Source: a virus (lineage: Duplodnaviria; Caudoviricetes). Taken from it: a DNA stretch of 64,000 bases. Both the position numbers and the translations under genes were made by a program. The stretch covers positions 5,610 through 69,609 of IMG/VR virus record IMGVR_UViG_3300042431_000676; one strand, 5' to 3'. The notes beneath the pieces were generated by a model. It ran no database searches. It worked only from the letters and a program-made list of their open reading frames with translations, and was not told the DNA's origin. Shown piece after piece: positions 1 to 64,000 of this stretch; the first letter of the stretch is position 1, and each line of letters opens with the position of its first letter.

Positions 1-42
1 ACTTATATAATAAGTTTGGTTCTATTATATAAGTATTTTTTA
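1..42 (+). terminator. Probable intrinsic terminator of an upstream gene
   Basis: Inverted repeat acttatataata (1-12)/tattatataagt (23-34) followed by a T-run. Confidence 0.5.
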
Positions 43-69
43 TTACATTAATAATTTTCATAATATATT

Positions 70-210
70 CATCTGTGTATGTGAATGTGTGGAGTAAGCA
101 GATAGGACACACACCAAACCCTAATGGTTTATGGCGGAAAAATAAATTTCCAAAATAGGGGAAAATCAATAGTTAAGATAACTTGACAGCTTGGAAAGAC
201 AAGCATTTTT
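70..210 (+). ncRNA. Unclassified structured RNA candidate upstream of tmRNA
   Basis: No ORF; serial hairpins tgtgtg/cacaca, aaacc/ggttt, ggaaa/tttcc, agtta/taact, gcttg-gaaaga-caagc; possible cccta(119-123)/taggg(156-160) pairing. Confidence 0.35.
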
Positions 211-218
211 TAAAAAAA

Positions 219-635
219 GGGGTGGTCTGGTATTGATTGCTTGTGTTAAGTATTATAATTCAGCACAGAGAGATAACTGTTTAAAACTAAGGTGAAATCA
301 AGTAATTGGAAACACAAATAATAGTGTAGTGTCTTTAGAAGATAACGCACAAGTTGAAGCAAATATGAATATGGTTTTCTCTTTAATTAGAGAAGATGTT
401 GCAGTTGCTGCCTAAACATCAGTAGGGTTTTGTGTGTTACCCTTATAAATAAATGCTCTGGTGGATTCGTCATATTGAGAAATCAGTTTGACCCTGTTCT
501 AACATGAAGAATTGAAAGAGATGTAACCCTGAATGGTAGTCCAGATGAGGGTTTAAGTAAAGTTCTGCTACTAAAGCTGTATAAAATTATAATATCGAAA
601 TAAGTAAGACCTGGGTTCGATTCCCAGCCACTCCA
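219..635 (+). ncRNA. ssrA: tmRNA (transfer-messenger RNA)
   Basis: 5' GGGGTGG pairs with 3' CCACTCC(A), giving the G3.U70 alanine determinant; T-arm ctggg-ttcgatt-cccag at 611-627; internal tag frame 308-415 ending VAVAA-stop with UA at -5/-4 of the resume codon. Confidence 0.93.
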
Positions 636-663
636 CAACAAGCTGTATATCAGCAGTTTAAAG

Positions 664-764
664 ATGTAATTATATCATTTTAGAATTATGAGGGAAGTTC
701 TCATAATCATTGGTTAAGACCTTGAAAAATAGGAATAAGAGTTCAAATCTCTTTGTAATTACAT
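664..764 (+). ncRNA. tRNA-like structured element
   Basis: Closing stem atgtaattata/tgtaattacat, canonical T-arm aagag-ttcaaat-ctctt (737-753), internal hairpin attatgag/ctcataat; no canonical cloverleaf. Confidence 0.45.
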
Positions 765-778
765 TCTTTTTAAAACTT

Positions 779-874
779 AAAAGTTTAGAGTGCGAAATTA
801 GACATAGTGGGAGCAACCCTACATACATAGTTGGTAGTATAATGTGGCTACAAATAATTTCTATCTAAACTTTT
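779..874 (+). ncRNA. Putative small structured RNA
   Basis: Terminal stem aaagtttaga/tctaaacttt plus inner gaaatta/taatttc enclosing a GC-richer core; followed by a T-run. Confidence 0.3.
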
Positions 875-890
875 TTATAATATAACAAAT

Positions 891-995
891 GAATAAATCA
901 ATCCTGCCAAGCCTGTGTGAGTTAGTAATCTGAATTTCTTGTACCAAGATATATGATGAAGACAATATGCCAGTAAGTTCAGTCAATATTTATTC
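891..995 (+). ncRNA. 6S-like RNA candidate (resembles Flavobacteria 6S RNAs)
   Basis: About 105-nt rod: closing stem gaataaat/atttattc, large internal bubble, inner stem ctgaattt/aagttcag; similarity to 6S-Flavo is from memory, not a search. Confidence 0.4.
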
Positions 996-1220
996 TCCGT
1001 TTGAGAATCATTTAGTTTTACACAAAATTAGAACAGTAAATTAAAATAAAGTTCGAGGTTAAAGCTAACCTATTAAATATGTAGATGCATAGCACAAAAC
1101 ATATTATGTTAAATATTCTTGTTGGTATTAAAAAATCCATAAGTTCTTTGATAGACTGATAGTAGAGCATTTTAAAATTAAGTTTTAAATTTGTTGTAAA
1201 CTATTATTTCTATTATTCGG

Positions 1221-1254
1221 TAAAATGAGTTTTGGGGATTTCTCATTTTTTTTA
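1221..1254 (+). terminator. Possible intrinsic terminator ending the ncRNA island
   Basis: aaaatgag...ctcatttt hairpin followed by a T-run. Confidence 0.4.
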
Positions 1255-1300
1255 TCATTAATTTTATTCATTTATTTTTTAACATTTAATTTTTTACATT

Positions 1301-1951
1301 ATGAACACAACAGTTCAAACACCAGTTGATTCTACAGTTGCAGAAGCACAAGAAAGAATCAGAAAAGAAATCTCAAAAGCAGGTTTAGAAGTTACAAGAG
1401 TATATAAAAGTGCTTGGCAAAAAGAAGGCACATTATCTGCTGAAATTAAACAGACTGTAAAAACCTTGAGTTTTTACCCAAGTAAGTCTGTAAGCAATGA
1501 CATGCAAGACAACATTTTTGATATCAAAGATTTTGGTTTTAAAGAAAATGAACCTTATGAAAATGTTGAAACAAGAGTTGCTTGGATTGATGTTCCTGTA
1601 GATTCTACTATTGAATCTGTAACAGAAATATTGAAAAGTTTTCCTAATGCTACTCTTTACAGAGTTTTGTCTAACAAACCAATCTTAAATGATAGTCAAA
1701 AATATGCTATTACTGCTGGATTGACTACTATGGATGTTATTGGTAACAGACAAGTTGTTAGATACCCAGACAATCATCCTGATGCAGGAAGTTTGGTATT
1801 GGATGAAAATGGAAAATGTCAATATCGTCAAGTTTGCTTCAAAGTAAGCTCTATTGGAGATATGGACACAAGAACTGCTGAACCATTAGATGTATATCTA
1901 ACAGCAGAAATTAAAAATGAATTAGAAGAAGCTGGTCAAAAAGTTCTTTAA
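1301..1951 (+). CDS. Hypothetical phage protein
   Basis: 216-aa ORF with AT-rich leader and its own downstream terminator. Confidence 0.75.
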   Translation: MNTTVQTPVDSTVAEAQERIRKEISKAGLEVTRVYKSAWQKEGTLSAEIKQTVKTLSFYPSKSVSNDMQDNIFDIKDFGFKENEPYENVETRVAWIDVPVDSTIESVTEILKSFPNATLYRVLSNKPILNDSQKYAITAGLTTMDVIGNRQVVRYPDNHPDAGSLVLDENGKCQYRQVCFKVSSIGDMDTRTAEPLDVYLTAEIKNELEEAGQKVL

Positions 1952-1970
1952 ACTAATTTATCAATTATTT

Positions 1971-2009
1971 ACAGAAAGTGAAGATTTTTTCTTCACTTTC
2001 TGTTTTTTT
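1971..2009 (+). terminator. Rho-independent terminator
   Basis: Perfect 14-bp stem acagaaagtgaaga/tcttcactttctgt plus T-run. Confidence 0.85.
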
Positions 2010-2052
2010 ACTAATGTTAAAAAATAAATTATTAATATGAAAAATTATTCAA

Positions 2053-3357
2053 ATGGGATTAACAAGCCACCAAACAGACATTTTAAATGAATCTTTAGAA
2101 ATACTTGAAACTTCTAAAAGGTTATTGATTAAAGGTTCTGCTGGAGTAGGAAAGACATTTATGGTAGATGAATTATTAAAAGTTTTATCTAAAGCTATTC
2201 CTAAATACAAATCTATTTATTGTTCTGCTCCAACAAACAAAGCTGTTTCAGTATTAGCTGGGAAAATTACAGAAAAAGAAGATGCTAAAAATTTAAGTTT
2301 AATTACTATTCATTCTGCATTGAAAATTGGTATGGTTACTGATAAAAATACAGGTATAAAAAGTTTTAAACCTTTAATTTCTAATAATCCTAAATATATG
2401 CCTTTAGTTGGTGTAGCATTACTAATTATAGATGAATCATCTATGATAGGAGAGGAAATGTTAGGTTGGATTGAAGAACATGCTACAATAAACAAAACAA
2501 CTGTTATTTTTATTGGAGATGATAAACAAATAAATCCAGTAAAAGAAGAAGAAAGTCCTGTATTTTTACAAGGTTATCCAGAAGTAGAATTAACTGAAAT
2601 TATCAGACAAGGAGAAGGTAATCCTATTATAACATTGAGTAGAAATATGAGTGCTATGTGGGATTTACAAGGAAGAACAGTTGATAATAAAGGTTTTGTT
2701 TATACTACAGATGAGGATAGAATTATTAATGAATTAGCTACTATAAATGGTTCTGATGAGTTAAAATATTTAGCTTGGGAAAACAAAGAAGTAGATAAAA
2801 TTAATACATTAGTAAGAGAAAAAATTTATACTAATCCTGCAAAGATTGAATTAGGAGAAAGTCTTATCTTTGATGAACCTTATCAAACATATTTTACAAA
2901 TCAAGAAATCAAAGTCAATACACTTGATATTGCTGATATTTCTTTCAATGTAATGATGGAAGAAAATCCTATGAAAATTAATGTAGTTGTATTAAAAACT
3001 TATATTGTTAATGGTAAACAGGTTGATGAATGGGGTGATGGAAAATTACAATGGAAAGGTGTTTTTATTATACACGAAGATGCAGAAAAACAATTAAATG
3101 CTGTATTAACTCTGTTAAAATATAGTTGTCTTAATAAGAAAATAAAATGGACATACAAAAATGCTTTTGAAGACAGATTTGCCAAAGTAAAATATAATCA
3201 TGCTATTACAGTACATAAATCACAAGGAAGTACATATAAACAAGCAATTCTTAATGTTGGAAATATTAATCGCAATCCAAGTCAAAAAGAGAAAACAAGA
3301 TTATTTTATACAGGTATCACAAGAGCAAGTGATTTATTAATTTTATACAATGTTTAA
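2053..3357 (+). CDS. SF1B helicase, Dda/RecD-like
   Basis: GSAGVGKT, APTNKA, IIDESSM, GDDKQI, LTEIIRQ, TVHKSQGSTY, YTGITRA motifs. Confidence 0.9.
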   Translation: MGLTSHQTDILNESLEILETSKRLLIKGSAGVGKTFMVDELLKVLSKAIPKYKSIYCSAPTNKAVSVLAGKITEKEDAKNLSLITIHSALKIGMVTDKNTGIKSFKPLISNNPKYMPLVGVALLIIDESSMIGEEMLGWIEEHATINKTTVIFIGDDKQINPVKEEESPVFLQGYPEVELTEIIRQGEGNPIITLSRNMSAMWDLQGRTVDNKGFVYTTDEDRIINELATINGSDELKYLAWENKEVDKINTLVREKIYTNPAKIELGESLIFDEPYQTYFTNQEIKVNTLDIADISFNVMMEENPMKINVVVLKTYIVNGKQVDEWGDGKLQWKGVFIIHEDAEKQLNAVLTLLKYSCLNKKIKWTYKNAFEDRFAKVKYNHAITVHKSQGSTYKQAILNVGNINRNPSQKEKTRLFYTGITRASDLLILYNV

Positions 3358-3359
3358 AA

Positions 3360-3638
3360 ATGAGTAGTAATCGAAAAACTTATAGTTTAGAAGGTAAGAT
3401 AATTGCAGTAACAAATGCAATTCAGATAGAGAGAAGAGATGGTAATCCATTTAACAAAAGGACAATTGGTGTAGAAACTAATGAAAAACAAATAGTATTT
3501 TTTGAATCACGAATTGATTTAGATACTCAATGGAAAATAGGAGAAAAGGTTTCTGTTCAATATTACTTTGCTGGTTCAATCAAAGGAGAAAAAGTATATA
3601 ATAATATTATTGCTTCTAAAATTATTCCTAATGAGTAA
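3360..3638 (+). CDS. Small OB-fold protein, DUF3127-like (putative ssDNA-binding)
   Basis: LEGKII...FNKRTIGVET...IGEKVSVQY...YNNI pattern typical of Bacteroidota DUF3127. Confidence 0.55.
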   Translation: MSSNRKTYSLEGKIIAVTNAIQIERRDGNPFNKRTIGVETNEKQIVFFESRIDLDTQWKIGEKVSVQYYFAGSIKGEKVYNNIIASKIIPNE

Positions 3639-4029
3639 TAAATTGAGTTCCGAAGAATTAAGTGATATAATGATTGAAAGTCTTGTGTTAGCAACTATGT
3701 TAATTGAAAGATTTCAAATTATGGAAGAGAATAAACTTTTAGCATTGAAAGCAAAACAAAGTGTAAAAGGTTCTATTCCTCATTTAGAAAATTATGTAAA
3801 TAAAGTATTTGCTGTAAAATCAGAAGATGCTGAACACATGAAAAAGGGAGCTACTTATGTAATGGAAATAATAAATAGAGTTGATAGAAGTCTAAAAACT
3901 ACTAATTTAACAACCATTTCAGATAGAAAAACCTACCTACAAGAGTTTATAAATGATACAGCTTTATTTCCTGCTCAAAAAAAGGATTTATATGAGAAAA
4001 TTAGAGATTCAGGAATTATAGAATATTAA
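3631..4029 (+). CDS. Hypothetical protein
   Basis: ORF; ATG at 3631 overlapping the previous stop is preferred over 3568. Confidence 0.65.
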   Translation: MSNKLSSEELSDIMIESLVLATMLIERFQIMEENKLLALKAKQSVKGSIPHLENYVNKVFAVKSEDAEHMKKGATYVMEIINRVDRSLKTTNLTTISDRKTYLQEFINDTALFPAQKKDLYEKIRDSGIIEY

Positions 4030-4033
4030 AATT

Positions 4034-4267
4034 ATGGCTGTAAAACAATTCACCTATCTTATTGGTTATCTTGGATTGATACCTCAATATCATACTATAT
4101 ATACTCCAGAGTTTTATAGATTTGAAAAAGAAAAAATACATCCTAAACACAAACAACCATTACCTCAACAAAATCTAATGTTGTCTAATAGAAGAAGATT
4201 TTTTAAAATTCATAAACCTTCTAAACAAGACAAATCATATAAAGGTACTGGTAAAAATTATAAATAA
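4034..4267 (+). CDS. Small basic hypothetical protein
   Basis: Tightly packed ORF in operon. Confidence 0.55.
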   Translation: MAVKQFTYLIGYLGLIPQYHTIYTPEFYRFEKEKIHPKHKQPLPQQNLMLSNRRRFFKIHKPSKQDKSYKGTGKNYK

Positions 4268-4269
4268 TT

Positions 4270-6381
4270 ATGAATCAACAATCTACATGGATATATGATG
4301 AAGAATCATATCCTAATTTATTTCTACTATCTGCTAAAAATCCTTTTACAAAGGAAAGAAAGAAATTTCAAATCAGTTGTTTAGCAGATGAAAGAGGTGA
4401 TTTAGCAAAATGGTTATTGAATGATGTAGAAAATATGATTGGATTTAATAATTTATTCTATGATTATCCTGTTTTACATCATCTTATTACTAAATGTATG
4501 AATATGTCAGCACAAGATGCTTGTCTTTCTATATTTAAGTTTGGTGATAAAAAAATTAAAACACAAGGTAGTGGATTCAGTAAAGCAACTACTCCATTAA
4601 GAAAGCAAATTGACTTATTCAAAATTAATCATTTTGATAATAAGGCAAAAATGACTTCTTTAAAACTTTTACAATTTAACTTGAGATTGAATAATATACA
4701 AGAGTTACCATATCCTGTAGGAACATATTTAACAAGAGAAGAAATTTACAAAGTTATTGAGTATTGTGATAATGATGTTGATGCTACAGAATTAACCTTT
4801 TTCAAAACTCTACCTGGAATTGAATTAAGAGAGGTACTTTCACCTAAATATAACATTGATTTTACAAACTTCAATGATGTTAAAATAGGAGAACATATTT
4901 TTATTAGTAAGATTATCCAGAAAGCAGGGGAACATCTTGTTTATACAGAGTTTGAAACTCAATCAGGAGGAATCAGAAAACTACCAAGAAATACTATTCG
5001 AGAAACAATAAATATTGGAGATACTATTCTCCCTTTTATTGTGTTCAGAGAAGAACCATTTCAAAAAATTCTTAATTGGTTTAAAAGTAAAACTATCAAA
5101 GAATTAAATGGAGTATTTAGTAAAATTCCTTTTGATGATTTGAAATCATTAGAACCCTATTATTTTGTTCATAAAACTGTTGGGAAGCAGAAAAATTTGA
5201 ATATTGTATATAAAGGTTTTCAATATGATTTTGGAGTTGGAGGTATTCATGGTTCAATTGATGCAGGTTGTTATACACCAGCAGAAGATGAATTGATTGT
5301 TGATATAGATGTAGCTGGATATTATCCAAGTATGTCTGAAAAATTCAATTTTGAACCTGAACATCTTAAAGGTGTTTATGCCGAAGTACATAAAGAAATT
5401 AAAGAAGAACGAAAACTATATCCAAAGAAAACTCCTGAAAACACATCAATGAAATTAGCAGGGAATGGTTCTTATGGTAAGGGAGGTAGTGAATTTAGTC
5501 CTTTATGTGATAAGCAATATGTAGTACAAACTTGTGTAAATGGTCAATTACTTTTATGTATGTTAGCTGAAACATTGACAATAGAATTATCTTTCTATGA
5601 AATGTTACAGATTAATACTGATGGTTTGACTATGAAGATTAAGAAAAAAGATTTAGAATTGTTCAGATTAATCTGTAAGAGATGGGAATCTTTAACAGGT
5701 TTAATTTTAGAAGAAGCATTTTATTCTAAAATGGTAATAAGTAATGTAAATAATTATCTTGCAATTTATGACTATGGTGGTGTCAAAAGGAAAGGTACTT
5801 ATGAATATGAACTTGAATTACATAAGAACTTTTCTATGTTAGTGATTCCAAAAGCTCTTGAAGCCTATTTTGTTCATGGAATAGATGTTCAAACTTTTAT
5901 TTACAATCATACAGATTTATATGACTTTTTTAAAAGAACTAAAGTTAATAAAACTGATAGACTTTTGAGTGTAGTATATGATGAAGATGGTAATTCAATA
6001 TCTGATAACGAGATTCAGAGAATTACAAGATATTTAATAACAGGGGAAGTAGTATATACTAAAGAAACTAAAAAATATCATAATGTAGGTCAAGGTATAT
6101 CACTAATAAAACAAATGCCCCCTATAGAACCTAAAGATAGTAAGAAATTGAGAGATGCTTATTCTTTTGCTACTGTTGAACAAGGTTATGAGGGGAGTTT
6201 TGAAGATTTTAAACAACTGGTGAAAAAAGTAAGACATAATAATTATGAAGCTGGTTTTCTTTGTACTGTTATCAATCAAATGATTACAGATGAAGAAATA
6301 AAGAAAATTATTTATTATCCTTATTACATAGCAGAAGTTTATAAAATCATTAATGTTATTGAGAAAAATAATGGGATTTAA
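4270..6381 (+). CDS. polB: DNA polymerase family B, crAss-like type
   Basis: Exonuclease motifs YDEES, GFNNLFYD, YCDND; polymerase motifs DIDVAGYYPS, KLAGNGSYGK, INTDG. Confidence 0.92.
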   Translation: MNQQSTWIYDEESYPNLFLLSAKNPFTKERKKFQISCLADERGDLAKWLLNDVENMIGFNNLFYDYPVLHHLITKCMNMSAQDACLSIFKFGDKKIKTQGSGFSKATTPLRKQIDLFKINHFDNKAKMTSLKLLQFNLRLNNIQELPYPVGTYLTREEIYKVIEYCDNDVDATELTFFKTLPGIELREVLSPKYNIDFTNFNDVKIGEHIFISKIIQKAGEHLVYTEFETQSGGIRKLPRNTIRETINIGDTILPFIVFREEPFQKILNWFKSKTIKELNGVFSKIPFDDLKSLEPYYFVHKTVGKQKNLNIVYKGFQYDFGVGGIHGSIDAGCYTPAEDELIVDIDVAGYYPSMSEKFNFEPEHLKGVYAEVHKEIKEERKLYPKKTPENTSMKLAGNGSYGKGGSEFSPLCDKQYVVQTCVNGQLLLCMLAETLTIELSFYEMLQINTDGLTMKIKKKDLELFRLICKRWESLTGLILEEAFYSKMVISNVNNYLAIYDYGGVKRKGTYEYELELHKNFSMLVIPKALEAYFVHGIDVQTFIYNHTDLYDFFKRTKVNKTDRLLSVVYDEDGNSISDNEIQRITRYLITGEVVYTKETKKYHNVGQGISLIKQMPPIEPKDSKKLRDAYSFATVEQGYEGSFEDFKQLVKKVRHNNYEAGFLCTVINQMITDEEIKKIIYYPYYIAEVYKIINVIEKNNGI

Positions 6382-6586
6382 TTTTGAATTACTTGGTCCA
6401 ATTGTTGTATTTGATGCTAAATCATTGAGTATGATAATTAGTGAATTGTATGATATAGAAGTATATCCTTTACAAATCATTTCTGATAAAACACATTCAA
6501 TATTTCAAAATATGAATTTACCTGATAATCTTAAAGCAGAAATTATAATCTTACCTTTTAGGTATAAAAAAAAGTTTTTAACATGA
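6371..6586 (+). CDS. Hypothetical protein
   Basis: Overlapping start/stop with both neighbours. Confidence 0.55.
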   Translation: MGFNFELLGPIVVFDAKSLSMIISELYDIEVYPLQIISDKTHSIFQNMNLPDNLKAEIIILPFRYKKKFLT

Positions 6587-7842
6587 AAGAAGTTTTAAAA
6601 AAGTTAAATTTGCTACTTAAAAAACACAATTCTATTTTAGATTGTGTAGATGATGTTTTAGCATTAAGAGAAGCATTAACAACAGAAGAAGATGTAACAA
6701 TCTTTGTTAATAAAGTCAGAGCTATTGTACAAAAAGAAGCTACTCAAGCAGTTATAAATGCAGGAGGGAGAGGTCTTGTGGCTATGGCTACTGGTAGTGG
6801 AAAAAGTAAAGTTGCTATTGATTTGTTAAAGCATTACAATCCTCAAGGTTCTAAATATGACAATGTTTTAGTTGTACCAACAGAGAAATTAAGAGATGAA
6901 AATTGGAAAGAAGAATTTAGTAAATGGAAAGGATTATCTCTATATGATAAAACTGAAAAACTTTGTTATGCTTCTGGTTCTAAAATTGAAGATTTTGATT
7001 TTAATACTTGTGTTCTTGATGAGTGTCATAATATGACTGAATTAGCATCTGAATTGTTTAGTAACAATCATATTGAAAATGTTATAGCTTTAACAGCTAC
7101 TGTACCAAATGATGAAGAAAAATTACTTATTTTTCAAAGATTGGGTATTCATGTTGTTTATAGTCTAACATTAGATAATGCTGTTAAGTTAGGATTTGTT
7201 GCTCCATACAAGATTACTGTTGTTCATACAAAATTAGACAATGTTATTAAAAATGTTCAATCTGGTAGTAAAGATAAACCATTCTTTCAGACAGAGTTAG
7301 CTAAATATAACTATTTATCTACTTTATGTCTTACAAGACCTGGACAAATTTCTACTTTTAACAGAATGAGATTTATTTATAATCTTGAAAGTAAATTCAT
7401 TGCTGCTCAATATATTCTAAATAATCATATTAATAAAGAGGACAGAACTCTGATATTTTGTGGTAGTATAGAAAAAGCAGAGAAAATTTGTAAAGAAACT
7501 TTCCACTCTAAATCAGGAGATACTTTTTATAATGCTTTTAAAAAAGATGAAATTAAAAAATTATCTTGTGTGAAAGCTATCAATGAAGGTCATAATTTTA
7601 TTGGATTAGATGGAGGATTAATTCTTCAACTTAATTCAAAAGAAAAAGATTTGATTCAAAGAATAGGAAGATTGATTAGATTTAGACCTGGACATGAAGC
7701 TCATATTTGGATAATTGTCTGTGATGAAACACAAGATGAGGTATGGTCTAATACAGCATTAGCTAATTTTGACCAATCTAAAATAGAGCATATTAGTTAT
7801 GAATCTTTAAAACAAAAAAGTAATGAATGTAAGATTGTATAA
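6583..7842 (+). CDS. SF2 (DExH) helicase
   Basis: MATGSGKS, LDECH, LTAT, NEGHN, IQRIGRLIR. Confidence 0.9.
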   Translation: MKEVLKKLNLLLKKHNSILDCVDDVLALREALTTEEDVTIFVNKVRAIVQKEATQAVINAGGRGLVAMATGSGKSKVAIDLLKHYNPQGSKYDNVLVVPTEKLRDENWKEEFSKWKGLSLYDKTEKLCYASGSKIEDFDFNTCVLDECHNMTELASELFSNNHIENVIALTATVPNDEEKLLIFQRLGIHVVYSLTLDNAVKLGFVAPYKITVVHTKLDNVIKNVQSGSKDKPFFQTELAKYNYLSTLCLTRPGQISTFNRMRFIYNLESKFIAAQYILNNHINKEDRTLIFCGSIEKAEKICKETFHSKSGDTFYNAFKKDEIKKLSCVKAINEGHNFIGLDGGLILQLNSKEKDLIQRIGRLIRFRPGHEAHIWIIVCDETQDEVWSNTALANFDQSKIEHISYESLKQKSNECKIV

Positions 7843-8026
7843 AGATGGGAAACTCAATAAGATTACTACATTAAAAAGAAATGCTATTTTATCTAAAACA
7901 GATAATCCTGGTGCTATGTTTACCAGAGAACAGATTACTGTAATTAATGATGAAAATAGGACTTTTTCTTATGAAGAAACTGTTGAGATAGAATTATTAA
8001 TCCAAAAAGAAAAACAATTATGCTAA
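7823..8026 (+). CDS. Hypothetical protein
   Basis: Short ORF coupled to neighbours. Confidence 0.5.
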   Translation: MNVRLYKDGKLNKITTLKRNAILSKTDNPGAMFTREQITVINDENRTFSYEETVEIELLIQKEKQLC

Positions 8027-8556
8027 TAAATCCAGAAATAAATGTTGTACTGAAAACCTTTGGTATTCCTGTAAATGATGGGATAGCTTATTTGTTATCT
8101 ATTTATTATGATGTAAAACCTTCTTATACTCCTTTAGCTTTAGTAGAAAAAATGAATAGAACAAGAATATTAGTATTAGATGAAAAATCTAAAACTCTTG
8201 ATTGGAATGTTCCTTTGTTTGAAGAACAAGTTACTGGTTTTGAATGGGTTAAAGATTGGATGGAAGAATTTAGTAATATTAATAAGGACAGAAAAGGAAC
8301 TTATCGAAATGTTGCTGCAAGAATGAAAACCTTCTTTATCAATAATCCAGCAATTAGACAAGATGAAGTAATGGAAGCTACTAAAATGTATTTAAGAACA
8401 GTTACACAACCTATGTATTTAAAGACTTCTCATAAATTTATTTATGAAGGTCAAGGTGCTGAAAAAGTATCACATTTATTAGAATGGGTAAATAGATACA
8501 AAGAGATGACTGTTTCTGAAAATGGTAGAAGTGGTTCAAATAATACAATGATGTAA
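8020..8556 (+). CDS. Hypothetical protein, possible replication initiator or helicase partner
   Basis: Translationally coupled (TAATG) to the DnaB-like gene; function inferred from position only. Confidence 0.55.
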   Translation: MLINPEINVVLKTFGIPVNDGIAYLLSIYYDVKPSYTPLALVEKMNRTRILVLDEKSKTLDWNVPLFEEQVTGFEWVKDWMEEFSNINKDRKGTYRNVAARMKTFFINNPAIRQDEVMEATKMYLRTVTQPMYLKTSHKFIYEGQGAEKVSHLLEWVNRYKEMTVSENGRSGSNNTMM

Positions 8557-9767
8557 TGAATCTTATTGAAGCATATAAAAAAGGACAAGAAGGAGCAAAT
8601 AAAGGTCTTCCTATGGGAGAAGGTTTAGAAAACATTTCTGCTGCTATTAATGATTTACAAAGAGCAATGATTTATGTTGTTGCTGGTGCAGCTAAAGGTG
8701 GAAAATCAACACTTGTTGATGCTGGTTTTGTTATAGGTCCTTGTTTATTTGTTATTAATAATAATTTCAAATATTTGAAACTCTTGAGTGATGGTTTTAC
8801 AAAAGAACAAATAAAATCTATTCATAATATTTCTCATATAGATTTAGAAATAATCTATTATTCTTATGAAATAGACAGGATTAGTAAAGAGTTTGATTTT
8901 GTTGCTCATTTCTTAAACTATGATTTTGGTATTCAGAATATTAGTTTGGATGAAGGTGTTTTGTATGAAGGAAAAAATATCATTGAATTATCTTCTAATT
9001 ATTTAAGAGGTATTTTATCTGATGATAATGGTAAGATGATTAAAGTCAAACCTGCTATTTTTGAAGCAATTAAAACTGTTTATGAAAATAGAATAATTCC
9101 TTTATTTGGAGAATATGATGTCAAAGGAGACCTTATAAAAAAAGGTATAATTAGTTTTTTTGAAAATAAAGACAATCCTACAGGTATCAGAAACTATCTA
9201 ATAAAACATGCTGAATTAAATGGTAAAATTACATATAGTAAGTTTACAGGAGCTGATGGTAAAATTCATAAAAGAATTATGAAATATGAACCAAATAATC
9301 CTGAAAAATATACTTTTATTATTACTGACCATTTAAGAAAACTTATTCCTGAAAGAGGATTTACTGCAAAACAAACTGTTGATAAATTTTCAGAATATGC
9401 TGTAGAAATGAAAATTTCTTTTAAGTATAGTTTTGTTCATATTATACATCTAAATAGGTCTATGACAGACACTAATAGAATTAAACAGCAGGATGATATG
9501 TTATATCCAAATTCAGATGATGTCAAAGAAACAGGTAATTTAGCAGAAGATTGTGATGTTATGCTTACAATTTTTAATCCAAATGATGATAGATATAATC
9601 TAACAAAACATTTTGGAAAAATGATTAAGGACAGAGCAAACAATTTACTATATCCTTATATGAGAAGTATTCATCTTGTAGAAAGTAGGCATACTATCTA
9701 TCCTAAACATTTTAGAGTAGATATGTTAGGAGGAATTAAGAAATTTAAACAATTAATAATTAAATAA
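8556..9767 (+). CDS. dnaB: Replicative DnaB-like (SF4) helicase
   Basis: Walker A GAAKGGKST, YSYEI, ITDHL, HLNR, KETGNLAEDCD. Confidence 0.85.
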   Translation: MNLIEAYKKGQEGANKGLPMGEGLENISAAINDLQRAMIYVVAGAAKGGKSTLVDAGFVIGPCLFVINNNFKYLKLLSDGFTKEQIKSIHNISHIDLEIIYYSYEIDRISKEFDFVAHFLNYDFGIQNISLDEGVLYEGKNIIELSSNYLRGILSDDNGKMIKVKPAIFEAIKTVYENRIIPLFGEYDVKGDLIKKGIISFFENKDNPTGIRNYLIKHAELNGKITYSKFTGADGKIHKRIMKYEPNNPEKYTFIITDHLRKLIPERGFTAKQTVDKFSEYAVEMKISFKYSFVHIIHLNRSMTDTNRIKQQDDMLYPNSDDVKETGNLAEDCDVMLTIFNPNDDRYNLTKHFGKMIKDRANNLLYPYMRSIHLVESRHTIYPKHFRVDMLGGIKKFKQLIIK

Positions 9768-9769
9768 AT

Positions 9770-10450
9770 ATGTCAGATACAAAAATAAGAACAATTTGTG
9801 TTGATACTCTTACTGGTATTCAGAATGAAGAATACATGAGAGATAAAAAAAAAGCTGGGCATGACAAGTGGAAAGATTATGGAATGGACATCTATACTTT
9901 CATTGGAGACCTACAAAGAAGAGGATTTGAATTAATCTTAATTCTTGGTGAACCTGGTACAGGAAAATCTTCTGGTATGAGAACTTTATTACCTGATACT
10001 AATATTTGGTATAATGCTGATAACAAGAATCCTGTATGGGAAGGTGGTAACAAAGAATATGGTAAGAAAGCTAACCCAAGAGATAGATTTCATGTTATTC
10101 CGAGTAGTTACAAAGAAATCATTAACCATATTGATGCTGGTTTAGCTAACAATGGATTTGAACAAGAAAGATATGCTTTTATTACAGGACATATTGAAAC
10201 TTTCAAATCTGGAAATGAAACAATGCAAAGGTTAAAAGTTCTTGGTAACATGGCTACTAAAATGCAGTTAGAAGGTAAACTTGAATCTGTATTTTATAGT
10301 ATGGTTGAAAAATCAACAGAAGGTTTGAGTTACATTTTAGAAACTCAAAATAATGGTTTTAATACAGCAAGAAGTCCACAGAATCTATTTGAACCAAAAA
10401 TCAGTAATGATTATCAATTCATATTAGAAGCATTGATGAATTATAATTAA
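9770..10450 (+). CDS. AAA_24/Sak4-like P-loop ATPase with permuted motif order
   Basis: LILGEPGTGKSS Walker A, ICVDT Walker-B-like segment, FITGH, TARSP. Confidence 0.75.
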   Translation: MSDTKIRTICVDTLTGIQNEEYMRDKKKAGHDKWKDYGMDIYTFIGDLQRRGFELILILGEPGTGKSSGMRTLLPDTNIWYNADNKNPVWEGGNKEYGKKANPRDRFHVIPSSYKEIINHIDAGLANNGFEQERYAFITGHIETFKSGNETMQRLKVLGNMATKMQLEGKLESVFYSMVEKSTEGLSYILETQNNGFNTARSPQNLFEPKISNDYQFILEALMNYN

Positions 10451-10457
10451 GAATATT

Positions 10458-10625
10458 ATGCAAAAATTACTAATATTCTTTCTTGTAGTTAGTATTCTCT
10501 TAAATATAGGTCTCATTTTAATGTTGTTTTTATCTAAAACAGCAAAAGAAACTTCTTATGAAGAGGAAGAAAACAAAAGATTAGCTCAAGAAGCAAAAGA
10601 GCTTGAAAAAACATTTAAAAATTAA
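10458..10625 (+). CDS. Small membrane-anchored protein (55 aa, not in ORF track)
   Basis: MQKLLIFFLVVSILLNIGLILMLFLSKTAKETSYEEEENKRLAQEAKELEKTFKN; fills the gap in the operon. Confidence 0.6.
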   Translation: MQKLLIFFLVVSILLNIGLILMLFLSKTAKETSYEEEENKRLAQEAKELEKTFKN

Positions 10626-10638
10626 ATTAGTTTATATT

Positions 10639-10995
10639 ATGTCAGTAGAACAAGAAGTTAAAAAAGATATTACTGTATCAGCAGTATTAGCTTTATTAGA
10701 TGAAGGTAAAAGCAGAGAAGAAATTGCTGCTCATTTCGGAGAAACTGTAAGTGCTATGAAAGCAACTGTATGGCAACATCCAAAATTGAAAAATCGTAAA
10801 GCAAAAAAACAATTTGCTATCAACTTAATTGATGATACAGATGGTGAAGCAAATACTACTCAAGAAGTAGCTTTTGAAGAAGAAGCTGTACAAGAAGTAA
10901 TTGATACAGTTGAAGAGAATCAAGATGATGTAATTGTAGGTGAAACAGCAGAAGAAGCTGTTACTGCTCCTACAAGTGCTAATGGTACTTGGTAA
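10639..10995 (+). CDS. HTH-like protein with acidic tail
   Basis: LLDEGKSREEIAAHFG helix-turn-helix-like segment; INLIDDT motif; acidic C-terminus ending TW. Confidence 0.6.
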   Translation: MSVEQEVKKDITVSAVLALLDEGKSREEIAAHFGETVSAMKATVWQHPKLKNRKAKKQFAINLIDDTDGEANTTQEVAFEEEAVQEVIDTVEENQDDVIVGETAEEAVTAPTSANGTW

Positions 10996-11026
10996 TTAAT
11001 TAATCATTTAAAATTTTAAAATAGTT

Positions 11027-11785
11027 ATGACTAAAAACATTTTCGCAGTTAATGATACAGATGAATCATTAAAAAGTAAAGCATCAGGTAAATTTGGTTT
11101 AAATCAAGGTTTTATCTCAAAGTTTGAATTTATTACTGATGGTGGAGCAAATAATGGTCCAGCAAATGCAGTAGATATTTGGTTCAAAGTAGATGAAAAA
11201 GAATACAGAAGAAGATTGTATGAAGATACAGGAGCTTTATTTGGTAAAAATAATACTAAAGTAAATCCTGGTGAGGCTGGATATGAAGATTTGTATTTTG
11301 ATTCTATGGGTCAAAAAGTTGCTGTTATCAAACATTGTTTAAAAGCAGTAGGTGTAGTACAAACTCAAATTGATGCTGTAGTTGCAACTATCAATCCTGC
11401 TGATATTGTTGCTGGTATTAAATCTTTAGTAGGTCTTGTTCCTGCTGATTTTGCTACAAAACCTGTAGATGTATTCTTGGAATATCAATGGCAAATTTCA
11501 GAAGGTCAGGATAGAACTTATCTTCAAGTACCTAAAAATATGACTGGTGGTTATTTCACTTGTCCTGCACAAGTTGGTGTTTGGTTAGAAAAAAGAGGAG
11601 AAGATGGTTCTCTTACTTATGTAAATCAAAATGGTCAAGTACATCCTATTGATAAAGATAAAAACTTTATGGAAGGATTTAAAGCTAATCAACAAATTGA
11701 AGGTCAAGAGACAGCAAATAATACTTTAGCTCAAGCAGCTAATATGCAACCTGGAAATGGTGCTGCTCAAAAATCTACTTGGTAG
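11027..11785 (+). CDS. Putative single-stranded DNA-binding protein
   Basis: Lies between the Sak4-like ATPase and primase; beta-rich N-terminus, flexible tail ending in an aromatic residue; inference. Confidence 0.5.
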   Translation: MTKNIFAVNDTDESLKSKASGKFGLNQGFISKFEFITDGGANNGPANAVDIWFKVDEKEYRRRLYEDTGALFGKNNTKVNPGEAGYEDLYFDSMGQKVAVIKHCLKAVGVVQTQIDAVVATINPADIVAGIKSLVGLVPADFATKPVDVFLEYQWQISEGQDRTYLQVPKNMTGGYFTCPAQVGVWLEKRGEDGSLTYVNQNGQVHPIDKDKNFMEGFKANQQIEGQETANNTLAQAANMQPGNGAAQKSTW

Positions 11786-11813
11786 AAATCATTAAACAAT
11801 AAACCTCTTTTAT

Positions 11814-11821
11814 TATATTTG
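11814..11821 (+). promoter_or_regulatory. Bacteroidota sigma-A -7 element (TAnnTTTG)
   Basis: TATATTTG in the intergenic gap about 20 nt upstream of primase. Confidence 0.55.
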
Positions 11822-11840
11822 CCATCTTTAAAAATATTAT

Positions 11841-12875
11841 ATGAATAAGAATGTTTTTACATCTGACAATACTGATAGAAGAGGTTTTATTAATCAAAAT
11901 GTTATTCTTGAATATGTTACAGAAGAAGAGATTTTTGAATTAGTTTTTGGTTTTCAACCAGAAGAATATAGTTATGTTACTTCTCCTTTTAGAAATGATA
12001 GAAATCCAGGTTGTTGGTTTGAAAGAACTACATCTCATACTGGAAAATTAAGATTTATTGATTATGCTAATAGCAGAGTTAATAAACCTATGGATTGTTT
12101 TGATGCTGTACAGCAATACTTTAAAATTTCTAATTTCTACCTTACACTTGAATATGTGTATAACAGACTAATAAAGAATAAGAATGTAATTGCAGAAAAA
12201 AGAATCCAACATATCATACAAAGAAAAGAAGTAATAATTAATTTTGATTCAAGACCATTTTTAAAAAAAGATGGTGTATTTTGGGAAAATAGATATGGAA
12301 TAACTAAAGAGAATTTGATAGAAGATAAAGTTTTTGCGATTAACAAATATCATATATCAAATTCAAAAAAAGGAGATTTCAGTAGTAGATGTTATGATAT
12401 TTGCTATGGATATACAGATTTTAATAATGGTAGAAAAAAACTTTATTTTCCTTATAGAGAAGGTAAAGGTAGATTTGTTTCTACTTGTACAAAAGATGAT
12501 ATTGGTGGTTTAAATAAATTACCTCCTTTTGGAAATCAATTAATTATTACTAAATCATATAAGGACTGGAGAGTTCTTATAAATAATGGTAAATATGCAA
12601 TATGGTTTCAGAATGAAGGTATGATACCAGATTCTACAATTTTAATTCCTATAATTAAAAGATTTAATAAAGTTATTGTATGGTTTGATAATGATACTCA
12701 AGGGATTGAGAGTTCTCAAAAAATCAGTAATTTAATCAATTCTTATTTTCCTAATAAATGTAATTCTTTGTGGCTACCAGAAAAACTAAATGTTATTGGT
12801 ATATCAGACCCTTCTGATTTATTACACAGAAAAGGAAAAGAATCTTTAGAAGAGTTTTTAATCAAATTCACATGA
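11841..12875 (+). CDS. dnaG: DNA primase, DnaG/TOPRIM type
   Basis: SPFRNDRNPGC N-terminal domain, IITKSYKD, WFDNDTQG, SDPSD. Confidence 0.85.
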   Translation: MNKNVFTSDNTDRRGFINQNVILEYVTEEEIFELVFGFQPEEYSYVTSPFRNDRNPGCWFERTTSHTGKLRFIDYANSRVNKPMDCFDAVQQYFKISNFYLTLEYVYNRLIKNKNVIAEKRIQHIIQRKEVIINFDSRPFLKKDGVFWENRYGITKENLIEDKVFAINKYHISNSKKGDFSSRCYDICYGYTDFNNGRKKLYFPYREGKGRFVSTCTKDDIGGLNKLPPFGNQLIITKSYKDWRVLINNGKYAIWFQNEGMIPDSTILIPIIKRFNKVIVWFDNDTQGIESSQKISNLINSYFPNKCNSLWLPEKLNVIGISDPSDLLHRKGKESLEEFLIKFT

Positions 12876-13621
12876 AACCCACAGACAAAATTCATTTTTC
12901 TTGGCTTCCCTTATTAACAGGGTTGTTAAATCAAGAAGAAATGTTAAGATTAAATCAAGAAGTATTACCTACTTCTATATATTACCCAGAAAAACAGAAT
13001 ATTTTTAGAGTGTTTCAAAAACCTGTTTCAGAAATCAAAGTTGTTATCTTGGGTCAAGACCCATATCCTACAAAAGGAAATGCAAATGGATTAGCATTTG
13101 CTGTAAATTCTGATGTAAAAGTTCCTGTAAGTTTAAAAAATATTTATAAAGAGTTAGAAAATGAAAAATTGTTAAATCAAACATTATCTCATACTTTAAA
13201 TGAATATAATACTGAATGGAAAACTTTAGAACATTGGGAACAACAAGGTGTATTTTTACTAAATACAGCTTTGACAGTTGAATCAGGAAAACCTGGAAGT
13301 CATCTTAAATATTGGGAAGATTTTACAAAGAAAGTTATTTGGTATATTGCTTCCACTAATCCATGTATATGGTTATTGTGGGGAAAGAAAGCACAAATGT
13401 TTATTTCAAATATGCCAAAAAAAACACTCTTTGATGTAAAAAATTATAGTAAAGAAACTATAAAAGATGTTCCTAATAGTCCATATATGAACTATATTTT
13501 AAGAGCAGCACATCCAGCAGCAGAAGCATATTCTTCAAATGCTGGTTTTTTTGGTTGTAATCATTTCAGTTATGTTAATACAATATTAGAGAAAAAATCT
13601 CTAAACAAAATCAATTGGTAA
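12872..13621 (+). CDS. ung: Uracil-DNA glycosylase family 1
   Basis: VVILGQDPYP, GLAF, QGVFLLNTALTV, LWG, HPAA, GFFGCNHF. Confidence 0.95.
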   Translation: MKPTDKIHFSWLPLLTGLLNQEEMLRLNQEVLPTSIYYPEKQNIFRVFQKPVSEIKVVILGQDPYPTKGNANGLAFAVNSDVKVPVSLKNIYKELENEKLLNQTLSHTLNEYNTEWKTLEHWEQQGVFLLNTALTVESGKPGSHLKYWEDFTKKVIWYIASTNPCIWLLWGKKAQMFISNMPKKTLFDVKNYSKETIKDVPNSPYMNYILRAAHPAAEAYSSNAGFFGCNHFSYVNTILEKKSLNKINW

Positions 13622-13641
13622 ATTTTTAAAAAATTAAAAAA

Positions 13642-14514
13642 ATGAGTACACAAACAAGTACAGCAAGAGTTATTACACTTTATGCTACAAAAGGAGCAAA
13701 AAAAGCAAAATTGGAAACAGAAGTTTCAACTTGGGGTGAATTAAAATCTCTGATTAAAAGTGAAGGTTATGACCTTGACAAATTACATGCTACAGAAAAC
13801 ATTAACAAAACAGACCTTGTTAATGATGCAGCAGTATTACCAGCAGGTGATTTTACTGTTTTTATGAGACCTAAACAAGTTAAATCTGGTGGTAGAGGAG
13901 ATGGTTTATCTTATAAAGATATTAAAGCTGTTATCAAAGATGATTTTACTTCTTTTAAAGAAGCAGCAGATGCTCACTATAATCAAGAAAAAAACTATAC
14001 TACAAAAGGTACTGAAATCTTGAGAGAGTTATTAAACACTTTTGTTGCTCCTTCTGGTGCTGCAAAAGCAGATGTTAAAGAAGAAGTTGCTCCTGTAGCT
14101 ACTGAAACTACTACAGTAACAGAAACTCCTTCTACTCCTGTAAGAACTATTACAAATGCTGATAGAGTTGAACAAGTTGAAACTTTATTAAAAGAAATTT
14201 GTGATAATACAGAAAATGAAGATGTTTCTGATAGAGCAAATGAAATTCTTGATGATTATTTACCTGGTTTAAAAGAAGAAGTTGAAAATGATGATACTGC
14301 TACTGTAACAACTGTTGCAGATGTAGTAGCTTCTGTTGCTGCTTCAAAAGATAATGAATCTCCTGAAGATGAAGGTAGAAGAATTGCAAGAGAAAAAGCT
14401 GAAAAAGAAGAGCAAGAAAAAATTGCTACTGAAAAAGCTGAAAAAGAAGAACAAAAAAGACTTGAAAAAGAAGAAGATGACAGATTAGCTGCTGAAGCTA
14501 AAATGTTTGGATAA
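13642..14514 (+). CDS. Ubiquitin-like (beta-grasp) precursor with C-terminal extension
   Basis: Residues 9-84 show a Ubl-like strand/helix pattern ending FTVFMRPKQVKSGG (GG at 13888-13893); directly upstream of E2/JAB/E1 genes. Confidence 0.65.
   Translation: MSTQTSTARVITLYATKGAKKAKLETEVSTWGELKSLIKSEGYDLDKLHATENINKTDLVNDAAVLPAGDFTVFMRPKQVKSGGRGDGLSYKDIKAVIKDDFTSFKEAADAHYNQEKNYTTKGTEILRELLNTFVAPSGAAKADVKEEVAPVATETTTVTETPSTPVRTITNADRVEQVETLLKEICDNTENEDVSDRANEILDDYLPGLKEEVENDDTATVTTVADVVASVAASKDNESPEDEGRRIAREKAEKEEQEKIATEKAEKEEQKRLEKEEDDRLAAEAKMFG
14383..14460 (+). repeat. 39-nt tandem duplication encoding IAxEKAEKEEQ
   Basis: gaaaaagctgaaaaagaaga(g/a)caa at 14392 and 14431. Confidence 0.7.
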
Positions 14515-14532
14515 TCTTTTCATTTCTATAAC

Positions 14533-14565
14533 AAAAAGCTCTTTACATAAGTAAAGAGCTTTTTT
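14533..14565 (+). terminator. Rho-independent terminator after the Ubl gene
   Basis: aaaaagctctttac-ataa-gtaaagagcttttt perfect stem with T-run. Confidence 0.85.
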
Positions 14566-14579
14566 AATTACTTCAAAAA

Positions 14580-15836
14580 ATGGATTTAAAAATTAATAAA
14601 TCATCTAATAAGTTTCAAAACTATATTAGTTCAGCAAGAATATCAGGATTAACCAGAAATAGAAATTGGTTAAAAAAGATGATTGATAAAGGTAAAATAT
14701 GCTATATTAGTTCAAATGATAGACCTGAAATTCTGCATAAAAGAAACTATGCTATTTTTACAGAACAACTTTTTGAATTAATTACTGTTTTTGAAAGAAA
14801 GTTTGTAGATAAGTGGGATATTCATCTAAATAATAGAAGAATAAGTGATAAAAATTACTATGAAATAAGTTTTATTTTTCATTATCCTAAATTAGAAATT
14901 ACAAATAGTAGTGAACAATCAAGAAATCTATTAGATTTAGTAGTTGTATTACCTGTTACTTTTAGTGTTGATAATAATTGTATTTATACTAAAAGAGTAC
15001 AAGGTACAAGATTAACATTAGTACAGGATGAATGGAATAGAGGATATATGCATAGTCATCTACCTGGTATATCAAAAATTACTGGTTTTAGTGAATGTTT
15101 AACTACAAATAACTTTTGTATTGGTTCAGAAGATTTATCAGAATTAGATATTGAATTATCTGCTGAATTTGATTCAGATAAATTTGAATTAATGCTTTAT
15201 ACTATTGATTCTCTTGTTGCTTGGGAAAGTTTAGAAGGAGGTCCTCATTTTAGAATAGGAGAAATAACAGTAGAATATGCAGCTATAAGAGTTACTACTC
15301 AAACATCTGATATTATAGGTATTTATAGAGAATTTCAAAATTATGAATTATCTGTTTCACAAAAACTACCTTTTAATTTTGTATATATGGATAATATATA
15401 TAAAATTAAAAAAGATTCTGTTTTTACAGAATATTTAAGAGAAGCATTTTTATCTAATGAAAATCTTAAAGATTATATTGTAAAAGTTGTTTGCAAAAAA
15501 GGAAGTGATGGTGAATTTTACACATATCCTGAAATAGGACAAATGATTTCTGGTCCACAATTAATCACAAATAGAATAAAAGAACAAGGTTCTGGTGAAA
15601 TGCCTTTCCTATATATTCAAGGTAAGAAATTATCTTTCAATATATTACCTATTGAACAAATAACAACAATTGATATTTCCGAATATGGAATTTATCCTAA
15701 TTTTTTAGATTATGTCTGTAAACAACTCGAATCCGAAATTTACAAAGCCTGTGTTAGAGGTAGCGGAATTAACTACATTGAAACTTCCAGTAATTATGTC
15801 AGAAGAGATTCTGAACAAAATCAAGTACCTTTGTAA
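14580..15836 (+). CDS. Prokaryotic E2-like (UBC-fold) protein
   Basis: YMHSHLP followed by NFCIG (candidate catalytic Cys at 15117), parallel to the HPN...C signature of E2 enzymes; context between Ubl and JAB. Confidence 0.6.
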   Translation: MDLKINKSSNKFQNYISSARISGLTRNRNWLKKMIDKGKICYISSNDRPEILHKRNYAIFTEQLFELITVFERKFVDKWDIHLNNRRISDKNYYEISFIFHYPKLEITNSSEQSRNLLDLVVVLPVTFSVDNNCIYTKRVQGTRLTLVQDEWNRGYMHSHLPGISKITGFSECLTTNNFCIGSEDLSELDIELSAEFDSDKFELMLYTIDSLVAWESLEGGPHFRIGEITVEYAAIRVTTQTSDIIGIYREFQNYELSVSQKLPFNFVYMDNIYKIKKDSVFTEYLREAFLSNENLKDYIVKVVCKKGSDGEFYTYPEIGQMISGPQLITNRIKEQGSGEMPFLYIQGKKLSFNILPIEQITTIDISEYGIYPNFLDYVCKQLESEIYKACVRGSGINYIETSSNYVRRDSEQNQVPL

Positions 15837-16968
15837 AAATATAAACAAAGATGAATGGTCTGGTGCTTTATTCTACTCTATTGAAGGTAGTATTAAAGAC
15901 CCACTAACATTCAAAATAAAACTGGAAGATATTTTACCATTAGATAAAGGAACATCAGCTTATACAGAATATGAGCTTGATGATAGATACCTTGATTATC
16001 TAATGGAAGATGAAAAAAGAATGGATTGGTATGTAGGTCATATTCATAGTCATAATACTATGGCTGTGTTTTTCTCTGGTACTGATATGGCTGAATTAAA
16101 TGATAATTCTCCATCACACAACTTTTATTTATCATTAATTGTTAATAATTATATGGATTTTATGGCTAAAGTTGCTTTTGTAGCAAGTTTAGAACAAGAA
16201 ATTAAAGAAATTCCATATTTAGCAAATGATGAAGATGGAACTAAATACATAATTGATAGACCAAATATTACTTTGAAAAAAGATAAAATGTTTGTCTATG
16301 ATTGTGAAATTATTTCTCCATTTGAACAAGTAATTGTGGAAGAGGGATTTGATAATAGAGTTAAGGAAATTATGAAACCTAAACCTATTAAACAATTTAC
16401 TCCTCACACATATCCTGCTGTTAATACAGCATTTAGTAATGGTAAATGGATTAATGGTAAATTTGTTCCTAATACTCCTACTGCTATTCCAGTAGTAAAT
16501 AATTTAGAAAATGCTAAATTAGCTAACAAAATCAAGCATTATAAAATAGATGAAAGTAAATTATCAAAAAGAGGTAAAAAAATAAAAGATATTGCTTCTA
16601 TGATTGATTTTAGAACTTTTGATGATTTATCAGAAATTGATGAATTAAGTCCAATTGATACATTCTTGGTAGAGTTAATGAAATTTACTACTCCTATTGA
16701 ACCTGATGAAAATCTTGAAGATGCTTTAGTTTTATTAGAAGATTTAGAAGTACATGCTTATCAAATTGCTTCCTCTGTTATTGAAAATTACACATTTTTG
16801 TATGACAAACATTTTCCTGATTCTACTGATGAAGAATTTATTGAAGATACATATACTGTAATTGATTTATTAGAAGACGAAGTTATGCAATTTCCATTTA
16901 TTAATGTAACAATTGAAGCTATTAAAGCTATGATTGTAGAATTTGAGAAAAATGACACAACAGTATAA
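15712..16968 (+). CDS. JAB/MPN+ (JAMM) metalloprotease
   Basis: EWSG glutamate and HSHNTMAVFFSGTD, an exact HxHx7SxxD JAMM motif (16045-16086). Confidence 0.9.
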   Translation: MSVNNSNPKFTKPVLEVAELTTLKLPVIMSEEILNKIKYLCKNINKDEWSGALFYSIEGSIKDPLTFKIKLEDILPLDKGTSAYTEYELDDRYLDYLMEDEKRMDWYVGHIHSHNTMAVFFSGTDMAELNDNSPSHNFYLSLIVNNYMDFMAKVAFVASLEQEIKEIPYLANDEDGTKYIIDRPNITLKKDKMFVYDCEIISPFEQVIVEEGFDNRVKEIMKPKPIKQFTPHTYPAVNTAFSNGKWINGKFVPNTPTAIPVVNNLENAKLANKIKHYKIDESKLSKRGKKIKDIASMIDFRTFDDLSEIDELSPIDTFLVELMKFTTPIEPDENLEDALVLLEDLEVHAYQIASSVIENYTFLYDKHFPDSTDEEFIEDTYTVIDLLEDEVMQFPFINVTIEAIKAMIVEFEKNDTTV

Positions 16969-17629
16969 TAGATTTAAAGATGCCCCTTGGTTTCCAAAAG
17001 AAAATGAAACTGTAATGGTAGGTGGAGCAGGAGGAATTTCCTCTTGGCTCACATTATTTCTTGCAAGAGCAGGATTTAAACCAATTGTATATGACTTTGA
17101 TATTATTGAAGAACATAATACAGGAGGTCAATTATTTAGACTTTCAGATGTAGGGAAACATAAAGTTTCTGCCTTATCTGAAATTATTAAGGAATTTGCT
17201 AATGATTCAATGTCAGGATTTAACAATAGAATAGATGAAAACTCTCCAACTCACTATTTTATGTTTTCTGGTTTTGACAATATGTTAGCAAGAAAAAATA
17301 TGTTTGAAAACTGGAAAAGAAGTATTGAAAATTGTGCAGTAACACCTATTTTAATTGATGGTAGATTAGAAATGGAACAATTGCAAATTTTCTGTGTAAC
17401 TCCAGACAGAATTGCAGATTATGAAAAAACATTATTTACTGATGAAGAAGTTGAAGATGCACCTTGCACAATGAAACAAACTTCACATGCAGCAGCTATG
17501 ATAGCTACTTTAATGACTGCTTTTTTCACTAATCACATGACAAACATATATGAAAGAGAAGTTGTGAGAGATGTTCCCTTTTATCACGAGTTCTTTATTC
17601 CTTTAGCTTTAACCACTAATAAGTTTTAA
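16952..17629 (+). CDS. ThiF/MoeB/E1-like adenylyltransferase
   Basis: VMVGGAGGISSW nucleotide loop, YDFDIIEEHNTGGQ, GKHKV, FDNMLAR, IDGR, candidate catalytic Cys in APCTMK. Confidence 0.9.
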   Translation: MTQQYNRFKDAPWFPKENETVMVGGAGGISSWLTLFLARAGFKPIVYDFDIIEEHNTGGQLFRLSDVGKHKVSALSEIIKEFANDSMSGFNNRIDENSPTHYFMFSGFDNMLARKNMFENWKRSIENCAVTPILIDGRLEMEQLQIFCVTPDRIADYEKTLFTDEEVEDAPCTMKQTSHAAAMIATLMTAFFTNHMTNIYEREVVRDVPFYHEFFIPLALTTNKF

Positions 17630-17631
17630 AT

Positions 17632-18708
17632 ATGTTACAATTAACTGAAACTTATAGTAGTGAGTTCTCTGGTAATGAGTTTAAAATTGGTTCATCAGCT
17701 ACTTCTTATTTTATACCTATAATTAATTGTCATAGAGAAGGTTCTCGACATCAAAGAATTTATGAAGGAGACTTTATAATTTATAATAGACCAGCATTAA
17801 ATAAAAATTCACCAAAAAAATTTAATTTAAGAGATTTTCTTGGAATGATAAATGAATCTGTTGGTTTATATCCTTTTAATTTAGGTGTAGGAGAAGAAAA
17901 GATAATAATTCATGTAGCAAAAGGTTATATAGTTAATGAAAAAGATGAACTTCTTATGGTATTGACTACTAAACCTGATAGATTAAGTTTACATTATCAA
18001 TCAAGGTATTCAAATGTTTCAATTCCTAAAGAAAATGCTAAACATTTAACTTTATTAATTTCTACTGAATTACTAACTAATCCTGTATATTCAAATTTCT
18101 ATAAAAAATTAGAAAAAGAATATATTTTAGATGCTTACAAAGCTGAAATTCCAGTAGTATTTACCACAACTTCTAAAATTGAAAAATTAACTTATTCTAA
18201 TGAGTTTGAATTGAAATTCAATACTGTAGATGAATTACAAAATCATTTAAGAGATAATGTAGGTAATATTATGTTTAAAAGTAATGAACAATTCAAAACT
18301 TTTAATCCTGGAATAGGTAGTAAAATTGAGGATAGACAAAGAAAATTTGTTCCTATTAAAACTGATGAGGTTATATGGGAAGAAGAAATTCCTAAAATGG
18401 AAGGTATTGTAGCTCAAATGAGAAGAAGAGGTGCTATTGACCCTATTAATCCTATTAGTGCTGATTATCTTAATTCTATTAATATAGAAGAATCAAGAAG
18501 ATTGATAAATGAGAATTTAATTAATCCTTCTACTCTTCTGAATAGTTTTACTGATTCTTATAATGAATATCCAGTAACTCCAGCAGAAGCATTTGTTAAT
18601 AGTGTTTTAGGAAATGAACCTTTAGATGAACCAACTACAAGAAGAAGAACTGTAATCAATTTAATTGATGATACAGAAGAGCCACAAGTTGAAGATTTAC
18701 CCTTCTAA
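17632..18708 (+). CDS. Hypothetical protein coupled to E1, with disordered acidic tail ending EDLPF
   Basis: Starts 2 nt after the E1 stop; C-terminal VINLIDDTEEPQVEDLPF. Confidence 0.7.
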   Translation: MLQLTETYSSEFSGNEFKIGSSATSYFIPIINCHREGSRHQRIYEGDFIIYNRPALNKNSPKKFNLRDFLGMINESVGLYPFNLGVGEEKIIIHVAKGYIVNEKDELLMVLTTKPDRLSLHYQSRYSNVSIPKENAKHLTLLISTELLTNPVYSNFYKKLEKEYILDAYKAEIPVVFTTTSKIEKLTYSNEFELKFNTVDELQNHLRDNVGNIMFKSNEQFKTFNPGIGSKIEDRQRKFVPIKTDEVIWEEEIPKMEGIVAQMRRRGAIDPINPISADYLNSINIEESRRLINENLINPSTLLNSFTDSYNEYPVTPAEAFVNSVLGNEPLDEPTTRRRTVINLIDDTEEPQVEDLPF

Positions 18709-18754
18709 TTTGTAACATAAAGTTTTTAATTGTTTAATTAAATTAAAAACCTTA

Positions 18755-19288
18755 ATGGGAATAGGAAAGACAAATAAAAGAAAAGGAAGTAATGCAGAAA
18801 GATTATATGCCATAAAATTTAGAGATTTAGGTTTTAATTTTTGTGAAACTTCTCGTTTTGTCAGCAAAAAACATGATAATGCAAAGATAGATTTAATGTA
18901 TATTCCATTTAATTTGCAAATCAAAGCTGGTAAACAAAAAAACATGAATGTAGGTAAAGAGTTGTTTGCTATGTATAGCTGTATTCAAGCAATGTTCCCA
19001 AAAGAAGATGAAGTTTTTAAGAAACCTTTATTGTTAGTTCACTACGAAGAAGTAGGAAGAGGTCATAAAAGACTTCCTGAACATGAAAAGGTTTACATGT
19101 CATTACAACAATTCGATATATTTCAGACAAAAAGTCCTTTTTTAAAGTATGATACTTTGAAAGATTTTAAATTTTATATGAACTCTGAATTTAAAACTAT
19201 TGTGAGTATGACATTTGAAGTTTTTAAAAATGAAATAATATTAAAACACTACATCGAAAATGGGAGTAATAATAACACCACAGAATGA
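18755..19288 (+). CDS. Holliday junction resolvase-like PD-(D/E)XK nuclease
   Basis: NKRKGSNAER...IDL...LQIKAG, Hjc-like pattern. Confidence 0.7.
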   Translation: MGIGKTNKRKGSNAERLYAIKFRDLGFNFCETSRFVSKKHDNAKIDLMYIPFNLQIKAGKQKNMNVGKELFAMYSCIQAMFPKEDEVFKKPLLLVHYEEVGRGHKRLPEHEKVYMSLQQFDIFQTKSPFLKYDTLKDFKFYMNSEFKTIVSMTFEVFKNEIILKHYIENGSNNNTTE

Positions 19289-20498
19289 AATTGATGCTTA
19301 TTATGTATCAGAAAGTTTAGGGCAATCTAAATTAAAAAAAATTGCAAAAGGAGTAGATTTATTTACTTATGATGAAAACATTAGTGATAAACCTCATATT
19401 ATTTTAGGTAAAGCTGTAGATACCATACTAACAGGAGAAGAAGGAGAATTTGAAAAAGCATTCTATGTTTCTTCATTAGAAAAAGCTCCTTCTGATGCTG
19501 TTGCTGGAATAATCTTGTCAGTATTTAATAGAGTAAAAGAGGATTATGATAATTTGATAAATAGTTATCCTGTAAAAGATGCTGTTGAAGTTAAAGATAA
19601 TGGAGACCATATTAGTATTGAAAATGATACTTTGGAATTTCCTGAATTACAAAAATCTTTTCCTGAATTTGCTGGTTATTTACATGATTGGGAAGCATAT
19701 ATTCTTGATGCTTGTGCAGAAGTAAACTATCAATCAAGATGGGGAGCAGAAGCAAAAATAAAAGCTATTTGTGAACCAGGAACAGAGTATTTTCAAGATT
19801 TATCAAAATCTTTTGGTAAAACTATTATTGATTCTACTACTCATAATAAAATATTGAATATAACTTCTTCTTTGAAAACACATTGGAGAACAGCTAAATA
19901 TTTTGATAGAGAATCACAATCAGAATTTGAGAATGTAACATTTATTTATCAAATGCCTATATATTTTAATTATAAAGGTGTAGAATGTAAAGCTCTATTA
20001 GATTTAGTTGTTGTAGTTAGAGATGAACAAGGTAAAATTATTAGTGTTGAAGGTATTGATTTAAAAACAATGTCTGGAAATACTGTTGATTTCTTGAGTA
20101 GTATCAAATCTTATAGATATGATATTCAAGGTGCTTGGTATTCTGCTGCATTAATTGATTATTATGCTTTACAAAATAATCTTGATGTACTAAAACCTTT
20201 CAAATTCATAGTAGAATCTACTATAAATCCTGGAAAACCACTTATTTATCAAATGTCAGAAACATTATTGAAAATAGGTAAAGAGGGAAGACCATCTTAT
20301 ACTGTTGTTGATACTTCATTTTCAACAAGTATTCCAGAACAATATGTTATATTGTCTAAAATTGATGGTTTTGACCAATTAATTGATTTATTTATATACC
20401 ATACAGAAAAAGGATGGGAAATGGATAAAGATATTATAGAAGCTGATGAAAAAAATGAACATTTAATTGTTGATTGGAATGGTATTATAAATGTATAA
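19260..20498 (+). CDS. RecE/ExoVIII-like PD-(D/E)XK exonuclease
   Basis: SKLK, LGKAVD, CKALLD, IDLKT, YRYDIQGAWY. Confidence 0.8.
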   Translation: MGVIITPQNEIDAYYVSESLGQSKLKKIAKGVDLFTYDENISDKPHIILGKAVDTILTGEEGEFEKAFYVSSLEKAPSDAVAGIILSVFNRVKEDYDNLINSYPVKDAVEVKDNGDHISIENDTLEFPELQKSFPEFAGYLHDWEAYILDACAEVNYQSRWGAEAKIKAICEPGTEYFQDLSKSFGKTIIDSTTHNKILNITSSLKTHWRTAKYFDRESQSEFENVTFIYQMPIYFNYKGVECKALLDLVVVVRDEQGKIISVEGIDLKTMSGNTVDFLSSIKSYRYDIQGAWYSAALIDYYALQNNLDVLKPFKFIVESTINPGKPLIYQMSETLLKIGKEGRPSYTVVDTSFSTSIPEQYVILSKIDGFDQLIDLFIYHTEKGWEMDKDIIEADEKNEHLIVDWNGIINV

Positions 20499-20501
20499 AT
20501 T

Positions 20502-21092
20502 ATGCAAATAGAATTAGGAAAAATATATGTAAATAAAACTTATAAATATTTATTACCTTGTTTAAAACTGCATGGTCCAACATTTGTAGTAAAATTAAAT
20601 TCTGTCTTTAATTTAGCATTTGGAATACATGACTGTCTATTAGATGGTACTGATTTTGAACAACAAAGATTGATTTATATTTTATCAGACAAGTTGTATC
20701 AACCTGCAAAATTTCAAAACTTTCTAAATTATCTTAAACATCAGGAATATTATGTTACTGATTATGCTTATGATGATATTGAAAGAGGTAGAAAACACAT
20801 GGTTGTTATTAAATTTCCAGAAAGTCATAGTGATGTTTATGATAAATTCAATGAAGGTAAATACAGTAAAATGTATTGTAAAGATGAATTAGAACAATTT
20901 TTTCCAAAAGATTCGGAAGCTAAAAAAGTTTTAACTAAATCTTTAAGTATGAGAGACATATTTATCAAAAAAGTAAATGATTCATTTGGTACACTTTTGA
21001 CACATAATGACTTGAAAGGAGAAGGAATAGAATATGACTTCCCTCCTGAAAAACAAAAAGAATTTTTTAATTATAAGAACCTTGAGGAGTAA
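20502..21092 (+). CDS. Conserved hypothetical phage protein
   Basis: 196-aa ORF; NKTYKYLLP and FNEGKYSKMY segments. Confidence 0.7.
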   Translation: MQIELGKIYVNKTYKYLLPCLKLHGPTFVVKLNSVFNLAFGIHDCLLDGTDFEQQRLIYILSDKLYQPAKFQNFLNYLKHQEYYVTDYAYDDIERGRKHMVVIKFPESHSDVYDKFNEGKYSKMYCKDELEQFFPKDSEAKKVLTKSLSMRDIFIKKVNDSFGTLLTHNDLKGEGIEYDFPPEKQKEFFNYKNLEE

Positions 21093-21113
21093 AGGAAACC
21101 TCTAATCTTTATT

Positions 21114-21368
21114 ATGAATAATAATGCAAAACTAACAAAAGCTGTACAAGAAGTTACAGGTTTGACAAAAGATGAAGCTGAAAAAAACATTCAAGCTGTA
21201 TTAACTTCTTGTAAAAATCTTGCTATTGAAGATGGTAAATTAACCATTCAAGGTTATGGTACTTTCTCAAATGTTAAGAAAGCTGCAAGACAAGGTAGAA
21301 ATCCTAAAACAGGAGAAACTCTTACTATTGCTGCAAGAGAAGTATTTAGTTTCAAAGGAGCTAAATAG
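21114..21368 (+). CDS. hup: HU/IHF family DNA-binding protein
   Basis: IQGYGTF, KAARQGRNPKTGETLTIAA, FSFK. Confidence 0.95.
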   Translation: MNNNAKLTKAVQEVTGLTKDEAEKNIQAVLTSCKNLAIEDGKLTIQGYGTFSNVKKAARQGRNPKTGETLTIAAREVFSFKGAK

Positions 21369-21381
21369 TTTTATAAATTAT

Positions 21382-21420
21382 AATCAAAGTGAAGTAGAAA
21401 TGCTTCACTTTGATTTTTTT
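21382..21420 (+). terminator. Rho-independent terminator
   Basis: aatcaaagtgaagta-gaaa-tgcttcactttgatt plus T-run. Confidence 0.85.
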
Positions 21421-21433
21421 AAAATTATAAATT

Positions 21434-21676
21434 ATGTGGCAATCACTATTTAAAGTAGCATTAAATCCAGAATTTACTCCAGGATTTAAAAGATTCATAA
21501 GAGAACAAGTTACACCAGCAATGCAAAATGATGATAATATTTCTGGGAAATCTGGTCAATATGAAGTAGGTTTAATACAAGAATCTATGGATGAATCTAA
21601 TGAAAAATTTGATAATCAAGATTTAATGGTAATGACTGAATTACATAAAGAATCTATAGAATTTGTAGAATTATGA
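21434..21676 (+). CDS. Hypothetical protein
   Basis: ORF with ATGA overlap to the next gene. Confidence 0.6.
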   Translation: MWQSLFKVALNPEFTPGFKRFIREQVTPAMQNDDNISGKSGQYEVGLIQESMDESNEKFDNQDLMVMTELHKESIEFVEL

Positions 21677-22002
21677 CACAAGAGGAATTTGACAAAGTAA
21701 TTGAAAACAGATTACAAAAAATCAAAGAAACATTATTAATTAAAGGTAAAGAGTATATTAGAAATAATGACCCTTTACATAATTTTAATGTAGCAGCAAG
21801 AATAAATAATGTTTCAAGAGAAAAAGCATTATGGGGATTTGCTCTAAAACATTATGTATCATTTATTGATATTCTTAATGATATTGATAATAATATTCTC
21901 CCTTCTACTGAAAAAGTAGATGAAAAAATTGGAGATTTAATTAATTATCTTATATTATGTGAAGCATCTATTAAAGACAAAATTGAAGATTATGAATCAT
22001 AA
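21673..22002 (+). CDS. DUF1599-like / all-alpha nucleotide-modification-associated protein
   Basis: KGKEY...DPLHNF...KH...EKIGDLINYLIL pattern. Confidence 0.6.
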   Translation: MTQEEFDKVIENRLQKIKETLLIKGKEYIRNNDPLHNFNVAARINNVSREKALWGFALKHYVSFIDILNDIDNNILPSTEKVDEKIGDLINYLILCEASIKDKIEDYES

Positions 22003-22282
22003 AGAGGAAAAAGCAATAGAAGCTCAAAAAATAATCCATGATATTAGAAACATTGTTACATCAGATGAAAAAACAAATTTAACTGTATGTAGTGATGATT
22101 ATGATTTCATTAATTTCTCTACAAGAGAAAATGGTAATATTGGAGATGAAGAACACTCTGATATTGATTATCAAGATGCAAAAAGAATTGAGAAAATTCT
22201 TCTTGATAAATATAGAGGTAAAATATCTACTGATATTGAAACTGTTGATGAATGGGTACACTTAAATGTTGAAATAAGATGA
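21992..22282 (+). CDS. Hypothetical protein
   Basis: ORF; ATG at 21992 preferred. Confidence 0.6.
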   Translation: MNHKEEKAIEAQKIIHDIRNIVTSDEKTNLTVCSDDYDFINFSTRENGNIGDEEHSDIDYQDAKRIEKILLDKYRGKISTDIETVDEWVHLNVEIR

Positions 22283-23088
22283 CAAAAAAGTATAAATTAA
22301 TCAAAGAATATCCAGGTTCACCTAAATTAGGTACTATTGTGGATAGAAGAGGTGTTTTTGTATATTTTGATATAAATAGTCCTAATGTAAATATGACTGT
22401 TTCACAAAATTATGTAGAAAATTATCCTGAATATTGGGAAGAAGTAATTGAAAAGAAAGATTATGAAATTTTATCTTTTATGTGTAATCAAAACTTTAAT
22501 GAGTTAATAAAAGGCGAAATTATTACCAAGCAAGAAAATGGTCAATATAAAGGTGATAATATTTTAACTTGGGAAGGAGAAGAAGGTCTTGTTAAGATGG
22601 AACATTGGTCTATTTATTCAGTTAAAAGATTATCTGATGGAGAAGTATTCAGTTTAACTAATAGAATTACTTCTGCTTTTACTAAATATCATATAAACAG
22701 AATAAGTATCATAAAAGATATAGTCTTCATTGATGGTTTAAAAGATTTATCTGAACCTAATGGTGGTAGAATACACTATAGATTAGAAAATATCAAAAAG
22801 GTAGAGTATCTATTTACAACTGTAGATGGAGAAGAAATTTATGAAGGAGATAATTATTGTGCTGTATTTTATGATTTTAAATATTTAGAACAAGAAGCAA
22901 TAGAAAATTATAAGTTAGACAATGCTACTTGGAGATTTTCAACAAAAGAAGCTGCTCAAGAATTTATTTTACTTAACAAACCTTGTTTATCTGTTAATGA
23001 TGTTATGAGTGCAGGTTATGGTATATGTAATCCTCATGCTTTACTATCAATTGTAAATTCTAAAATTAATGGAAAAACAAAAAATTAA
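22279..23088 (+). CDS. Hypothetical phage protein
   Basis: 269-aa ORF; KYKLIKEYPGS and SVKRLSDGEVF segments. Confidence 0.7.
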   Translation: MTKKYKLIKEYPGSPKLGTIVDRRGVFVYFDINSPNVNMTVSQNYVENYPEYWEEVIEKKDYEILSFMCNQNFNELIKGEIITKQENGQYKGDNILTWEGEEGLVKMEHWSIYSVKRLSDGEVFSLTNRITSAFTKYHINRISIIKDIVFIDGLKDLSEPNGGRIHYRLENIKKVEYLFTTVDGEEIYEGDNYCAVFYDFKYLEQEAIENYKLDNATWRFSTKEAAQEFILLNKPCLSVNDVMSAGYGICNPHALLSIVNSKINGKTKN

Positions 23089-23425
23089 TCAAATCATTGG
23101 TCAAATAGAGAAATCTATTGAAGAAATTGAACTATCTTTAAATGAAGAAGAATTTAAAGATTATTGTGATAATGCTTATACATTAATTTCATATTGGAAA
23201 CAACAAATTAAAATATTGTCAATAATGGCTAAATTAACACAAGAACAAAAAGAACATTATCTGAAAAATCCAGATGAATGTCCATATTGTTATTCAGGAG
23301 ATATTACAGCATACCATCCAGATTTTGATACAAATTCTTGTAGTAGAATTGTCAAATGTAATGAAGAGGATTGTGGTAAAAAATGGGTAGATGTTTATGA
23401 ACTTAAAGGTATTGAGGAATTATGA
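23069..23425 (+). CDS. Zinc-ribbon protein
   Basis: CPYC...CNEEDC. Confidence 0.6.
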   Translation: MEKQKINQIIGQIEKSIEEIELSLNEEEFKDYCDNAYTLISYWKQQIKILSIMAKLTQEQKEHYLKNPDECPYCYSGDITAYHPDFDTNSCSRIVKCNEEDCGKKWVDVYELKGIEEL

Positions 23426-23583
23426 TAGAAGTAATTAACAGATTAAAAGCTATGAAGCAATGGTCTGACAGAATAGGTTCTGATGAAATTGGTGAAATCA
23501 ATGAAATGATTGCTATACTTGAGAAAGAAGTAGCTCATAACAAGAAAACTGCAATGGAAATTTCTAAAATTTTGACTGAATGA
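23422..23583 (+). CDS. Small hypothetical protein (53 aa, not in ORF track)
   Basis: MIEVINRLKAMKQWSDRIG...; ATGA overlaps at both ends. Confidence 0.55.
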   Translation: MIEVINRLKAMKQWSDRIGSDEIGEINEMIAILEKEVAHNKKTAMEISKILTE

Positions 23584-25079
23584 CACCAAGTATAAAACAA
23601 CAAACTGTATATGATACTTGGACTACTACAGACTATAACTTACTTATTCAATCAGTAGCAGGAAGTGGTAAAACAACTACTTTGATGGGTATTTTAGAAA
23701 GATGTGAATATAGAACTTTATTTTTAGCTTTTAATAAATCAATTCAAGAAGAAATTCAAGGTAAAATTGAACAGAATGGATATGCACATGCTAAAGCTAT
23801 GACTATCCATTCTTTAGGTTTACTTTCAATTAGAAATCATTATGGTTCAGGAAATGTTATTATAAATAATAACAAATCTTGGCAACTTATGAAAGATTTA
23901 GAAAGGTTTAATAAAAGATTATTTGGTTCACTTATTTGGGAAGAAAGAGCTAAAATTAGTATGACTATTATGGAAATGAATGACTTGTCAAGAGTTTTTC
24001 TTACCAATGATATGAAAGAACTTTTTGGTTTTATGAAACAGATGGACAAATTTTATTTTGAACATCCAAATCTTGAACAATTATGGAATGAATTTATTAC
24101 TTTAAGAGAGCAAACTTATACTGGTAGTAAAATTGAAATTGATTTCAATGATATGATATATCTTGTTGTAAGAGAGAAGATTATGATAGCAGTTCAACCT
24201 TATTATTTAATGATTGATGAAGTTCAAGATTTAAGTTTTGCACAACATCAATTTATTCATTTGCTGGTAAATCAAGGTGATATAGAAAAATGGGTCAAAA
24301 TTGGAGATAGAAGACAATCAATTTATGGATTTTCAGGTGCTTATGGTAATTCTTTTGATTTAATCAAAGAAGAACCAAATGTAATTGAATTACCATTAGA
24401 TGTTTGTTATAGATGTCCTCAATTAGTTGTAGATGAAGCAAATAAAGTATATAATGTAATGGAAGGATTTAAGCAAGAACCAGGAATTGTTGATAACATT
24501 ACAGATGTTTCATTAATTCAAGAAGGTTCTATGGTTATTTGTAGAAACTCTACTCCTCTTATTGATTTATACTTTCAATTATTATCATTGAATAAAAAAG
24601 TATTTATTAAAGGTGATGATATTTTAGCTTCTATAACTAAATTCTTAAAACCATATTCTTATAAAACTGTTGATGAAACTAAAAGAAAAATAGCTTCTGA
24701 ATTAACAAGATTAGAAAGAATTGAAAATAAGAATGATGATGAAAGATTCAAACTTTATAGATTGAAACAAAATTATTCTAATTTTATTCTTTTAATAACT
24801 CATTTAGTTATTGGAGATAACAAAATAGAAGTTTTATTACAATCTTTAAAACAATTATTTGCTGAAACAGATGATGAATCAGTTATTACATTATGTACTA
24901 TTCATAAATCTAAAGGATTAGAAGCTGATGTAGTATATATTTTAAATGAATTTTTAATTCCATCTAAATTTGCTAAATCACCAATGCAATTAGAACAGGA
25001 ACAAAATTTAAAATATGTAGCAAGAACCAGAGCAAAAAAGGAACTTTATTATTTAATAATAAAATCAGAAGATGAGTAA
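23580..25079 (+). CDS. UvrD/Rep-like SF1 helicase
   Basis: VAGSGKTT, LAFNK, IDEVQD, GDRRQSIYGFSG, CYRCP, TIHKSKGLE, YVARTRA. Confidence 0.92.
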   Translation: MTPSIKQQTVYDTWTTTDYNLLIQSVAGSGKTTTLMGILERCEYRTLFLAFNKSIQEEIQGKIEQNGYAHAKAMTIHSLGLLSIRNHYGSGNVIINNNKSWQLMKDLERFNKRLFGSLIWEERAKISMTIMEMNDLSRVFLTNDMKELFGFMKQMDKFYFEHPNLEQLWNEFITLREQTYTGSKIEIDFNDMIYLVVREKIMIAVQPYYLMIDEVQDLSFAQHQFIHLLVNQGDIEKWVKIGDRRQSIYGFSGAYGNSFDLIKEEPNVIELPLDVCYRCPQLVVDEANKVYNVMEGFKQEPGIVDNITDVSLIQEGSMVICRNSTPLIDLYFQLLSLNKKVFIKGDDILASITKFLKPYSYKTVDETKRKIASELTRLERIENKNDDERFKLYRLKQNYSNFILLITHLVIGDNKIEVLLQSLKQLFAETDDESVITLCTIHKSKGLEADVVYILNEFLIPSKFAKSPMQLEQEQNLKYVARTRAKKELYYLIIKSEDE

Positions 25080-25194
25080 ACCAAAAGAATGTATAAATTC
25101 TAATTGTAATAAAATAATTTATGTAGAAGATTGTAATCTACATTTACCTTTACAATGTGAAGATTGTATCAATAAAAAACTTAAAGATGAGTGA
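25072..25194 (+). CDS. Tiny Cys-rich protein (40 aa, not in ORF track)
   Basis: MSKPKECINSNC...QCEDCINKKLKDE; overlaps both neighbours. Confidence 0.45.
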   Translation: MSKPKECINSNCNKIIYVEDCNLHLPLQCEDCINKKLKDE

Positions 25195-25384
25195 TATAAC
25201 AACTAAAGAAAAAGTGCAAGGTATAAAAATTATATTAGGTGCATTAGAAGAAGGTTTAAAAGAATTACATGCAGAAGGTGTTGTATGTAATTTTACAATA
25301 GCTACTGATAAAAAAACAGTATCTATAAGTTCTGAAAAAGAATTTAGTATAGAATTAAAAGCAACAATAAATCAAGAACTATGA
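25187..25384 (+). CDS. Hypothetical protein
   Basis: ATG at 25187; ATGA overlap with thyX. Confidence 0.55.
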   Translation: MSDITTKEKVQGIKIILGALEEGLKELHAEGVVCNFTIATDKKTVSISSEKEFSIELKATINQEL

Positions 25385-25869
25385 TTAGAGCAGAAATAGT
25401 TGGGCATTCAAAAAGTCCACAAGGAGATGAATTAATTACAGTATTGGCAACATTTCCAAGACATATTTTAGCAGAGGTCAATACTCACAGAATGTTGAGT
25501 AAAAATACCTCATCAAGTAGAGCAATTCCATTTGATAAACTGTTAGAAATGGTACAAGAAAATCCTTTTATTCCTATTGCTTGGCAAAAAGAACATAAAG
25601 GAATGCAAGGAACTGAATATTGGGAAGGAGAACATGAAATACTTGATTTAAGAGAAAGTTGGTTAATCTCAAGAGATAGAGCTATAGAAGGAGCAAAAGA
25701 TTTACATGCTAATAAAGTAACTAAACAACTTTGTAATAGATTAATAGAGCCATTTATGTGGACTACTATGTTAATTACTGGTAGTAGAGAAGGTTGGGAT
25801 AATTTCTTTAGATTAAGAAACCCAGTCTATGAGATTGATTTAGATAATCTTGAAAGTTTAAAAGATTAA
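25381..25869 (+). CDS. thyX: Flavin-dependent thymidylate synthase, N-terminal half
   Basis: FPRHILAEVNTHRMLSKNTSSSRAIP (THRx7S), KQLCNRLIEPF, WDNFFRLR. Confidence 0.85.
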   Translation: MIRAEIVGHSKSPQGDELITVLATFPRHILAEVNTHRMLSKNTSSSRAIPFDKLLEMVQENPFIPIAWQKEHKGMQGTEYWEGEHEILDLRESWLISRDRAIEGAKDLHANKVTKQLCNRLIEPFMWTTMLITGSREGWDNFFRLRNPVYEIDLDNLESLKD

Positions 25870-25897
25870 AATTTTGTACTTTGGGATAATTTCTTTA
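25794..25897 (+). repeat. 17-bp direct repeat ttgggataatttcttta
   Basis: Exact copies at 25794-25810 (inside thyX-N) and 25881-25897 (intergenic). Confidence 0.9.
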
Positions 25898-25903
25898 TCT
25901 TTG
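25873..25903 (+). promoter_or_regulatory. Bacteroidota sigma-A promoter for the endonuclease-tad1-thyX-C unit
   Basis: -33 TTTG (25873-25876), 19-nt spacer, -7 TATCTTTG (25896-25903). Confidence 0.75.
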
Positions 25904-25919
25904 TAAAAATTTATAAAAG

Positions 25920-26588
25920 ATGAAAAAATATTATGTTTATCAACATATAAGAGAAGATAAGAATGAGATATTTTATATAGGTATTGGTACAAAATCTAAA
26001 CAAGATTTAAAATGTAGTACTTATAGTAGAGCTTATTCTAAACACATAGATAATAATATTTGGCTTAAAATAATTGATAAAACTAATTGGAAATTTGAAA
26101 TACTTTTTGAAGCTGATGATAGAAAAGAAGTAGAACAGATGGAAATAGATTTAATTGCTAAATATGGTAGAAAATGTGATAAAACAGGTTGTTTAGCTAA
26201 CTTAACTTTAGGTGGAGAATCTAATTTAGGGTATAAACATACTCAAGAAGCTATACAAAAAATCTCTGAAAAAGCCAAAAGAAAAAGAGGTTATTCTAAT
26301 ATTAATTATACTCCTGAATTAAAACAAAAGTTATCTAATATTCAAAAAGAAATTGCTAACAAACCTGAAAAAATTGAATATAGAAGAAATCTTGCTAAAG
26401 ACAATTCATATAGGTCTATCTCAGCTTCTTTAGAAGATTTAGAAACAGGTAATATTTGGAGTGCAAAATCCATAAAAGAGTTATCTAAAATTTGTCCAAT
26501 AGCTTATCCAACTCTTATTAGAATGAAAAAACAAGACCCAAGATGTAAATTGTATAATAAATATAAATTAATAGTGTATGAAAAATAA
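25920..26588 (+). CDS. GIY-YIG homing endonuclease with NUMOD3-like motif
   Basis: YYVYQH...FYIGIG...RAY...E...LANLTLGGE; GYKHTQEAIQKISE. Confidence 0.85.
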   Translation: MKKYYVYQHIREDKNEIFYIGIGTKSKQDLKCSTYSRAYSKHIDNNIWLKIIDKTNWKFEILFEADDRKEVEQMEIDLIAKYGRKCDKTGCLANLTLGGESNLGYKHTQEAIQKISEKAKRKRGYSNINYTPELKQKLSNIQKEIANKPEKIEYRRNLAKDNSYRSISASLEDLETGNIWSAKSIKELSKICPIAYPTLIRMKKQDPRCKLYNKYKLIVYEK

Positions 26589-26892
26589 TGTTGTAGGACA
26601 CCAATATGAGTTGTCTAATTTTGAAAACAAAGACCAACAAGGTCAAATTTTACAATTTATTCACAAAGAACCAAAAGAAGAAGGTTCTACTGAATTAGTT
26701 ACTATTGCTGATGGTACTACAAATGAAGAAGTTTTAGAAGTATTGATTGACAGAATGAATTTCTTACAATCTAAATTTCCTTGTAGAGAAAATGCAATTG
26801 TAATCACAAAACTTGAAGAATCTTTAATGTGGCTTAATAAAAGAACACAAGATAGATTGAAAAGGAATGTAGAAGGAAAACAATTAAAGTAA
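26578..26892 (+). CDS. tad1: Tad1-like cyclic-nucleotide sponge (anti-Thoeris/anti-CBASS)
   Basis: GTTNEEVLEVLIDRMNFLQSKFPCRENAIVITKLEESLMWLNKRTQDRLKRNVEG matches the recalled Tad1 core (DRL..FQ..F..RENA.A.T..EEALMW...R..DR..RNV.G). Confidence 0.8.
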   Translation: MKNNVVGHQYELSNFENKDQQGQILQFIHKEPKEEGSTELVTIADGTTNEEVLEVLIDRMNFLQSKFPCRENAIVITKLEESLMWLNKRTQDRLKRNVEGKQLK

Positions 26893-27488
26893 TGGGTAAT
26901 ATAAAAAGATTTTCAAGTAGAAAAGAAGTTACTGAATTTCTTTCTACTAAAGGTATAGATACTTCAAATTGGTCAGAAGAAAAGTGGCTATCTCTAAATA
27001 AAGGTCAAGCTGAAATTCACATGATGGCACTTGCTGAATGTATTTATGATGCAGTAAATGAATCTACTCCAAGACAATTAAAAGCTGGTGAATGGCATGT
27101 TCCATTTGTAGATAGTTTTGAAAGTTATTCTAATGCAAATGCTGATGATATTGATAAATTAGTAAAAGATTTTCAATTGAATGATATTAAAATTTCAGTA
27201 GCTATGGCAGCAAGAACTTCTTATACAGTAGTAGGAGAAGAAAAAGAAATCAATTATGAAAACTTAATTGGTTTGCATGATAGATTATTAACTCAAGACC
27301 CACCTCATTCAAGTCCTTTTGAACATTGTGCAAGAGCTATGAGTGATGAAGAATACTTTACTGCTGTAAAGACTGTAAAAGGATTAAACAGAGAAAAAGC
27401 AATTGTACAAAAAGATTTGGGTTGGTGTAATAATCTAAAAGGATTTATAAATTATCGTTATTTTGTAGATAATAATATAAATTTGTAG
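26892..27488 (+). CDS. thyX: Flavin-dependent thymidylate synthase, C-terminal half
   Basis: QAEIHMMALA, EWHVPF, SVAMAARTSY, HSSPFEHCA, NLKGFINYR: C-terminal motifs of phage ThyX. Confidence 0.8.
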   Translation: MGNIKRFSSRKEVTEFLSTKGIDTSNWSEEKWLSLNKGQAEIHMMALAECIYDAVNESTPRQLKAGEWHVPFVDSFESYSNANADDIDKLVKDFQLNDIKISVAMAARTSYTVVGEEKEINYENLIGLHDRLLTQDPPHSSPFEHCARAMSDEEYFTAVKTVKGLNREKAIVQKDLGWCNNLKGFINYRYFVDNNINL

Positions 27489-27496
27489 TATATTTG
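27489..27496 (+). promoter_or_regulatory. -7 element upstream of the second endonuclease
   Basis: TATATTTG directly after the thyX-C stop, 20 nt before ATG. Confidence 0.5.
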
Positions 27497-27516
27497 TAAA
27501 AATTTTAAAGGTTTTT

Positions 27517-28191
27517 ATGAAAGTTATAGGTATTTATAAAATTACGAACTCTATAAATAATAAAATTTATATTGGCTCTTCTGTAGATATAAAAGCAAGA
27601 AAGTATTTACATCTTTCAATGTTGAAGAATAATAAACATCATTCCCCTATACTACAAAGAGTATATAATAAATATGGAAAAAATAGTTTAAAATTTGAAA
27701 TAATAGAATTATGTAAAGAAATAAATTTATTAGAAAGAGAACAATATTATATTGATACCTTAAAACCTGAATATAATTGTTGTCAAATAGCAGGAAGAAC
27801 AAATGGTTTGATAAGTAATAAAAGAAAACCTATTATTCAATATGATTTAGATGGTAATTTTATTCAGGTTTTTAATTGTTTACAAGATATTATGACTACA
27901 TTAAGTCTTACTAATAGCTCTAAAATTACTAAAGTATGCAGATTAGAAAGAAGAAAAGCATATAATTTTGTTTGGAGATATTTAGGAGATGATTTTATTC
28001 CATTTTCTTATAGAAAAAGAAAAGGTGTAAGTATTGCAGAAATAAATGATAGAGGAGAAATAATTAAACAATGGGAAACAATTAAAGAATGTGCTGAAGA
28101 GTTAAACACTACTTCTTCATTACTTTGTAATATATTATCTACTAAAACAAGAGCTAAAACATTTAAAGGTAAAATTTTTAAAAGAATATAA
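27517..28191 (+). CDS. Free-standing GIY-YIG homing endonuclease with NUMOD1-like repeats
   Basis: IGIYKITNSINNKIYIGSS...R...H...LEREQYYID...YN; QYDLDGNFI and KAYNFVWRY. Confidence 0.9.
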   Translation: MKVIGIYKITNSINNKIYIGSSVDIKARKYLHLSMLKNNKHHSPILQRVYNKYGKNSLKFEIIELCKEINLLEREQYYIDTLKPEYNCCQIAGRTNGLISNKRKPIIQYDLDGNFIQVFNCLQDIMTTLSLTNSSKITKVCRLERRKAYNFVWRYLGDDFIPFSYRKRKGVSIAEINDRGEIIKQWETIKECAEELNTTSSLLCNILSTKTRAKTFKGKIFKRI

Positions 28192-28220
28192 ACACTAAAC
28201 TTAATTTAAAAACAAAAATT

Positions 28221-28505
28221 ATGAAGGTAATTGGTAGAAGAGTTCTTGTAGAACAAACAATGACTAAAAAACAAACTAAAATTATATTAACTGGTAAATC
28301 TGCTCCAGAGGAAACATTTGATATAACTTTTAAAGTTTTACAGTTAGGAGAAGAATGTCCAGAAGGTGTTATAAATATAGGAGATGTACCTATTTTTACA
28401 AAACATGTGGATTTTCATGGAGCAAAAATTATAGAAGAAACAAAAGATGTGAAAACTGTTTTACATACTATTGTATTCTATGATGAAATTATTGGTGTAG
28501 AATAA
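28221..28505 (+). CDS. groES: GroES-like co-chaperonin
   Basis: VIGRRVLVE, IIL mobile loop, VLQLG, IGDV, EIIGV; 94 aa. Confidence 0.65.
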   Translation: MKVIGRRVLVEQTMTKKQTKIILTGKSAPEETFDITFKVLQLGEECPEGVINIGDVPIFTKHVDFHGAKIIEETKDVKTVLHTIVFYDEIIGVE

Positions 28506-28518
28506 CTAAAAATTCAAA

Positions 28519-29097
28519 ATGGAAAAAATTAAAACAATTGCTGATTATCAGCAATTAGCAAAAAGAACTTGTGTAGATTTAGAATCTTATGACAAGAATC
28601 AAAATCACATGTGGTTAGGAATTACTACAGAAGTTGGAGAAATACTTGATGTATGTAAAAAGAATTTAGCTTATTCAAAACTTGTTGATGTAGTTAATAT
28701 AGGAGAAGAAATTGCTGATAAAATGTGGTATATTGCTAATAAAGCTAATCTTGAAGGATTAATTTTATTAGATGATATTACAGAAGTTGATGAGACTTTA
28801 TGGTTGAATCTATGTAGTGTTTATGATGATTTTATTAAAATTCCTGAAAGAACTACTGATGTTAAAGTTAATTTTACTATTCAATTTTACAAAGATTTCT
28901 TTGGTAATCTTGATATGTTGAACACTTTTGATTTACTTACAGTAACTAAATTTCTTTCTGATTTTTGGCAATTTGATTTTTATCAATTACTTACAAATAA
29001 TATTAACAAATTACAAGTAAGGTACCCTGAAAAATTTACTAATGAAGCTGCTTTAAATAGAAATTTAGAAGCTGAAAGAGTGGAATTAGAAAAATAA
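28519..29097 (+). CDS. mazG: MazG-like nucleotide pyrophosphohydrolase
   Basis: YQQLAKRT, LGITTEVGEILDVCKK, EEIADKMWY, NINKLQVRYPEKF. Confidence 0.85.
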   Translation: MEKIKTIADYQQLAKRTCVDLESYDKNQNHMWLGITTEVGEILDVCKKNLAYSKLVDVVNIGEEIADKMWYIANKANLEGLILLDDITEVDETLWLNLCSVYDDFIKIPERTTDVKVNFTIQFYKDFFGNLDMLNTFDLLTVTKFLSDFWQFDFYQLLTNNINKLQVRYPEKFTNEAALNRNLEAERVELEK

Positions 29098-29103
29098 TCT
29101 TAT

Positions 29104-29127
29104 AGAGGAGTAGAAATACTCCTCTTT
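29104..29127 (+). terminator. Probable terminator hairpin
   Basis: agaggagta-gaaa-tactcctct with short T-run. Confidence 0.65.
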
Positions 29128-29141
29128 ATAAATATCATATT

Positions 29142-29459
29142 ATGCTAACAGAATTAAAAGAACAAGCTCAAGAATTATTAGATTTTGGAGATTCAAGAGA
29201 AAAAGCTAAAGGTTATGGTATGATGAAAGTCATAGAATTAGTTGAAAATGATTACTATCCAAAATCTCGAAGTATATCTTGGTCTGTAGAAGACCTTAAA
29301 CATCAAGCTGAAAATTTAAAAGGTTTTAGTCCTGATTTAGATTTTGATGAGACAAAATTTGAAGAAGTTTTAGAAATGATTATTCATAAACATGATGCCA
29401 ATATTGGTATTAATTGGGATGTCATTCAAATTTATTTAATGGAACATTGTAAAAAATAA
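29142..29459 (+). CDS. Hypothetical protein
   Basis: 105-aa ORF. Confidence 0.65.
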   Translation: MLTELKEQAQELLDFGDSREKAKGYGMMKVIELVENDYYPKSRSISWSVEDLKHQAENLKGFSPDLDFDETKFEEVLEMIIHKHDANIGINWDVIQIYLMEHCKK

Positions 29460-29463
29460 AAAT

Positions 29464-30225
29464 ATGACAACACTTGAACAAATAGAATTTGAAAAAGATT
29501 TAAAAATAATGAGAAAAGTTTACATTATCATATCTATTATAGTAATTGCTATATTATTATTTAGAGGATGTGAAATGGAAAGACAAGGTGGTATATCAGT
29601 AGCATTAAATCAGAGTTTGAAAGATAGTTTAAATACTTATAAAACAAAAGATGGTTTAAATGCTGCTAAAATATCAGTATTTGAAGCAGATAAGGAAAAA
29701 GATTTCATTAGTTTAGCTACAAAAGACACAACTATACAAAAATTACAGAAACTTGTAGAAAGTAATAAATCTAAAATACATAGACAAGGTAGCATATCAA
29801 TTATCAACACAGAAACAAATGTAGGTACTACAGTTGCAACAAAAGTAATAGATAGTATATTACCATCAGATTCTATAAAAAGTCCTGTATATGCTTCTAA
29901 TTTCAATTTAAAAGGTTGGATAAAAGGAAGCACAATTGCTACAAAAGATAGTACCTCAATAAAACTTACTTATAAAGAAGAGTTAAATCTGATTATAGGT
30001 AAAGAAAAAACAGGTTTTCTTGGGTTAGGTAAAGGTAAAACCTTTGCTGATGTAGTATTATTAAATCCTTATAGTGAAGTAAAGCAAATGAGAGTTTATA
30101 GTACAAAAGAACCAGCAGCTAAAAGAATAACAATTGGACCAGGTGTCTATTATGGAATTGGAAATAGCTTTCAACCACAAATATTTATTGGGATTGGTGT
30201 AACTTGGAAATTAATTGCTTTTTAA
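29464..30225 (+). CDS. Membrane-anchored protein, candidate spanin
   Basis: N-terminal hydrophobic helix ending LLFRGC, coiled segment, C-terminal amphipathic beta-hairpin ending WKLIAF. Confidence 0.5.
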   Translation: MTTLEQIEFEKDLKIMRKVYIIISIIVIAILLFRGCEMERQGGISVALNQSLKDSLNTYKTKDGLNAAKISVFEADKEKDFISLATKDTTIQKLQKLVESNKSKIHRQGSISIINTETNVGTTVATKVIDSILPSDSIKSPVYASNFNLKGWIKGSTIATKDSTSIKLTYKEELNLIIGKEKTGFLGLGKGKTFADVVLLNPYSEVKQMRVYSTKEPAAKRITIGPGVYYGIGNSFQPQIFIGIGVTWKLIAF

Positions 30226-30227
30226 TT

Positions 30228-30428
30228 ATGAGTTTACATGAAACAGTTTCTAATAAAGAAAGACCTTGTTATAAATGTATTGAATCAATTAATACTATGG
30301 TAGATTATTATGGTATGCAGCAATTAAGAGATAAGTTTAATATAGGTTGGGAATATTCTATTAGTTATGTAGAATCAAGAATTAGAAATCCAATTGAAAT
30401 TAAAAAACATTTTATAATTTTAGAATGA
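30228..30428 (+). CDS. Hypothetical protein
   Basis: Short ORF; ATG at 30228. Confidence 0.5.
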   Translation: MSLHETVSNKERPCYKCIESINTMVDYYGMQQLRDKFNIGWEYSISYVESRIRNPIEIKKHFIILE

Positions 30429-30745
30429 TGGAAGAAGTTATTTGGTGTTATTCTCTGAAAGACCATAATACAATCTTTATTTTTAGAAGTTTACCTCATA
30501 AAGAAATTGAAATAGATTTAAGAAATATCTTTAATTCTATAAATGAAAAAGGTATCAAATTAACTGTCAATGAAGATTTATTATTAAAATCTTTACTAAC
30601 AGATTATAGTCAAACTCATAGGTGTAAAACTTGTAAATATCTATTAAAAACTCAACCAAATAAAAGAATTATGCATAAATGTGCTGTAACTGGAAAAGAT
30701 GTTACTTTACAAATGAAAGCATGTAAAGAATTTAAAGAAAATTAA
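30425..30745 (+). CDS. Cys-rich hypothetical protein
   Basis: CKTC...KC...ACKEF. Confidence 0.6.
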   Translation: MMEEVIWCYSLKDHNTIFIFRSLPHKEIEIDLRNIFNSINEKGIKLTVNEDLLLKSLLTDYSQTHRCKTCKYLLKTQPNKRIMHKCAVTGKDVTLQMKACKEFKEN

Positions 30746-30747
30746 TT

Positions 30748-31332
30748 ATGGTAGATAATTTAAAATTAATATTACCTTTCTTAAAATTTGAATCAGCAGA
30801 TGATTTTTATTATCTTCAAGTTTTACAGAGAAAGAAAGAGAACCCTCAAATCGGTAGTAATAGTAGAGTAATTAAAAATTACTATATTAATTCAGAAGAA
30901 TATTTAATTAATCATTATGATGAAATTAAAAAACTATGTGAAGTTTTTAATGCAAGAGCTTCTATTAGATTAAATAAAAGGTCTTATGAAGAAGTAGGAT
31001 TTAAAACTATGGTAAATGTAGCTAATACAATGTCTAATAGAGAATATCAATTTCTTAAAGCATCTTATGATAGAGCTTGTGGTTTAGGTCATAATGATGA
31101 TGAAAAGAAATGGATTCTTGATATTGATGGAATAATGAACTATAATGAAATTTTTAGGATGGAGGAAATAATTGAAAAAGCAGAACCACCTCATAAAAAG
31201 ATTATTGTGTATATTCCTTCTAAATCAGGTTTACATCTTATAACTAAACCATTTGATTTAAGAGAATTTACTTCTCATTATCCAGAAATTGAAGTTCATA
31301 AAGATAATCCAACTAATTTATATATTCCTTAA
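30748..31332 (+). CDS. AEP (primase-polymerase) superfamily-like protein
   Basis: WILDID (hhhDhD) and PSKSGLHLI (sxxGxH) motifs. Confidence 0.5.
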   Translation: MVDNLKLILPFLKFESADDFYYLQVLQRKKENPQIGSNSRVIKNYYINSEEYLINHYDEIKKLCEVFNARASIRLNKRSYEEVGFKTMVNVANTMSNREYQFLKASYDRACGLGHNDDEKKWILDIDGIMNYNEIFRMEEIIEKAEPPHKKIIVYIPSKSGLHLITKPFDLREFTSHYPEIEVHKDNPTNLYIP

Positions 31333-31333
31333 A

Positions 31334-31522
31334 ATGAATACAGTAGAAAACAGAAAATCAGATTATGTTTGTGTTGAATGTGGTGTACCTTATTTAACTG
31401 ATAAACAAAAAGAAGAAGGAGGTTGTACTACATTTCATAAAGGAATTTGTGGTATATGTGAAGAAGAAAAATCTATTACACATATAAGAACTTATAATTA
31501 TTTACAAAAAAAAGATAAATAA
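31334..31522 (+). CDS. Small zinc-finger protein
   Basis: CVEC...CGIC. Confidence 0.55.
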   Translation: MNTVENRKSDYVCVECGVPYLTDKQKEEGGCTTFHKGICGICEEEKSITHIRTYNYLQKKDK

Positions 31523-31545
31523 TTTTTTTATTAAATAAAACTTTA

Positions 31546-31553
31546 TATATTTG
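31546..31553 (+). promoter_or_regulatory. -7 promoter element for the tRNA cluster
   Basis: TATATTTG in an intergenic AT-rich region. Confidence 0.6.
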
Positions 31554-31649
31554 CAGCATGAAAACAAATCAATCATATCAATTCAATTTTAACCATGAGA
31601 GCAATCTCAAGGAGGATGATTTGGTATAATTAATATTTATATCTTGTTT

Positions 31650-31685
31650 AAAAATCCTCTACTGACATAGAGGATTTTTTGTTTT
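31650..31685 (+). terminator. Terminator/attenuator hairpin in the tRNA leader
   Basis: aaaaatcctcta-ctgaca-tagaggattttt followed by Ts. Confidence 0.75.
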
Positions 31686-31754
31686 GGGAGTAATTCTTTG
31701 GAGAAACCAGCTCTGTAAAAGCTCAAATAGTAGGTTCGATGCCTTCTACTCCCA
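31686..31754 (+). tRNA. Atypical tRNA-Tyr(GTA)-like gene
   Basis: Acceptor gggagta/tactccc, loop ctGTAaa, T-loop ttcgatg; shrunken D-arm, 4-bp anticodon stem, short variable region. Confidence 0.5.
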
Positions 31755-31764
31755 CAAAATAAAT

Positions 31765-31836
31765 TGGTGATTAGCTCAATGGTAGAGCATCTGACTGTTA
31801 ATCAGAAGGTTGTAGGTTCAAGTCCTACATCATCAG
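31765..31836 (+). tRNA. tRNA-Asn(GTT)
   Basis: Canonical cloverleaf; tctga-ctGTTaa-tcaga; gtagg-ttcaagt-cctac. Confidence 0.95.
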
Positions 31837-31926
31837 CAAACAGATAGTGTTCCCTGATATACGGAGTAAGCAACTGTGGATAAACTAAATAGGCTACAAT
31901 TAATGGGAAAAATAGTATATCAAATT

Positions 31927-31997
31927 AAATCTATGGTGTAATGGTAGCACAACAGTTTTTGGAGCTGTTTGTATTGGTTCAAATCCAGTTAGATTTA
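31927..31997 (+). tRNA. tRNA-Gln(TTG)
   Basis: aaatcta/tagattt; acagt-ttTTGga-gctgt; attgg-ttcaaat-ccagt. Confidence 0.88.
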
Positions 31998-32003
31998 CAA
32001 TTT

Positions 32004-32075
32004 GCTGCATTAGTGAAGGGGTTATCACATCACACTTTCTATGTGAGGTCAGGGGTTCAAATCCCCTATGCAGTA
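32004..32075 (+). tRNA. tRNA-Glu(TTC)
   Basis: gctgcat/atgcagt; tcaca-ctTTCta-tgtga; agggg-ttcaaat-cccct. Confidence 0.9.
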
Positions 32076-32173
32076 CAAAAAATAATAAATAACCTACCCA
32101 ATGGTTTTGTATGAGTGGTTGGAAGCAATACAACATAAGAATTTTGATTAATTCGGTATTTATTATTTTATAA

Positions 32174-32246
32174 GGGAAGATAGCATAGGTGGTCAATGCA
32201 CTGGTTTGAAGAACCAGCCATTCAGGTTCAACTCCTGGTCTTCCCA
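32174..32246 (+). tRNA. tRNA-Phe(GAA)
   Basis: gggaaga/tcttccc; ctggt-ttGAAga-accag; tcagg-ttcaact-cctgg. Confidence 0.88.
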
Positions 32247-32326
32247 CTAAACTACAAGATTTAGGATAGGTAGGAATCCTATAATTAAAAGATGTTCACC
32301 CTAATGAGTAGTTTTTTACACAATAT

Positions 32327-32380
32327 AAATGCACACATTTTCCATTTTACTATATTTTCGGAAAATGTGTGCATTTTTTA
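32327..32380. terminator. Bidirectional terminator at the strand-convergence point
   Basis: 17-bp perfect inverted repeat aaatgcacacattttcc/ggaaaatgtgtgcattt between convergent + and - modules. Confidence 0.8.
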
Positions 32381-32401
32381 TTACCTCACTTTTACTTTTT
32401 T

Positions 32402-35400
32402 TTATTCTTCATCTACAGATTTATTTTGCTCTTCATCATAATTATCTCTGTCTATTTTAAATTCATCTCCAAGTTCTTCTTTAATTTCTTTATCAATTAC
32501 ATCTTGTTCTACTTCTGGTAATTCATCATATTCTACATTATTTTCTGTTTCATATTCTTCAAGAAGTTCTTGTATTTTTAATTGTTTTTCTTCTTTCAAT
32601 TCTTTCTTATCATCTTTAAAGTCAGAATTAAATATACCATCTAATCCTTCTGATTTATCCCATTCAGTAAGCATAGAATTTTCAAATCCAAATCTATAAG
32701 TATCATGTCCTAAATCTCTAAATAAAGCAGGTACAAACATTGATGCTGCTGCATTTCTTAATTTATTTTGTCCTTGTCTTGGTCCTTTTTGAATTTCTTC
32801 TGTAGGACTACATAAAGCAACACCTAACTTTATTATACTTTTTAATTGTCCTTCAATACCACCTTCTGAACCAGCTTTCCATAAAGCAGCAGGGTCTGTA
32901 CCAAATGAAGATTCATTAAATGTACCAGTAATCATATTTTCAAGAAAATTATAAGTATGATTTCCTTCTGCTCTTCTTAATTTTTGAGCTTCATATTTAG
33001 CTCTTTGTTCTGTACCTTCTTCTCCTTTTGGTTCATCATCTTCATTATCTTTAAGAAATGCTTGAATAGCAATCTTAACTAACATAAGTATAGCTAAATG
33101 TTGCATATTTCTACCCATTGCTCTTAAATCTTTCTTTTCTTGGTCAGTAAGATTATGTTCAGATTTAAACTCAACAGGTTTTATAAGTTCTTTACCAAAT
33201 ATAGTATTTATAGGCATTTCAGCTAAAGCAACAGGATTAATCATTTTTAACCAATACATTGCTTGTTGTACTATAGCAATAGGTTCAGTATTATTAACTA
33301 ATGTTGTGTTTCTATTTTTATGTGCTATATATTTTGTATAACCAAATCCAAATCCTAAAGAAGCAACAAAACCAGCAATCAAAATAGGTGAAGCTGTTAC
33401 CATTCCTAATGCTCCTGTAGTTGCTAACATTAAACCAGCAGCAACAGAAGTTTTCTTATTAAGTAAACTTGATAACATAAAACCTGTTTCAATTTCTCCA
33501 GTAAGAACATTTTTTTGTTGATATTTCCATCTTGCTCCTATGTATTCTGGAATCCAAGTTTTAAAAGTCATTAATGGTCTTGTAAATAAGCTACCTTTAA
33601 TTCTTGTAACACCTTCTTTAGTATAATCTCCATTCATACTATTATTCATAGCTCTAACATTTAACTTCCAATCAGAAATATTTTTTGAAGTCATAGTAAT
33701 TAAATGTTCTCTATTTGTTGGAGTATCAAATTCAGGTTTTAATTCTAAAACACCATTGTTATTAACATAAGGTATAAAATCACTACCATTAAATAAAGGA
33801 TATTTAGCAGGATTTCCATTAGCATCTTTTTCAGTAGCATGTTCTATTTCAACATCCATAGCCATAGCTAATATACCTTTAGCTTGATTTCGATATTCTA
33901 CTTTTTCTGTAATAAACATAGGTTGCATCCAACCAGCTCTATTTTTTATTTCAGCTTCTGCTTTCTGTAATTCATTAGTTCCTGTTTCAACAATACCTAA
34001 TTTCTCTATAAATAATTTAGCTGTTTCCCATTTTTGTTTATAGGTAGGATTAACATGTCTTATTGAACCTAAATCAACAAAATGTTGAACAGGATAAATA
34101 TTACCTCTTTGCCAGAATACTCCATCTCTATTTAATGTAGTAATAAAACCTTGTTTATAGTTATTTACTCCAGCAAGTAAATTATATCCTAAACCTACTT
34201 TTACTCTTAATTTATTTACTATATTATCAAATAAAGCACTAATCATATAGTCTTTACCAAGTAATTCAATTCTTTGGTGTAAAGCAGCTTTTTCAATATT
34301 TAATTGTTCAACTTTTTTAGGAGAAGTAGTTTGAGAAATTTCATTTTCTAACTGTTTTATTCTCTCAATAGCTGAATCATAGATACCTTTTTCTTCTTTA
34401 TTGAAATTCTTATAAAATATTTTACCTACAACAGGAGCATTAAAATGTTCTTTGTTTAATGAGGTTCTTAATATTGTACTAATATTATTTACTCCTCCTG
34501 GATGGTCTTTTTGATTTTTATTAAGAATTACTTTTTCATAGAAGAAATCTTGTCTTTTTAGTTCATTTTCTCTTACATCATCTTTTTTTTGATGCCAACC
34601 ATTATCTTTTGTCAAAATGTCAGCACTTTTCATTCTATAAATGTTTGTCTCATTTTTTGATGCTGCTCTTGCTTTATGGTCTGCTGATAACTCTAACAAT
34701 CCTTTTATTACTGCTGGTAAATTCAAAGATTGTTGTTCCATATTCTTTATTTTAGAAAATATTTTCAAATCTCCTGCTCCAAATATACCATTTGTAGAAT
34801 CTAAATTATCTAAAAATTCAGTAGCATTTTGCATACCTGTAACAGCAAGTATTTTATCTTGTTGTTCTAAAGATAAGGAGTTCCAATGTATTACTGTGTT
34901 ATCCATCAAGGTTTTACCTAAAATATTAGATACATCAGTTTTTAATAAAGCAAAATCTTTACTTACCTCACTTTCTATTGTTTTTATTTGATGTGCAAGT
35001 TGAACATATTCTGATTCATTATGTTTATAATTCTTTGCACTAATTATACTTTTAAATAAACCAAGTAAATTAGTGTATTTACTAAATGCTTCTTTCAACT
35101 GTGTTTTAAATGATTTATCTAATACTTGTTTAGTTATACCTTCTTTAAAACTCAATATAGAATTGTGTTTTACTTTTAAATCTGAATCTACAAGATTTTC
35201 ATTTATTAGTTCTACACCTTGTTTCATTCTTTTCCAGAAATCATACATAATTGGATTGTTCTCAATGTCTTTAAAATTTTCATCAAAAAATCCTGTATCT
35301 ATTCCTAAATTATTTTGTACTTTAGGAATATAACCATTAAATTTTATATAAGAAGGTTTTGCATCTTTTTGAGTACCATAATTAAGTTCTACCATACCAG

Positions 35401-37150
35401 ATTGACCAGCATAAAAAGAATCAAGGAAGGCAAGAGGACTGATTCTTTGTAATGAATTTTCTATACTTTCTTTTGCTACTGCTGATAATTGAGATTGGTC
35501 ATTTACATTTTCATCTGCCAATTTGGCTTGTATAATTAAACCTGCTTCATTTAGATACTTATCTAATAAGTTTCTTTGATTTTCCACAGCTTTTTCATAT
35601 TCTTCTTGTCCTATTTTTGCTATAATTTCTTGTTTATAATTATCAGCTTCTTGAGTTGTTCCTCTTTTAAAACTATCATAAATAGGGTCATCAAAAATAT
35701 CATGTAATAAAGTAAAGTTTAGAAATTCTACCTTATCATTCAAATCATTGAATTTATTTTTTAATAATCTTTCTACTTCTGCCCAATCTTTTTGACTTCT
35801 TGCTTGATACAAATCTTCTTGATATTTTTTTTGAAGATTATGTATAGTATTCTCATAAGTTTTTGAAAACTTACTAATTAGCTCTGGTTCAGCAATTTTA
35901 TCTTTTCTATATAACCAGTTGTAATCAAATACTGTTTTTTTTCTAAATGTAAAGAATTTACCTTGTCTTTTTAATTCTTCTTCAATAGCAGGAAGACCAT
36001 TATTAATACTTTCAATAATAGGTTGAATTTTATTATTTTGAGTTTGTTTTTCTCTCTTATATTCTAATGTAATCAATTGGTCAATAATATTATTTTCTGA
36101 TAATAAATTAGTACCTTGAGTAAAGAAATAAGATTCAACTTTGTTTATATCTTGTAATTTATTTAATAATTCCTCTTTAATTTCTTCCAAAGTTAAACCA
36201 GGATATAATTTAGATAAATTATCTTCATTCTTTTCTAATAATTGTAAGAATATATTATCTACTGTTTCATCAATATTGTTTTTAGTTTTCTCTAAATGTG
36301 TTTCTATATAATCAATTATATCTTGTACTTCTTTTTCAAACTCTTGTTTGCTATTTAATGCAAAAACATCAGTATCTTTTGCTTCCGATTTTTTAGTTTT
36401 TTCTAAATAATCAAACATAGTTTTTGCTAAAAATACATTATCTAATGTAGGATTTGCTAATAGTTCATTTATGGTCTGAATATCTTTCTCAAAGAAATCT
36501 CTGATTAATGAAACTTTATCAATGTTACTATTAAAATCTTTAATATCTTTTTCTAAAGAATCTTTGATTAAATTGAATTTAGCTAATTTTTTAGTTATTT
36601 CAACTGAATCATGTAATCTTTTATCATTATATAATCTGGTAATAGTCTTATCAACATTAATAAGTAATTTTCTTTTGTGTTCAAGAACATCATTATAATT
36701 AGGTTGTATAACAGTTTTTGATACAGGAGTATTTGTACTGTTACTTGGCATATCTTCAAAATCATCTTCTGTAAATGTTGGAGCTAAATCATTTAATTCA
36801 TCATCTAAATTTTGAATTTTTCTACCTTCATTTCTTAAATCTTTTTCAGCTTTTGTTCTTGCTTCATTATAATCATTTAAAACTTTTTCAAATTTTTGAA
36901 AATTTTCAGCATTGTATTTTATATGAAAATTTGTTATATGACCATTTTTTGCATCAGGTGTTTTCACATGATTCAAAGTCATCAATTCATCTGTAAAACC
37001 ATATTTTTCTTTAGCTAATTCATTATAGTCTTTAATTAATTGTTCAACCTCTGTGTAGTTCTTTTCATCTACCAGATAGCTTTTTTCCTTTGAAACAAGA
37101 CCTTTATCTACAAGGTCTTGTTTTACATTATTTAATGGATTACAACTCAT
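32402..37150 (-). CDS. Large virion-ejected (cargo) protein of the vRNAP locus
   Basis: 1582 aa, helical, with hydrophobic Gly/Ala-rich segment near the C-terminus; adjacent to vRNAP as in crAss-like phages. Confidence 0.7.
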   Translation of the reverse strand: MSCNPLNNVKQDLVDKGLVSKEKSYLVDEKNYTEVEQLIKDYNELAKEKYGFTDELMTLNHVKTPDAKNGHITNFHIKYNAENFQKFEKVLNDYNEARTKAEKDLRNEGRKIQNLDDELNDLAPTFTEDDFEDMPSNSTNTPVSKTVIQPNYNDVLEHKRKLLINVDKTITRLYNDKRLHDSVEITKKLAKFNLIKDSLEKDIKDFNSNIDKVSLIRDFFEKDIQTINELLANPTLDNVFLAKTMFDYLEKTKKSEAKDTDVFALNSKQEFEKEVQDIIDYIETHLEKTKNNIDETVDNIFLQLLEKNEDNLSKLYPGLTLEEIKEELLNKLQDINKVESYFFTQGTNLLSENNIIDQLITLEYKREKQTQNNKIQPIIESINNGLPAIEEELKRQGKFFTFRKKTVFDYNWLYRKDKIAEPELISKFSKTYENTIHNLQKKYQEDLYQARSQKDWAEVERLLKNKFNDLNDKVEFLNFTLLHDIFDDPIYDSFKRGTTQEADNYKQEIIAKIGQEEYEKAVENQRNLLDKYLNEAGLIIQAKLADENVNDQSQLSAVAKESIENSLQRISPLAFLDSFYAGQSGMVELNYGTQKDAKPSYIKFNGYIPKVQNNLGIDTGFFDENFKDIENNPIMYDFWKRMKQGVELINENLVDSDLKVKHNSILSFKEGITKQVLDKSFKTQLKEAFSKYTNLLGLFKSIISAKNYKHNESEYVQLAHQIKTIESEVSKDFALLKTDVSNILGKTLMDNTVIHWNSLSLEQQDKILAVTGMQNATEFLDNLDSTNGIFGAGDLKIFSKIKNMEQQSLNLPAVIKGLLELSADHKARAASKNETNIYRMKSADILTKDNGWHQKKDDVRENELKRQDFFYEKVILNKNQKDHPGGVNNISTILRTSLNKEHFNAPVVGKIFYKNFNKEEKGIYDSAIERIKQLENEISQTTSPKKVEQLNIEKAALHQRIELLGKDYMISALFDNIVNKLRVKVGLGYNLLAGVNNYKQGFITTLNRDGVFWQRGNIYPVQHFVDLGSIRHVNPTYKQKWETAKLFIEKLGIVETGTNELQKAEAEIKNRAGWMQPMFITEKVEYRNQAKGILAMAMDVEIEHATEKDANGNPAKYPLFNGSDFIPYVNNNGVLELKPEFDTPTNREHLITMTSKNISDWKLNVRAMNNSMNGDYTKEGVTRIKGSLFTRPLMTFKTWIPEYIGARWKYQQKNVLTGEIETGFMLSSLLNKKTSVAAGLMLATTGALGMVTASPILIAGFVASLGFGFGYTKYIAHKNRNTTLVNNTEPIAIVQQAMYWLKMINPVALAEMPINTIFGKELIKPVEFKSEHNLTDQEKKDLRAMGRNMQHLAILMLVKIAIQAFLKDNEDDEPKGEEGTEQRAKYEAQKLRRAEGNHTYNFLENMITGTFNESSFGTDPAALWKAGSEGGIEGQLKSIIKLGVALCSPTEEIQKGPRQGQNKLRNAAASMFVPALFRDLGHDTYRFGFENSMLTEWDKSEGLDGIFNSDFKDDKKELKEEKQLKIQELLEEYETENNVEYDELPEVEQDVIDKEIKEELGDEFKIDRDNYDEEQNKSVDEE

Positions 37151-37156
37151 AATCTT

Positions 37157-40100
37157 TTATTTACAATTAAATGGGTCTTCTTTTTTATTTTGGTCAAAGA
37201 TAGGGAAATTATTTTCAATCATATCATTTTCAGCAAAACCATTATCTCCTATAGTAAACTGAACTTGATTTTTATCAGATAATGGAGCATACTGAATACT
37301 TTGTGCTTGAGTTTTTTCCATTTCCATAAATACATCATTAGGTATATTTTCTACACTTTCAATTTCTCTAAAATTATTTTCCATTCTAATAAATTGCATT
37401 GAAGCCATAATAGATTCTTTAGCTACACTATTATTAATCAATCCTGGATAAACACTATTTAATAAATTTAAAATAGCATCAGATAATTTTGCCCATAAAG
37501 ATTTATCAGTAGCTTTATATTGTATTTTATTCATCTCTTCTTGAAACATTGGAGATGTTAAAGCAACTGTAATAAATTCTTTAATGTTAGTACCAGCATA
37601 GATTAAACCTAATTCTCTTTCAGTATATTCAGTATTAGAAGGTAATGTTTGACCAGTTTTTTTAGCATTATCTATAAGAGCTTTTTTCTCTATTAATGCT
37701 GTTATTTCTGGTTGTAACAATTTTTTAAATTCATTAAATACTATTACAAGATTAGTAACATGTTTAGGAGCATCAGCTTTTACATTTCCTGCTTCATCAA
37801 AATAATTACTTAATTCTTTAACTGTAACAGTATGAATAACTTCATGTAATAAAGTCATAGCTGCTTTATCATCTGATACATTTAATGTATGAGTAGGATT
37901 TAAAGTAACATCTTTACTATTTTTTGTTGTTCTTCCTGCTGCATCTAAATTATAATCTAATACTAATTTATCATTTCCAATTATAGGTAATAACCATTTA
38001 GCAGCTTCTGTTATATGAGAATATTCTGCTGATAATTCAGTATTTGCCACCTGATTCAATAAATCTTTTACAGAAGTATTTTCATCAACTTTAAATGTTT
38101 TTTTGCTTACATTAGCTATATTATCATCTGTTGCAATATTAGGTGTTACATTTTTTTTCAAATTCTTGATAGAAGAAACATTATCATTACCAAATTCATA
38201 TTCACTAACTCCCATATTACCCAATGTATCAATTTTTTGATATAAACCATTACCTATATGTTCAAATAAAGAAACTGATACAGGCATATTTCTTTTATTA
38301 TCTTTTACAGATAATAAAGCTGGATATTTTTTATCTTCTACATTGTACTCAAAACTATTTTGTTTTTTATTTTTAACATTCTTGAAATTAGCTTTTGGAG
38401 CTTTACTTGGGTTATGTTGGAAATATTGTTTAGTAAATGTACTCATACTATCTTCTTTGATACCTAACACTTTACCAAATAGATTAATAGAACTGTTATG
38501 TTTAGTATTAAACATTTGCAATTTTTGATTTGCTGCCATAAACACATCTCCTTGATATTGACCCATACTTTCAAGCATTTCAATAGGAACAAATTTTGCA
38601 AATTCAGTTGCTTTTTGAATACCTCCTTGTAAGAAAGAATAAGCTACTAAATCTTCTGCCAAATCTGCTGTAGAATAAGGTTGTCCATTTCTGAAAGGTA
38701 ATTGTTTATTAGCCATAACCAATTCAGGAATAGCATTATACAAATTCTCTTCATCTAAATTATCAGTAGCTGTATTATTATATTTGATTAATGATAATTC
38801 ATCTTCTCCTAATCCTGTTTCATATTGAAAACTTTTTAATAAAGCATTTTGAGACATTTCTTTTATTCCTTTCTTAAATTGTTTATCATCATTTTTAGAT
38901 AAATCTTTTAAGTAAGTAGATAAAGAAGTATTATTTTCATCATCAATAAACAATTCATATCTTTTAGCTTTTGGGTCAATGTTAAATACATTATTTCCTT
39001 TTCTTGAATAAATTAATTTCTTAATGTTTTCAACAATTTCTTCAAAATTTTCAATTATAGCATTATCAGAAATATTTTCTTCTTTACCTTGAATTTTCAA
39101 TATCTCTTTCACAACATCATTTATTGACTTATCTTGATATGGAAAGAAATCTCTATATAAAGTATTACCTAAATGTAAACCATTGATTACAATTTGTCCT
39201 TGTGGTGTTCTTGGTGTAACATAATAGTTTCCAATCATATAACCACCACTTTGATTTTCAGATGTATCAGAATAATCTCCAATTAATAAATGAGCATTTG
39301 TAATAACTCCATTATCAGGAAGTTTTTTCAAACCTTCATATTTTAATTGTGATTCAATCATAGATTTACCAAGAGTATTAGTATTAATAACTTTTTGAAC
39401 TTTAGCAACTTTTTTAGCTTCTTCTTCTAATGTTAAATATACATCTAAAGCAAGTAATTGCATTGCTCTATCTTTACCATTGTTTTCTATTCCTTCTAAC
39501 ATTTTTGTACCTGTTAAAGCACTTGTATCAGAAGTTTTCCCTAATGCTCCTTGATTTTTATCTGTTCCTTCACTAACCATTCCAGTACCTAATTCAAAAA
39601 CAAATTCTGAATTTGCACCATAAGATTCAATTAAATCATTGATTAATTTTTTATCATTTATAAATTCTCCTAATACTCCTTTACTTTCTTTTCTTCTTTG
39701 ATTTAATTCTTTAATAATTGGTTGAGATAATAATAAATAAGAAATAGAATTACCATTTTCATCTTTACCAAATCCTCTCAATGCTGTATTAGCATCTACA
39801 TTGATAGTAAATTCATCTACACCAACTCTACCAAGAACTTGCTCTTTTTCATTATCAGTACCAGTATTAATTTTTTCATCAAATGCTTCTGAAATATTTC
39901 TTTGGTGTTTTTCTCTCCATTCTTTTAATTTAGATTCAGACAAACCTGTTGGTTCTATATGTTGTATAGCACCAAGTTTCCCATCACTAATAAAATGACC
40001 AATTTGAATAGTTTTTGGATTACCTAAATCATCTTGAATATAAATATCTTCTCCTTGATGTTGTTGAAGTAAAGCATTAAATGTACTATAATTAGCATAT

Positions 40101-43100
40101 ACTCCAATAGCAACTTTACCAATAGCTCCTAAATTCATTTTACTTTTTTGGTAAGAATTTGTAAGCATTGTAAAATTCAATTGGTCAGCTTCATACATCT
40201 CATTAGCTTTTAAATCAGATAATGTAGCATCTTTAGCCATATATTCAGCAATCATCTTGTTTCTGTAACCAGCTTCATTTAATTTTTCTAACTGTTCAGC
40301 TTGACTTTTTGCAAAATCAATAGATAAAACACTATTGATTTTGTTTTGAATATCTAAATTAGGATTATTGAATATAGCCAAATGAGATTTAATAAATTCA
40401 TTTTCAGCTAATTTTCTTTTTAATTGTAATTCTAATCTATTTATTTTTTCAACAATATCAACTTGAGGTAATAATAAAGTTTCTAAAGATTCTTCATCTA
40501 ATAAACTTCCTTTACCTGCTATGAAACTTCTAAATAATTCATTAGCAAAATTACTTTTTGCAGAAGCACTTGTATTTTCAAGATTAAATTCTTCTATTTT
40601 ATTAGTTAAACTTCTTGTAATATCTTCTATATCAGAGTTTTCTAATACTTTAATTTTACCATCATTAGTCATAATATGATTTAATTGATAAGCAGATTCT
40701 TTATCAATATCATAATCAAGACCTTTTTGTTTAGTAAAGTTTTTAGGTACTATCATTAAATCCCCTACTTCTGGAGGTAATATACCAGCAATTTCAATAG
40801 ATGAACCTGATTTATGAGATGAAGTAGGAGTTCTAAAACTGAAGTTATTGAATAAAGCAGGGTCTATCATACCTTCTTTCAAAGTTAATGTACCATTTTC
40901 TCTTCTTGTTAAATACTTTCCTTCTTTACCATTAAATCCTTCAAATAAATCAATAAGTTCTTTTTTATCATTTTTAAATTTAGAAGGAATAAATACTTGA
41001 GCTTTATGAAATACTATTCCATTTTCATCTGTTGAAGTATGAGTTCCTTGTAATTCTTTACCATTATATGAATCTAAATAAATTATTCTTGATTTATCTA
41101 CACCTTCAAGATTTTCTTTCATTCTAAAACCACTTTCAGAACCAGCAACAAAACCATTACCAGGCATTTTATGCTTCATAATTTTGTTAGTGATAATTGA
41201 ATTTAATAGTGATTCATATCTATTACTATCAGAAGATAACCATAAAGGAGTTTTAAATTCATAATAGAATCCAGCAGCAGCAGCTAATTTTTCAATCTTT
41301 AATCCTGCTAATGATTTTACACTATAACCTCTTGAAGTAGCTTCTTTTATTAATAAATCTTGTAAGTTTTTTACAAAGTTTTGTTCATTTTTAATTTGAC
41401 CATTTGTATCTAAACCTAAATCTAAAAATAATTCTTGTTTTTTACTATCTACAATATCACTAAATGCTTTATTAAAATGTTGATATAATTCTTTACCAGT
41501 AAGTTCTTTACCATCAATAGTAAATCCTTCTTTATCAATTACACCATCACCAAATAATAATTTAAAAAACTGTGTACCCATAGAAACTTTATCATCTTGA
41601 TGTTTATCAGATTTAAAAGGTACATCTTGTTGTATTCTAAAATTATCTCTGTTCAATACTAACATATTAGTATTTATATCATCAGCATTATAATTTTTTA
41701 TAGTTGATAATGAATTTGTATCAAATGGCTTTACTGTTTTTATTGTAGCACCTACTTTGTTAGCTGTTTGAAAAGAAGCTCTTGTGAATCTACCTGTATT
41801 AGTTTCCAACTCTTCCATTTTTAATCTTAAAGCATCTAATTTTGTACCAGCAGTTAATTGTGGTATCAAAGGAAATGCAGAAGATTTAATATAAACTACT
41901 CTATTAACATCTTGATTTATATTAGTATATGTTCCTGTGTGAACAGGTTTAATTGGTTGAAATACTAATTTTAATTCTTCTTTAGTTAAATAACCTTTTT
42001 CTCCTTCTGTTAATAATTTATTAGTTATTACTTTAAATTCTTCATCAGAAATTCTACCTATTCTATGTAAAATAGATATATGCTCTGTTGCTGTTGAATA
42101 CTCTTGAGCATCAGTAGATTCAATATCAAAGTAAGCATCTATAGCTGGAAATTTATTAGCTAAAGATTTTCTAATATCAGATAATGTTTTATTGATAGCA
42201 TTATATCTAACAGAATTTAAACTTAAAATACCTTGTTCATGTTTATTTAATATTTCAGCAGCTTTTTTATATTTATCTAATAAAGGTTGAGCTTCATCTA
42301 ATCCTTTTTTACCATAGTAATTTTTAATTAAGTATTCTGAATTTTCACTAATATCTATAGAATCTTCAAGAAATATTTGATTATATTTTTCTCCATAAGA
42401 ATTAGCAATTTTACTACCAGGAGCAATAAGTAGTGCTAACCTTTTACCAAGATTTACACCAATTTCTTTATTAATAGAAACATAAGTTTTATCATCTTTT
42501 ATATCAAAAGGATTAACTGATTTACCTTCTTCTTTGTATAATTTATCTTTACTATAATTAGCAATATCTCCAGCAAATACTTTGAATACTTCTGAATTAG
42601 TAATCATATTATTTAATACAAAATCATAAACAGCTAAATCATAATCAGTTGAAGGATTTTTACCTTCTTCTTTAAAATAATTATTATCAAACATTTTAGA
42701 GTATGAATTTCCTTCTTTATTTACTTCTAAATAATTACTCCACATACCTTTTTTATGTTCTACTTCTTTTTTTATTACACCTTCAATAGCATCTTCAAAA
42801 GTAGATTGATATTTTTCAATAGCTTCATCTATTGTAATACCTGTTAATGCTAACTTATTTACAATATTTAAACCATCTTCATCTTTTAAAGTATTCATTA
42901 TAGGTAAGAAATGAAAAAGAGTTGCTCCTTTATCATAATCTTTAATATTTGTTGCTTTAACTTCTGTATGAAATTTAATTATTCTTTTTAGTTCTGGTAA
43001 CACCAATTGATTAAACAATAGAGTTTTAACAGTTGGTCCAATACCTTGTACTACACCTTCTTCTGTCAAATTAAACATACCATCTATTTTACCATCTTTT

Positions 43101-46100
43101 AAGAAATCAAAAATAGCAGTTGTCATATACATACCAGTAGTTTTATCTGACATAGTAGGAAATAACATATTAGCCATTCTCATTGATATACCTTCAAATT
43201 TAGTTCCTTTTGGTAATTTATCAATCTTTCTATCTTGAAAACCAGTAATACCAGCCATATCATAATCAATATCACTTAAATCAGTAATACTTGCTCTGTA
43301 TGGTTGTTCTCCTTTTTCTTTAAATGCTGTAATAGAAGTATGTGAAATTTCAAACATACTTTTAAAAGTAGGTTCATTTTTCAACATATCTAAAATTATA
43401 GAATTTTCAGATAGTGATAATGATAGTAAATCATCAACTAAATTGTTTCCATCTTCTGATATACTTCTTTTAAGATTCTGAACCATATCAGTTACATATT
43501 TAGTAGGAACTAAAGTGGATATGTTTTTACCAGAATCTCTAAAAGAAAGAGTTATTAGAGTTGGGTTATATTTTGCTTCTATTAAACTTAATGCTTTTGT
43601 AACACCAGCTAAATCATTAAATACACTTTCTTTACTATCAAAACTAAAATCAGCAGGATTAACTATTGCTTTTTCTAACCAATTTTTTAATGGAATAAAT
43701 AAACCACCAGCATTTTGACTATATAATACATTGAAAGAATTTTGTTTTCCAGCATTAAAAATACCTTCATTATAAATTTGATTCCAAGAGGTATCTTCAA
43801 AAGTATAACCTATTTTAGATAACCATTTCCTCAAATCATTTTCAGGAACTTTTCTATAATCTTGTCTATCCCATTTATTAAATTCATCTAATAATGATTG
43901 AGCATATTGTACATTTAAAGATTGGTTTTTGTTATATAAACCTGATGATTTATTTTCATTCTTCCAATTTTTAGCTATAATTCTTGTAGCTTCATTTGCA
44001 TTAGTATTATAGATTTTTAATGATACACCATTGTTTTTAGTGTTTTCATACATGGCAAATTTAGAAGACAAAGTATGTCTGACAAAATTATAAACTAATT
44101 CGTTTTTAATTTGTTGGTCAGCATTTTCTAATTTAGCTAAAACACTTTTTACAAAAGCATTATTACTTTGTTTCATTTTAGCTATGATAGTATTGTAATC
44201 AGATTTAACTTCTGAACCAAGAGCTAAAACTTTACTTAATTCATTATATACATCATTAAATGACATATATAAAGGAATACCTAAATAACCTTTTTGTGCT
44301 ACACCTTTGCTATCAAATACAGGAATTTCAGATAAAAATCTTCTTAATCTATAAGATGCTTTAGCTTTACCTGATTCTTCAATAGAATCTTTACTATAAT
44401 CTTTAACACTTAATTCTACATCATCTTGTTCAATATCACTTTCTTCTTTTTCATTTAAAGTAAGTTGAGTTTGTTTTTGAATATCAGCAAATGCTTTGTT
44501 ATATATTGTTTCATAATTATTTTTAATATCTTTAATATTTTTTAAAGTTTGATTATATGCTTCAATATAATGATTTAAAGCACCATTAGTGTTATCTTGA
44601 TTTTTAATTTCAGATAACATTGATAATACTTGTTTTTCTATCTTATTAAGATGTAAATTCAATTCTGATTTAATATCATTTTGAATAGCTTCTTTTGATA
44701 TTTTATTTTTATAACCAAAACTTACTTTATTACCAATTTTATGATATATAAACTGTCTTACATTTTTTTCTTGAGTTATAGATAAATCTCCACTAACATT
44801 GAAAATGTTAGCTAACTTATCTGTATTAGCAATCATATCATTACTTTCATCAAAATCATTAGGGTCAATACCCAAATCATTTAAAAATTCAGTATGTTTT
44901 TCTAAATTGAATGGTACAGATGTTTTAAGTTGCTCTACTACAGTAGCAGCAGCTTCTTGTCTTGCTTCAATATTTTTAGTTGCTGGTTTCTCCACTTCCT
45001 TGTAATCTACTGTGATAATTGGTTGTATCATAGTAACATAAGTAGGATTTTTTCCAGTATCATCAATATTAAAAGATTTGATATTAGTAAGTAAATTATT
45101 TTTTAAATAATTGTCATAAGTTTGATTTAAAGGAGTAACTCCTTCTCTTGTAATATGAACTATACTTTTTACATTTCTGTTATTCAAAAGTTTGTTATTT
45201 GTATGCTGTGAAACATTATTCATAACATTTTCATCAAACAAACCTTTTTTGTATTGACCTAAATTATCTCCAGCAATATTGTCTTGAAAATAAGTTTTTA
45301 TAAATTGAACTATTTCATTTCCATTTTCAATATCAAGACCCATTTGAGTATGCACATCTTTTTGAATAGATTTAGCTTTCTCATAAGTCATTTCATATAT
45401 AGTACCTTTCAAGTGTCTTGTCCAACTTGCATCTTTTTTAAGAGCTAAATGAGCAGCCATAGCAAATCTTGCTGTTTCTATTTGTTCATTAGAAACAACT
45501 CTTCCTACAGGATAAGCTCTATATGTTGGTACTATTTCTCCTTTATCATTTAATGTTGTACCTATTCTTCTTACTTCCCAAGTATGACCTACACTATTAA
45601 AATCAAATTTTCCTTCATTACCAGATTTATCTTTATTTAAGAGTTTTCCAGCATTAAAAATTTGATTACCCATATATAAGTCCTCTCCAATTTGTACTGT
45701 TACAATTGTTTGAGGATTAGCTTCATTTAGTGTAATTTTTGGTTCTGTCATAGGTATTTCATAAAATATACCATCAGAAGGTTTATTTATTGTAACTTCT
45801 GTTAAACCATTAGCTATACTATTTCTTAAATTTTGAGCATTTAATTTACCTTCATTAATATGATTTATCCATTCTTGAGTAGGTAAGTTAGGATTACTTG
45901 AATCTCCAAAAGGATTACCTATATTGAATGTATTATACCAATCAGTATCTTGAACATAAGCTAATTCTTTACCTGCACTATTAGTATAGAACACAGGAAC
46001 TTTATTCATAAATTCTTGTGTGTTTCTGAAATTAGGATTTTGTTTTTCTTTTTCAGATAACCATTTATCAAAAGTAGTTGTTTGAGCTGCTCCTTGTGCA

Positions 46101-49100
46101 TTTCTACCATCAGAAACAGTAATTTGAGACCATAAAGATTCAGGAGCAATTTTTACTCCTAATTTACTTCCAGAAGGATGCATATCAGGATGTAATAATT
46201 CTCTAAAATCAATTAAATCTCCAAACTTATGATTTAATTCATTACCTATTGTTTTTCTAACTAATATACCATTTTCAATTACTTCAACATAAGCAATAGA
46301 AGAGAATCCTAATTTAGGAGTAATTGTCAAAGTTCTTTTAGATTCAATTTCATTTACTGCTGTTTTTTGAATAGGAATATTTTCTTCATCATAACCAACA
46401 GTAGTAACCTCTCTTTGAGCAACTTCTTTTTTTATTTCTTCTACTTTTTCTTCTAATTCTACAAATGTATTAGCTTCTTCAATAGGAACTTGTTGTTCAA
46501 ACATTTGAGCCATCAATGAAGCATTAGTACCCAATGAAGCTAAAGGATTAAATAAATCCATATAAACTTGATTATAGTCATCTGCTTCAAAATTGTTTTG
46601 TTTCCAACCTTCTACATAACCATCAAATAATTTCTTTAATTGTTCTTTGTTATTTACAATTTCATCTAAATGAGACATATATTCTCTAAAGCTAATATTT
46701 CTATTCAATAGATTTTTAACTTTATTAACATCTTCTAATACAATTTTTTTAGCAACACTACTCTGTTGAGGTGTAAAAGATGATGTATTTCCAATCATAT
46801 CATTGAAATCATCTGCGATAAATACAGGGTCATTGTTTATAGTTGTGGAATTATCATCTAATGAAAAAACAGTTTCCATAGTTTGTAAATTACCAGCAAC
46901 AGAAGAAGTATGTTCTTCTTTAGCATCTTCATCTACAATTGTAATATATGGCTCATTTTCAGGAACAACTTCTCCAGCATCTATTTTCTCTTGTCTTTGA
47001 GCTAACAAGTCTTTTATAGATTTAGCTATTTTTTCTTTATGAACTTGTTCTTGCTTTACTTTAAGTTCTTGTAATTTTTGTTCTTTTAAATCATTAATAA
47101 AATCTTTATTTTCTCCAGTAATATCTTTTTGTTTAAGTTTTTCAACTATACTTTCAATTAAAACAGGAGTTTCTTGTAATTCATTTTGATAATTAAATTC
47201 TGCATTTTCAGAACCTTCTTGTTTTATTTGTTCTACAATAGAATTATAATCTTGTAAAATAGCTTTTTTCTCCTCCATTTTCTTTTGATATAGAGGATGA
47301 ACTTGGTCATTATAATTTTTTAATAATATACTTTGATTACTATTCAAAGTATCTTTTAACATTGTAGCATTCTTATGATTTTCTACAGCTAATAGATTTT
47401 CTTTTTCTAATTTGTCTAAAAAAGAATTATATTTTTGTTGGTCTTCTTCATTTTCAAATTGTCTATCTAATAAAGTATCAATAGAATAATCTATTTTGAT
47501 ACCTTCTCTTGTTATAAAAGCATCTATCTCTTCTTTAGCATTTTGTTTATTTTCAACAATATGTTTATCTAATTCTTCAATAGTTTGTTTATTTGCTAAT
47601 TTTTTTTCAGCTAAATTGAATATTGTTCCAAAATTTTGTTTCTCTGAATGTGCATCATAAACTTGTTTTAGTTCATCTATTCTCTTTTTAGCAAGTTGTA
47701 TATTTAATTTAGTTTCAGCAGATATTTCAGTATCAGGTTTTAATAACACTTTATCCAATGTTTCTTGGAAATTAGTTATTGTTCCTGTTCTTATAGCATG
47801 AGCAGCTAATCTTTCAAATTTTGTTTTTTCTAATTTATTAGCTTGTTCAATTTTACCATTATCTCTTAATTTAGTTATCATAGCATCATATTCCAATGGA
47901 CTATATAAACTACCAGAGGTATTCATATTAATATGAGTAGCTAAATCTTCATCTGTTGTAGAAGCATCAATATCTCTATAAATTTTACTAATTGCTTTTT
48001 TATCTAATCTGAAATTGTTGGCTCTCATTCCCATACCAACACTACCCATAGCTCCATTCATTATAAGAGTTTGAGCTATAACATCTTCATAAAATTCTGA
48101 ATCACTTAATTGTTCTAATTGTTTACCATAATCTTGACCATAAGTAGGTACTAAAGCAGTAAATACTTCTTCTAATACTTCTCCAGGTAATGAATCTAAC
48201 ATATTCATTTGTCCTGTATGAGCAATAGCTTGAGTAGATATTTTACCTAATGCTAAATTATTCATAGCATTTCTACCCTTTACAAATTTATCATTTATTA
48301 CTGATAAACCTTTTCCTATCTTACTTTCAGATAATTTAGTTAAACCTCTACCTAACATAGTAGATTCAGATTTAGCTAATTTACCTAATGGTCCAAGTGC
48401 TTCTCCAACAAATCTTTCAGCAAATGCTTCTTTTAAATATTCTGAATAACCAAACAAAGCTGATTCAAATTTACTATGTGGTTGTATTAAAGATAATTCA
48501 TCAGCTAAAGAATCTTTCATTCCTTGCAATTCTTCTATTTTAGCTAAATTTTCTTCTGTTTTATTTTTAGATAATTTGTTTATTTGACTATCTATTTGAA
48601 CATTCTTTAAACTAAAGTCTTTTTTATATTTGTTATAGATTGCTTGACTTGTTAGATAAATTTCTTTACCATTTTCATCATGTGATATTTCTACATTACC
48701 AATTTGGTCTTTTGCATAACCACCATAAGTCATAGGATTAACAAGTCCTTGTACAGCTAAACTTGCTGTTCCTCCTGCTAATTCTCCACCTATCATTTTT
48801 AAAGCAAGTTTCTTACCACCTTGTTGTAAAGCAGTATTAAGAGTTAATCCTATAGCATCTCTTGCAACAAATTTACCCACAGCAGTTTCTATAGGACCTC
48901 CTATTGGTGCAGTAGCTATCATTTGCTCCATCATAACAGCAGATGTAGCAACACCTTTACCTGTTCTGTATAATCTATTATCATGCATTAAATCTCTTGC
49001 TTCAATATTTTGTTTTTTAGCAATAGATTCTATAACAGCTTGTTCACTATCAGTAAGTGTTTCAGAAGGAACATAACCTTTTTTTACATTACCATTTTTA

Positions 49101-50062
49101 TCTGTATTCTTTGTTACTTCATTTATTATCCTATTTTGTTTTTCAATAATAGGAATACTCTTAATATCTTTAGCTATACTATATAACCCTAATGATTTTA
49201 AGTCTTTACTTTGTGTACCAAATCCTGACCAAAATCCTGTATTACCAGTAGTATAATCTTCTAAAGTTTCTATTACTTCTTCATAATTTTTTTTAGCAAT
49301 ATTATAATTTACCTCTTCTTGATATGGAGTATAATTATCTTCTGATGTATTTTTTTGATAACCAGTAAGTCTATCTGGAACAGATGCTTTTGGACCAACA
49401 CTACCATCTTTATGATATACTATTTGTGCATCATCTTTTAATTTAGCATCTCTATATTTTTTAGCTTTCTCTTCAATTTCTTTAAATCTATTTTTAAAAC
49501 TTTCTTTAACTTCATTCATTACAGGCATAATTTTATTATCTCTGTATGTAATTAAATCATTGTATTCTTTTTCTTCTTTAGCTGTTTTACCCCATTTATT
49601 TTCATCATCAGCAAAATAATCATGTAATTTATAAATAGGAGCAAAAATATTAACTCCATTATCATCAATGAAATCAATACTTTTCTTTCTTTTTTCTTTT
49701 ATTTTTTCATCAATATCTAAAAATTCAATAGCTTTTTCTTCTCCTACCTTATTTTTTAATTCAGCAAGAACACCATTATCATCAAGAGTTTTAGCTTTAG
49801 CTAATTTTTCAGCTTCTTTTTTAGCTTTAGAATTGAAAAAATCTTCTGTTTCTCTTTCAGTAGAAGATTTATACATCATATCCAATGTACCAGCAGATAC
49901 ATTACCTAAACTCATATCTTGAGAGGTAAGCTCTTCTTGTGATACATTAGCAGTATTATTTTGCTGATTATTAACTACTTGTGAAGAAAATGTTTTCTTT
50001 TTATTTTCTATACTTTGGTTTAAAAAATCTAAACTTGCACTCTTTCTTTTAGGTGGTAACAT
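37157..50062 (-). CDS. Giant virion RNA polymerase polyprotein with C-terminal zincin domain
   Basis: 4301 aa; FRTPTSSHKS and KGLDYDIDK (DxDxD at 40703-40717), like the crAss-like DFDID motif; LLHEVIH at 37832-37846. Confidence 0.88.
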   Translation of the reverse strand: MLPPKRKSASLDFLNQSIENKKKTFSSQVVNNQQNNTANVSQEELTSQDMSLGNVSAGTLDMMYKSSTERETEDFFNSKAKKEAEKLAKAKTLDDNGVLAELKNKVGEEKAIEFLDIDEKIKEKRKKSIDFIDDNGVNIFAPIYKLHDYFADDENKWGKTAKEEKEYNDLITYRDNKIMPVMNEVKESFKNRFKEIEEKAKKYRDAKLKDDAQIVYHKDGSVGPKASVPDRLTGYQKNTSEDNYTPYQEEVNYNIAKKNYEEVIETLEDYTTGNTGFWSGFGTQSKDLKSLGLYSIAKDIKSIPIIEKQNRIINEVTKNTDKNGNVKKGYVPSETLTDSEQAVIESIAKKQNIEARDLMHDNRLYRTGKGVATSAVMMEQMIATAPIGGPIETAVGKFVARDAIGLTLNTALQQGGKKLALKMIGGELAGGTASLAVQGLVNPMTYGGYAKDQIGNVEISHDENGKEIYLTSQAIYNKYKKDFSLKNVQIDSQINKLSKNKTEENLAKIEELQGMKDSLADELSLIQPHSKFESALFGYSEYLKEAFAERFVGEALGPLGKLAKSESTMLGRGLTKLSESKIGKGLSVINDKFVKGRNAMNNLALGKISTQAIAHTGQMNMLDSLPGEVLEEVFTALVPTYGQDYGKQLEQLSDSEFYEDVIAQTLIMNGAMGSVGMGMRANNFRLDKKAISKIYRDIDASTTDEDLATHINMNTSGSLYSPLEYDAMITKLRDNGKIEQANKLEKTKFERLAAHAIRTGTITNFQETLDKVLLKPDTEISAETKLNIQLAKKRIDELKQVYDAHSEKQNFGTIFNLAEKKLANKQTIEELDKHIVENKQNAKEEIDAFITREGIKIDYSIDTLLDRQFENEEDQQKYNSFLDKLEKENLLAVENHKNATMLKDTLNSNQSILLKNYNDQVHPLYQKKMEEKKAILQDYNSIVEQIKQEGSENAEFNYQNELQETPVLIESIVEKLKQKDITGENKDFINDLKEQKLQELKVKQEQVHKEKIAKSIKDLLAQRQEKIDAGEVVPENEPYITIVDEDAKEEHTSSVAGNLQTMETVFSLDDNSTTINNDPVFIADDFNDMIGNTSSFTPQQSSVAKKIVLEDVNKVKNLLNRNISFREYMSHLDEIVNNKEQLKKLFDGYVEGWKQNNFEADDYNQVYMDLFNPLASLGTNASLMAQMFEQQVPIEEANTFVELEEKVEEIKKEVAQREVTTVGYDEENIPIQKTAVNEIESKRTLTITPKLGFSSIAYVEVIENGILVRKTIGNELNHKFGDLIDFRELLHPDMHPSGSKLGVKIAPESLWSQITVSDGRNAQGAAQTTTFDKWLSEKEKQNPNFRNTQEFMNKVPVFYTNSAGKELAYVQDTDWYNTFNIGNPFGDSSNPNLPTQEWINHINEGKLNAQNLRNSIANGLTEVTINKPSDGIFYEIPMTEPKITLNEANPQTIVTVQIGEDLYMGNQIFNAGKLLNKDKSGNEGKFDFNSVGHTWEVRRIGTTLNDKGEIVPTYRAYPVGRVVSNEQIETARFAMAAHLALKKDASWTRHLKGTIYEMTYEKAKSIQKDVHTQMGLDIENGNEIVQFIKTYFQDNIAGDNLGQYKKGLFDENVMNNVSQHTNNKLLNNRNVKSIVHITREGVTPLNQTYDNYLKNNLLTNIKSFNIDDTGKNPTYVTMIQPIITVDYKEVEKPATKNIEARQEAAATVVEQLKTSVPFNLEKHTEFLNDLGIDPNDFDESNDMIANTDKLANIFNVSGDLSITQEKNVRQFIYHKIGNKVSFGYKNKISKEAIQNDIKSELNLHLNKIEKQVLSMLSEIKNQDNTNGALNHYIEAYNQTLKNIKDIKNNYETIYNKAFADIQKQTQLTLNEKEESDIEQDDVELSVKDYSKDSIEESGKAKASYRLRRFLSEIPVFDSKGVAQKGYLGIPLYMSFNDVYNELSKVLALGSEVKSDYNTIIAKMKQSNNAFVKSVLAKLENADQQIKNELVYNFVRHTLSSKFAMYENTKNNGVSLKIYNTNANEATRIIAKNWKNENKSSGLYNKNQSLNVQYAQSLLDEFNKWDRQDYRKVPENDLRKWLSKIGYTFEDTSWNQIYNEGIFNAGKQNSFNVLYSQNAGGLFIPLKNWLEKAIVNPADFSFDSKESVFNDLAGVTKALSLIEAKYNPTLITLSFRDSGKNISTLVPTKYVTDMVQNLKRSISEDGNNLVDDLLSLSLSENSIILDMLKNEPTFKSMFEISHTSITAFKEKGEQPYRASITDLSDIDYDMAGITGFQDRKIDKLPKGTKFEGISMRMANMLFPTMSDKTTGMYMTTAIFDFLKDGKIDGMFNLTEEGVVQGIGPTVKTLLFNQLVLPELKRIIKFHTEVKATNIKDYDKGATLFHFLPIMNTLKDEDGLNIVNKLALTGITIDEAIEKYQSTFEDAIEGVIKKEVEHKKGMWSNYLEVNKEGNSYSKMFDNNYFKEEGKNPSTDYDLAVYDFVLNNMITNSEVFKVFAGDIANYSKDKLYKEEGKSVNPFDIKDDKTYVSINKEIGVNLGKRLALLIAPGSKIANSYGEKYNQIFLEDSIDISENSEYLIKNYYGKKGLDEAQPLLDKYKKAAEILNKHEQGILSLNSVRYNAINKTLSDIRKSLANKFPAIDAYFDIESTDAQEYSTATEHISILHRIGRISDEEFKVITNKLLTEGEKGYLTKEELKLVFQPIKPVHTGTYTNINQDVNRVVYIKSSAFPLIPQLTAGTKLDALRLKMEELETNTGRFTRASFQTANKVGATIKTVKPFDTNSLSTIKNYNADDINTNMLVLNRDNFRIQQDVPFKSDKHQDDKVSMGTQFFKLLFGDGVIDKEGFTIDGKELTGKELYQHFNKAFSDIVDSKKQELFLDLGLDTNGQIKNEQNFVKNLQDLLIKEATSRGYSVKSLAGLKIEKLAAAAGFYYEFKTPLWLSSDSNRYESLLNSIITNKIMKHKMPGNGFVAGSESGFRMKENLEGVDKSRIIYLDSYNGKELQGTHTSTDENGIVFHKAQVFIPSKFKNDKKELIDLFEGFNGKEGKYLTRRENGTLTLKEGMIDPALFNNFSFRTPTSSHKSGSSIEIAGILPPEVGDLMIVPKNFTKQKGLDYDIDKESAYQLNHIMTNDGKIKVLENSDIEDITRSLTNKIEEFNLENTSASAKSNFANELFRSFIAGKGSLLDEESLETLLLPQVDIVEKINRLELQLKRKLAENEFIKSHLAIFNNPNLDIQNKINSVLSIDFAKSQAEQLEKLNEAGYRNKMIAEYMAKDATLSDLKANEMYEADQLNFTMLTNSYQKSKMNLGAIGKVAIGVYANYSTFNALLQQHQGEDIYIQDDLGNPKTIQIGHFISDGKLGAIQHIEPTGLSESKLKEWREKHQRNISEAFDEKINTGTDNEKEQVLGRVGVDEFTINVDANTALRGFGKDENGNSISYLLLSQPIIKELNQRRKESKGVLGEFINDKKLINDLIESYGANSEFVFELGTGMVSEGTDKNQGALGKTSDTSALTGTKMLEGIENNGKDRAMQLLALDVYLTLEEEAKKVAKVQKVINTNTLGKSMIESQLKYEGLKKLPDNGVITNAHLLIGDYSDTSENQSGGYMIGNYYVTPRTPQGQIVINGLHLGNTLYRDFFPYQDKSINDVVKEILKIQGKEENISDNAIIENFEEIVENIKKLIYSRKGNNVFNIDPKAKRYELFIDDENNTSLSTYLKDLSKNDDKQFKKGIKEMSQNALLKSFQYETGLGEDELSLIKYNNTATDNLDEENLYNAIPELVMANKQLPFRNGQPYSTADLAEDLVAYSFLQGGIQKATEFAKFVPIEMLESMGQYQGDVFMAANQKLQMFNTKHNSSINLFGKVLGIKEDSMSTFTKQYFQHNPSKAPKANFKNVKNKKQNSFEYNVEDKKYPALLSVKDNKRNMPVSVSLFEHIGNGLYQKIDTLGNMGVSEYEFGNDNVSSIKNLKKNVTPNIATDDNIANVSKKTFKVDENTSVKDLLNQVANTELSAEYSHITEAAKWLLPIIGNDKLVLDYNLDAAGRTTKNSKDVTLNPTHTLNVSDDKAAMTLLHEVIHTVTVKELSNYFDEAGNVKADAPKHVTNLVIVFNEFKKLLQPEITALIEKKALIDNAKKTGQTLPSNTEYTERELGLIYAGTNIKEFITVALTSPMFQEEMNKIQYKATDKSLWAKLSDAILNLLNSVYPGLINNSVAKESIMASMQFIRMENNFREIESVENIPNDVFMEMEKTQAQSIQYAPLSDKNQVQFTIGDNGFAENDMIENNFPIFDQNKKEDPFNCK

Positions 50063-50079
50063 ATAAATTTATTTTTTTA

Positions 50080-50087
50080 CAAATATA
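50080..50087 (-). promoter_or_regulatory. -7 promoter element upstream of vRNAP
   Basis: TATATTTG on the minus strand in the 28-nt intergenic gap. Confidence 0.5.
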
Positions 50088-50090
50088 AGA

Positions 50091-52289
50091 TTAATTTTGT
50101 TCAGAATAAATAATTTGATGTACTTTATCTATTTCTTCTGATTTAAGTAATTGTGTTCTACTCCCATCTTTATGAATAATATATGCTTTTCCATGGTCTG
50201 TTTCATAAGATTCTCCATTCATAGCTGGTACAGTTCTTCTACCTAATGTTTTAATATTAGTCTGATTCATTGTTTTTCTCCATTCCATTTCTGGTCTATT
50301 TTTAGAAACAAAATTATCTATACTTGGTGTACTGATTTGATTAGTAGAAACCAATGCTGGTAATCTATAATCTCCAATCTGTACACTCATACCTAAATTA
50401 CTTTGACCAGCATTATCCAATGCCATATCTAAACCAACTGTTTTTTCATCTACTTGTAAACCAACTTCTTTACCATTTTGTCTTGTGATATATATTTTTT
50501 TACCTTCTTTATTAGTTCTTTGTTCTATACCACCTTCACTAATTAATTGAGATACAGACAATTTACCTCCAGGAGCAACTTTATAAATTCTTGTTTTATA
50601 TAATTGTTCTGCTGGTTTATCTAATTTGAAATCAAAGTAACCTGTTTCAACAGCAGGTTTTATTCCTGCTTTGACTTTTTCAGTTTTACCTGCTCTTTTA
50701 TCATTTGCAGCAACATAAACTATTTCATTACCATTTTTATCTTCAAATTTTAATTGAGAACCTTTTACTGTTTGGTCTATATTAAATGCAACATCATCAA
50801 ATCTTTGTTCTATAACACCTTTCAATTCTGTTATTGTATTTTTATTTAAACCTATACCATTTAAAGTTACTAAATTTTCTTTAATATTGTTTTTTTCTTT
50901 AGTGCCATTTACAGTCAAATATTCATTATATGCTTTTTGAGCATTAGGGTCATTTAACCAACCATTTTTAGTAGTATCAAATTTTCTTCCTGTCTTTTTA
51001 GCATATTCTATAAATCCCTGAGCTTGAGCATTTAATAGATTCTTTTTAGTTAATTCTGACTTATATTGAGAAGATAATTCTATAGCACTTGCTTCTGACA
51101 TACCAGCAGCAACCATAGCTTGAACATTACCTTTTTTGATAAGTTTTTCCATATCACTACCAGGCTTAACTTTTAAGTTTTTAATTTGAGTATTAATATT
51201 ATCTTGAATAGCACCAAGATTTTGGTTAGTTTGAGTAAGAGTTTTTTGAAAATTAGATGAAGAGTTAGTACCTACTTGATATACAGATTCATAACTTGTA
51301 TTTACATTTTCAGCTTCTTCTTTAGCATCATCAGCTAATTTATTAGCTCTATCCCAAGTTTTCCAATATCCTTCATCATTATGAATAGTATCTGATACTT
51401 CTGTTTCTTTATGTGAATAAGTTTGAGCAGCAGCATTTATCATTTTACCATAATGGTCAGTATTAAATCCTTTAAATTGAGGAATACCTTTTTCATTTTT
51501 CTCATAAACATAGGCTTTACTCAAATCTGCATTTTCATAACCACTAATACCTAATTGTTTTCTTCTTTCAACAGCTTGTTGATAATCATTATCTGCTGTT
51601 AATTGAGAATACATAGCATTAGCTATTTCTTCTTTAGTTAATTGTTTACCACCTTCTTTATGTCTATAAATATAACCATTTCCTCCTCTTGTATCTTTTT
51701 CTACAGAATAACCACTTGCTTTCATGTGTTGTAAAAACTTATCATCAAAATCAGCAGCATAATAAGCATTTTGAATATCAGGTGATGCACCTGCTTTATT
51801 CATATCAGCATTCCAATTAATACCTTGATATTTAGCAAGTATATTAGCTTTTTCAGCAGCTATGTAAGCAGCATCATATTTAGAAGGGTCTTTCTTTGCT
51901 AATTCATCTAATTTATCATATTCAGCAACAACATTTTTTTTATATTGTTGCATTGTTCCAATTTTACCAGTAGTCCAATTAGCATTTATATCTCTACCTA
52001 AATGCATTATATCTGAACTGTATTTATTATATTCTAAAGGATTAGATTTTATATTATCTACAATACCTGTAATTTTAGCTTCATAATTTTTTATTTCTTG
52101 CTGTAATTCAGGACTATCTTGAGTTAATACATCAGCTTTAAGTTTATCCAAATAAGCAGTTGCAGAAGTAATTTCTGTATCAATTTCCTTATCTTTATTT
52201 TGAAGTACCTGTGCCATCAATTGATGTGGTGCTTCAAACATTTTGTCATCTACAAATTTGGCATCTGATGTTTGATAAAATCTTCCCAT
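50091..52289 (-). CDS. Virion cargo/ejection protein
   Basis: 732 aa; begins MGRFYQT; syntenic position between cargo protein and vRNAP. Confidence 0.65.
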   Translation of the reverse strand: MGRFYQTSDAKFVDDKMFEAPHQLMAQVLQNKDKEIDTEITSATAYLDKLKADVLTQDSPELQQEIKNYEAKITGIVDNIKSNPLEYNKYSSDIMHLGRDINANWTTGKIGTMQQYKKNVVAEYDKLDELAKKDPSKYDAAYIAAEKANILAKYQGINWNADMNKAGASPDIQNAYYAADFDDKFLQHMKASGYSVEKDTRGGNGYIYRHKEGGKQLTKEEIANAMYSQLTADNDYQQAVERRKQLGISGYENADLSKAYVYEKNEKGIPQFKGFNTDHYGKMINAAAQTYSHKETEVSDTIHNDEGYWKTWDRANKLADDAKEEAENVNTSYESVYQVGTNSSSNFQKTLTQTNQNLGAIQDNINTQIKNLKVKPGSDMEKLIKKGNVQAMVAAGMSEASAIELSSQYKSELTKKNLLNAQAQGFIEYAKKTGRKFDTTKNGWLNDPNAQKAYNEYLTVNGTKEKNNIKENLVTLNGIGLNKNTITELKGVIEQRFDDVAFNIDQTVKGSQLKFEDKNGNEIVYVAANDKRAGKTEKVKAGIKPAVETGYFDFKLDKPAEQLYKTRIYKVAPGGKLSVSQLISEGGIEQRTNKEGKKIYITRQNGKEVGLQVDEKTVGLDMALDNAGQSNLGMSVQIGDYRLPALVSTNQISTPSIDNFVSKNRPEMEWRKTMNQTNIKTLGRRTVPAMNGESYETDHGKAYIIHKDGSRTQLLKSEEIDKVHQIIYSEQN

Positions 52290-52292
52290 TTC

Positions 52293-54095
52293 TTATGTTG
52301 TTTTAGGTTTTTCAATTAGATTACCTTTTTCATCAAAAGCTAATCCATATTTAGATAATTGATTGATAACATTTGTCATCATTTTATTTTGCTTCATAGC
52401 ATTCAAATCTTTACCAATATTTTGAACTCCTTCTCCCATAGTAGATTTATCTTTACCTAATTGAGTATAAAAATTATCTCTATCTTTTCTATCATTCAAA
52501 TCTCTTTCTTGTTCTCCACTCATTACAGCTTGGTCTTGTTGGTTTTCTAAACCAGCTTTTTGTCCAAGTAATTCTTGCATTGTTCTTTGAAAACTATCAA
52601 CAGCACCTTGATTTGCTTCATTAGCATTTATATCAGTTGCTAAATCTAATGCTCTCATTTGGTTAATACCTCTTGCTGAATTTCTACCAATTCTTTTAGC
52701 ACCATTAGCACTTGCTGTTATTTTTCTTAATGATTCTGCTTTTTGACCAGCACTCATTTCCATAGCAGCTAAATTGGCTTCTAATGCATCTTTACCAAAA
52801 TCTTTATAAGCATTTATATTAGGTGTATCTCCTGCTCTATTTTCTAAAGTATTTTTCATTGGACTAAATGTAGATATTAAATCTCCAGCAATACCAACTA
52901 AATCTCCAGTACCAGGCATTTCAAAACCTGATTTATCTACAAATTTTCCAGCACCATCTATAAATCTACTTGCTACACTACCTGGTTTATCTACAGTTTG
53001 TTTTTCTGGTGCTAATTCAGGATGAGAATAACCATCATATTTACCATTCTTGTTTAATACTTGTTCATCAGTTAAAGATATTGTATCAGGTTCACCTTTA
53101 TCAAATCCTTTTATAAAATCTCCTGCACCATAATCTTTACTTGCTGGTAAACTTTCTCCAAAGTTATTAGCAAAAGTTGGTAATGGTGAATTTGGTTTAT
53201 TCTCAACAGTAGCATATTTTTTATTTACTGATTTTCCAGTACCAACTACACCTGGAGTAATAATTTGATTTTTAATGTTGAAAATATTTTTATTTGGAAT
53301 AGGATTACCAAATTCATCAAATTCCACTTCTCCTCCATTCCAATATTTTCTAACACCATTCTCATCTGTACCAAAAGCATACTCTTGTACAGCAGCCATA
53401 ACTCCATACATTTCTTGAGTTTGTAAATCAGCTTGTTCTTGTTCATTAAGTGCTTCAACACTTCTTGCATGAGCATTTTTTACAGCAATATCCCCTTTAG
53501 AATTTTCTAATAATTTATTAAGATTGGTTAGTTTTTTTTCTCTGACTTTTTTTCTTTCAGCCATAGTTTCACCAAACTTCTCAATTCTTTTAGAGTATAT
53601 TTTAGTTCCTTCTGGAACATTCATATCTACTCCTCCTTCTTCATGTGATGCACCTTTGACTTCTGCTACTTCTCCTGCTGGTGTTTCAATAACTTCTTCA
53701 CCTTCTACTTCAATAGGACCAGAAGCATTGTTATTTCCCATAGCTGCTATAGTTCTATCTTCAAATACAGATTGTTGCTGTGGAGACATAAAAGTTCCTG
53801 AATTAAAATTATTAGAAGCAGGTATTGCATCAGGAGCTAATCCTTCTCCTGATATTTGAGGACTTTTACTTGATGCACTACCACTTTTTCCTGCTCCAGC
53901 AGAAATAGCTGTAGAAGCCAATTGACCAGCCATTAAAGTAATAGGAATCCAGGGATTGTTAGCAGCTTTTCTTTCTGCTTCTGCATTCATTATATCTCCT
54001 TTAGCTATAGTTGTAGCAGGATTTTCTATATAGTTACTACCAACTCCACTTGAACCATAACCATATTTCTTTTTTGTAGCACATTTTTTTTTCAT
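52293..54095 (-). CDS. crAss-like cargo protein (C1-like)
   Basis: IEVEGEEVI...GASHEEGGV...KIYSKR motif; Gly/Ala-rich; follows the muzzle gene. Confidence 0.7.
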   Translation of the reverse strand: MKKKCATKKKYGYGSSGVGSNYIENPATTIAKGDIMNAEAERKAANNPWIPITLMAGQLASTAISAGAGKSGSASSKSPQISGEGLAPDAIPASNNFNSGTFMSPQQQSVFEDRTIAAMGNNNASGPIEVEGEEVIETPAGEVAEVKGASHEEGGVDMNVPEGTKIYSKRIEKFGETMAERKKVREKKLTNLNKLLENSKGDIAVKNAHARSVEALNEQEQADLQTQEMYGVMAAVQEYAFGTDENGVRKYWNGGEVEFDEFGNPIPNKNIFNIKNQIITPGVVGTGKSVNKKYATVENKPNSPLPTFANNFGESLPASKDYGAGDFIKGFDKGEPDTISLTDEQVLNKNGKYDGYSHPELAPEKQTVDKPGSVASRFIDGAGKFVDKSGFEMPGTGDLVGIAGDLISTFSPMKNTLENRAGDTPNINAYKDFGKDALEANLAAMEMSAGQKAESLRKITASANGAKRIGRNSARGINQMRALDLATDINANEANQGAVDSFQRTMQELLGQKAGLENQQDQAVMSGEQERDLNDRKDRDNFYTQLGKDKSTMGEGVQNIGKDLNAMKQNKMMTNVINQLSKYGLAFDEKGNLIEKPKTT

Positions 54096-54129
54096 AATGA
54101 AAATGAATTTTTTTACAAATTAATATTTA

Positions 54130-57100
54130 CTATCTTTCAGATACTTTTGAATCCTGTACAGAGAAGTTCATAATTAATCTTGTGGTGTCAAAGGTATCAA
54201 ATATCAATCTAACCACCAAGAATTTATCTCTAAAACTTTCCATTTCAGTCCAATCTTTATTATAGTCAATTCTATTACTATTAACTATTTTATCTATAAA
54301 ATAATCTGCTTGTAAACTTGTTAAGTTTTTATTGAATATAGATACATTAGGATTTACAGACAAATCTCTTAAATCATTAATGCACCAATCTCTTTCATTT
54401 CTATCAAGATTAATAAATCCTGCTGAATTTTCTACTTGATTGTTCATATATTCTAAATCAACATCTTTTACCAGCATATCAAGAATACCACTTATTTGAT
54501 GGGTATTATAAGCCATCACTTTATTAAAAGTTATATATCTTTTATCAACATAACTATCTGTAGCAATATCATACTGTTTTGCTTCTGTTTGAAATTTGAT
54601 TGCATCATATATTTTACTAATCAAAGCATTTGAATTATCAACATACTCTATTATAAAAGGATGTCTTTCTCCATAGAAATTCTGATAATGATTCTTTCTA
54701 CCATGTCTCCAAATATTTGATAAACCTTCTCTCCAAGAATAAAACTTCTCTTGAACATGCATATAGAAACTTGGTAAATATGAATGCCAAGAAATCCATT
54801 TTGTATCTTTCAATGAATAACTCATTGTAAAACTATTGTTTAATAAATTAGTTTCTAATGGAATACCATTCTCATATTCATAAGTCATTACTGGTACTTG
54901 TACTTCTACTTCAACTTGTGTTGTTGTAGTTAAACTTCCAAGAAAACCATTTATATCGGTAGCAAATTGTAAAGGAGTAATTATATCTCCAGTACCATCC
55001 CAACCCCTTGTATGTTTATATTGCCAATTTCTTTGACTTAAACCTGATGGATATGGATTTACTCCTGCTAATGCTGTTAATAATAAAGCATAATCTCCTG
55101 TTGGAACAAAAGGATTAATATTAGCTGTTAAAAAAGCTAATTCCGTTGCATTTAATGTTCTACCTGTAATAGCAGATATACTATGTTGTAACATACCTCT
55201 TGTAGGACCAGGAATACTTGTATAAACAATAGGGTATTGTAATCCATGAATACTATATCCAGCAGCAATTAATGCATCATATCTTGTATTGTAATCATTA
55301 AAATCATTAATATATTCTGTAGAAGGAGCATCTGTAGGATTACTAATACCACTTGTATGATATTCCCCAGTACCTCCACAATTATTAATAGCTGCTTCAT
55401 TTACAGTAGAAACTATGATTATGTTTCTACTTATAGTATTAAAATTAGTTATTGGTGTTTCTACACCAACTAAAGGATTTGCTGAATTATCTACTAAAAA
55501 TATTTGCTGACTGTTTTGTAACCATCTTAATACACTCAACCATGCTTGACCACTACATCTTTCAACAGCTAAAACATAAATCAATCTTCCTGTAAATGTT
55601 GGATTATCAATTTTAAATTGAGTAAACCAAGCTAATACAGCTACTTTGACATTAGCAACTCCTGCATTACCAAAACTACCAGACCTATCAAACTGTATAA
55701 CTATATCACTATTATTAGGAACATTAGTAGTTATTGTTCTTATTTCTATTCTTGTTTCTATTACTGTTTTTTCAAATTTTAATTTACAATTCTCTACACC
55801 AATATAATTCCAACCATTAGCTAATCTATTAGCAATAATTTGAGACAAGTTAGGAAATATTACTGTTCCTAAACCTTCATTGCATAATTGATAATCTCCA
55901 TCAGGTAAACCAGCAATATCAAAATCTTTTTTAGTTATAATCAATCTTTCTTTTTTAGTATCATAAGTAGATATATAACCAACACCAATAGGATTTGATG
56001 GATTATTATTATATGGATAATTAATATGATTAGCATTATAATAACTTTCAGCCATTCTAAATTTCATATTTTCTCTAAAATAATTAGAGTTGTATGTATC
56101 AGAAATTGGTTGAAGAGATTGCCCATTAAACAAGTACCATTTTTTCTCTTTATGACAAGGAAACAATACTCCATTTTTTGTTTTCAATCTACCCCATTTA
56201 TGAGTATTACCAGAAGAACTATTATTATCATCAACAATTTTTCTTGGTGGTATATTAAAATATTCTCCTGTTCCAATGAAAGAAATGATATTATCTGTTA
56301 CTCTTTCTTGAAAATTTTGTGGTTGATGCCATAATGCTTCTTCTGTATGAATATAAAGATTATTTTGTATTCTGAATAAATCAGTTATTACTCCTGTTTC
56401 TCCTTCAATATCTTTATAATTGTTTGGTAAAAAGTTTCTAAAATTATCTGTTAATTCTTCTTGAAATGCTTGTTGAGACCAATGTAGTCTATGAGGAAAA
56501 GTTTCAGTACAATCTGAACAGCAATCATATTCTAATGGTAAATGGTTATATATTTTTTCTTTGTTTCTTCTTTTATAATCTTGATTGATTTGATATATTT
56601 CAGCTAATGCTAATCCTATATATGATTTACCTCCTTTTCTACCACTATTTAAATAAGTTAATTTTTTAACCATGTGAATATCTAAAGAATTTGTAGGAGC
56701 AATTTCTCTTGAACCAACTGAATGTATTCCAAAGTATTCTTCATCCCATTCTCCATAAGAAGTTCCTAATTCTCTATTACCAGGAGCATTAAGAAAGTCA
56801 GGTGTATTATCAGTAGCACCTTGTCTTAAATTCATATTTACATTAGATTCAAACCATAAATTTAAACATTCTCCTAACCATTGAATTTCATCATCTGGTG
56901 GATTTTTAGCAAAACCTCTTTGTTCTCCATTATTAGGGTCTGAATCATATAGAATATAATTATCTACTATTGTTTCTCTTAAACCTTTATCATATAAATC
57001 ACTATATGCTCTTGCCCAAGCATCTTGTTTTATACCAGAAGCTACAAGTGCTGCTGCTCCACCTACCATAGCTGCTGCTACACCAATTAAAGCTATACTT

Positions 57101-60015
57101 CCTGCTGTTCCTGCTCCCCAAGTAAAGATAGCAATTACTACAGCAACTATAACAAGTAATCCTGCTACTATATAATTCCATACAGAAGTTTTAGCAGCTC
57201 TTTTTCTTAATCTATTATTATAAAATATACTATTTGTATATCTCAAAGGTGTTATATAACTATCCCCATTAAATACATCACATTTTGATTCTGTGGAAGT
57301 AAAATATATAGGATTTTTTGTTTCTTTGTAATAAGGTGTTAATCTAAAATTATTATATGGATTAGCATTATCTTTTATCAAATACACATAAGGTACATCA
57401 TTTACAATAGGAAAGGTAATATTTTCATTTAATGACATTATACCTACTTTGTTATCACAACCAAGATTAAATACATCTACACCTACATCATTTGAATCCT
57501 GTATTAATTTATCTCCTAAAGCTGGTAAATAAAATATTTCTTTGATTTTTGAAGCATCAATTTCAAAAGAATTTTTATTTGCAAAATCAGTAATATTATC
57601 TCTTGTTTTTATTTGTAATAGAAATCCATCAGGACCATTATTACCATTACCTTGAAATCTACCATTTTCAGCATCTTTCATACCACTTTGATATGAATTA
57701 CCATCTTGAACATCAATGATTTTTGTTCTACTATGAATAGCTTCATGTCTTGTAAAACTACCTTGTTGAATTATTTTAGTTACATTTTTATATTTTTTAT
57801 CATTGAATTTAAACTCTGGATTAATTAAACTTACTATATCTTTTTTAACTCTTGCATCATTACTCAATTCTGGCATCAATAAACCAGAAGATACAAATTG
57901 TGCATTTTGTATAGTTGAAGTTAAAACTGCACTATCTAATATAGTTTTTTCATCTTCAATTCTTTCATTTCTTACAATGTAATAACCTACTATTTTATTA
58001 CCATTTAATTCCAATTCAGAAGGAATTTCTATATTAGAAAAATGAATACCAAAAATATCAGAAGTAAATTGTTCATCTTTAGTTTCAACTACATCATTTG
58101 ATAATGATATTGTATAAGTTAAATTTCTACCTGGTTTTATAGTACCTGTAGGTAATCCTGTTGTAGGACTTAATAAATCTCCATTTGTAGAAGTAGCTGT
58201 AAAAACTCCTCCTGAAAGTGTACCAGTAATTCTTAATATATCTCCATTCTCTTGACTTTCATCAAGAGTTATAAAAGTTACTAATGCAGCAACTATTATA
58301 TTAGAATAATCATTTTCAGATATTATATATGAAGGATTACTACTTGCATAATCAGAAGGTCTAACTTGTCCTATAAATTCATTTAATTCTGTTGCACCAT
58401 CTTTAGTATAATTAATTTTATACTGAAATGTATTAGCAACTATAGGTACACAAGCTGGGTCATATCCTGGTTCATCTTCTAATGGACAAGTTGTAGGTGT
58501 AGGAATACTTCCTGCAATATTTACCTTTATTCTTTTAAATACATTTGTTGTTGAGTTTGAGCTAATTCTTTCTATTAATGGTATATTAACATCTGTTCTT
58601 AATGGAAATCTATGATGTCTTACTAATTGACCTGTTAATTGTGTACCTTCTGAATCTACTCCCCAATAATTAATTCCTCCACAACTATCATTATCAGTAT
58701 ATTCATTATCAGCACTTGTGTTATTAAGTGCCATAGGATATATGTTTTGACCAGCATCAAATATAGTATCTGCTGCAATCAAATTGCTTTTTCCTGGTAT
58801 ATGATAAACAGGAGTTAAAGTATTATCATCAAATATATATACAATACCAAAAGAATATATTTCTCCTGGCATGTAACCTAATCCTTCTAAATTAACAGAA
58901 GCATGTTTACTATTACCCTCTATTAAGTTATTTAAAGCTACTTTTTTTGTAACCATATCAGCACAGATTTTACTGGCATATTTTTGTAGATTACATAAAT
59001 TTACTTCTTTACCTTTTACATTTCCTAATAATAATGTATTTTCTACTTGTTCAATACTTTCTGCTTTCTCTATAATATTTTTAAATACTAATACATCTGA
59101 TTGTGTACCAGAAGATTCAAAATTATTTCCTGTATATGTAAACACATTATTTTGAGTAGAAATTTCTTGTGTAAATTTAGTATCAGTAATTTGTCCTGTA
59201 CCACCTGTAGCTTCTGTAATAGCTAATCTATAGAAAGGAAAAGTTTCATCTAAATTAGATAATACTACTTTTATAGCTTTATCTGACCTTCCAAAATTTT
59301 GATATTCTGTTACTGTATTTGTAGAACCTCTTATATCTTTAAAAGGTAATGTAAAATCACTATTATATACTTGAACTGTTTCACTACTTGTTATAAATTC
59401 TGTAGGATTCAAATCCTCATCTAAATATTGAATAGAAAAATTATAACTGCCTGATAATAAGTTACCTCCATTATTTAATACTTCAATTTCATCAAAATTA
59501 GGTATTGTTTTATAAATTTTAAATAAATTGAATTTTGAAATATCCCAATCTCCTGTATTATTATCTTGAAACTTTTCTGGTTTTTCTAATATAAATATTC
59601 TTGGTTTAGGGTCAATCCAATATATAACTCTTTCACAACCTTTTCTCAATCTAAAAGTTGCATCAATTTGCTGACTTATTTTAAATCCAAATTTTTCAGT
59701 TTGATTTACATCACTTACTTGAATAGAAAAATTACATTCTCTATCAACTATTGCTAACATTGAATCACCATTAGTTGAACATAAAAACAATAATGTTTCA
59801 TCATTACCAATATAAACTTTACCTATTGGTGTAAAACCTTGAGGTATAGGATAACATGGTTCATTAGATTCTTCATTAGCAATGAAACCTTTATCTCCTT
59901 CAACTGTTTCATTTACTCCATTTAAAACAAATGTAGTTGCTCCTTGAGGTTGATTTACATAAGAGGTATCTGTACTTAATCCTCCAGGTTGAATTACTGT
60001 ATTATTATCTCGCAT
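54130..60015 (-). CDS. Tail muzzle/stabilisation protein with insertions
   Basis: 1961 aa; GGLSTDTS N-terminus, NEESNE, TMSYS...WISWHSYLP, FRDKFLVVRL C-terminus typical of crAss-like muzzle proteins. Confidence 0.75.
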   Translation of the reverse strand: MRDNNTVIQPGGLSTDTSYVNQPQGATTFVLNGVNETVEGDKGFIANEESNEPCYPIPQGFTPIGKVYIGNDETLLFLCSTNGDSMLAIVDRECNFSIQVSDVNQTEKFGFKISQQIDATFRLRKGCERVIYWIDPKPRIFILEKPEKFQDNNTGDWDISKFNLFKIYKTIPNFDEIEVLNNGGNLLSGSYNFSIQYLDEDLNPTEFITSSETVQVYNSDFTLPFKDIRGSTNTVTEYQNFGRSDKAIKVVLSNLDETFPFYRLAITEATGGTGQITDTKFTQEISTQNNVFTYTGNNFESSGTQSDVLVFKNIIEKAESIEQVENTLLLGNVKGKEVNLCNLQKYASKICADMVTKKVALNNLIEGNSKHASVNLEGLGYMPGEIYSFGIVYIFDDNTLTPVYHIPGKSNLIAADTIFDAGQNIYPMALNNTSADNEYTDNDSCGGINYWGVDSEGTQLTGQLVRHHRFPLRTDVNIPLIERISSNSTTNVFKRIKVNIAGSIPTPTTCPLEDEPGYDPACVPIVANTFQYKINYTKDGATELNEFIGQVRPSDYASSNPSYIISENDYSNIIVAALVTFITLDESQENGDILRITGTLSGGVFTATSTNGDLLSPTTGLPTGTIKPGRNLTYTISLSNDVVETKDEQFTSDIFGIHFSNIEIPSELELNGNKIVGYYIVRNERIEDEKTILDSAVLTSTIQNAQFVSSGLLMPELSNDARVKKDIVSLINPEFKFNDKKYKNVTKIIQQGSFTRHEAIHSRTKIIDVQDGNSYQSGMKDAENGRFQGNGNNGPDGFLLQIKTRDNITDFANKNSFEIDASKIKEIFYLPALGDKLIQDSNDVGVDVFNLGCDNKVGIMSLNENITFPIVNDVPYVYLIKDNANPYNNFRLTPYYKETKNPIYFTSTESKCDVFNGDSYITPLRYTNSIFYNNRLRKRAAKTSVWNYIVAGLLVIVAVVIAIFTWGAGTAGSIALIGVAAAMVGGAAALVASGIKQDAWARAYSDLYDKGLRETIVDNYILYDSDPNNGEQRGFAKNPPDDEIQWLGECLNLWFESNVNMNLRQGATDNTPDFLNAPGNRELGTSYGEWDEEYFGIHSVGSREIAPTNSLDIHMVKKLTYLNSGRKGGKSYIGLALAEIYQINQDYKRRNKEKIYNHLPLEYDCCSDCTETFPHRLHWSQQAFQEELTDNFRNFLPNNYKDIEGETGVITDLFRIQNNLYIHTEEALWHQPQNFQERVTDNIISFIGTGEYFNIPPRKIVDDNNSSSGNTHKWGRLKTKNGVLFPCHKEKKWYLFNGQSLQPISDTYNSNYFRENMKFRMAESYYNANHINYPYNNNPSNPIGVGYISTYDTKKERLIITKKDFDIAGLPDGDYQLCNEGLGTVIFPNLSQIIANRLANGWNYIGVENCKLKFEKTVIETRIEIRTITTNVPNNSDIVIQFDRSGSFGNAGVANVKVAVLAWFTQFKIDNPTFTGRLIYVLAVERCSGQAWLSVLRWLQNSQQIFLVDNSANPLVGVETPITNFNTISRNIIIVSTVNEAAINNCGGTGEYHTSGISNPTDAPSTEYINDFNDYNTRYDALIAAGYSIHGLQYPIVYTSIPGPTRGMLQHSISAITGRTLNATELAFLTANINPFVPTGDYALLLTALAGVNPYPSGLSQRNWQYKHTRGWDGTGDIITPLQFATDINGFLGSLTTTTQVEVEVQVPVMTYEYENGIPLETNLLNNSFTMSYSLKDTKWISWHSYLPSFYMHVQEKFYSWREGLSNIWRHGRKNHYQNFYGERHPFIIEYVDNSNALISKIYDAIKFQTEAKQYDIATDSYVDKRYITFNKVMAYNTHQISGILDMLVKDVDLEYMNNQVENSAGFINLDRNERDWCINDLRDLSVNPNVSIFNKNLTSLQADYFIDKIVNSNRIDYNKDWTEMESFRDKFLVVRLIFDTFDTTRLIMNFSVQDSKVSER

Positions 60016-60973
60016 AGTTTGTTATTTTTCTTGAACCATTAAATGTTCTATTTTCAGCAGTACCTAATTTACCAAAGAAACCATAATATCTATTATGATT
60101 AGGAATCAAATAATTTGATTGTTCCATTAAATTTTGATATTGGTCCACACCTGTAGGCATTTTAGCTTTATTTTTAAACTGCTTAATATATTTTAACCAA
60201 TGTTGTTCAGCTATTTGAGCAAGTTGCATAGCACCTTCTCTATGATTCCATGCTTCTGTTTCTTTTACTTTCCAACCAAGATAATAAGTAATAGCTGCTC
60301 TTGCTGATTCATCATCAGGTATCATTGGATAACCAGTTTCAGAATCAATCATTTGTCTAATATATGCTAAAGCTATAAGACCACTTTTAAAATTAAATCT
60401 CAATTGGTCTTGTACTATTGTATATTCATCTCTATCATCACAATCTCTACAATACACATCTTCCATATCCTTTTCTTTACAAACTAATGTATTTAAAAAA
60501 GAATGATTAGCTAATCTTACAGGAGTATATTTAGTTTTTTTATATGTTGAACCAATCCAATTTTGAAAAGATAATGGTAAATTTAATTCCACTACATATT
60601 GAGATTGTTCTTCATCCCATGTAACTGAAACTTGTTCATTTGATAAATGTTTAGGTTGTTCATTACAACAATTAATTTCTGTTTCAATTTGAGCAATAGT
60701 ATTAGATGCACAACTATTTGTGTCTTCTGGTTTTTCCCAATCATTATTTCTTGCTATTTGAGTTATATAATGAAGACCAGGTGGTATAGAAGCATGATAG
60801 TTTTTTACTTCAATGAAAGCAATAGCTTCTTCTGATGCACTAACTATTTTCATAAAACCTAATGCTTCTCCTATCCATTCAATAGCATCATCTTCATTTA
60901 TATCAAGACCTTTAAAATCTCTTTGAAATTTAGCAAGGATTGAATCTATTTTTACAAACTGAAATTTTTGCAT
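60005..60973 (-). CDS. Tail ring (tubular) protein
   Basis: IEWIGEAL...GYPMIPDD...AITYY...W pattern; upstream of muzzle. Confidence 0.7.
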   Translation of the reverse strand: MQKFQFVKIDSILAKFQRDFKGLDINEDDAIEWIGEALGFMKIVSASEEAIAFIEVKNYHASIPPGLHYITQIARNNDWEKPEDTNSCASNTIAQIETEINCCNEQPKHLSNEQVSVTWDEEQSQYVVELNLPLSFQNWIGSTYKKTKYTPVRLANHSFLNTLVCKEKDMEDVYCRDCDDRDEYTIVQDQLRFNFKSGLIALAYIRQMIDSETGYPMIPDDESARAAITYYLGWKVKETEAWNHREGAMQLAQIAEQHWLKYIKQFKNKAKMPTGVDQYQNLMEQSNYLIPNHNRYYGFFGKLGTAENRTFNGSRKITNYAR

Positions 60974-60974
60974 A

Positions 60975-61256
60975 TTAATCTAATTTATCAGCTAAAGATT
61001 TTTCTTCTTTAGGCATTGTTATTTTTAAAGGGTTTTCTTTAGACCACCATTCTTTACTGAAATATTCATAGTTTGAATCATCTCCTAACATCCATTTTAT
61101 ATCATAAGATTTTCTCAATATAAAACCATTTTCGATTTCTCTTACACTTATGGTATGACTATTTTTAATAATAGTTGCTCCTTCTGGTAACTTAAATTCT
61201 CTTTTACCTTCAAATTCTGCTGATTCAATTGCTTTACTTGTTTCTAATGCTGACAT
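60975..61256 (-). CDS. Hypothetical protein
   Basis: 93-aa ORF; VREIENGFI. Confidence 0.6.
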   Translation of the reverse strand: MSALETSKAIESAEFEGKREFKLPEGATIIKNSHTISVREIENGFILRKSYDIKWMLGDDSNYEYFSKEWWSKENPLKITMPKEEKSLADKLD

Positions 61257-61261
61257 AATAT

Positions 61262-61747
61262 TTATTTTTTAATTAGATATTCTTTTCCTTTTTTAATAGT
61301 AGCACTTATATTTCTCTTATTAGTTCTGGTTAATCTTAAACTGTAAAGAGTTTTATTTTCAACCATAATTCTTTTTTTAGACCAAATAATTTTATATCTT
61401 ACTCCATCAGTATGTTCATTAGTACAATATAATAATTTTTTATCTTCTTTAGCTTGAGGATTATTTTTCCAATAAGCTAATGTTTTTGTCCAATCAGGAG
61501 CTAACAAAGGTAAACCATTTTCATCAAATCTGATTTTTTGTTTACTACCTCTGATATAAATTGTACCCATTTTAGCAGGTAAAGTTACTTCTTCTCCATC
61601 TAAAACTTTATCCAGTAAAAATTTATTATATTTATTTGCTATATCTATGTAAGTTTTAATATCTACTATTAAATGATTGTCTTCTTTAGTATGTAATTGT
61701 TTATATAATCTATAACTTTTTCTAATATTACTGTCTGTTTTTATCAT
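61262..61747 (-). CDS. IHF/HU-like protein of the crAss tail module
   Basis: GEEVTLPAKMGTIYI, PDWTKT, NEHTDG. Confidence 0.7.
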   Translation of the reverse strand: MIKTDSNIRKSYRLYKQLHTKEDNHLIVDIKTYIDIANKYNKFLLDKVLDGEEVTLPAKMGTIYIRGSKQKIRFDENGLPLLAPDWTKTLAYWKNNPQAKEDKKLLYCTNEHTDGVRYKIIWSKKRIMVENKTLYSLRLTRTNKRNISATIKKGKEYLIKK

Positions 61748-62441
61748 TTGTGTCAGATGTGTTATTTGTTATATCTTCTGTCATTTGAGAAAAAATATTT
61801 ATTAATTCTGGAAAAGACATTTCTAATAATGTTTCTATCATATCTCCATCCATAGGAAATATTTTGTCTAACATACTACCACAATCATCTTCACAATCTG
61901 TACAATCTTGTTTACAATAAGATGGAAAATTATATGCTTCAATTGGATTTTCAGGTAATAATTTAATTTTAATTAATTTTGGTACATGTTCTCCATAAAC
62001 ATAAATATATCCATTTTCTAAAATATAATTCATATTCTTTTTAGTATATTTATTACCATCTGAATATAAATATGCTTCTCTTGTTGTTTCAGTAATGATT
62101 TTACTACTTTCAATAGTCATAACCCATTGAATGATATGTTTATCCAAATCAGTTAAAACTTTAGGTAATTTTTCTTTTGTTCTATACACTTTACAACCAA
62201 TAGGAGGTAAACAAGGACAATCATGTTTTTCAACTTGAATTAATTCAACACAAGGCAGTATAACAAAATTCCAATCACTTATCTTTTGTCTTTTTTTAAG
62301 CTGTTGAGAAATTAATTTATTTCTTACAGTTTTAAGTTTACTGTAAATATGTCTATTAGATAAACGAGAATCATCACTCCTTACTCCTTTAGAATAAGCA
62401 GATTGTACTCTTTCAATTAATTCTCCTATTGTATTTGCCAT
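61728..62441 (-). CDS. Tail ring/structural protein
   Basis: SDDSRLSNRHIY, CVELIQV, NGYIYV, FPMDGDM; crAss-like synteny. Confidence 0.7.
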   Translation of the reverse strand: MANTIGELIERVQSAYSKGVRSDDSRLSNRHIYSKLKTVRNKLISQQLKKRQKISDWNFVILPCVELIQVEKHDCPCLPPIGCKVYRTKEKLPKVLTDLDKHIIQWVMTIESSKIITETTREAYLYSDGNKYTKKNMNYILENGYIYVYGEHVPKLIKIKLLPENPIEAYNFPSYCKQDCTDCEDDCGSMLDKIFPMDGDMIETLLEMSFPELINIFSQMTEDITNNTSDTNDKNRQ

Positions 62442-62442
62442 C

Positions 62443-63153
62443 TTATTCTTTATTTAATTCTTGGAGCAATTCTTTTGTAAGATTTTCACAATCATACATA
62501 ATATATTCTCCTGTTTTTAATAACCAAATAACTTTTCTTGATGAAACTTTATATCCTGTTTGTTCAAATAGAAGTTGATAAAAAGAAAGTTGTATTTGAT
62601 ATTTATTAAAGGGAGAATCTAATAATCTTTCAAAAGGAGCTAATAAAGTTTTTTTCTTAAAATTTTTAAATAAGTCTTTATTAGTTTTATAATCAGCAAT
62701 GATAAAAGTTTTGTTTATAGTATCAAATAATAATATATCTGATGTACCAGCAAACATAAAATATAAATGATACATTCTTAATTCTAAACAAGCAGGAACT
62801 ATATGAGAAGGAAGGTCATTCCAAAATTTTGTTACAGCAACTTCTTGAGGACAAGAAGGTTTCATAGTTCTATTAAATGGGTAGAGTTCACCAAATAAGT
62901 GAACTCTGTTTCCTGTAGTACAAGCTATATTTTTTTCCTCTTCCCATTGAGCTAAAAGAGATTCTTTTGATATTCCTAATCTTATAGCTTTATTTTCAGC
63001 TTTTTCATCAAAGTTTACCTTCTCAACAAATTTATCAATTTTTGATGATACAGAACCTTTTAGTTTAATAGAATCTACACTATATTGATGTTTATCTTCA
63101 TCAAAAGTGAGTTTTTCAAAGTTTGATTTTATATTTTTTATCATTTGTTCCAT
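62443..63153 (-). CDS. PD-(D/E)XK exonuclease (RecB/Cas4-like)
   Basis: GNRVH, ELRMY, AGTSD, IADYKTN, YQIQLSFY. Confidence 0.85.
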   Translation of the reverse strand: MEQMIKNIKSNFEKLTFDEDKHQYSVDSIKLKGSVSSKIDKFVEKVNFDEKAENKAIRLGISKESLLAQWEEEKNIACTTGNRVHLFGELYPFNRTMKPSCPQEVAVTKFWNDLPSHIVPACLELRMYHLYFMFAGTSDILLFDTINKTFIIADYKTNKDLFKNFKKKTLLAPFERLLDSPFNKYQIQLSFYQLLFEQTGYKVSSRKVIWLLKTGEYIMYDCENLTKELLQELNKE

Positions 63154-63157
63154 GCCA

Positions 63158-63165
63158 CAAAGATA
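63158..63165 (-). promoter_or_regulatory. -7 promoter element upstream of the nuclease
   Basis: TATCTTTG on the minus strand in the intergenic gap. Confidence 0.5.
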
Positions 63166-63175
63166 AAAAATAATT

Positions 63176-63763
63176 TTATATATCTTTAACTTCTTCTTTA
63201 ATTGTTTTATATTGGGTAAGCATTTTTACAAATGACCCTGCTATATCATAACCTGCTCTTTTAATATTTTCAAATACAATTGAATATATTTCAATAGCTG
63301 TACAAAAAGCTAAAGTAACTAATGTGATTGTCCAATTTTTATCAGATATATTAAAGAATGTAAAAGATTTAATTAAAAATACTTTTTCTACTCCATATAC
63401 CAGCAATGTAAAAATAATATAACCGATTCCCTTAACTATAGATTTTCTCAACTTTTCACTTGTAATTGTTTCAATAAGTAAAAGACATTTGTTCAAGAAA
63501 CCTAACTTCAATTCTCCTTTTTTCTTTTTGAGATTCCTATTCTCTATAAAAGAAGCATATATTCCTGTAGCAAAGTCTATAAAAAAAACTATACCTAATA
63601 ATTTCCAGGCATTTGTTAAGTCATTTGATATTGCATAATAACTTACAGTTGGTACTAAAATTGTTGCTCCTGTTTTAGTTGTCAATAAAGTTTTTGCGTT
63701 TACAATTATTTTTCCAAAATATTGTAAGTATATAAATAAATCTGTCATTAGTTGGGATTTCAT
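63176..63763 (-). CDS. Holin (phage holin 4 family-like)
   Basis: Several TM segments; IDFATGI...SEKLRKSIVK...IEIYSIVFENI. Confidence 0.75.
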   Translation of the reverse strand: MKSQLMTDLFIYLQYFGKIIVNAKTLLTTKTGATILVPTVSYYAISNDLTNAWKLLGIVFFIDFATGIYASFIENRNLKKKKGELKLGFLNKCLLLIETITSEKLRKSIVKGIGYIIFTLLVYGVEKVFLIKSFTFFNISDKNWTITLVTLAFCTAIEIYSIVFENIKRAGYDIAGSFVKMLTQYKTIKEEVKDI

Positions 63764-63770
63764 ATTAGTG

Positions 63771-63998
63771 TTATTTTAAAACTTTACTTGTAACTTGTGA
63801 TTTGATTATAAAATGTGTAGCTATTGGTACAATTCCAATCCATTCAGCTACTAATAAACTAAACAGATTAAATACAAAATGTAATGTAAGTCCAATTAGA
63901 ACTATTCCTGATACAAAATATTTAAAACTTCTGAATGCAATATTAGAACTTAATCCAATTGATAAAATACTACCAATAAAAAATATACTTGCAAATAT
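63771..63998 (-). CDS. Partial membrane protein running off the window end
   Basis: Open frame IFASIFFIGSILSIG...SKVLK-stop; very hydrophobic. Confidence 0.55.
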   Translation of the reverse strand: MFASIFFIGSILSIGLSSNIAFRSFKYFVSGIVLIGLTLHFVFNLFSLLVAEWIGIVPIATHFIIKSQVTSKVLK

Positions 63999-64000
63999 AT

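Follow-up and report, generated by a model that had tools for sequence, protein, structure and literature searches.

A ubiquitin-like protein with a long C-terminal extension, encoded by phages beside JAB, E1-like and putative E2-like genes, is a candidate fusion precursor

We analysed a window of 64,000 nucleotides from a Flavobacterium phage (positions 5,610 to 69,609 of the IMG/VR virus record IMGVR_UViG_3300042431_000676; Duplodnaviria, Caudoviricetes), in which all of the features described below lie on the + strand. An open reading frame of 290 amino acids (13642..14514) encodes a candidate ubiquitin-like (Ubl) modifier precursor. It is followed by a 418-aa putative E2-like protein, so called from its alignment, its AlphaFold2 (AF2) model and weak VIA-align matches (14580..15836), by a JAB/JAMM metalloprotease recognised by motif and PADLOC, with a sub-threshold Pfam match, in its N-terminal ~160 aa and carrying a further C-terminal domain (15712..16968), and by a 228-aa E1-like adenylating enzyme of the ThiF family, assigned by Pfam, alignment and PDB matches (16943..17629). 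Just 3' of the Ubl gene, folding revealed a terminator-like 14-bp perfect hairpin with a subsequent U run (14533..14564; -17 kcal/mol, z -6.6, equalled by 0 of 200 shuffles), which is absent from the output of the consensus terminator scan. The E1 gene precedes a 358-aa ORF (17632..18708) that is syntenic in related phages and had no significant BLASTP match to Gp75 of crAss001. Among 35 viral contigs the order Ubl, E2-like, JAB, E1 is preserved wherever the contig extends that far, and all relatives found belong to genomes of phages or to viral contigs. When 185,579 species genomes were scanned with a sequence pattern, none of 21 candidate stretches was confirmed; since the pattern suits FpV4-type sequences only, this indicates only weakly that bacteria lack such proteins.

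The AF2 model of the precursor, calculated with a 32-row alignment, has a mean pLDDT of 79.4 and places strands at residues 9-15, 20-26, 48-52 and 71-77 and a helix at 31-40, the last strand leading into a loose segment (78-90). According to this model, residues ~4-83 adopt the ubiquitin fold, and a beta-grasp domain with its tail can be delimited to residues 1-83, ending K81-S82-G83 (13642..13890), by AF2, VIA-align, Foldseek and invariance. In the wide VIA-align search, 49 of the 50 matches listed are confined to residues ~1-86 and, going by title, almost all are ubiquitin-superfold or other beta-grasp proteins (UBX, FAT10, UBL, ISG15, SUMO, MoaD); the best superposes 73 residues at Z 9.3 and an rmsd of 2.2 Å. 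Foldseek against pdb again returned the ubiquitin fold for the precursor model, with TM 0.63-0.73 by target, a best E-value of 2.6e-3 and no match at E 1e-3 or better. Pfam gave sub-threshold noise only (Arm_3) for the whole precursor and for the extension alone, and a PDB sequence search with the Ubl profile gave no significant match. A few DIX and PB1 domains were also present among the VIA-align matches listed.

A profile search for the Ubl family yielded 2184 cluster representatives at E<=1e-3, far above chance, and the family alignment comprises 182 members, two fragmentary or frameshifted rows having been left out. K81 and G83 are the sole positions invariant in 100% of these homologs, and the five-residue window of highest conservation is residues 79-83, where a first-pass annotation of this DNA had expected a peak at KSG(G); position 84 is conserved in just 35%, Ala being the commonest residue. 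The motif K81-S82-G83-G84 (13882..13893), with a processing site predicted between G83 and G84 from the conservation window and the motif, lies inside the ORF exactly as that annotation had placed it: the G83 codon occupies 13888-13890 and the R85 codon begins at 13894, leaving 207 residues downstream of G83 and 206 downstream of G84. Its description of the motif as a di-glycine holds in that the Gly is internal throughout the family, but only G83 is conserved, and the alignment shows the di-glycine to be a local feature of this phage, the family motif being K-S-G with a single Gly. Because K81 and G83 are invariant and conservation collapses at 84, the cut is predicted to fall after G83, the first of the two sites previously suggested, whereas the drop at 84 speaks against G84; JAB is probably the protease that would make it.

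The conserved Gly is not a terminal residue in the relatives of this protein. The motif RP[KV][QK][TV]KSG was found at 36 of 36 loci, and a Ubl stopping at the Gly was found neither among 183 fetched FpV4-type relatives nor among 33 complete related ORFs of viral contigs. The Gly is likewise retained in 12 crAss-like homologs, in some of which K81 is replaced (KVSSG, KIESG). A search for shorter forms gave two matches, P0182, which is a fragment, and P0183 (152 aa), in which 73 residues still come after the Gly but the three-helix domain described below is missing. One contig, L031, seemed to join the Ubl to a different, primase-like extension after KSG; its ORF runs off the contig end, and it was taken as an assembly chimera and left out of the comparisons.

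The C-terminal extension (residues 84-290; 13891..14511), delimited by the ORF and the AF2 model, shows the helical domain, Thr/Pro/Ala linker, acidic helices and EKAEKEEQ repeats that the first-pass annotation had listed. Across the 33 complete related ORFs its length is 122-206 aa. It begins with a conserved three-helix domain (residues 91-133; 13912..14040; AF2 and alignment), with helices modelled at 91-104, 106-113 and 124-133, in which N118 and T120 are conserved in 92% and 97% of the 182 homologs; the domain matched no Pfam family and is also present in crAss-like homologs (KNFTQCKTxDL). A disordered Thr/Pro/Ala-rich linker (residues 140-167; 14059..14142; pLDDT <50), of low conservation and low occupancy in the 182-member alignment, leads to an acidic helical region (residues 172-237; 14155..14352) with AF2 helices 172-189, 193-216 and 225-237. 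The last part (residues 241-290; 14362..14511; AF2 and alignment) comprises a single long Lys/Glu-rich helix, modelled from 241 to 288 and carrying EKAEKEEQ twice, from residues 251 and 264, and the C-terminal motif LAxEAxxxF/G, whose block 281-290 is conserved at 1.92 bits and an occupancy of 0.99 in the same alignment. An ESM Atlas search with the extension returned no usable match by features, and its structure rows all had TM <0.5. In comparison with FpV4, dN/dS was 0.34 for the extension and 0.14 for the Ubl, and in comparison with L002 it was ~1.0 and 0.17, respectively, all from small and noisy counts; the extension appears to evolve much faster than the Ubl, which would suit a mere pro-peptide or linker too.

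Steigviridae crAss-like phages, among them crAss001 (Gp79-Gp76), carry the four-gene cassette too, within their replication module, with BLASTP values against crAss001 of 2e-28 for JAB, 1e-37 for E1, 4e-7 for the E2-like protein and 2e-4 for the Ubl; the annotations of cassette genes in these phages are hypothetical, metalloprotease-domain and thiamine-biosynthesis proteins only. In one crAss-like phage, cr106_1, the Ubl ORF ends KSG-KF-stop, two codons past the conserved Gly, an HNH endonuclease ORF begins 1 nt after the Ubl stop, and the HNH ORF is followed by one of 130 aa with homology to the extension. A group I intron at this place was considered and rejected, with no Rfam match at E<=1 and just 1 nt and 15 nt lying outside the HNH ORF. 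Since this phage has a separate gene for the extension, the extension may be a protein in its own right, which fits the earlier proposal that the C-terminal part is a second functional protein. Five more 90%-identity clusters (91-96 aa) terminate two residues past the Gly. An IMG/VR search with two of the short sequences, P0201 and P0195, found 1 split and 63 fused contigs, the split one being cr106_1 itself, and L048, 98% identical to P0201, is fused, so some of the short Ubl forms may be errors. The arrangement in cr106_1 supports, at the level of gene structure, a precursor of two separable parts; it would also be tolerable for an uncleaved two-part protein that reassembles non-covalently.

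The neighbouring E1 scores 46.1 bits against Pfam ThiF (cut-off 28.1), its PDB sequence matches comprise MccB, SUMO E1 and UBA5, and in an 18-sequence alignment the elements GGAGGIGSW, D51xD53 and D112-N113...R117 are invariant, as is C175 (18/18), the putative catalytic Cys. The JAB protein has the complete JAMM motif, E48 and H112-S-H114-x7-S122-x2-D125 being unchanged across all 21 aligned sequences, in agreement with the described zinc-site motif E...H-S/T-H-x7-S-x2-D (PMC300881). It matched PADLOC JAB at E 4.5e-6 and Pfam Prok-JAB at 16.6 bits, under the cut-off of 25, and the sole JAMM chain touched by its profile in the PDB was CsRpn11, at a non-significant E of 0.99. A complex prediction of JAB(1-165) with Zn and Ubl(1-135) gave a median score of 0.39, with one control at 0.25; it is not specific and counts neither for nor against the pairing. 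The 418-aa protein is weakly E2-like by its model: between residues ~50 and 230 AF2 predicts a helix, a four-strand meander, a loop with S159-H160-L161, C180 and then helices, and the majority of the 50 matches listed by wide VIA-align are E2, UEV or RWD domains, with Z of only 4.1-5.9, under the caution line of Z 8. Foldseek against pdb gave no match at E<=1e-3 for this model, Pfam gave none for the protein and the PDB sequence search nothing significant. The blocks S159-H160-L161, F179-C180-x-G182 and W215-E216-S217 are invariant in a 22-sequence alignment.

We propose, with a probability of roughly 0.6 and from comparative evidence throughout, that the 290-aa product is the precursor of a Ubl modifier that would be cut by JAB after G83 and conjugated by the E1 and E2-like proteins, with the release of a second protein. 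E1 adenylation requires a free carboxylate, and G83 is therefore not activatable with 207 residues attached. The JAMM protease would bind the beta-grasp domain and cut the G83-G84 peptide bond, whereupon the ThiF-like E1 would adenylate G83, probably with a thioester on Cys175, and the Ubl would be handed to Cys180 of the E2-like protein. In Gp79 of crAss001 the corresponding cut would lie between G90 and A91. It could then be attached to lysines of phage or host proteins in the replication phase, and JAB may also take it off again, while the freed 207-aa fragment would be a second protein made 1:1 with the Ubl.

Alternatively, the protein might remain uncut, the ubiquitin fold being a permanent N-terminal docking domain like those of UBX or UBL adaptors, which would bring the helical part to JAB, E1 and the E2-like protein while these act on another substrate. 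We consider this unlikely. The top structural matches do include non-conjugated UBX and UBL domains, the fused form is retained in nearly all genomes, and the PADLOC matches of E1 and JAB are of the CBASS type, where the substrate is a non-Ubl C-terminus. However, permanent docking leaves unexplained why the sole invariant residues lie in a flexible tail that ends in Gly with a conservation cliff next to it, and why cr106_1 is split exactly there, with a near-terminal Gly on its Ubl. We know of no requirement for a conserved terminal Gly in UBX or UBL adaptor domains.

It is very improbable that the Ubl, released by JAB or another protease, serves as a thiocarboxylate sulfur carrier of the ThiS/MoaD/CysO kind and modifies no protein. 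The E1 is of the short ThiF/MoeB type and is labelled thiamine biosynthesis protein in GenBank, MoaD is among the fold matches of the Ubl, and the literature drawn on here describes ThiS/MoaD operons that include JAB and E1, but the cassette showed no rhodanese, cysteine desulfurase or sulfur-acceptor enzyme, has an adjoining conserved E2-like protein with an invariant Cys and lies within a lytic phage replication module. Scarcely credible is activation of the far C-terminus (G290) by E1, as by Cap2 on CD-NTase tails or MccB on its peptide, with the internal Gly unreactive: the protein of this phage does end in Gly (…AKMFG) with its last 10 residues conserved, and the best PDB sequence match of E1 is MccB (E 4e-8), but just 78 of 162 sequences have even a loosely defined E[AF]x(2-8)G near the end, the terminal Gly is not conserved (close relatives finish in N, S or E, and crAss-like homologs for example in MFDFVD, LFGGWAK or LRALAMR), and the conservation at this end is that of an amphipathic peptide, not of a terminal residue.

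Taking the JAB-processed precursor further, we tentatively suggest, at somewhat less than even odds, that FpV4-like Flavobacterium phages and Steigviridae run a Ubl conjugation of their own, in which the fusion precursor is split by JAB and the second protein docks by its C-terminal peptide, possibly to the replisome. If true, neither a fusion precursor of this kind nor a full Ubl-E1-E2-DUB set would have been described before for viruses of bacteria, and host-type defence chemistry would have been turned to phage use. Prokaryotic Ubl conjugation has so far been studied as bacterial anti-phage defence (Bil, type II CBASS), whereas here lytic phages carry a full candidate enzyme set together with the modifier. 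We found no published account of this phage Ubl system, and literature searches combining crAss-like phages or Crassvirales with ubiquitin gave nothing relevant by title; the words ubiquitin, ThiF and metalloprotease are all absent from two main texts, that on crAss001 and that by Yutin et al. 2021, as are JAB, MPN and E1-like from the latter. The cassette is common to Flavobacterium phages of aquaculture phage therapy and to crAss001-type phages, which belong to one of the most abundant groups of human gut phages. The long conserved extension past the reactive Gly lends itself to a direct test of the system. With a Lys at the second position ahead of the Gly, tryptic digestion should mark modified lysines with a Ser-Gly remnant of about +144.05 Da, and targets should then be readable by ordinary proteomics of infected cells.

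Eukaryotic ubiquitin-fusion precursors, namely the ubiquitin-ribosomal proteins and FUBI-S30, have a Gly-Gly motif and are processed by cysteine-protease DUBs. The phage protein resembles them in that the Gly of a ubiquitin fold is joined straight to an unrelated second protein, with products that would arise 1:1, but it has a single Gly (K-S-G) and a JAMM gene two genes away, and the PDB sequence search detected no sequence relationship between the two. The Bil system (BilABCD) is alike in having adjacent genes for a Ubl, an E2-like protein (here weak, Z 5-6), a JAB and an E1, and extra residues past the conserved Gly after which BilC cuts. In the Bil literature drawn on here, BilC cuts BilA after Gly97 as well as a BilA-GFP fusion, a Bil DUB is likewise described to cut Ubl-GFP, and the overhangs past the Gly are given as at most 9 residues in one account and as 2-9 aa in another, in contrast to the 122-207 aa of the phage Ubl with their own conserved domain and C-terminal motif. 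Furthermore, the phage E1 (228 aa) is much shorter than the Bil E1, and Bil is a bacterial anti-phage defence whereas the phage cassette lies within lytic phage genomes. The top PADLOC matches are type II CBASS models, to Cap2 (E1-E2) for E1 (E 8.9e-8) and to Cap3 for JAB (E 4.5e-6); the PADLOC 2.0 models matched were of the CBASS-type JAB and E1-E2 kinds only. CBASS is alike in having a JAB that trims or reverses C-terminal conjugation, but its substrate is a CD-NTase tail and not a beta-grasp protein, and its E1 and E2 are fused while those of the phage are separate. The tail protein I of phages lambda and T1, as described in the source used here, combines an N-terminal Ubl, a Gly ending the beta-grasp, a linker and a C-terminal domain with an adjoining JAB (protein K, JAB and NlpC/P60), and Iyer et al. 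2006 predicted that JAB releases the Ubl of the lambda protein at the Gly; protein I belongs to tail assembly and comes without E1 and E2, whereas the present cassette lies in a replication module with E1 and an E2-like protein. In the Caldiarchaeum subterraneum ubiquitin operon, a prokaryotic operon of Ubl, E1, E2 and JAMM, an Rpn11-type JAMM is reported to process the ubiquitin precursor (PMC6043591, PMC5654768); that system is archaeal and cellular and has a RING E3, unlike the phage cassette. In the accounts drawn on here, Ubls of bacteria and archaea are thus already on record as being pre-processed by a JAB, and because of this precedent the mechanism proposed for the phage is one borrowed from known systems.

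The open reading frame at 13642-14514 (+) encodes 290 residues, with the KSGG motif at residues 81-84, the codon of G83 starting at 13888 and 206 residues following G84, which bears out the first-pass annotation of an internal KSGG followed by a 206-residue extension. AlphaFold2 modelling of the whole precursor from an alignment of 32 homologs (mean pLDDT 79.4) placed a beta-beta-alpha-beta-beta unit at residues 9-77, a loose tail at 78-90, a Thr/Pro/Ala stretch with pLDDT <50 at 140-167 and extension helices at 91-133 (three short ones), 172-237 and 241-288 (a single long one). EKAEKEEQ occurs in two copies, at residues 251 and 264, and the small helical domain, Thr/Pro/Ala linker, acidic helical region and repeats described earlier were all found in the model and the sequence. 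In a wide structural search with VIA-align, 49 of the 50 matches listed covered model residues ~1-86 alone, and by title nearly all matches listed for this ubiquitin-like domain (Ubl) belonged to the ubiquitin superfold or other beta-grasp proteins (UBX, FAT10, UBL, ISG15, SUMO, MoaD and a few DIX/PB1), the best reaching Z 9.3 with an rmsd of 2.2 Å over 73 residues. Foldseek returned the same ubiquitin fold with TM 0.63-0.73 depending on the target, at a best E-value of only 2.6e-3. As modelled, this N-terminal unit adopts a ubiquitin fold. Alignments with mature modifiers stop at model residues 81-83 (residue 98 of Smt3, residue 75 of ubiquitin), thus G83 occupies the position of the reactive Gly in ubiquitin-type modifiers.

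A word-indexed search with the precursor yielded 42 relatives of 189-315 aa, and searching 1.84 billion cluster representatives with a profile yielded 2184 matches at E<=1e-3 (1413 at E<=1e-10), of which the best 150 were all 152-315 aa long. Limiting the search to shorter relatives left two matches, one a fragment and the other a protein of 152 aa with 73 residues still following the Gly. We aligned the window protein with 181 of 183 fetched proteins, leaving out a fragment (P0182) and a protein with a frameshifted tail (P0024). K81 and G83 are the sole positions identical in all 182 sequences, and the most conserved five-residue window across the whole precursor is 79-83, in favour of the expectation that homolog conservation would peak at KSG(G). 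At position 84 conservation falls to 35%, with Ala the commonest residue, and across the family the residue right after the conserved Gly may be A, L, G, S, N, I, V or others; judged from the alignment, the conserved element is K-S-G and not a di-glycine. Since G83 is invariant and position 84 variable, any cut would fall after G83. The earlier proposal that JAB cleaves after G83 or G84 was thereby corrected to G83 as regards the site, while its interpretation gained partial support. Within the extension, the same alignment revealed a conserved block with N118 (92%) and T120 (97%) as well as conservation of the last ten residues. The extension evolves faster than the Ubl, with dN/dS of 0.34 vs 0.14 against the Flavobacterium phage FpV4 and ~1.0 vs 0.17 against a 70%-identical contig, values based on small counts and partly hard-to-align regions.

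Three neighbouring genes downstream encode putative processing and conjugation enzymes. In the JAB protein (15712-16968, +), the second gene after the Ubl, E48, H112-S-H114, S122 and D125 are invariant among 21 aligned sequences and match exactly the JAMM motif E-Xn-H-S/T-H-X7-S-X2-D as defined in PMC300881. The Pfam Prok-JAB score of 16.6 lies below the cut-off of 25; the PADLOC JAB model matched with E 4.5e-6. The JAB reading frame overlaps the end of the preceding one by 125 nt (15712-15836), an overlap kept in related phages, and PHROGs divides the protein between phrog_21448 (residues 1-110) and phrog_16107 (110-418), thus the gene is called as two pieces in some phage records. The short E1 (16943-17629, +) scored 46.1 bits against Pfam ThiF (cut-off 28.1), its closest solved sequences are MccB, SUMO E1 and UBA5, and a Gly-rich nucleotide-binding motif is invariant across 18 sequences, as are D51xD53, D112-N113...R117 and C175. 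For the product of 14580-15836 (+), neither a Pfam match nor a PDB sequence match was found; S159-H160-L161, F179-C180-x-G182 and W215-E216-S217 are invariant in 22 aligned sequences. Its model (pLDDT 77) has one long helix followed by a meander of four strands, a loop carrying these motifs and further helices, the element order of the UBC fold, and most of the 50 matches listed in the wide structural search were E2, UEV or RWD domains by title, among them TSG101 UEV (Z 5.9), E2S (5.2) and Ubc13 (5.2), all with Z <6 and flagged by the tool as weak. We regard this gene with moderate confidence as E2-like. Between it and the Ubl gene, a fully paired 14-bp hairpin with a U run behind it (14533-14564; -17 kcal/mol, z -6.6, 0 of 200 shuffles as good) was not among the results of a consensus terminator scan; it resembles a terminator or an attenuator and may keep the Ubl precursor at a higher level than the enzymes.

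The best matches of the precursor in the phage collection were all (29/29) Flavobacterium psychrophilum phages of the type of FpV4, a Fipvunavirus with an 88-kb genome, at 87-92% amino-acid identity. The Ubl gene lies in a replication region, with a primase and a uracil-DNA glycosylase (UDG) upstream, DNA polymerase farther upstream in FpV4, and a PD-(D/E)XK-like and an HU-like DNA-binding protein downstream. In 35 IMG/VR contigs retrieved with the Ubl profile, the order orf252, primase, UDG, Ubl, E2-like, JAB, E1, orf358 is kept wherever the contig is long enough. RP[KV][QK][TV]KSG is present in 36 of 36 loci, FpV4 among them, with 122-206 residues after the Gly in 33 complete reading frames and three further ones running off their contigs. 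As the 36 loci represent one phage lineage, synteny by itself is weakly informative. On one contig (L031, 5980-6414) the Ubl reads past KSG into primase-like sequence and then off the contig end, probably an assembly chimera and possibly a rearrangement. Furthermore, three reading frames just upstream of the Ubl gene end in Trp (10639-10995, …ANGTW; 11027-11785, …QKSTW; 12872-13621, …NKINW), which makes 3 of the 42 ORFs on the plus strand vs a Trp frequency of 1.1%; in the related loci, 29 of 35 orf252 homologs have a C-terminal W and 30 of 35 UDG homologs a C-terminal W, F or Y. The aromatic C-terminal residue may be a docking residue common to replication-module proteins.

Foldseek against viral models matched the precursor to proteins of the uncultured crAss-like phages cr111_1, cr126_1 and cr106_1, and tblastn, run first with a distant family member and afterwards with a Kolpuevirus homolog, gave 45 records, of which those with an order assignment were all Crassvirales, family Steigviridae, including crAss001, DAC15/17 and the PhiCrAssBcn series. 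The crAss001 order is Gp80 primase, Gp79 (225 aa, Ubl and extension), Gp78, Gp77 “metalloprotease domain”, Gp76 “ThiF”, Gp75 and Gp74 UDG, and BLASTP of the window proteins against this phage gave 2e-28 for JAB, 1e-37 for E1, 4e-7 for the E2-like protein and 2e-4 for the Ubl. In the alignment of 12 crAss-like Ubl proteins with the window protein, the Gly is retained in every one (…KKIKSG, KIRSG, KVSSG) and the next residue is A, T or K; each also has a KNFTQCKTxDL block, which corresponds to the three-helix domain, and at the C-terminus the peptide S-E-I-x-x-M-F. Among 50,697 phage records searched, 79 carry an E1 relative, namely 29 Flavobacterium phages, ~45 crAss-like phages and 5 distant ones from Xanthomonas and Erwinia phages; PV764602.1, PV764603.1 and OQ603353.1 (~29% identity, E ~1e-10) are roughly 228-kb Xanthomonas jumbo phages and one Erwinia phage. 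In the homolog of cr126_1 (L042, 2501-3427), a ribosomal protein L7/L12 C-terminal domain is inserted in the extension at residues 158-220 (PF00542, E 5e-12, 46.4 bits vs cut-off 25.9), thus the extension is able to carry cargo domains. The 358-aa orf358 (17632-18708), which follows E1 and is syntenic in the FpV4-like group, belongs to no Pfam family and gave no significant BLASTP match to the equally positioned Gp75 of crAss001, and its product could act as a partner or target specific to this lineage.

In cr106_1 the precursor is naturally split. The Ubl reading frame, 92 aa long, closes with …KKIKSG-K-F-stop. An HNH endonuclease frame starts 1 nt past the stop, and a 130-aa frame starting 15 nt past the HNH end aligns with the extension over its whole course, beginning at the residue next to the Gly and reaching the C-terminal motif; JAB, E1 and the E2-like gene are all retained downstream. 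A self-splicing intron is unlikely here, because there is almost no sequence outside the HNH frame and an Rfam search of the split region returned no family at E<=1. Free-standing HNH genes are inserted around the crAss-like Ubl gene in cr106_1 (L039, 6281-6796) and cr112_1 (L046, 1904-2452), one of them interrupting the Ubl gene downstream of the conserved Gly codon and another lying between the primase and Ubl genes. Five more 90%-identity clusters in the protein database (91-96 aa, 56-85% identity to the cr106_1 Ubl, contigs up to 43 kb) end two residues past the Gly (KSGKC twice, KSGKF, KSGKI, KSGIL), and a fused relative 98% identical to one of them exists. The split form is rare in IMG/VR: of 67 loci, 63 lie on contigs with the fused form, a single one (cr106_1's own record) is split and the rest are too short or misregistered. 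Judged from its gene layout, cr106_1 shows that the Ubl and extension halves can do without a covalent link and that the conserved Gly is the boundary tolerated by evolution, and trimming of two residues would give the same mature Ubl from split and fused forms. A protein that is never cleaved and whose halves reassemble, as in the split NrdA of phage Aeh1, would tolerate the split too, thus the cr106_1 arrangement is supportive of cleavage but not decisive.

E1 enzymes adenylate a free C-terminal carboxylate, therefore the internal Gly must be exposed first. The Ubl fold, the invariant internal Gly, the intact JAMM site, the match of E1 to its family and the invariance of the cysteines are established, and for JAB-dependent maturation of the precursor, as predicted from these genes, we estimate a probability of roughly 0.6. 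JAB would cut the G83-G84 bond, E1 and the E2-like protein would pass the Ubl on to target lysines and the 207-aa fragment would work as a separate protein, the conserved acidic or aromatic C-terminal peptide of which may be a docking tail. Cleavage may conceivably also serve as a switch, as put forward in the first-pass annotation.

The proposed working logic is like that of Bil and of eukaryotic ubiquitin fusions. BilA is described as matured by JAB through a cut after Gly97, a GFP fusion being also cut, and the Caldiarchaeum ubiquitin precursor is reported to be likewise processed by a JAB enzyme (PMC6043591, PMC5654768). A pattern scan of bacterial genomes confirmed no relative of the precursor, which is weak evidence as the pattern fits FpV4-type sequences only. 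The bacterial Ubls with extra domains described in PMC11601603 have them N-terminally. The same release logic was predicted by Iyer et al. 2006 for lambda protein I and K, which belong to a tail context and come with neither E1 nor E2, unlike the cassette described here. Compared with Bil, the phage cassette is not classed as such and is phage-borne, and the overhang after the Gly amounts to 122-207 aa in the phage family vs at most 9 in the Bil proteins described.

Follow-up and report, generated by a model that had tools for sequence, protein, structure and literature searches.

A GIY-YIG endonuclease cassette that probably acts as an intron-less homing element in a split ThyX-like phage gene and carries a Tad1 homolog

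Gene layout of the split thyX locus

The window analyzed in this study is a 64,000-nucleotide stretch (G+C content, 27.2%) of the phage record IMGVR_UViG_3300042431_000676, and all the features described below lie on its forward strand. Two ThyX-like ORFs, an N-half at 25381–25869 (162 aa) and a C-half at 26892–27488 (198 aa), were found to match adjacent parts of a single PHROG profile, phrog_85 "thymidylate synthase", at columns 425–554 (E = 1.1e-27) and 556–703 (E = 1.7e-32), respectively. From the base composition, the probability of a run without stops is 7.5e-7 for 162 codons and 3.3e-8 for 198 codons, indicating that the halves are not chance ORFs. Between them lie a free-standing GIY-YIG homing endonuclease gene, designated GIY1 (25920–26588; 222 aa; phrog_314 "homing endonuclease", E = 4.2e-15), and, in a position referred to here as the cargo slot, a Tad1 homolog (26578–26892; 104 aa). 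The layout of four ORFs, in which ThyX halves flank a GIY-YIG gene and tad1, had been described in the original prediction and was borne out by the ORF coordinates and the PHROG and Pfam matches. The start of tad1 extends by an 11-nt overlap into the 3' end of GIY1, and the tad1 stop overlaps the C-half start within TAATG at 26890–26894, which is the coupling that had been predicted for the start at 26892. The insert between the halves (25870–26891) is 1022 nt long and, also as predicted, almost wholly coding, with only 50 nt lying outside the GIY1 and tad1 ORFs. These 50 nt form a spacer 5' of GIY1 (25870–25919), which contains one copy (25881–25897) of a perfect 17-nt direct repeat (repeat family D5) and TATCTTTGTAAAAAT (25896–25910); the other copy of the repeat, at 25794–25810, lies within the thyX exon, where it codes for WDNFF.

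The cassette appears to extend into both halves. The N-half ends in a seemingly cassette-borne tail of about IDLDNLESLKD and the stop (25834–25869, with an approximate boundary), which is absent from intact alleles, and the C-half begins with a cassette-derived head of about six codons, MGNIKR (26892–26909), which is nearly identical in the sister locus L139. The cassette and the short co-converted exon ends make up a putative mobile tract (25741–27026), over which the identity to sister loci greatly exceeds that in the rest of thyX. A second free-standing GIY-YIG endonuclease gene, GIY2 (27517–28191; 224 aa; Pfam GIY-YIG match of 41.7 bits plus NUMOD1), is located 3' of thyX.

GIY1 scored 14.7 bits against the Pfam GIY-YIG profile, under the cut-off of 22.6, and 16.3 bits in a scan of its own genome. 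Its motif positions, YVY, YIG, R37, E75, and N94, which we take to have the catalytic roles of their counterparts in I-TevI, are invariant between the window and the sister locus L003. The protein is 91% identical to the copy in L139, and its residues 1–164 are close to those of the L003 copy, with the C-terminal part being different. The dN/dS was 0.10 against L139 and 0.10 against L003, and GIY1 is, as judged by these ratios, under purifying selection. High identity to the sister cassettes starts at the 17-nt repeat at 25794–25810, and this copy in thyX is probably part of the target region of the endonuclease.

With respect to the expression of the cassette, TATCTTTGTAAAAAT could possibly be a Bacteroidota-type -7 box. 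The pattern TTTG-N18-20-TAnnTTTG occurred five times against 3.3 expected, no excess was found in a sigma-70 scan, and the TA of the -7-like box was unconserved in L003 and the sister locus L140; hence, the cassette's own promoter, which had been claimed initially, was not established. A related motif, TTTGTAAAAA, was enriched (10 occurrences against 2.46 expected) and is present 11–15 nt upstream of four long ORFs, including both GIY-YIG genes. The putative cassette promoter is, on these grounds, plausible only.

Family, fold, and integrity of the ThyX-like halves

The Pfam profile Thy1 (PF02511) scored 16.3 bits with the N-half and 14.1 bits with the C-half, both under the curated cut-off of 24.8, and it was matched in a permuted order, with its positions 59–166 found in the N-half and 11–58 in the C-half. 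An intact relative, L035, matches the same profile with an E of 2.4e-12. By these profile matches, the window gene is a permuted, divergent relative of ThyX, a point that had previously been missed. The ThyX motif is RHRxxSxxxxSxR, and residues 35–47 of the N-half, THRMLSKNTSSSR, fit it except that Thr replaces the first Arg; T35, H36, R37, S40, S45, and R47 of the N-half are invariant in 24 relatives. Furthermore, every column that is invariant in the family of these 24 relatives was found to be kept (35/35 in the N-half and 21/21 in the C-half; 56/56 in total). The dN/dS against the Flavobacterium phage FpV4 was 0.26 for the N-half core and 0.24 for the C-half core (about 0.25), values that span the entire divergence from FpV4 and not merely the time since the split.

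The sequence profiles of both halves matched no solved structure in the search, so that the gene is called "ThyX" on the strength of its PHROG match, the fold found for a relative, and the partial motif. For the fold, the intact relative L085 was modeled with AlphaFold2 (pLDDT, 87.9). When residues 1–207 of this model, which represents the intact relative and not the window halves, were compared by VIA-align with solved structures, the Z values were 8.5–11.7 in 47 entries of the ThyX family and 4.9 in the next entry. The matches included the UMP/dUMP methylase PolB (4p5a_A; Z, 11.7; rmsd, 3.2; 172 residues aligned) and Mycobacterium tuberculosis ThyX (2af6_G; Z, 11.0; rmsd, 2.4; 148 residues aligned), and Foldseek of the model gave a probability of 1.00 with an E of 3e-5. 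Since PolB, which has the highest Z, is a UMP/dUMP methylase, the ThyX designation does not fix the exact substrate. The break of thyX falls, in the L085 model, in the turn between strands 150–152 and 155–157, that is, in the β-hairpin turn of a length-variable insertion.

Structure prediction of the paired halves, a check that had been proposed along with the original prediction, gave an ipSAE of 0.88 (0.88–0.89 among the runs) against 0.00 for the best control, with the runs agreeing in at least 96% of the contacts and the partner pLDDT being at least 82. Of 80 solved complexes, 58 attain the same mark, as do 2 of 110 mismatched pairs; these counts hold only roughly because own alignments were used, and pieces of a single fold may pass the mark through their resemblance to the intact fold. 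In the predicted complex, Y150 in the tail of the N-half pairs with residues 6–7 in the head of the C-half.

The invariant residues, the dN/dS values, and the co-fold, together with the position of the break, suggest that the halves could form a working two-chain ThyX. The two-chain enzyme proposed originally is inferred from the retained residues, the dN/dS values, and the predicted pairing of the halves. It would be rather improbable that thyX is instead a pseudogene killed by the insertion, with the ORFs being decaying remnants and the phage using host thymidylate synthesis. Although thyX is absent from many phages and perhaps dispensable, both frames are open against the chance probabilities given above, all 56 family-invariant columns are kept, the dN/dS is 0.24–0.26, and the halves co-fold. 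In addition, L139 and L003 keep the split with open halves that are only 44–66% identical to those of the window, and at least 12 FPSV-S29-type isolates carry a different thyX split at a second site. A second thymidylate synthase may be encoded elsewhere in the phage, given the estimate that the record is 77% complete.

Sister loci and the cargo slot

The thyX of FpV4 is a single intact ORF of 361 aa, and the thyX ORFs read from relatives were also single in 24 of 24 cases (320–466 aa between stops); intact alleles, with which a comparison had been suggested originally, thus exist. The thyX of the relatives has a variable insertion after FFxLRxPxY, which is lacking in L035. The backbone flanking thyX in the window is 93.5% and 97.1% identical to that of FpV4, whereas thyX is only 80–84% identical. 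This difference fits an import of the thyX allele with the endonucleases, and the segment of thyX and endonuclease genes is, by these identities, a diverged island in an FpV4-like backbone, a feature on which the original prediction was silent. The island is closed by GIY2, which is absent from FpV4 and FPSV-S29 and has a 74% homolog at the same place in L086. Phages of the FPSV-S29 type, which infect Flavobacterium psychrophilum, are the nearest cultured relatives of the window phage, and thyX in the GenBank annotation of FPSV-S29 (MK764449) is likewise split into two CDSs of "putative thymidylate synthase" by a GIY-YIG gene. However, the insertion site there is different, being after residue 240, the endonuclease differs (24% identity to GIY2 and no match to GIY1), and the split gene is without a cargo gene.

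At least three further thyX backgrounds, those of L003 (which shares its contig with L141), L140, and L139, carry the same endonuclease at this site. The DNA identity to the sister loci was 80–97% across the cassette against 35–77% in most of the thyX bins around it. Compared with L139, it was 0.85–0.93 over 25741–26588 and 0.92 and 0.83 over 26892–27011, where the C-half head lies, against 0.35–0.72 in thyX outside the mobile tract, except for one bin of 0.95; compared with L003 and L140, it was 0.80–0.97 over 25801–26400. The N-half tail hardly differs in L139, L003, and L140, whose N-halves share only 54–66% identity with that of the window. The tad1 cassette in a second background is represented by two contigs of one run (X19), which were matched at 85% likeness and come from a library that is labeled RNA-Seq and was judged to be probably DNA. 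They cover 26383–27026 at 96% identity (25 differences) and 25734–26322 at 89%, with both outer flanks being unlike the window. As judged by these alignments, the high identity in the cassette and low identity in the flanks is a homing signature, and the presence/absence polymorphism at one thyX site is accompanied by co-conversion of the flanks, as is the case for homing endonucleases. The carriage of tad1 by a homing element, which had been postulated, is thus in line with the same-site cassettes in other backgrounds and with the endonuclease and tad1 of X19 at 89–96% identity.

The predicted identity of tad1 also held. The ORF scored 30.4 bits against the Pfam Acb2/Tad1 hairpin domain (PF24729; cut-off, 27) and matched solved Tad1 chains of six distinct sequences over residues 17–102 at an E of 2.6e-12 to 7.4e-12, with no Acb2 chains among the solved-structure matches listed; its N terminus is about 20–30 residues shorter than that of solved Tad1. 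The residues of CmTad1 for cyclic trinucleotides and the hexamer, as given in the available part of the structural report (PMC10680739), are C87, R88, A91, M92, T95, K96, Q98, E99, M102, W103, and K106. Assuming a 10-residue offset deduced for the deposited chain, their equivalents in the window are C69, R70, A73, I74, T77, K78, E80, E81, M84, W85, and K88, of which 9 of the 11 are identical, including the phosphate ligands R and T. The dN/dS of tad1 against L005 was 0.17. In the family of a genome with a tad1 homolog, a SMODS domain was present in 19 of 151 genomes and ThsB_TIR in 15 of 151.

The position that separates the endonuclease gene from the 3' half is a variable slot, which was another point missed previously. 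It contains tad1 in the window and in the X19 contig pair from wastewater, an unrelated 100-aa ORF in L139, and nothing in L003 and L140. It is also empty in one X21 contig, in which 26573 is joined to 26891 with 3 letters between them. The junctions of the slot are precise at the ORF ends, and the second cargo reuses the same junctions. The family of the 100-aa slot protein of L139 comprises 82 clusters, and the model of this protein, a confident one, matched no known fold.

GIY1 was beside tad1 in none of 80 viral-contig tad1 loci, indicating that tad1 is a rare cargo, and L035 and L005 have tad1 near thyX without any endonuclease, so that neighborhood alone could explain the arrangement. 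Accordingly, tad1 might be regarded as an ordinary accessory gene brought beside a dead endonuclease by unrelated recombination, with no present mobility and no spread by homing. We consider this improbable, more so than the pseudogene, because the dN/dS of GIY1 against both L139 and L003 points to purifying selection, the identity of the cassette far exceeds that of the flanks in three backgrounds, the X19 contigs join the endonuclease, tad1, and the C-half head within diverged thyX flanks, and the exact slot junctions have been used again by a second cargo.

Proposed two-polypeptide expression, proposed mechanism, and known systems

The Rfam group I intron model (Intron_gpI) had no match in 25300–27600 of the window at an E of up to 10 and none in L139 and L003 at an E of up to 1. 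With intact alleles as the reference, the junction DNA that belongs to neither the endonuclease ORF nor the cargo ORF amounts to just about 86 nt at the 5' junction and some 17 nt at the 3' junction. The 5' stretch did not fold better than its shuffles (z = -1.41), and the lack of an evident group I intron stated originally was thus supported. The metatranscriptome contigs X23 and X24 hold scraps of the locus, in which neither splicing nor its absence is visible. Where a thymidylate synthase gene harbors a GIY-YIG endonuclease, the classical carrier is an intron, as for I-TevI in the td intron of T4, and phage introns with long ORFs inside them can escape the Rfam model. Excision of about 25837–26900 would, moreover, yield a protein colinear with intact alleles. 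Nevertheless, a group I intron that has the endonuclease and tad1 ORFs in its loops and is spliced to restore one thyX mRNA is a very unlikely reading of the insert, considering not only the missing matches, limited space, and unremarkable fold but also the sister loci. In L003, where the slot is empty, the C-half ATG follows the endonuclease stop after only 23 nt; the slot, in which a 3' core would have to lie, is either empty (0 nt) or taken up by about 300 nt of sequence that is unrelated between loci; and the in-frame stop and the downstream ATG are conserved in the window, L139, and L003.

The residues that extend beyond the intact alleles, only about 11 in the tail and about 6 in the head, are too few for two split intein halves together, and neither half contains a Hint/intein domain (Pfam, E up to 0.1). 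Hence, it is hardly conceivable that a split intein joins the halves post-translationally as in the "fractured gene", which, in the part of its description available, likewise has a free-standing endonuclease gene between gene halves (Dassa et al, 2009; PMC2677866).

Taken together, we estimate at about 75% the probability that an intron-less homing cassette splits a ThyX-like gene into two chains and carries tad1 as cargo. The gene layout, the absent intron and intein signals, the polymorphism at one site, the mosaic identity, and the changing slot content are direct observations, and the activities of the endonuclease and of the two-chain enzyme, the function of Tad1, and ongoing mobility are inferences. 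An intron-less, free-standing GIY-YIG cassette sits inside the ThyX-like gene of a phage with an FpV4-like backbone, providing the upstream half with a short tail and a stop and the downstream half with a start codon and about six codons; owing to this supply of a stop and a start, thyX would be expressed as two polypeptides. The two chains would most likely come together again as a single ThyX-like fold, with family-invariant residues in each of them. The slot holds a putative Tad1-type sponge for immune signaling nucleotides (gcADPR of Thoeris and cyclic oligonucleotides of CBASS). Upon co-infection, the endonuclease would cut the intact thyX of the other phage, and the cassette-bearing allele would serve as the template for repair. 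With the slot placed between the thyX halves as homology arms, each homing event would copy both the endonuclease gene and its cargo.

Homing endonucleases are usually viewed as purely selfish passengers and anti-defense genes as accessory genes that are spread by selection alone. An immune sponge inside the unit copied by homing would be over-inherited by the progeny when related phages co-infect. If confirmed, this could explain in concrete terms how counter-defense genes spread rapidly and horizontally among phages, and it would give a rule by which new ones could be found from their position, the 100-aa family of L139 being the first. It is tentatively conceivable, although we are doubtful, that the cassette is a modular "gene-drive shuttle", the exchangeable slot of which spreads small immune-evasion genes in a super-Mendelian manner within a phage population, at the cost of splitting a gene for nucleotide synthesis independent of the host. 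If so, the slot protein of L139 would be a new anti-defense protein found by its position, and similar slots may hide in other endonuclease cassettes.

Among known systems, T4 td with I-TevI shares with the window the invasion of a thymidylate synthase gene by a GIY-YIG endonuclease and the co-conversion of exon flanks. However, no intron core was found in the window, where two polypeptides are expected instead of a spliced mRNA; the target is of the flavin-dependent ThyX type, which is unrelated to the ThyA of T4 td; and the cassette, unlike the td intron, carries a cargo gene. In HEG-islands, according to the available portion of the report (Barth, Dunham & Seed, 2023; PMC10448857), endonuclease genes bound exchanged segments, and the genes between or beside them are cargo moved by homing; thyX with the two GIY-YIG genes is similar to them in being a diverged island in a conserved backbone. 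The same portion gives essential core genes, which also provide homology, as the cargo of HEG-islands, whereas the cargo in the window is a small accessory counter-defense gene, nested in the insertion, that provides no homology. SegB of T6 is described, in what is available of its report, to cause tandem amplification of tRNA or anti-defense loci under selection (Chihara et al, 2026; PMC13096335). In both that system and the window, immune evasion by the phage is tied to a GIY-YIG homing endonuclease, and, unlike in the T6 amplification, the anti-defense gene in the window is physically nested in the homing cassette. No literature report of an anti-defense gene nested in a gene-splitting endonuclease cassette was found in a search that extended to sources other than subscription journals and supplements.

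The nrdA gene of Aeromonas phage Aeh1 is said to be split by mobE into "genes-in-pieces", reportedly a finding of Friedrich et al. from 2007. As far as the Aeh1 literature is available, nrdA-mobE and the window have in common a free-standing endonuclease gene in a nucleotide-metabolism gene, two ORFs, and no intron or intein, and the window has, as read from its sequence, the genes-in-pieces anatomy of an endonuclease gene between separate halves with insertion-made junction tails. The insertion-made tails on both polypeptides of Aeh1 NrdA are essential for assembly, according to the accessible part of Crona et al (2011; PMC3045599), and the cassette-borne tail and head in the window are predicted by the co-fold to be in mutual contact. 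The endonuclease is of the GIY-YIG type in the window and HNH in mobE, the target is a ThyX-like gene instead of nrdA, and the window cassette, unlike that of Aeh1 as described there, has an extra slot with an immune-evasion gene, a different gene, or nothing. If confirmed, the split thyX would be, with reference to the same available accounts, the second natural case after Aeh1 NrdA of a cut enzyme that survives through junction sequences brought by its invader.

Organization of the split thyX locus and its intact relatives

The window (G+C content, 27.2%) comes from a linear 69.6-kb virus record with a completeness estimate of 77%, and its thyX locus comprises four ORFs packed tightly on the plus strand in 25381-27488. 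The N-half of ThyX (25381-25869; 162 aa) is followed by the endonuclease gene GIY1 (25920-26588; 222 aa), tad1 (26578-26892; 104 aa) and the C-half (26892-27488; 198 aa), the stop of tad1 and the start of the C-half overlapping by the common A of TAATG. Comparison with the PHROG profiles indicated that the N-half matches columns 425-554 (E 1.1e-27) and the C-half columns 556-703 (E 1.7e-32) of phrog_85, 'thymidylate synthase', which are consecutive parts of one profile. GIY1 matched phrog_314, 'homing endonuclease' (E 4.2e-15), and its matches to GIY-YIG and NUMOD3 in Pfam were weak, being under the cut-offs. The probability of open frames this long arising by chance at the composition of the window was 7.5e-7 for the N-half and 3.3e-8 for the C-half. 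Thus, the split thyX of the original prediction was borne out by the ORF positions, the profile matches and these probabilities. Alignment with intact alleles placed the inserted material from about 25834 to about 26909; besides the endonuclease gene and the 50-nt leader of that gene, it provides the N-half with a tail of about 11 codons and a stop, and the C-half with its ATG and about five further codons.

The closest cultured relatives were Flavobacterium psychrophilum phages of the genus Fipvunavirus, 34 records of which were matched by blastn. One of them, FpV4, has a single 361-aa 'thymidylate synthase' CDS, to which the two halves align end to end with identities of 75% and 77%. In the comparison with the alleles of relatives that had been proposed, all 24 thyX ORFs examined (22 from viral contigs, FpV4 and locus L035) were single and unsplit, with 320-466 aa between stops. 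An insertion of very variable length, with a (F/Y)KS(K/R)KD motif, follows the conserved FFxLRxPxY in the thyX relatives, and L035 is without it. A split at the site of the window was found in 0/54 thyX loci from viral contigs. In the FPSV-S29 group (12 listed records), thyX is split elsewhere, by another GIY-YIG gene, and two of the 54 loci (L091 and L102) are split at that same S29 site by other GIY-YIG genes; the S29-type split (L002:3001-4934; L091; L102) represents a second, independent site, after residue 240. A GIY-YIG gene directly follows thyX in two further loci of the 54 (L086 and L098), and an HNH endonuclease gene abuts the thyX start in FpV4.

Because the identity to FpV4 is 93.5% in the left flank (23316-25384) and 97.1% in the right flank (28202-30750), with only 80-84% in thyX, the region between the thyX start and the GIY2 end forms a diverged island within a conserved backbone. 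GIY2 (27517-28191) is a second, free-standing GIY-YIG gene that is clearer than GIY1 in Pfam (41.7 bits) and has no counterpart in FpV4 or S29. Its homologs occur at the same place in L086 (74%) and L098 (34%), and GIY1 and GIY2 bracket the thyX island. A 70-aa thyX N-terminal fragment, followed by a GIY-YIG fragment, was also observed upstream of the intact thyX of L105 (L105:2597-3045); it is 71% identical to the window, compared with 50% for the resident L105 gene, and the pair resembles the remains of a past homing event.

A putative two-chain ThyX

The window keeps every column that is invariant in the 24 relatives (N-half, 35; C-half, 21), and the dN/dS against FpV4 was 0.26 for the N-half and 0.24 for the C-half. 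In the AlphaFold2 model of L085, an intact relative (pLDDT 87.9; pTM 0.87), the variable insertion folds into a hairpin, with strands at 150-152 and 155-157, and three short helices; the break site corresponds to the turn of this hairpin. When the two window halves were co-folded with their own 24-row alignments, the ipSAE was 0.88 (0.88-0.89 in three runs) against a best control of 0.00, although pieces of a single fold can pass this check through likeness to intact folds. The mark was attained by 58/80 solved complexes and 2/110 mismatched pairs, these counts being rough when own alignments are used. The predicted interface had about 260 contacts, with a contact agreement of at least 96% between runs and a partner pLDDT of at least 82; Y150 in the N-half is paired with C-half residues 6-7, and the tail supplied by the cassette touches the head. 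Conservation, dN/dS and the two models together suggest that the halves may work as a two-chain enzyme, as had been proposed. Because each half carries family-invariant motifs (THRMLSKNTSSSR in the N-half; ARTSYT and HSSPFEH in the C-half), neither would be expected to act alone.

As for the type of the enzyme, the L085 model matched ThyX-family structures with a Foldseek probability of 1.00. By VIA-align, its best match was a PolB UMP/dUMP methylase (Z 11.7), Mycobacterium tuberculosis ThyX (M. tuberculosis) had a Z of 11.0, and 47 ThyX-family entries lay at Z 8.5-11.7, with the next entry at 4.9. The structural matches spanned only residues 1-207 of about 350 (model of L085:3496-4545), and a sequence search of solved structures with the halves and their 24-row profiles gave no match. 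The positions matched in Pfam Thy1 were permuted, 59-166 in the N-half being ahead of 11-58 in the C-half. The window gene is a divergent ThyX relative, apparently permuted and extended by an extra region at the C terminus; relative to the Thy1 profile, the whole clade of these proteins seems to be circularly permuted. ThyA (PF00303) was not found in the 69.6-kb record, which, at an estimated completeness of 77%, does not imply its absence from the phage.

A group I intron, which would restore one ORF by splicing, was rejected. Over 25300-27600, a scan of the Rfam models at E up to 10 gave two hits no better than chance (a CRISPR repeat model at E 7.5 and a microRNA model at E 5.7), and the sister loci L139 and L003 had no match at E up to 1. 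Outside the ORFs, about 86 nt (5' side) and about 17 nt (3' side) are left, the 3' half of an intron core would have to fall precisely in the variable slot between the GIY1 stop and the C-half start, and the 5' stretch folded no better than its shuffles (z -1.41). The absence of any sign of an intron, noted at the outset, therefore stands. Metatranscriptome contigs of the runs X23 and X24 (6/30 bins each) included an intact allele resembling that of FpV4, together with a single unspliced junction of exon and cassette, and are uninformative on splicing. A split intein was also rejected, no intein or Hint family being found by Pfam in either half.

Probable mobility and possible control elements of the endonuclease cassette

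A search with the endonuclease itself placed the same gene at the window's thyX site in three other loci, namely, L003 (a 110-kb viral contig, identical to L141), L140 (in which the match runs off the contig end) and L139 (a 6.5-kb metagenome contig). At the protein level, the sister thyX halves were 54-66% (N-half) and 44-54% (C-half) identical to those of the window. The N-half tail was nearly the same (EIDLDNLDSLKD or EIDLDTLDSLKD in the sisters and EIDLDNLESLKD in the window), the C-half head was very similar, and the 5' junctions of the four cassettes aligned near base for base from about 25798 on. In 60-nt bins, the DNA identity to L139 was 0.85-0.93 over 25741-26588 and 0.92 and 0.83 over 26892-27011, and it was 0.35-0.72 in the thyX cores, excepting one bin at 0.95; the identity to L003 and L140 was 0.80-0.97 over 25801-26400. 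This mosaic is the pattern expected of homing with short co-conversion tracts. Furthermore, with a dN/dS of 0.10 against L139 and 0.10 against L003, the endonuclease is under purifying selection.

The promoter of its own that had been ascribed to the cassette was not established. The Bacteroidota-type TTTG-N18-20-TAnnTTTG occurred five times in the window against 3.34 expected, which was not significant (five or more in 26/100 shuffles), and sigma-70-type promoters (24 against 22.6 expected) and intrinsic terminators (0 found) were uninformative. The motif TTTGTAAAAA was enriched (10 copies against 2.46 expected; 10 reached in 0/100 shuffles), and four of the 10 copies sit 11-15 nt before long ORFs, both GIY-YIG genes among them. 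The -7-like box is missing its TA in L003 and L140. The motif preceding both GIY-YIG genes may be a shared promoter element of the phage. It is also present as TATATTTGTAAAAA 12 nt ahead of the ORF at 37157-50062 (minus strand; about 4300 codons), and a similar motif was observed at the ORF at 52293-54095.

A perfect 17-nt direct repeat joins the exon (25794-25810, coding for WDNFF) to the endonuclease leader (25881-25897), and all four cassettes retain the copy in the leader. This repeat could be a scar left when the element first inserted, or else an autoregulatory operator that resembles the target site; I-TevI represses its own expression through an operator of such resemblance.

The variable cargo slot and its tad1 gene

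The slot is filled differently among the cassettes. In L003, it is 23 nt long and contains no gene, and the endonuclease there has a differing C-terminal DNA-binding part with one extra NUMOD3-like repeat. In L139, the endonuclease is of the window's type (91% identical, with the same C terminus), and the slot holds an unrelated 100-aa ORF instead of tad1 (L139:2926-3228), both ends of which are overlapped as those of tad1 are. Its acidic product falls into an unnamed conserved family of 82 clusters (92-138 aa, mostly 93-110 aa) and was modeled confidently (pLDDT 91.5). It had no significant Pfam or PHROG match, no sequence match among solved structures, Atlas scores of at most 0.84 and no match in the phage collection or the window's own record, and its model matched no solved fold (best Foldseek E, 1.0; best VIA-align Z over 48,161 chains, 2.5). 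By its position, this protein is a candidate new counter-defence protein.

Further states were observed in contigs of the public wastewater runs X19 and X21, matched at 85% likeness. Two X19 contigs, which leave a gap of 26322-26383 between them, matched 26383-27026 with 25 differences (7.4 kb, from the end of the endonuclease through the complete tad1 into the C-half head) and 25734-26322 at 89% (26 kb); past both outer ends, they continue into thyX-like sequence unlike that of the window, and together they appear to represent a tad1-bearing cassette in another thyX background. In an X21 contig, 26573 is joined to 26891 with three letters between, tad1 being exactly missing, and the junction string is that at the left of the L139 cargo. 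Another X21 contig has 11 letters in place of 25870-26523, the endonuclease being mostly deleted, and several join 25737-25833 to 26995-27000, with the intervening content marked as not known by the tool; we read these joints as cassette-free alleles. The exact 1.4-kb stretch 25700-27100 was contained in 18 freshwater or lake DNA runs (2016-2024), which are all possible sources rather than independent support. Diverged variants of it came from wastewater runs, including one that lacks most of the endonuclease.

L005 has the identical tad1 3' end, CAATTAAAGTAATG, and there tad1 is joined to a GroES-like gene through the same TAATG; in L035, tad1 lies 160 nt downstream of an intact thyX, a 58-aa ORF filling most of the gap. 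These two arrangements make it probable that the cargo was recruited from neighbouring DNA as an ORF alone. The window's endonuclease was beside tad1 in 0/80 tad1 loci from viral contigs, and neither GIY protein had a tblastn match in L005-L084. Pfam GIY-YIG at E ≤0.001 was found in 0/70 upstream and 0/72 downstream neighbour ORFs, a test that the window's own endonuclease would also fail. Among L005-L084, the upstream neighbour of tad1 encodes a 5'-3' exonuclease in 13/70 loci, and one downstream neighbour has a Tad2-like domain (E 3.7e-27). In L005, tad1 is preceded by an ORF that resembles spore photoproduct lyase and has a weak intein-splicing match; the opposite strand there carries a long ORF.

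The tad1 product matched the Acb2/Tad1 hairpin domain of Pfam (30.4 bits; cut-off, 27) and six distinct solved Tad1 sequences (E 2.6e-12 to 7.4e-12). PMC10680739 names the CmTad1 residues for cyclic-trinucleotide binding and the hexamer interface; mapped via alignment with solved Tad1, 9/11 of these residues are identical in the window, including the two phosphate ligands (R70 and T77). The tad1 clade is mainly from Bacteroidota (14/17 genome loci, by record title). Since SMODS was found in 19/151 and ThsB_TIR in 15/151 genomes of the taxonomic family of a tad1-homolog genome (titled Tenacibaculum litopenaei), above the cut-offs, signalling defences of the kind blocked by Tad1 occur in such hosts.

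In full-text searches limited to the main articles of non-subscription journals, we found no anti-defence gene nested in a gene-splitting endonuclease cassette with an exchangeable slot, and no description of the split thyX of these phages past GenBank annotation. The notion of endonucleases moving neighbouring 'cargo' has been published for essential genes (PMC10448857), and a Seg endonuclease was tied in 2026 to immune evasion via gene amplification (PMC13096335). The likeness of the present locus to the nrdA-mobE genes-in-pieces of phage Aeh1 extends to the junction tails created by the insertion (PMC3045599).
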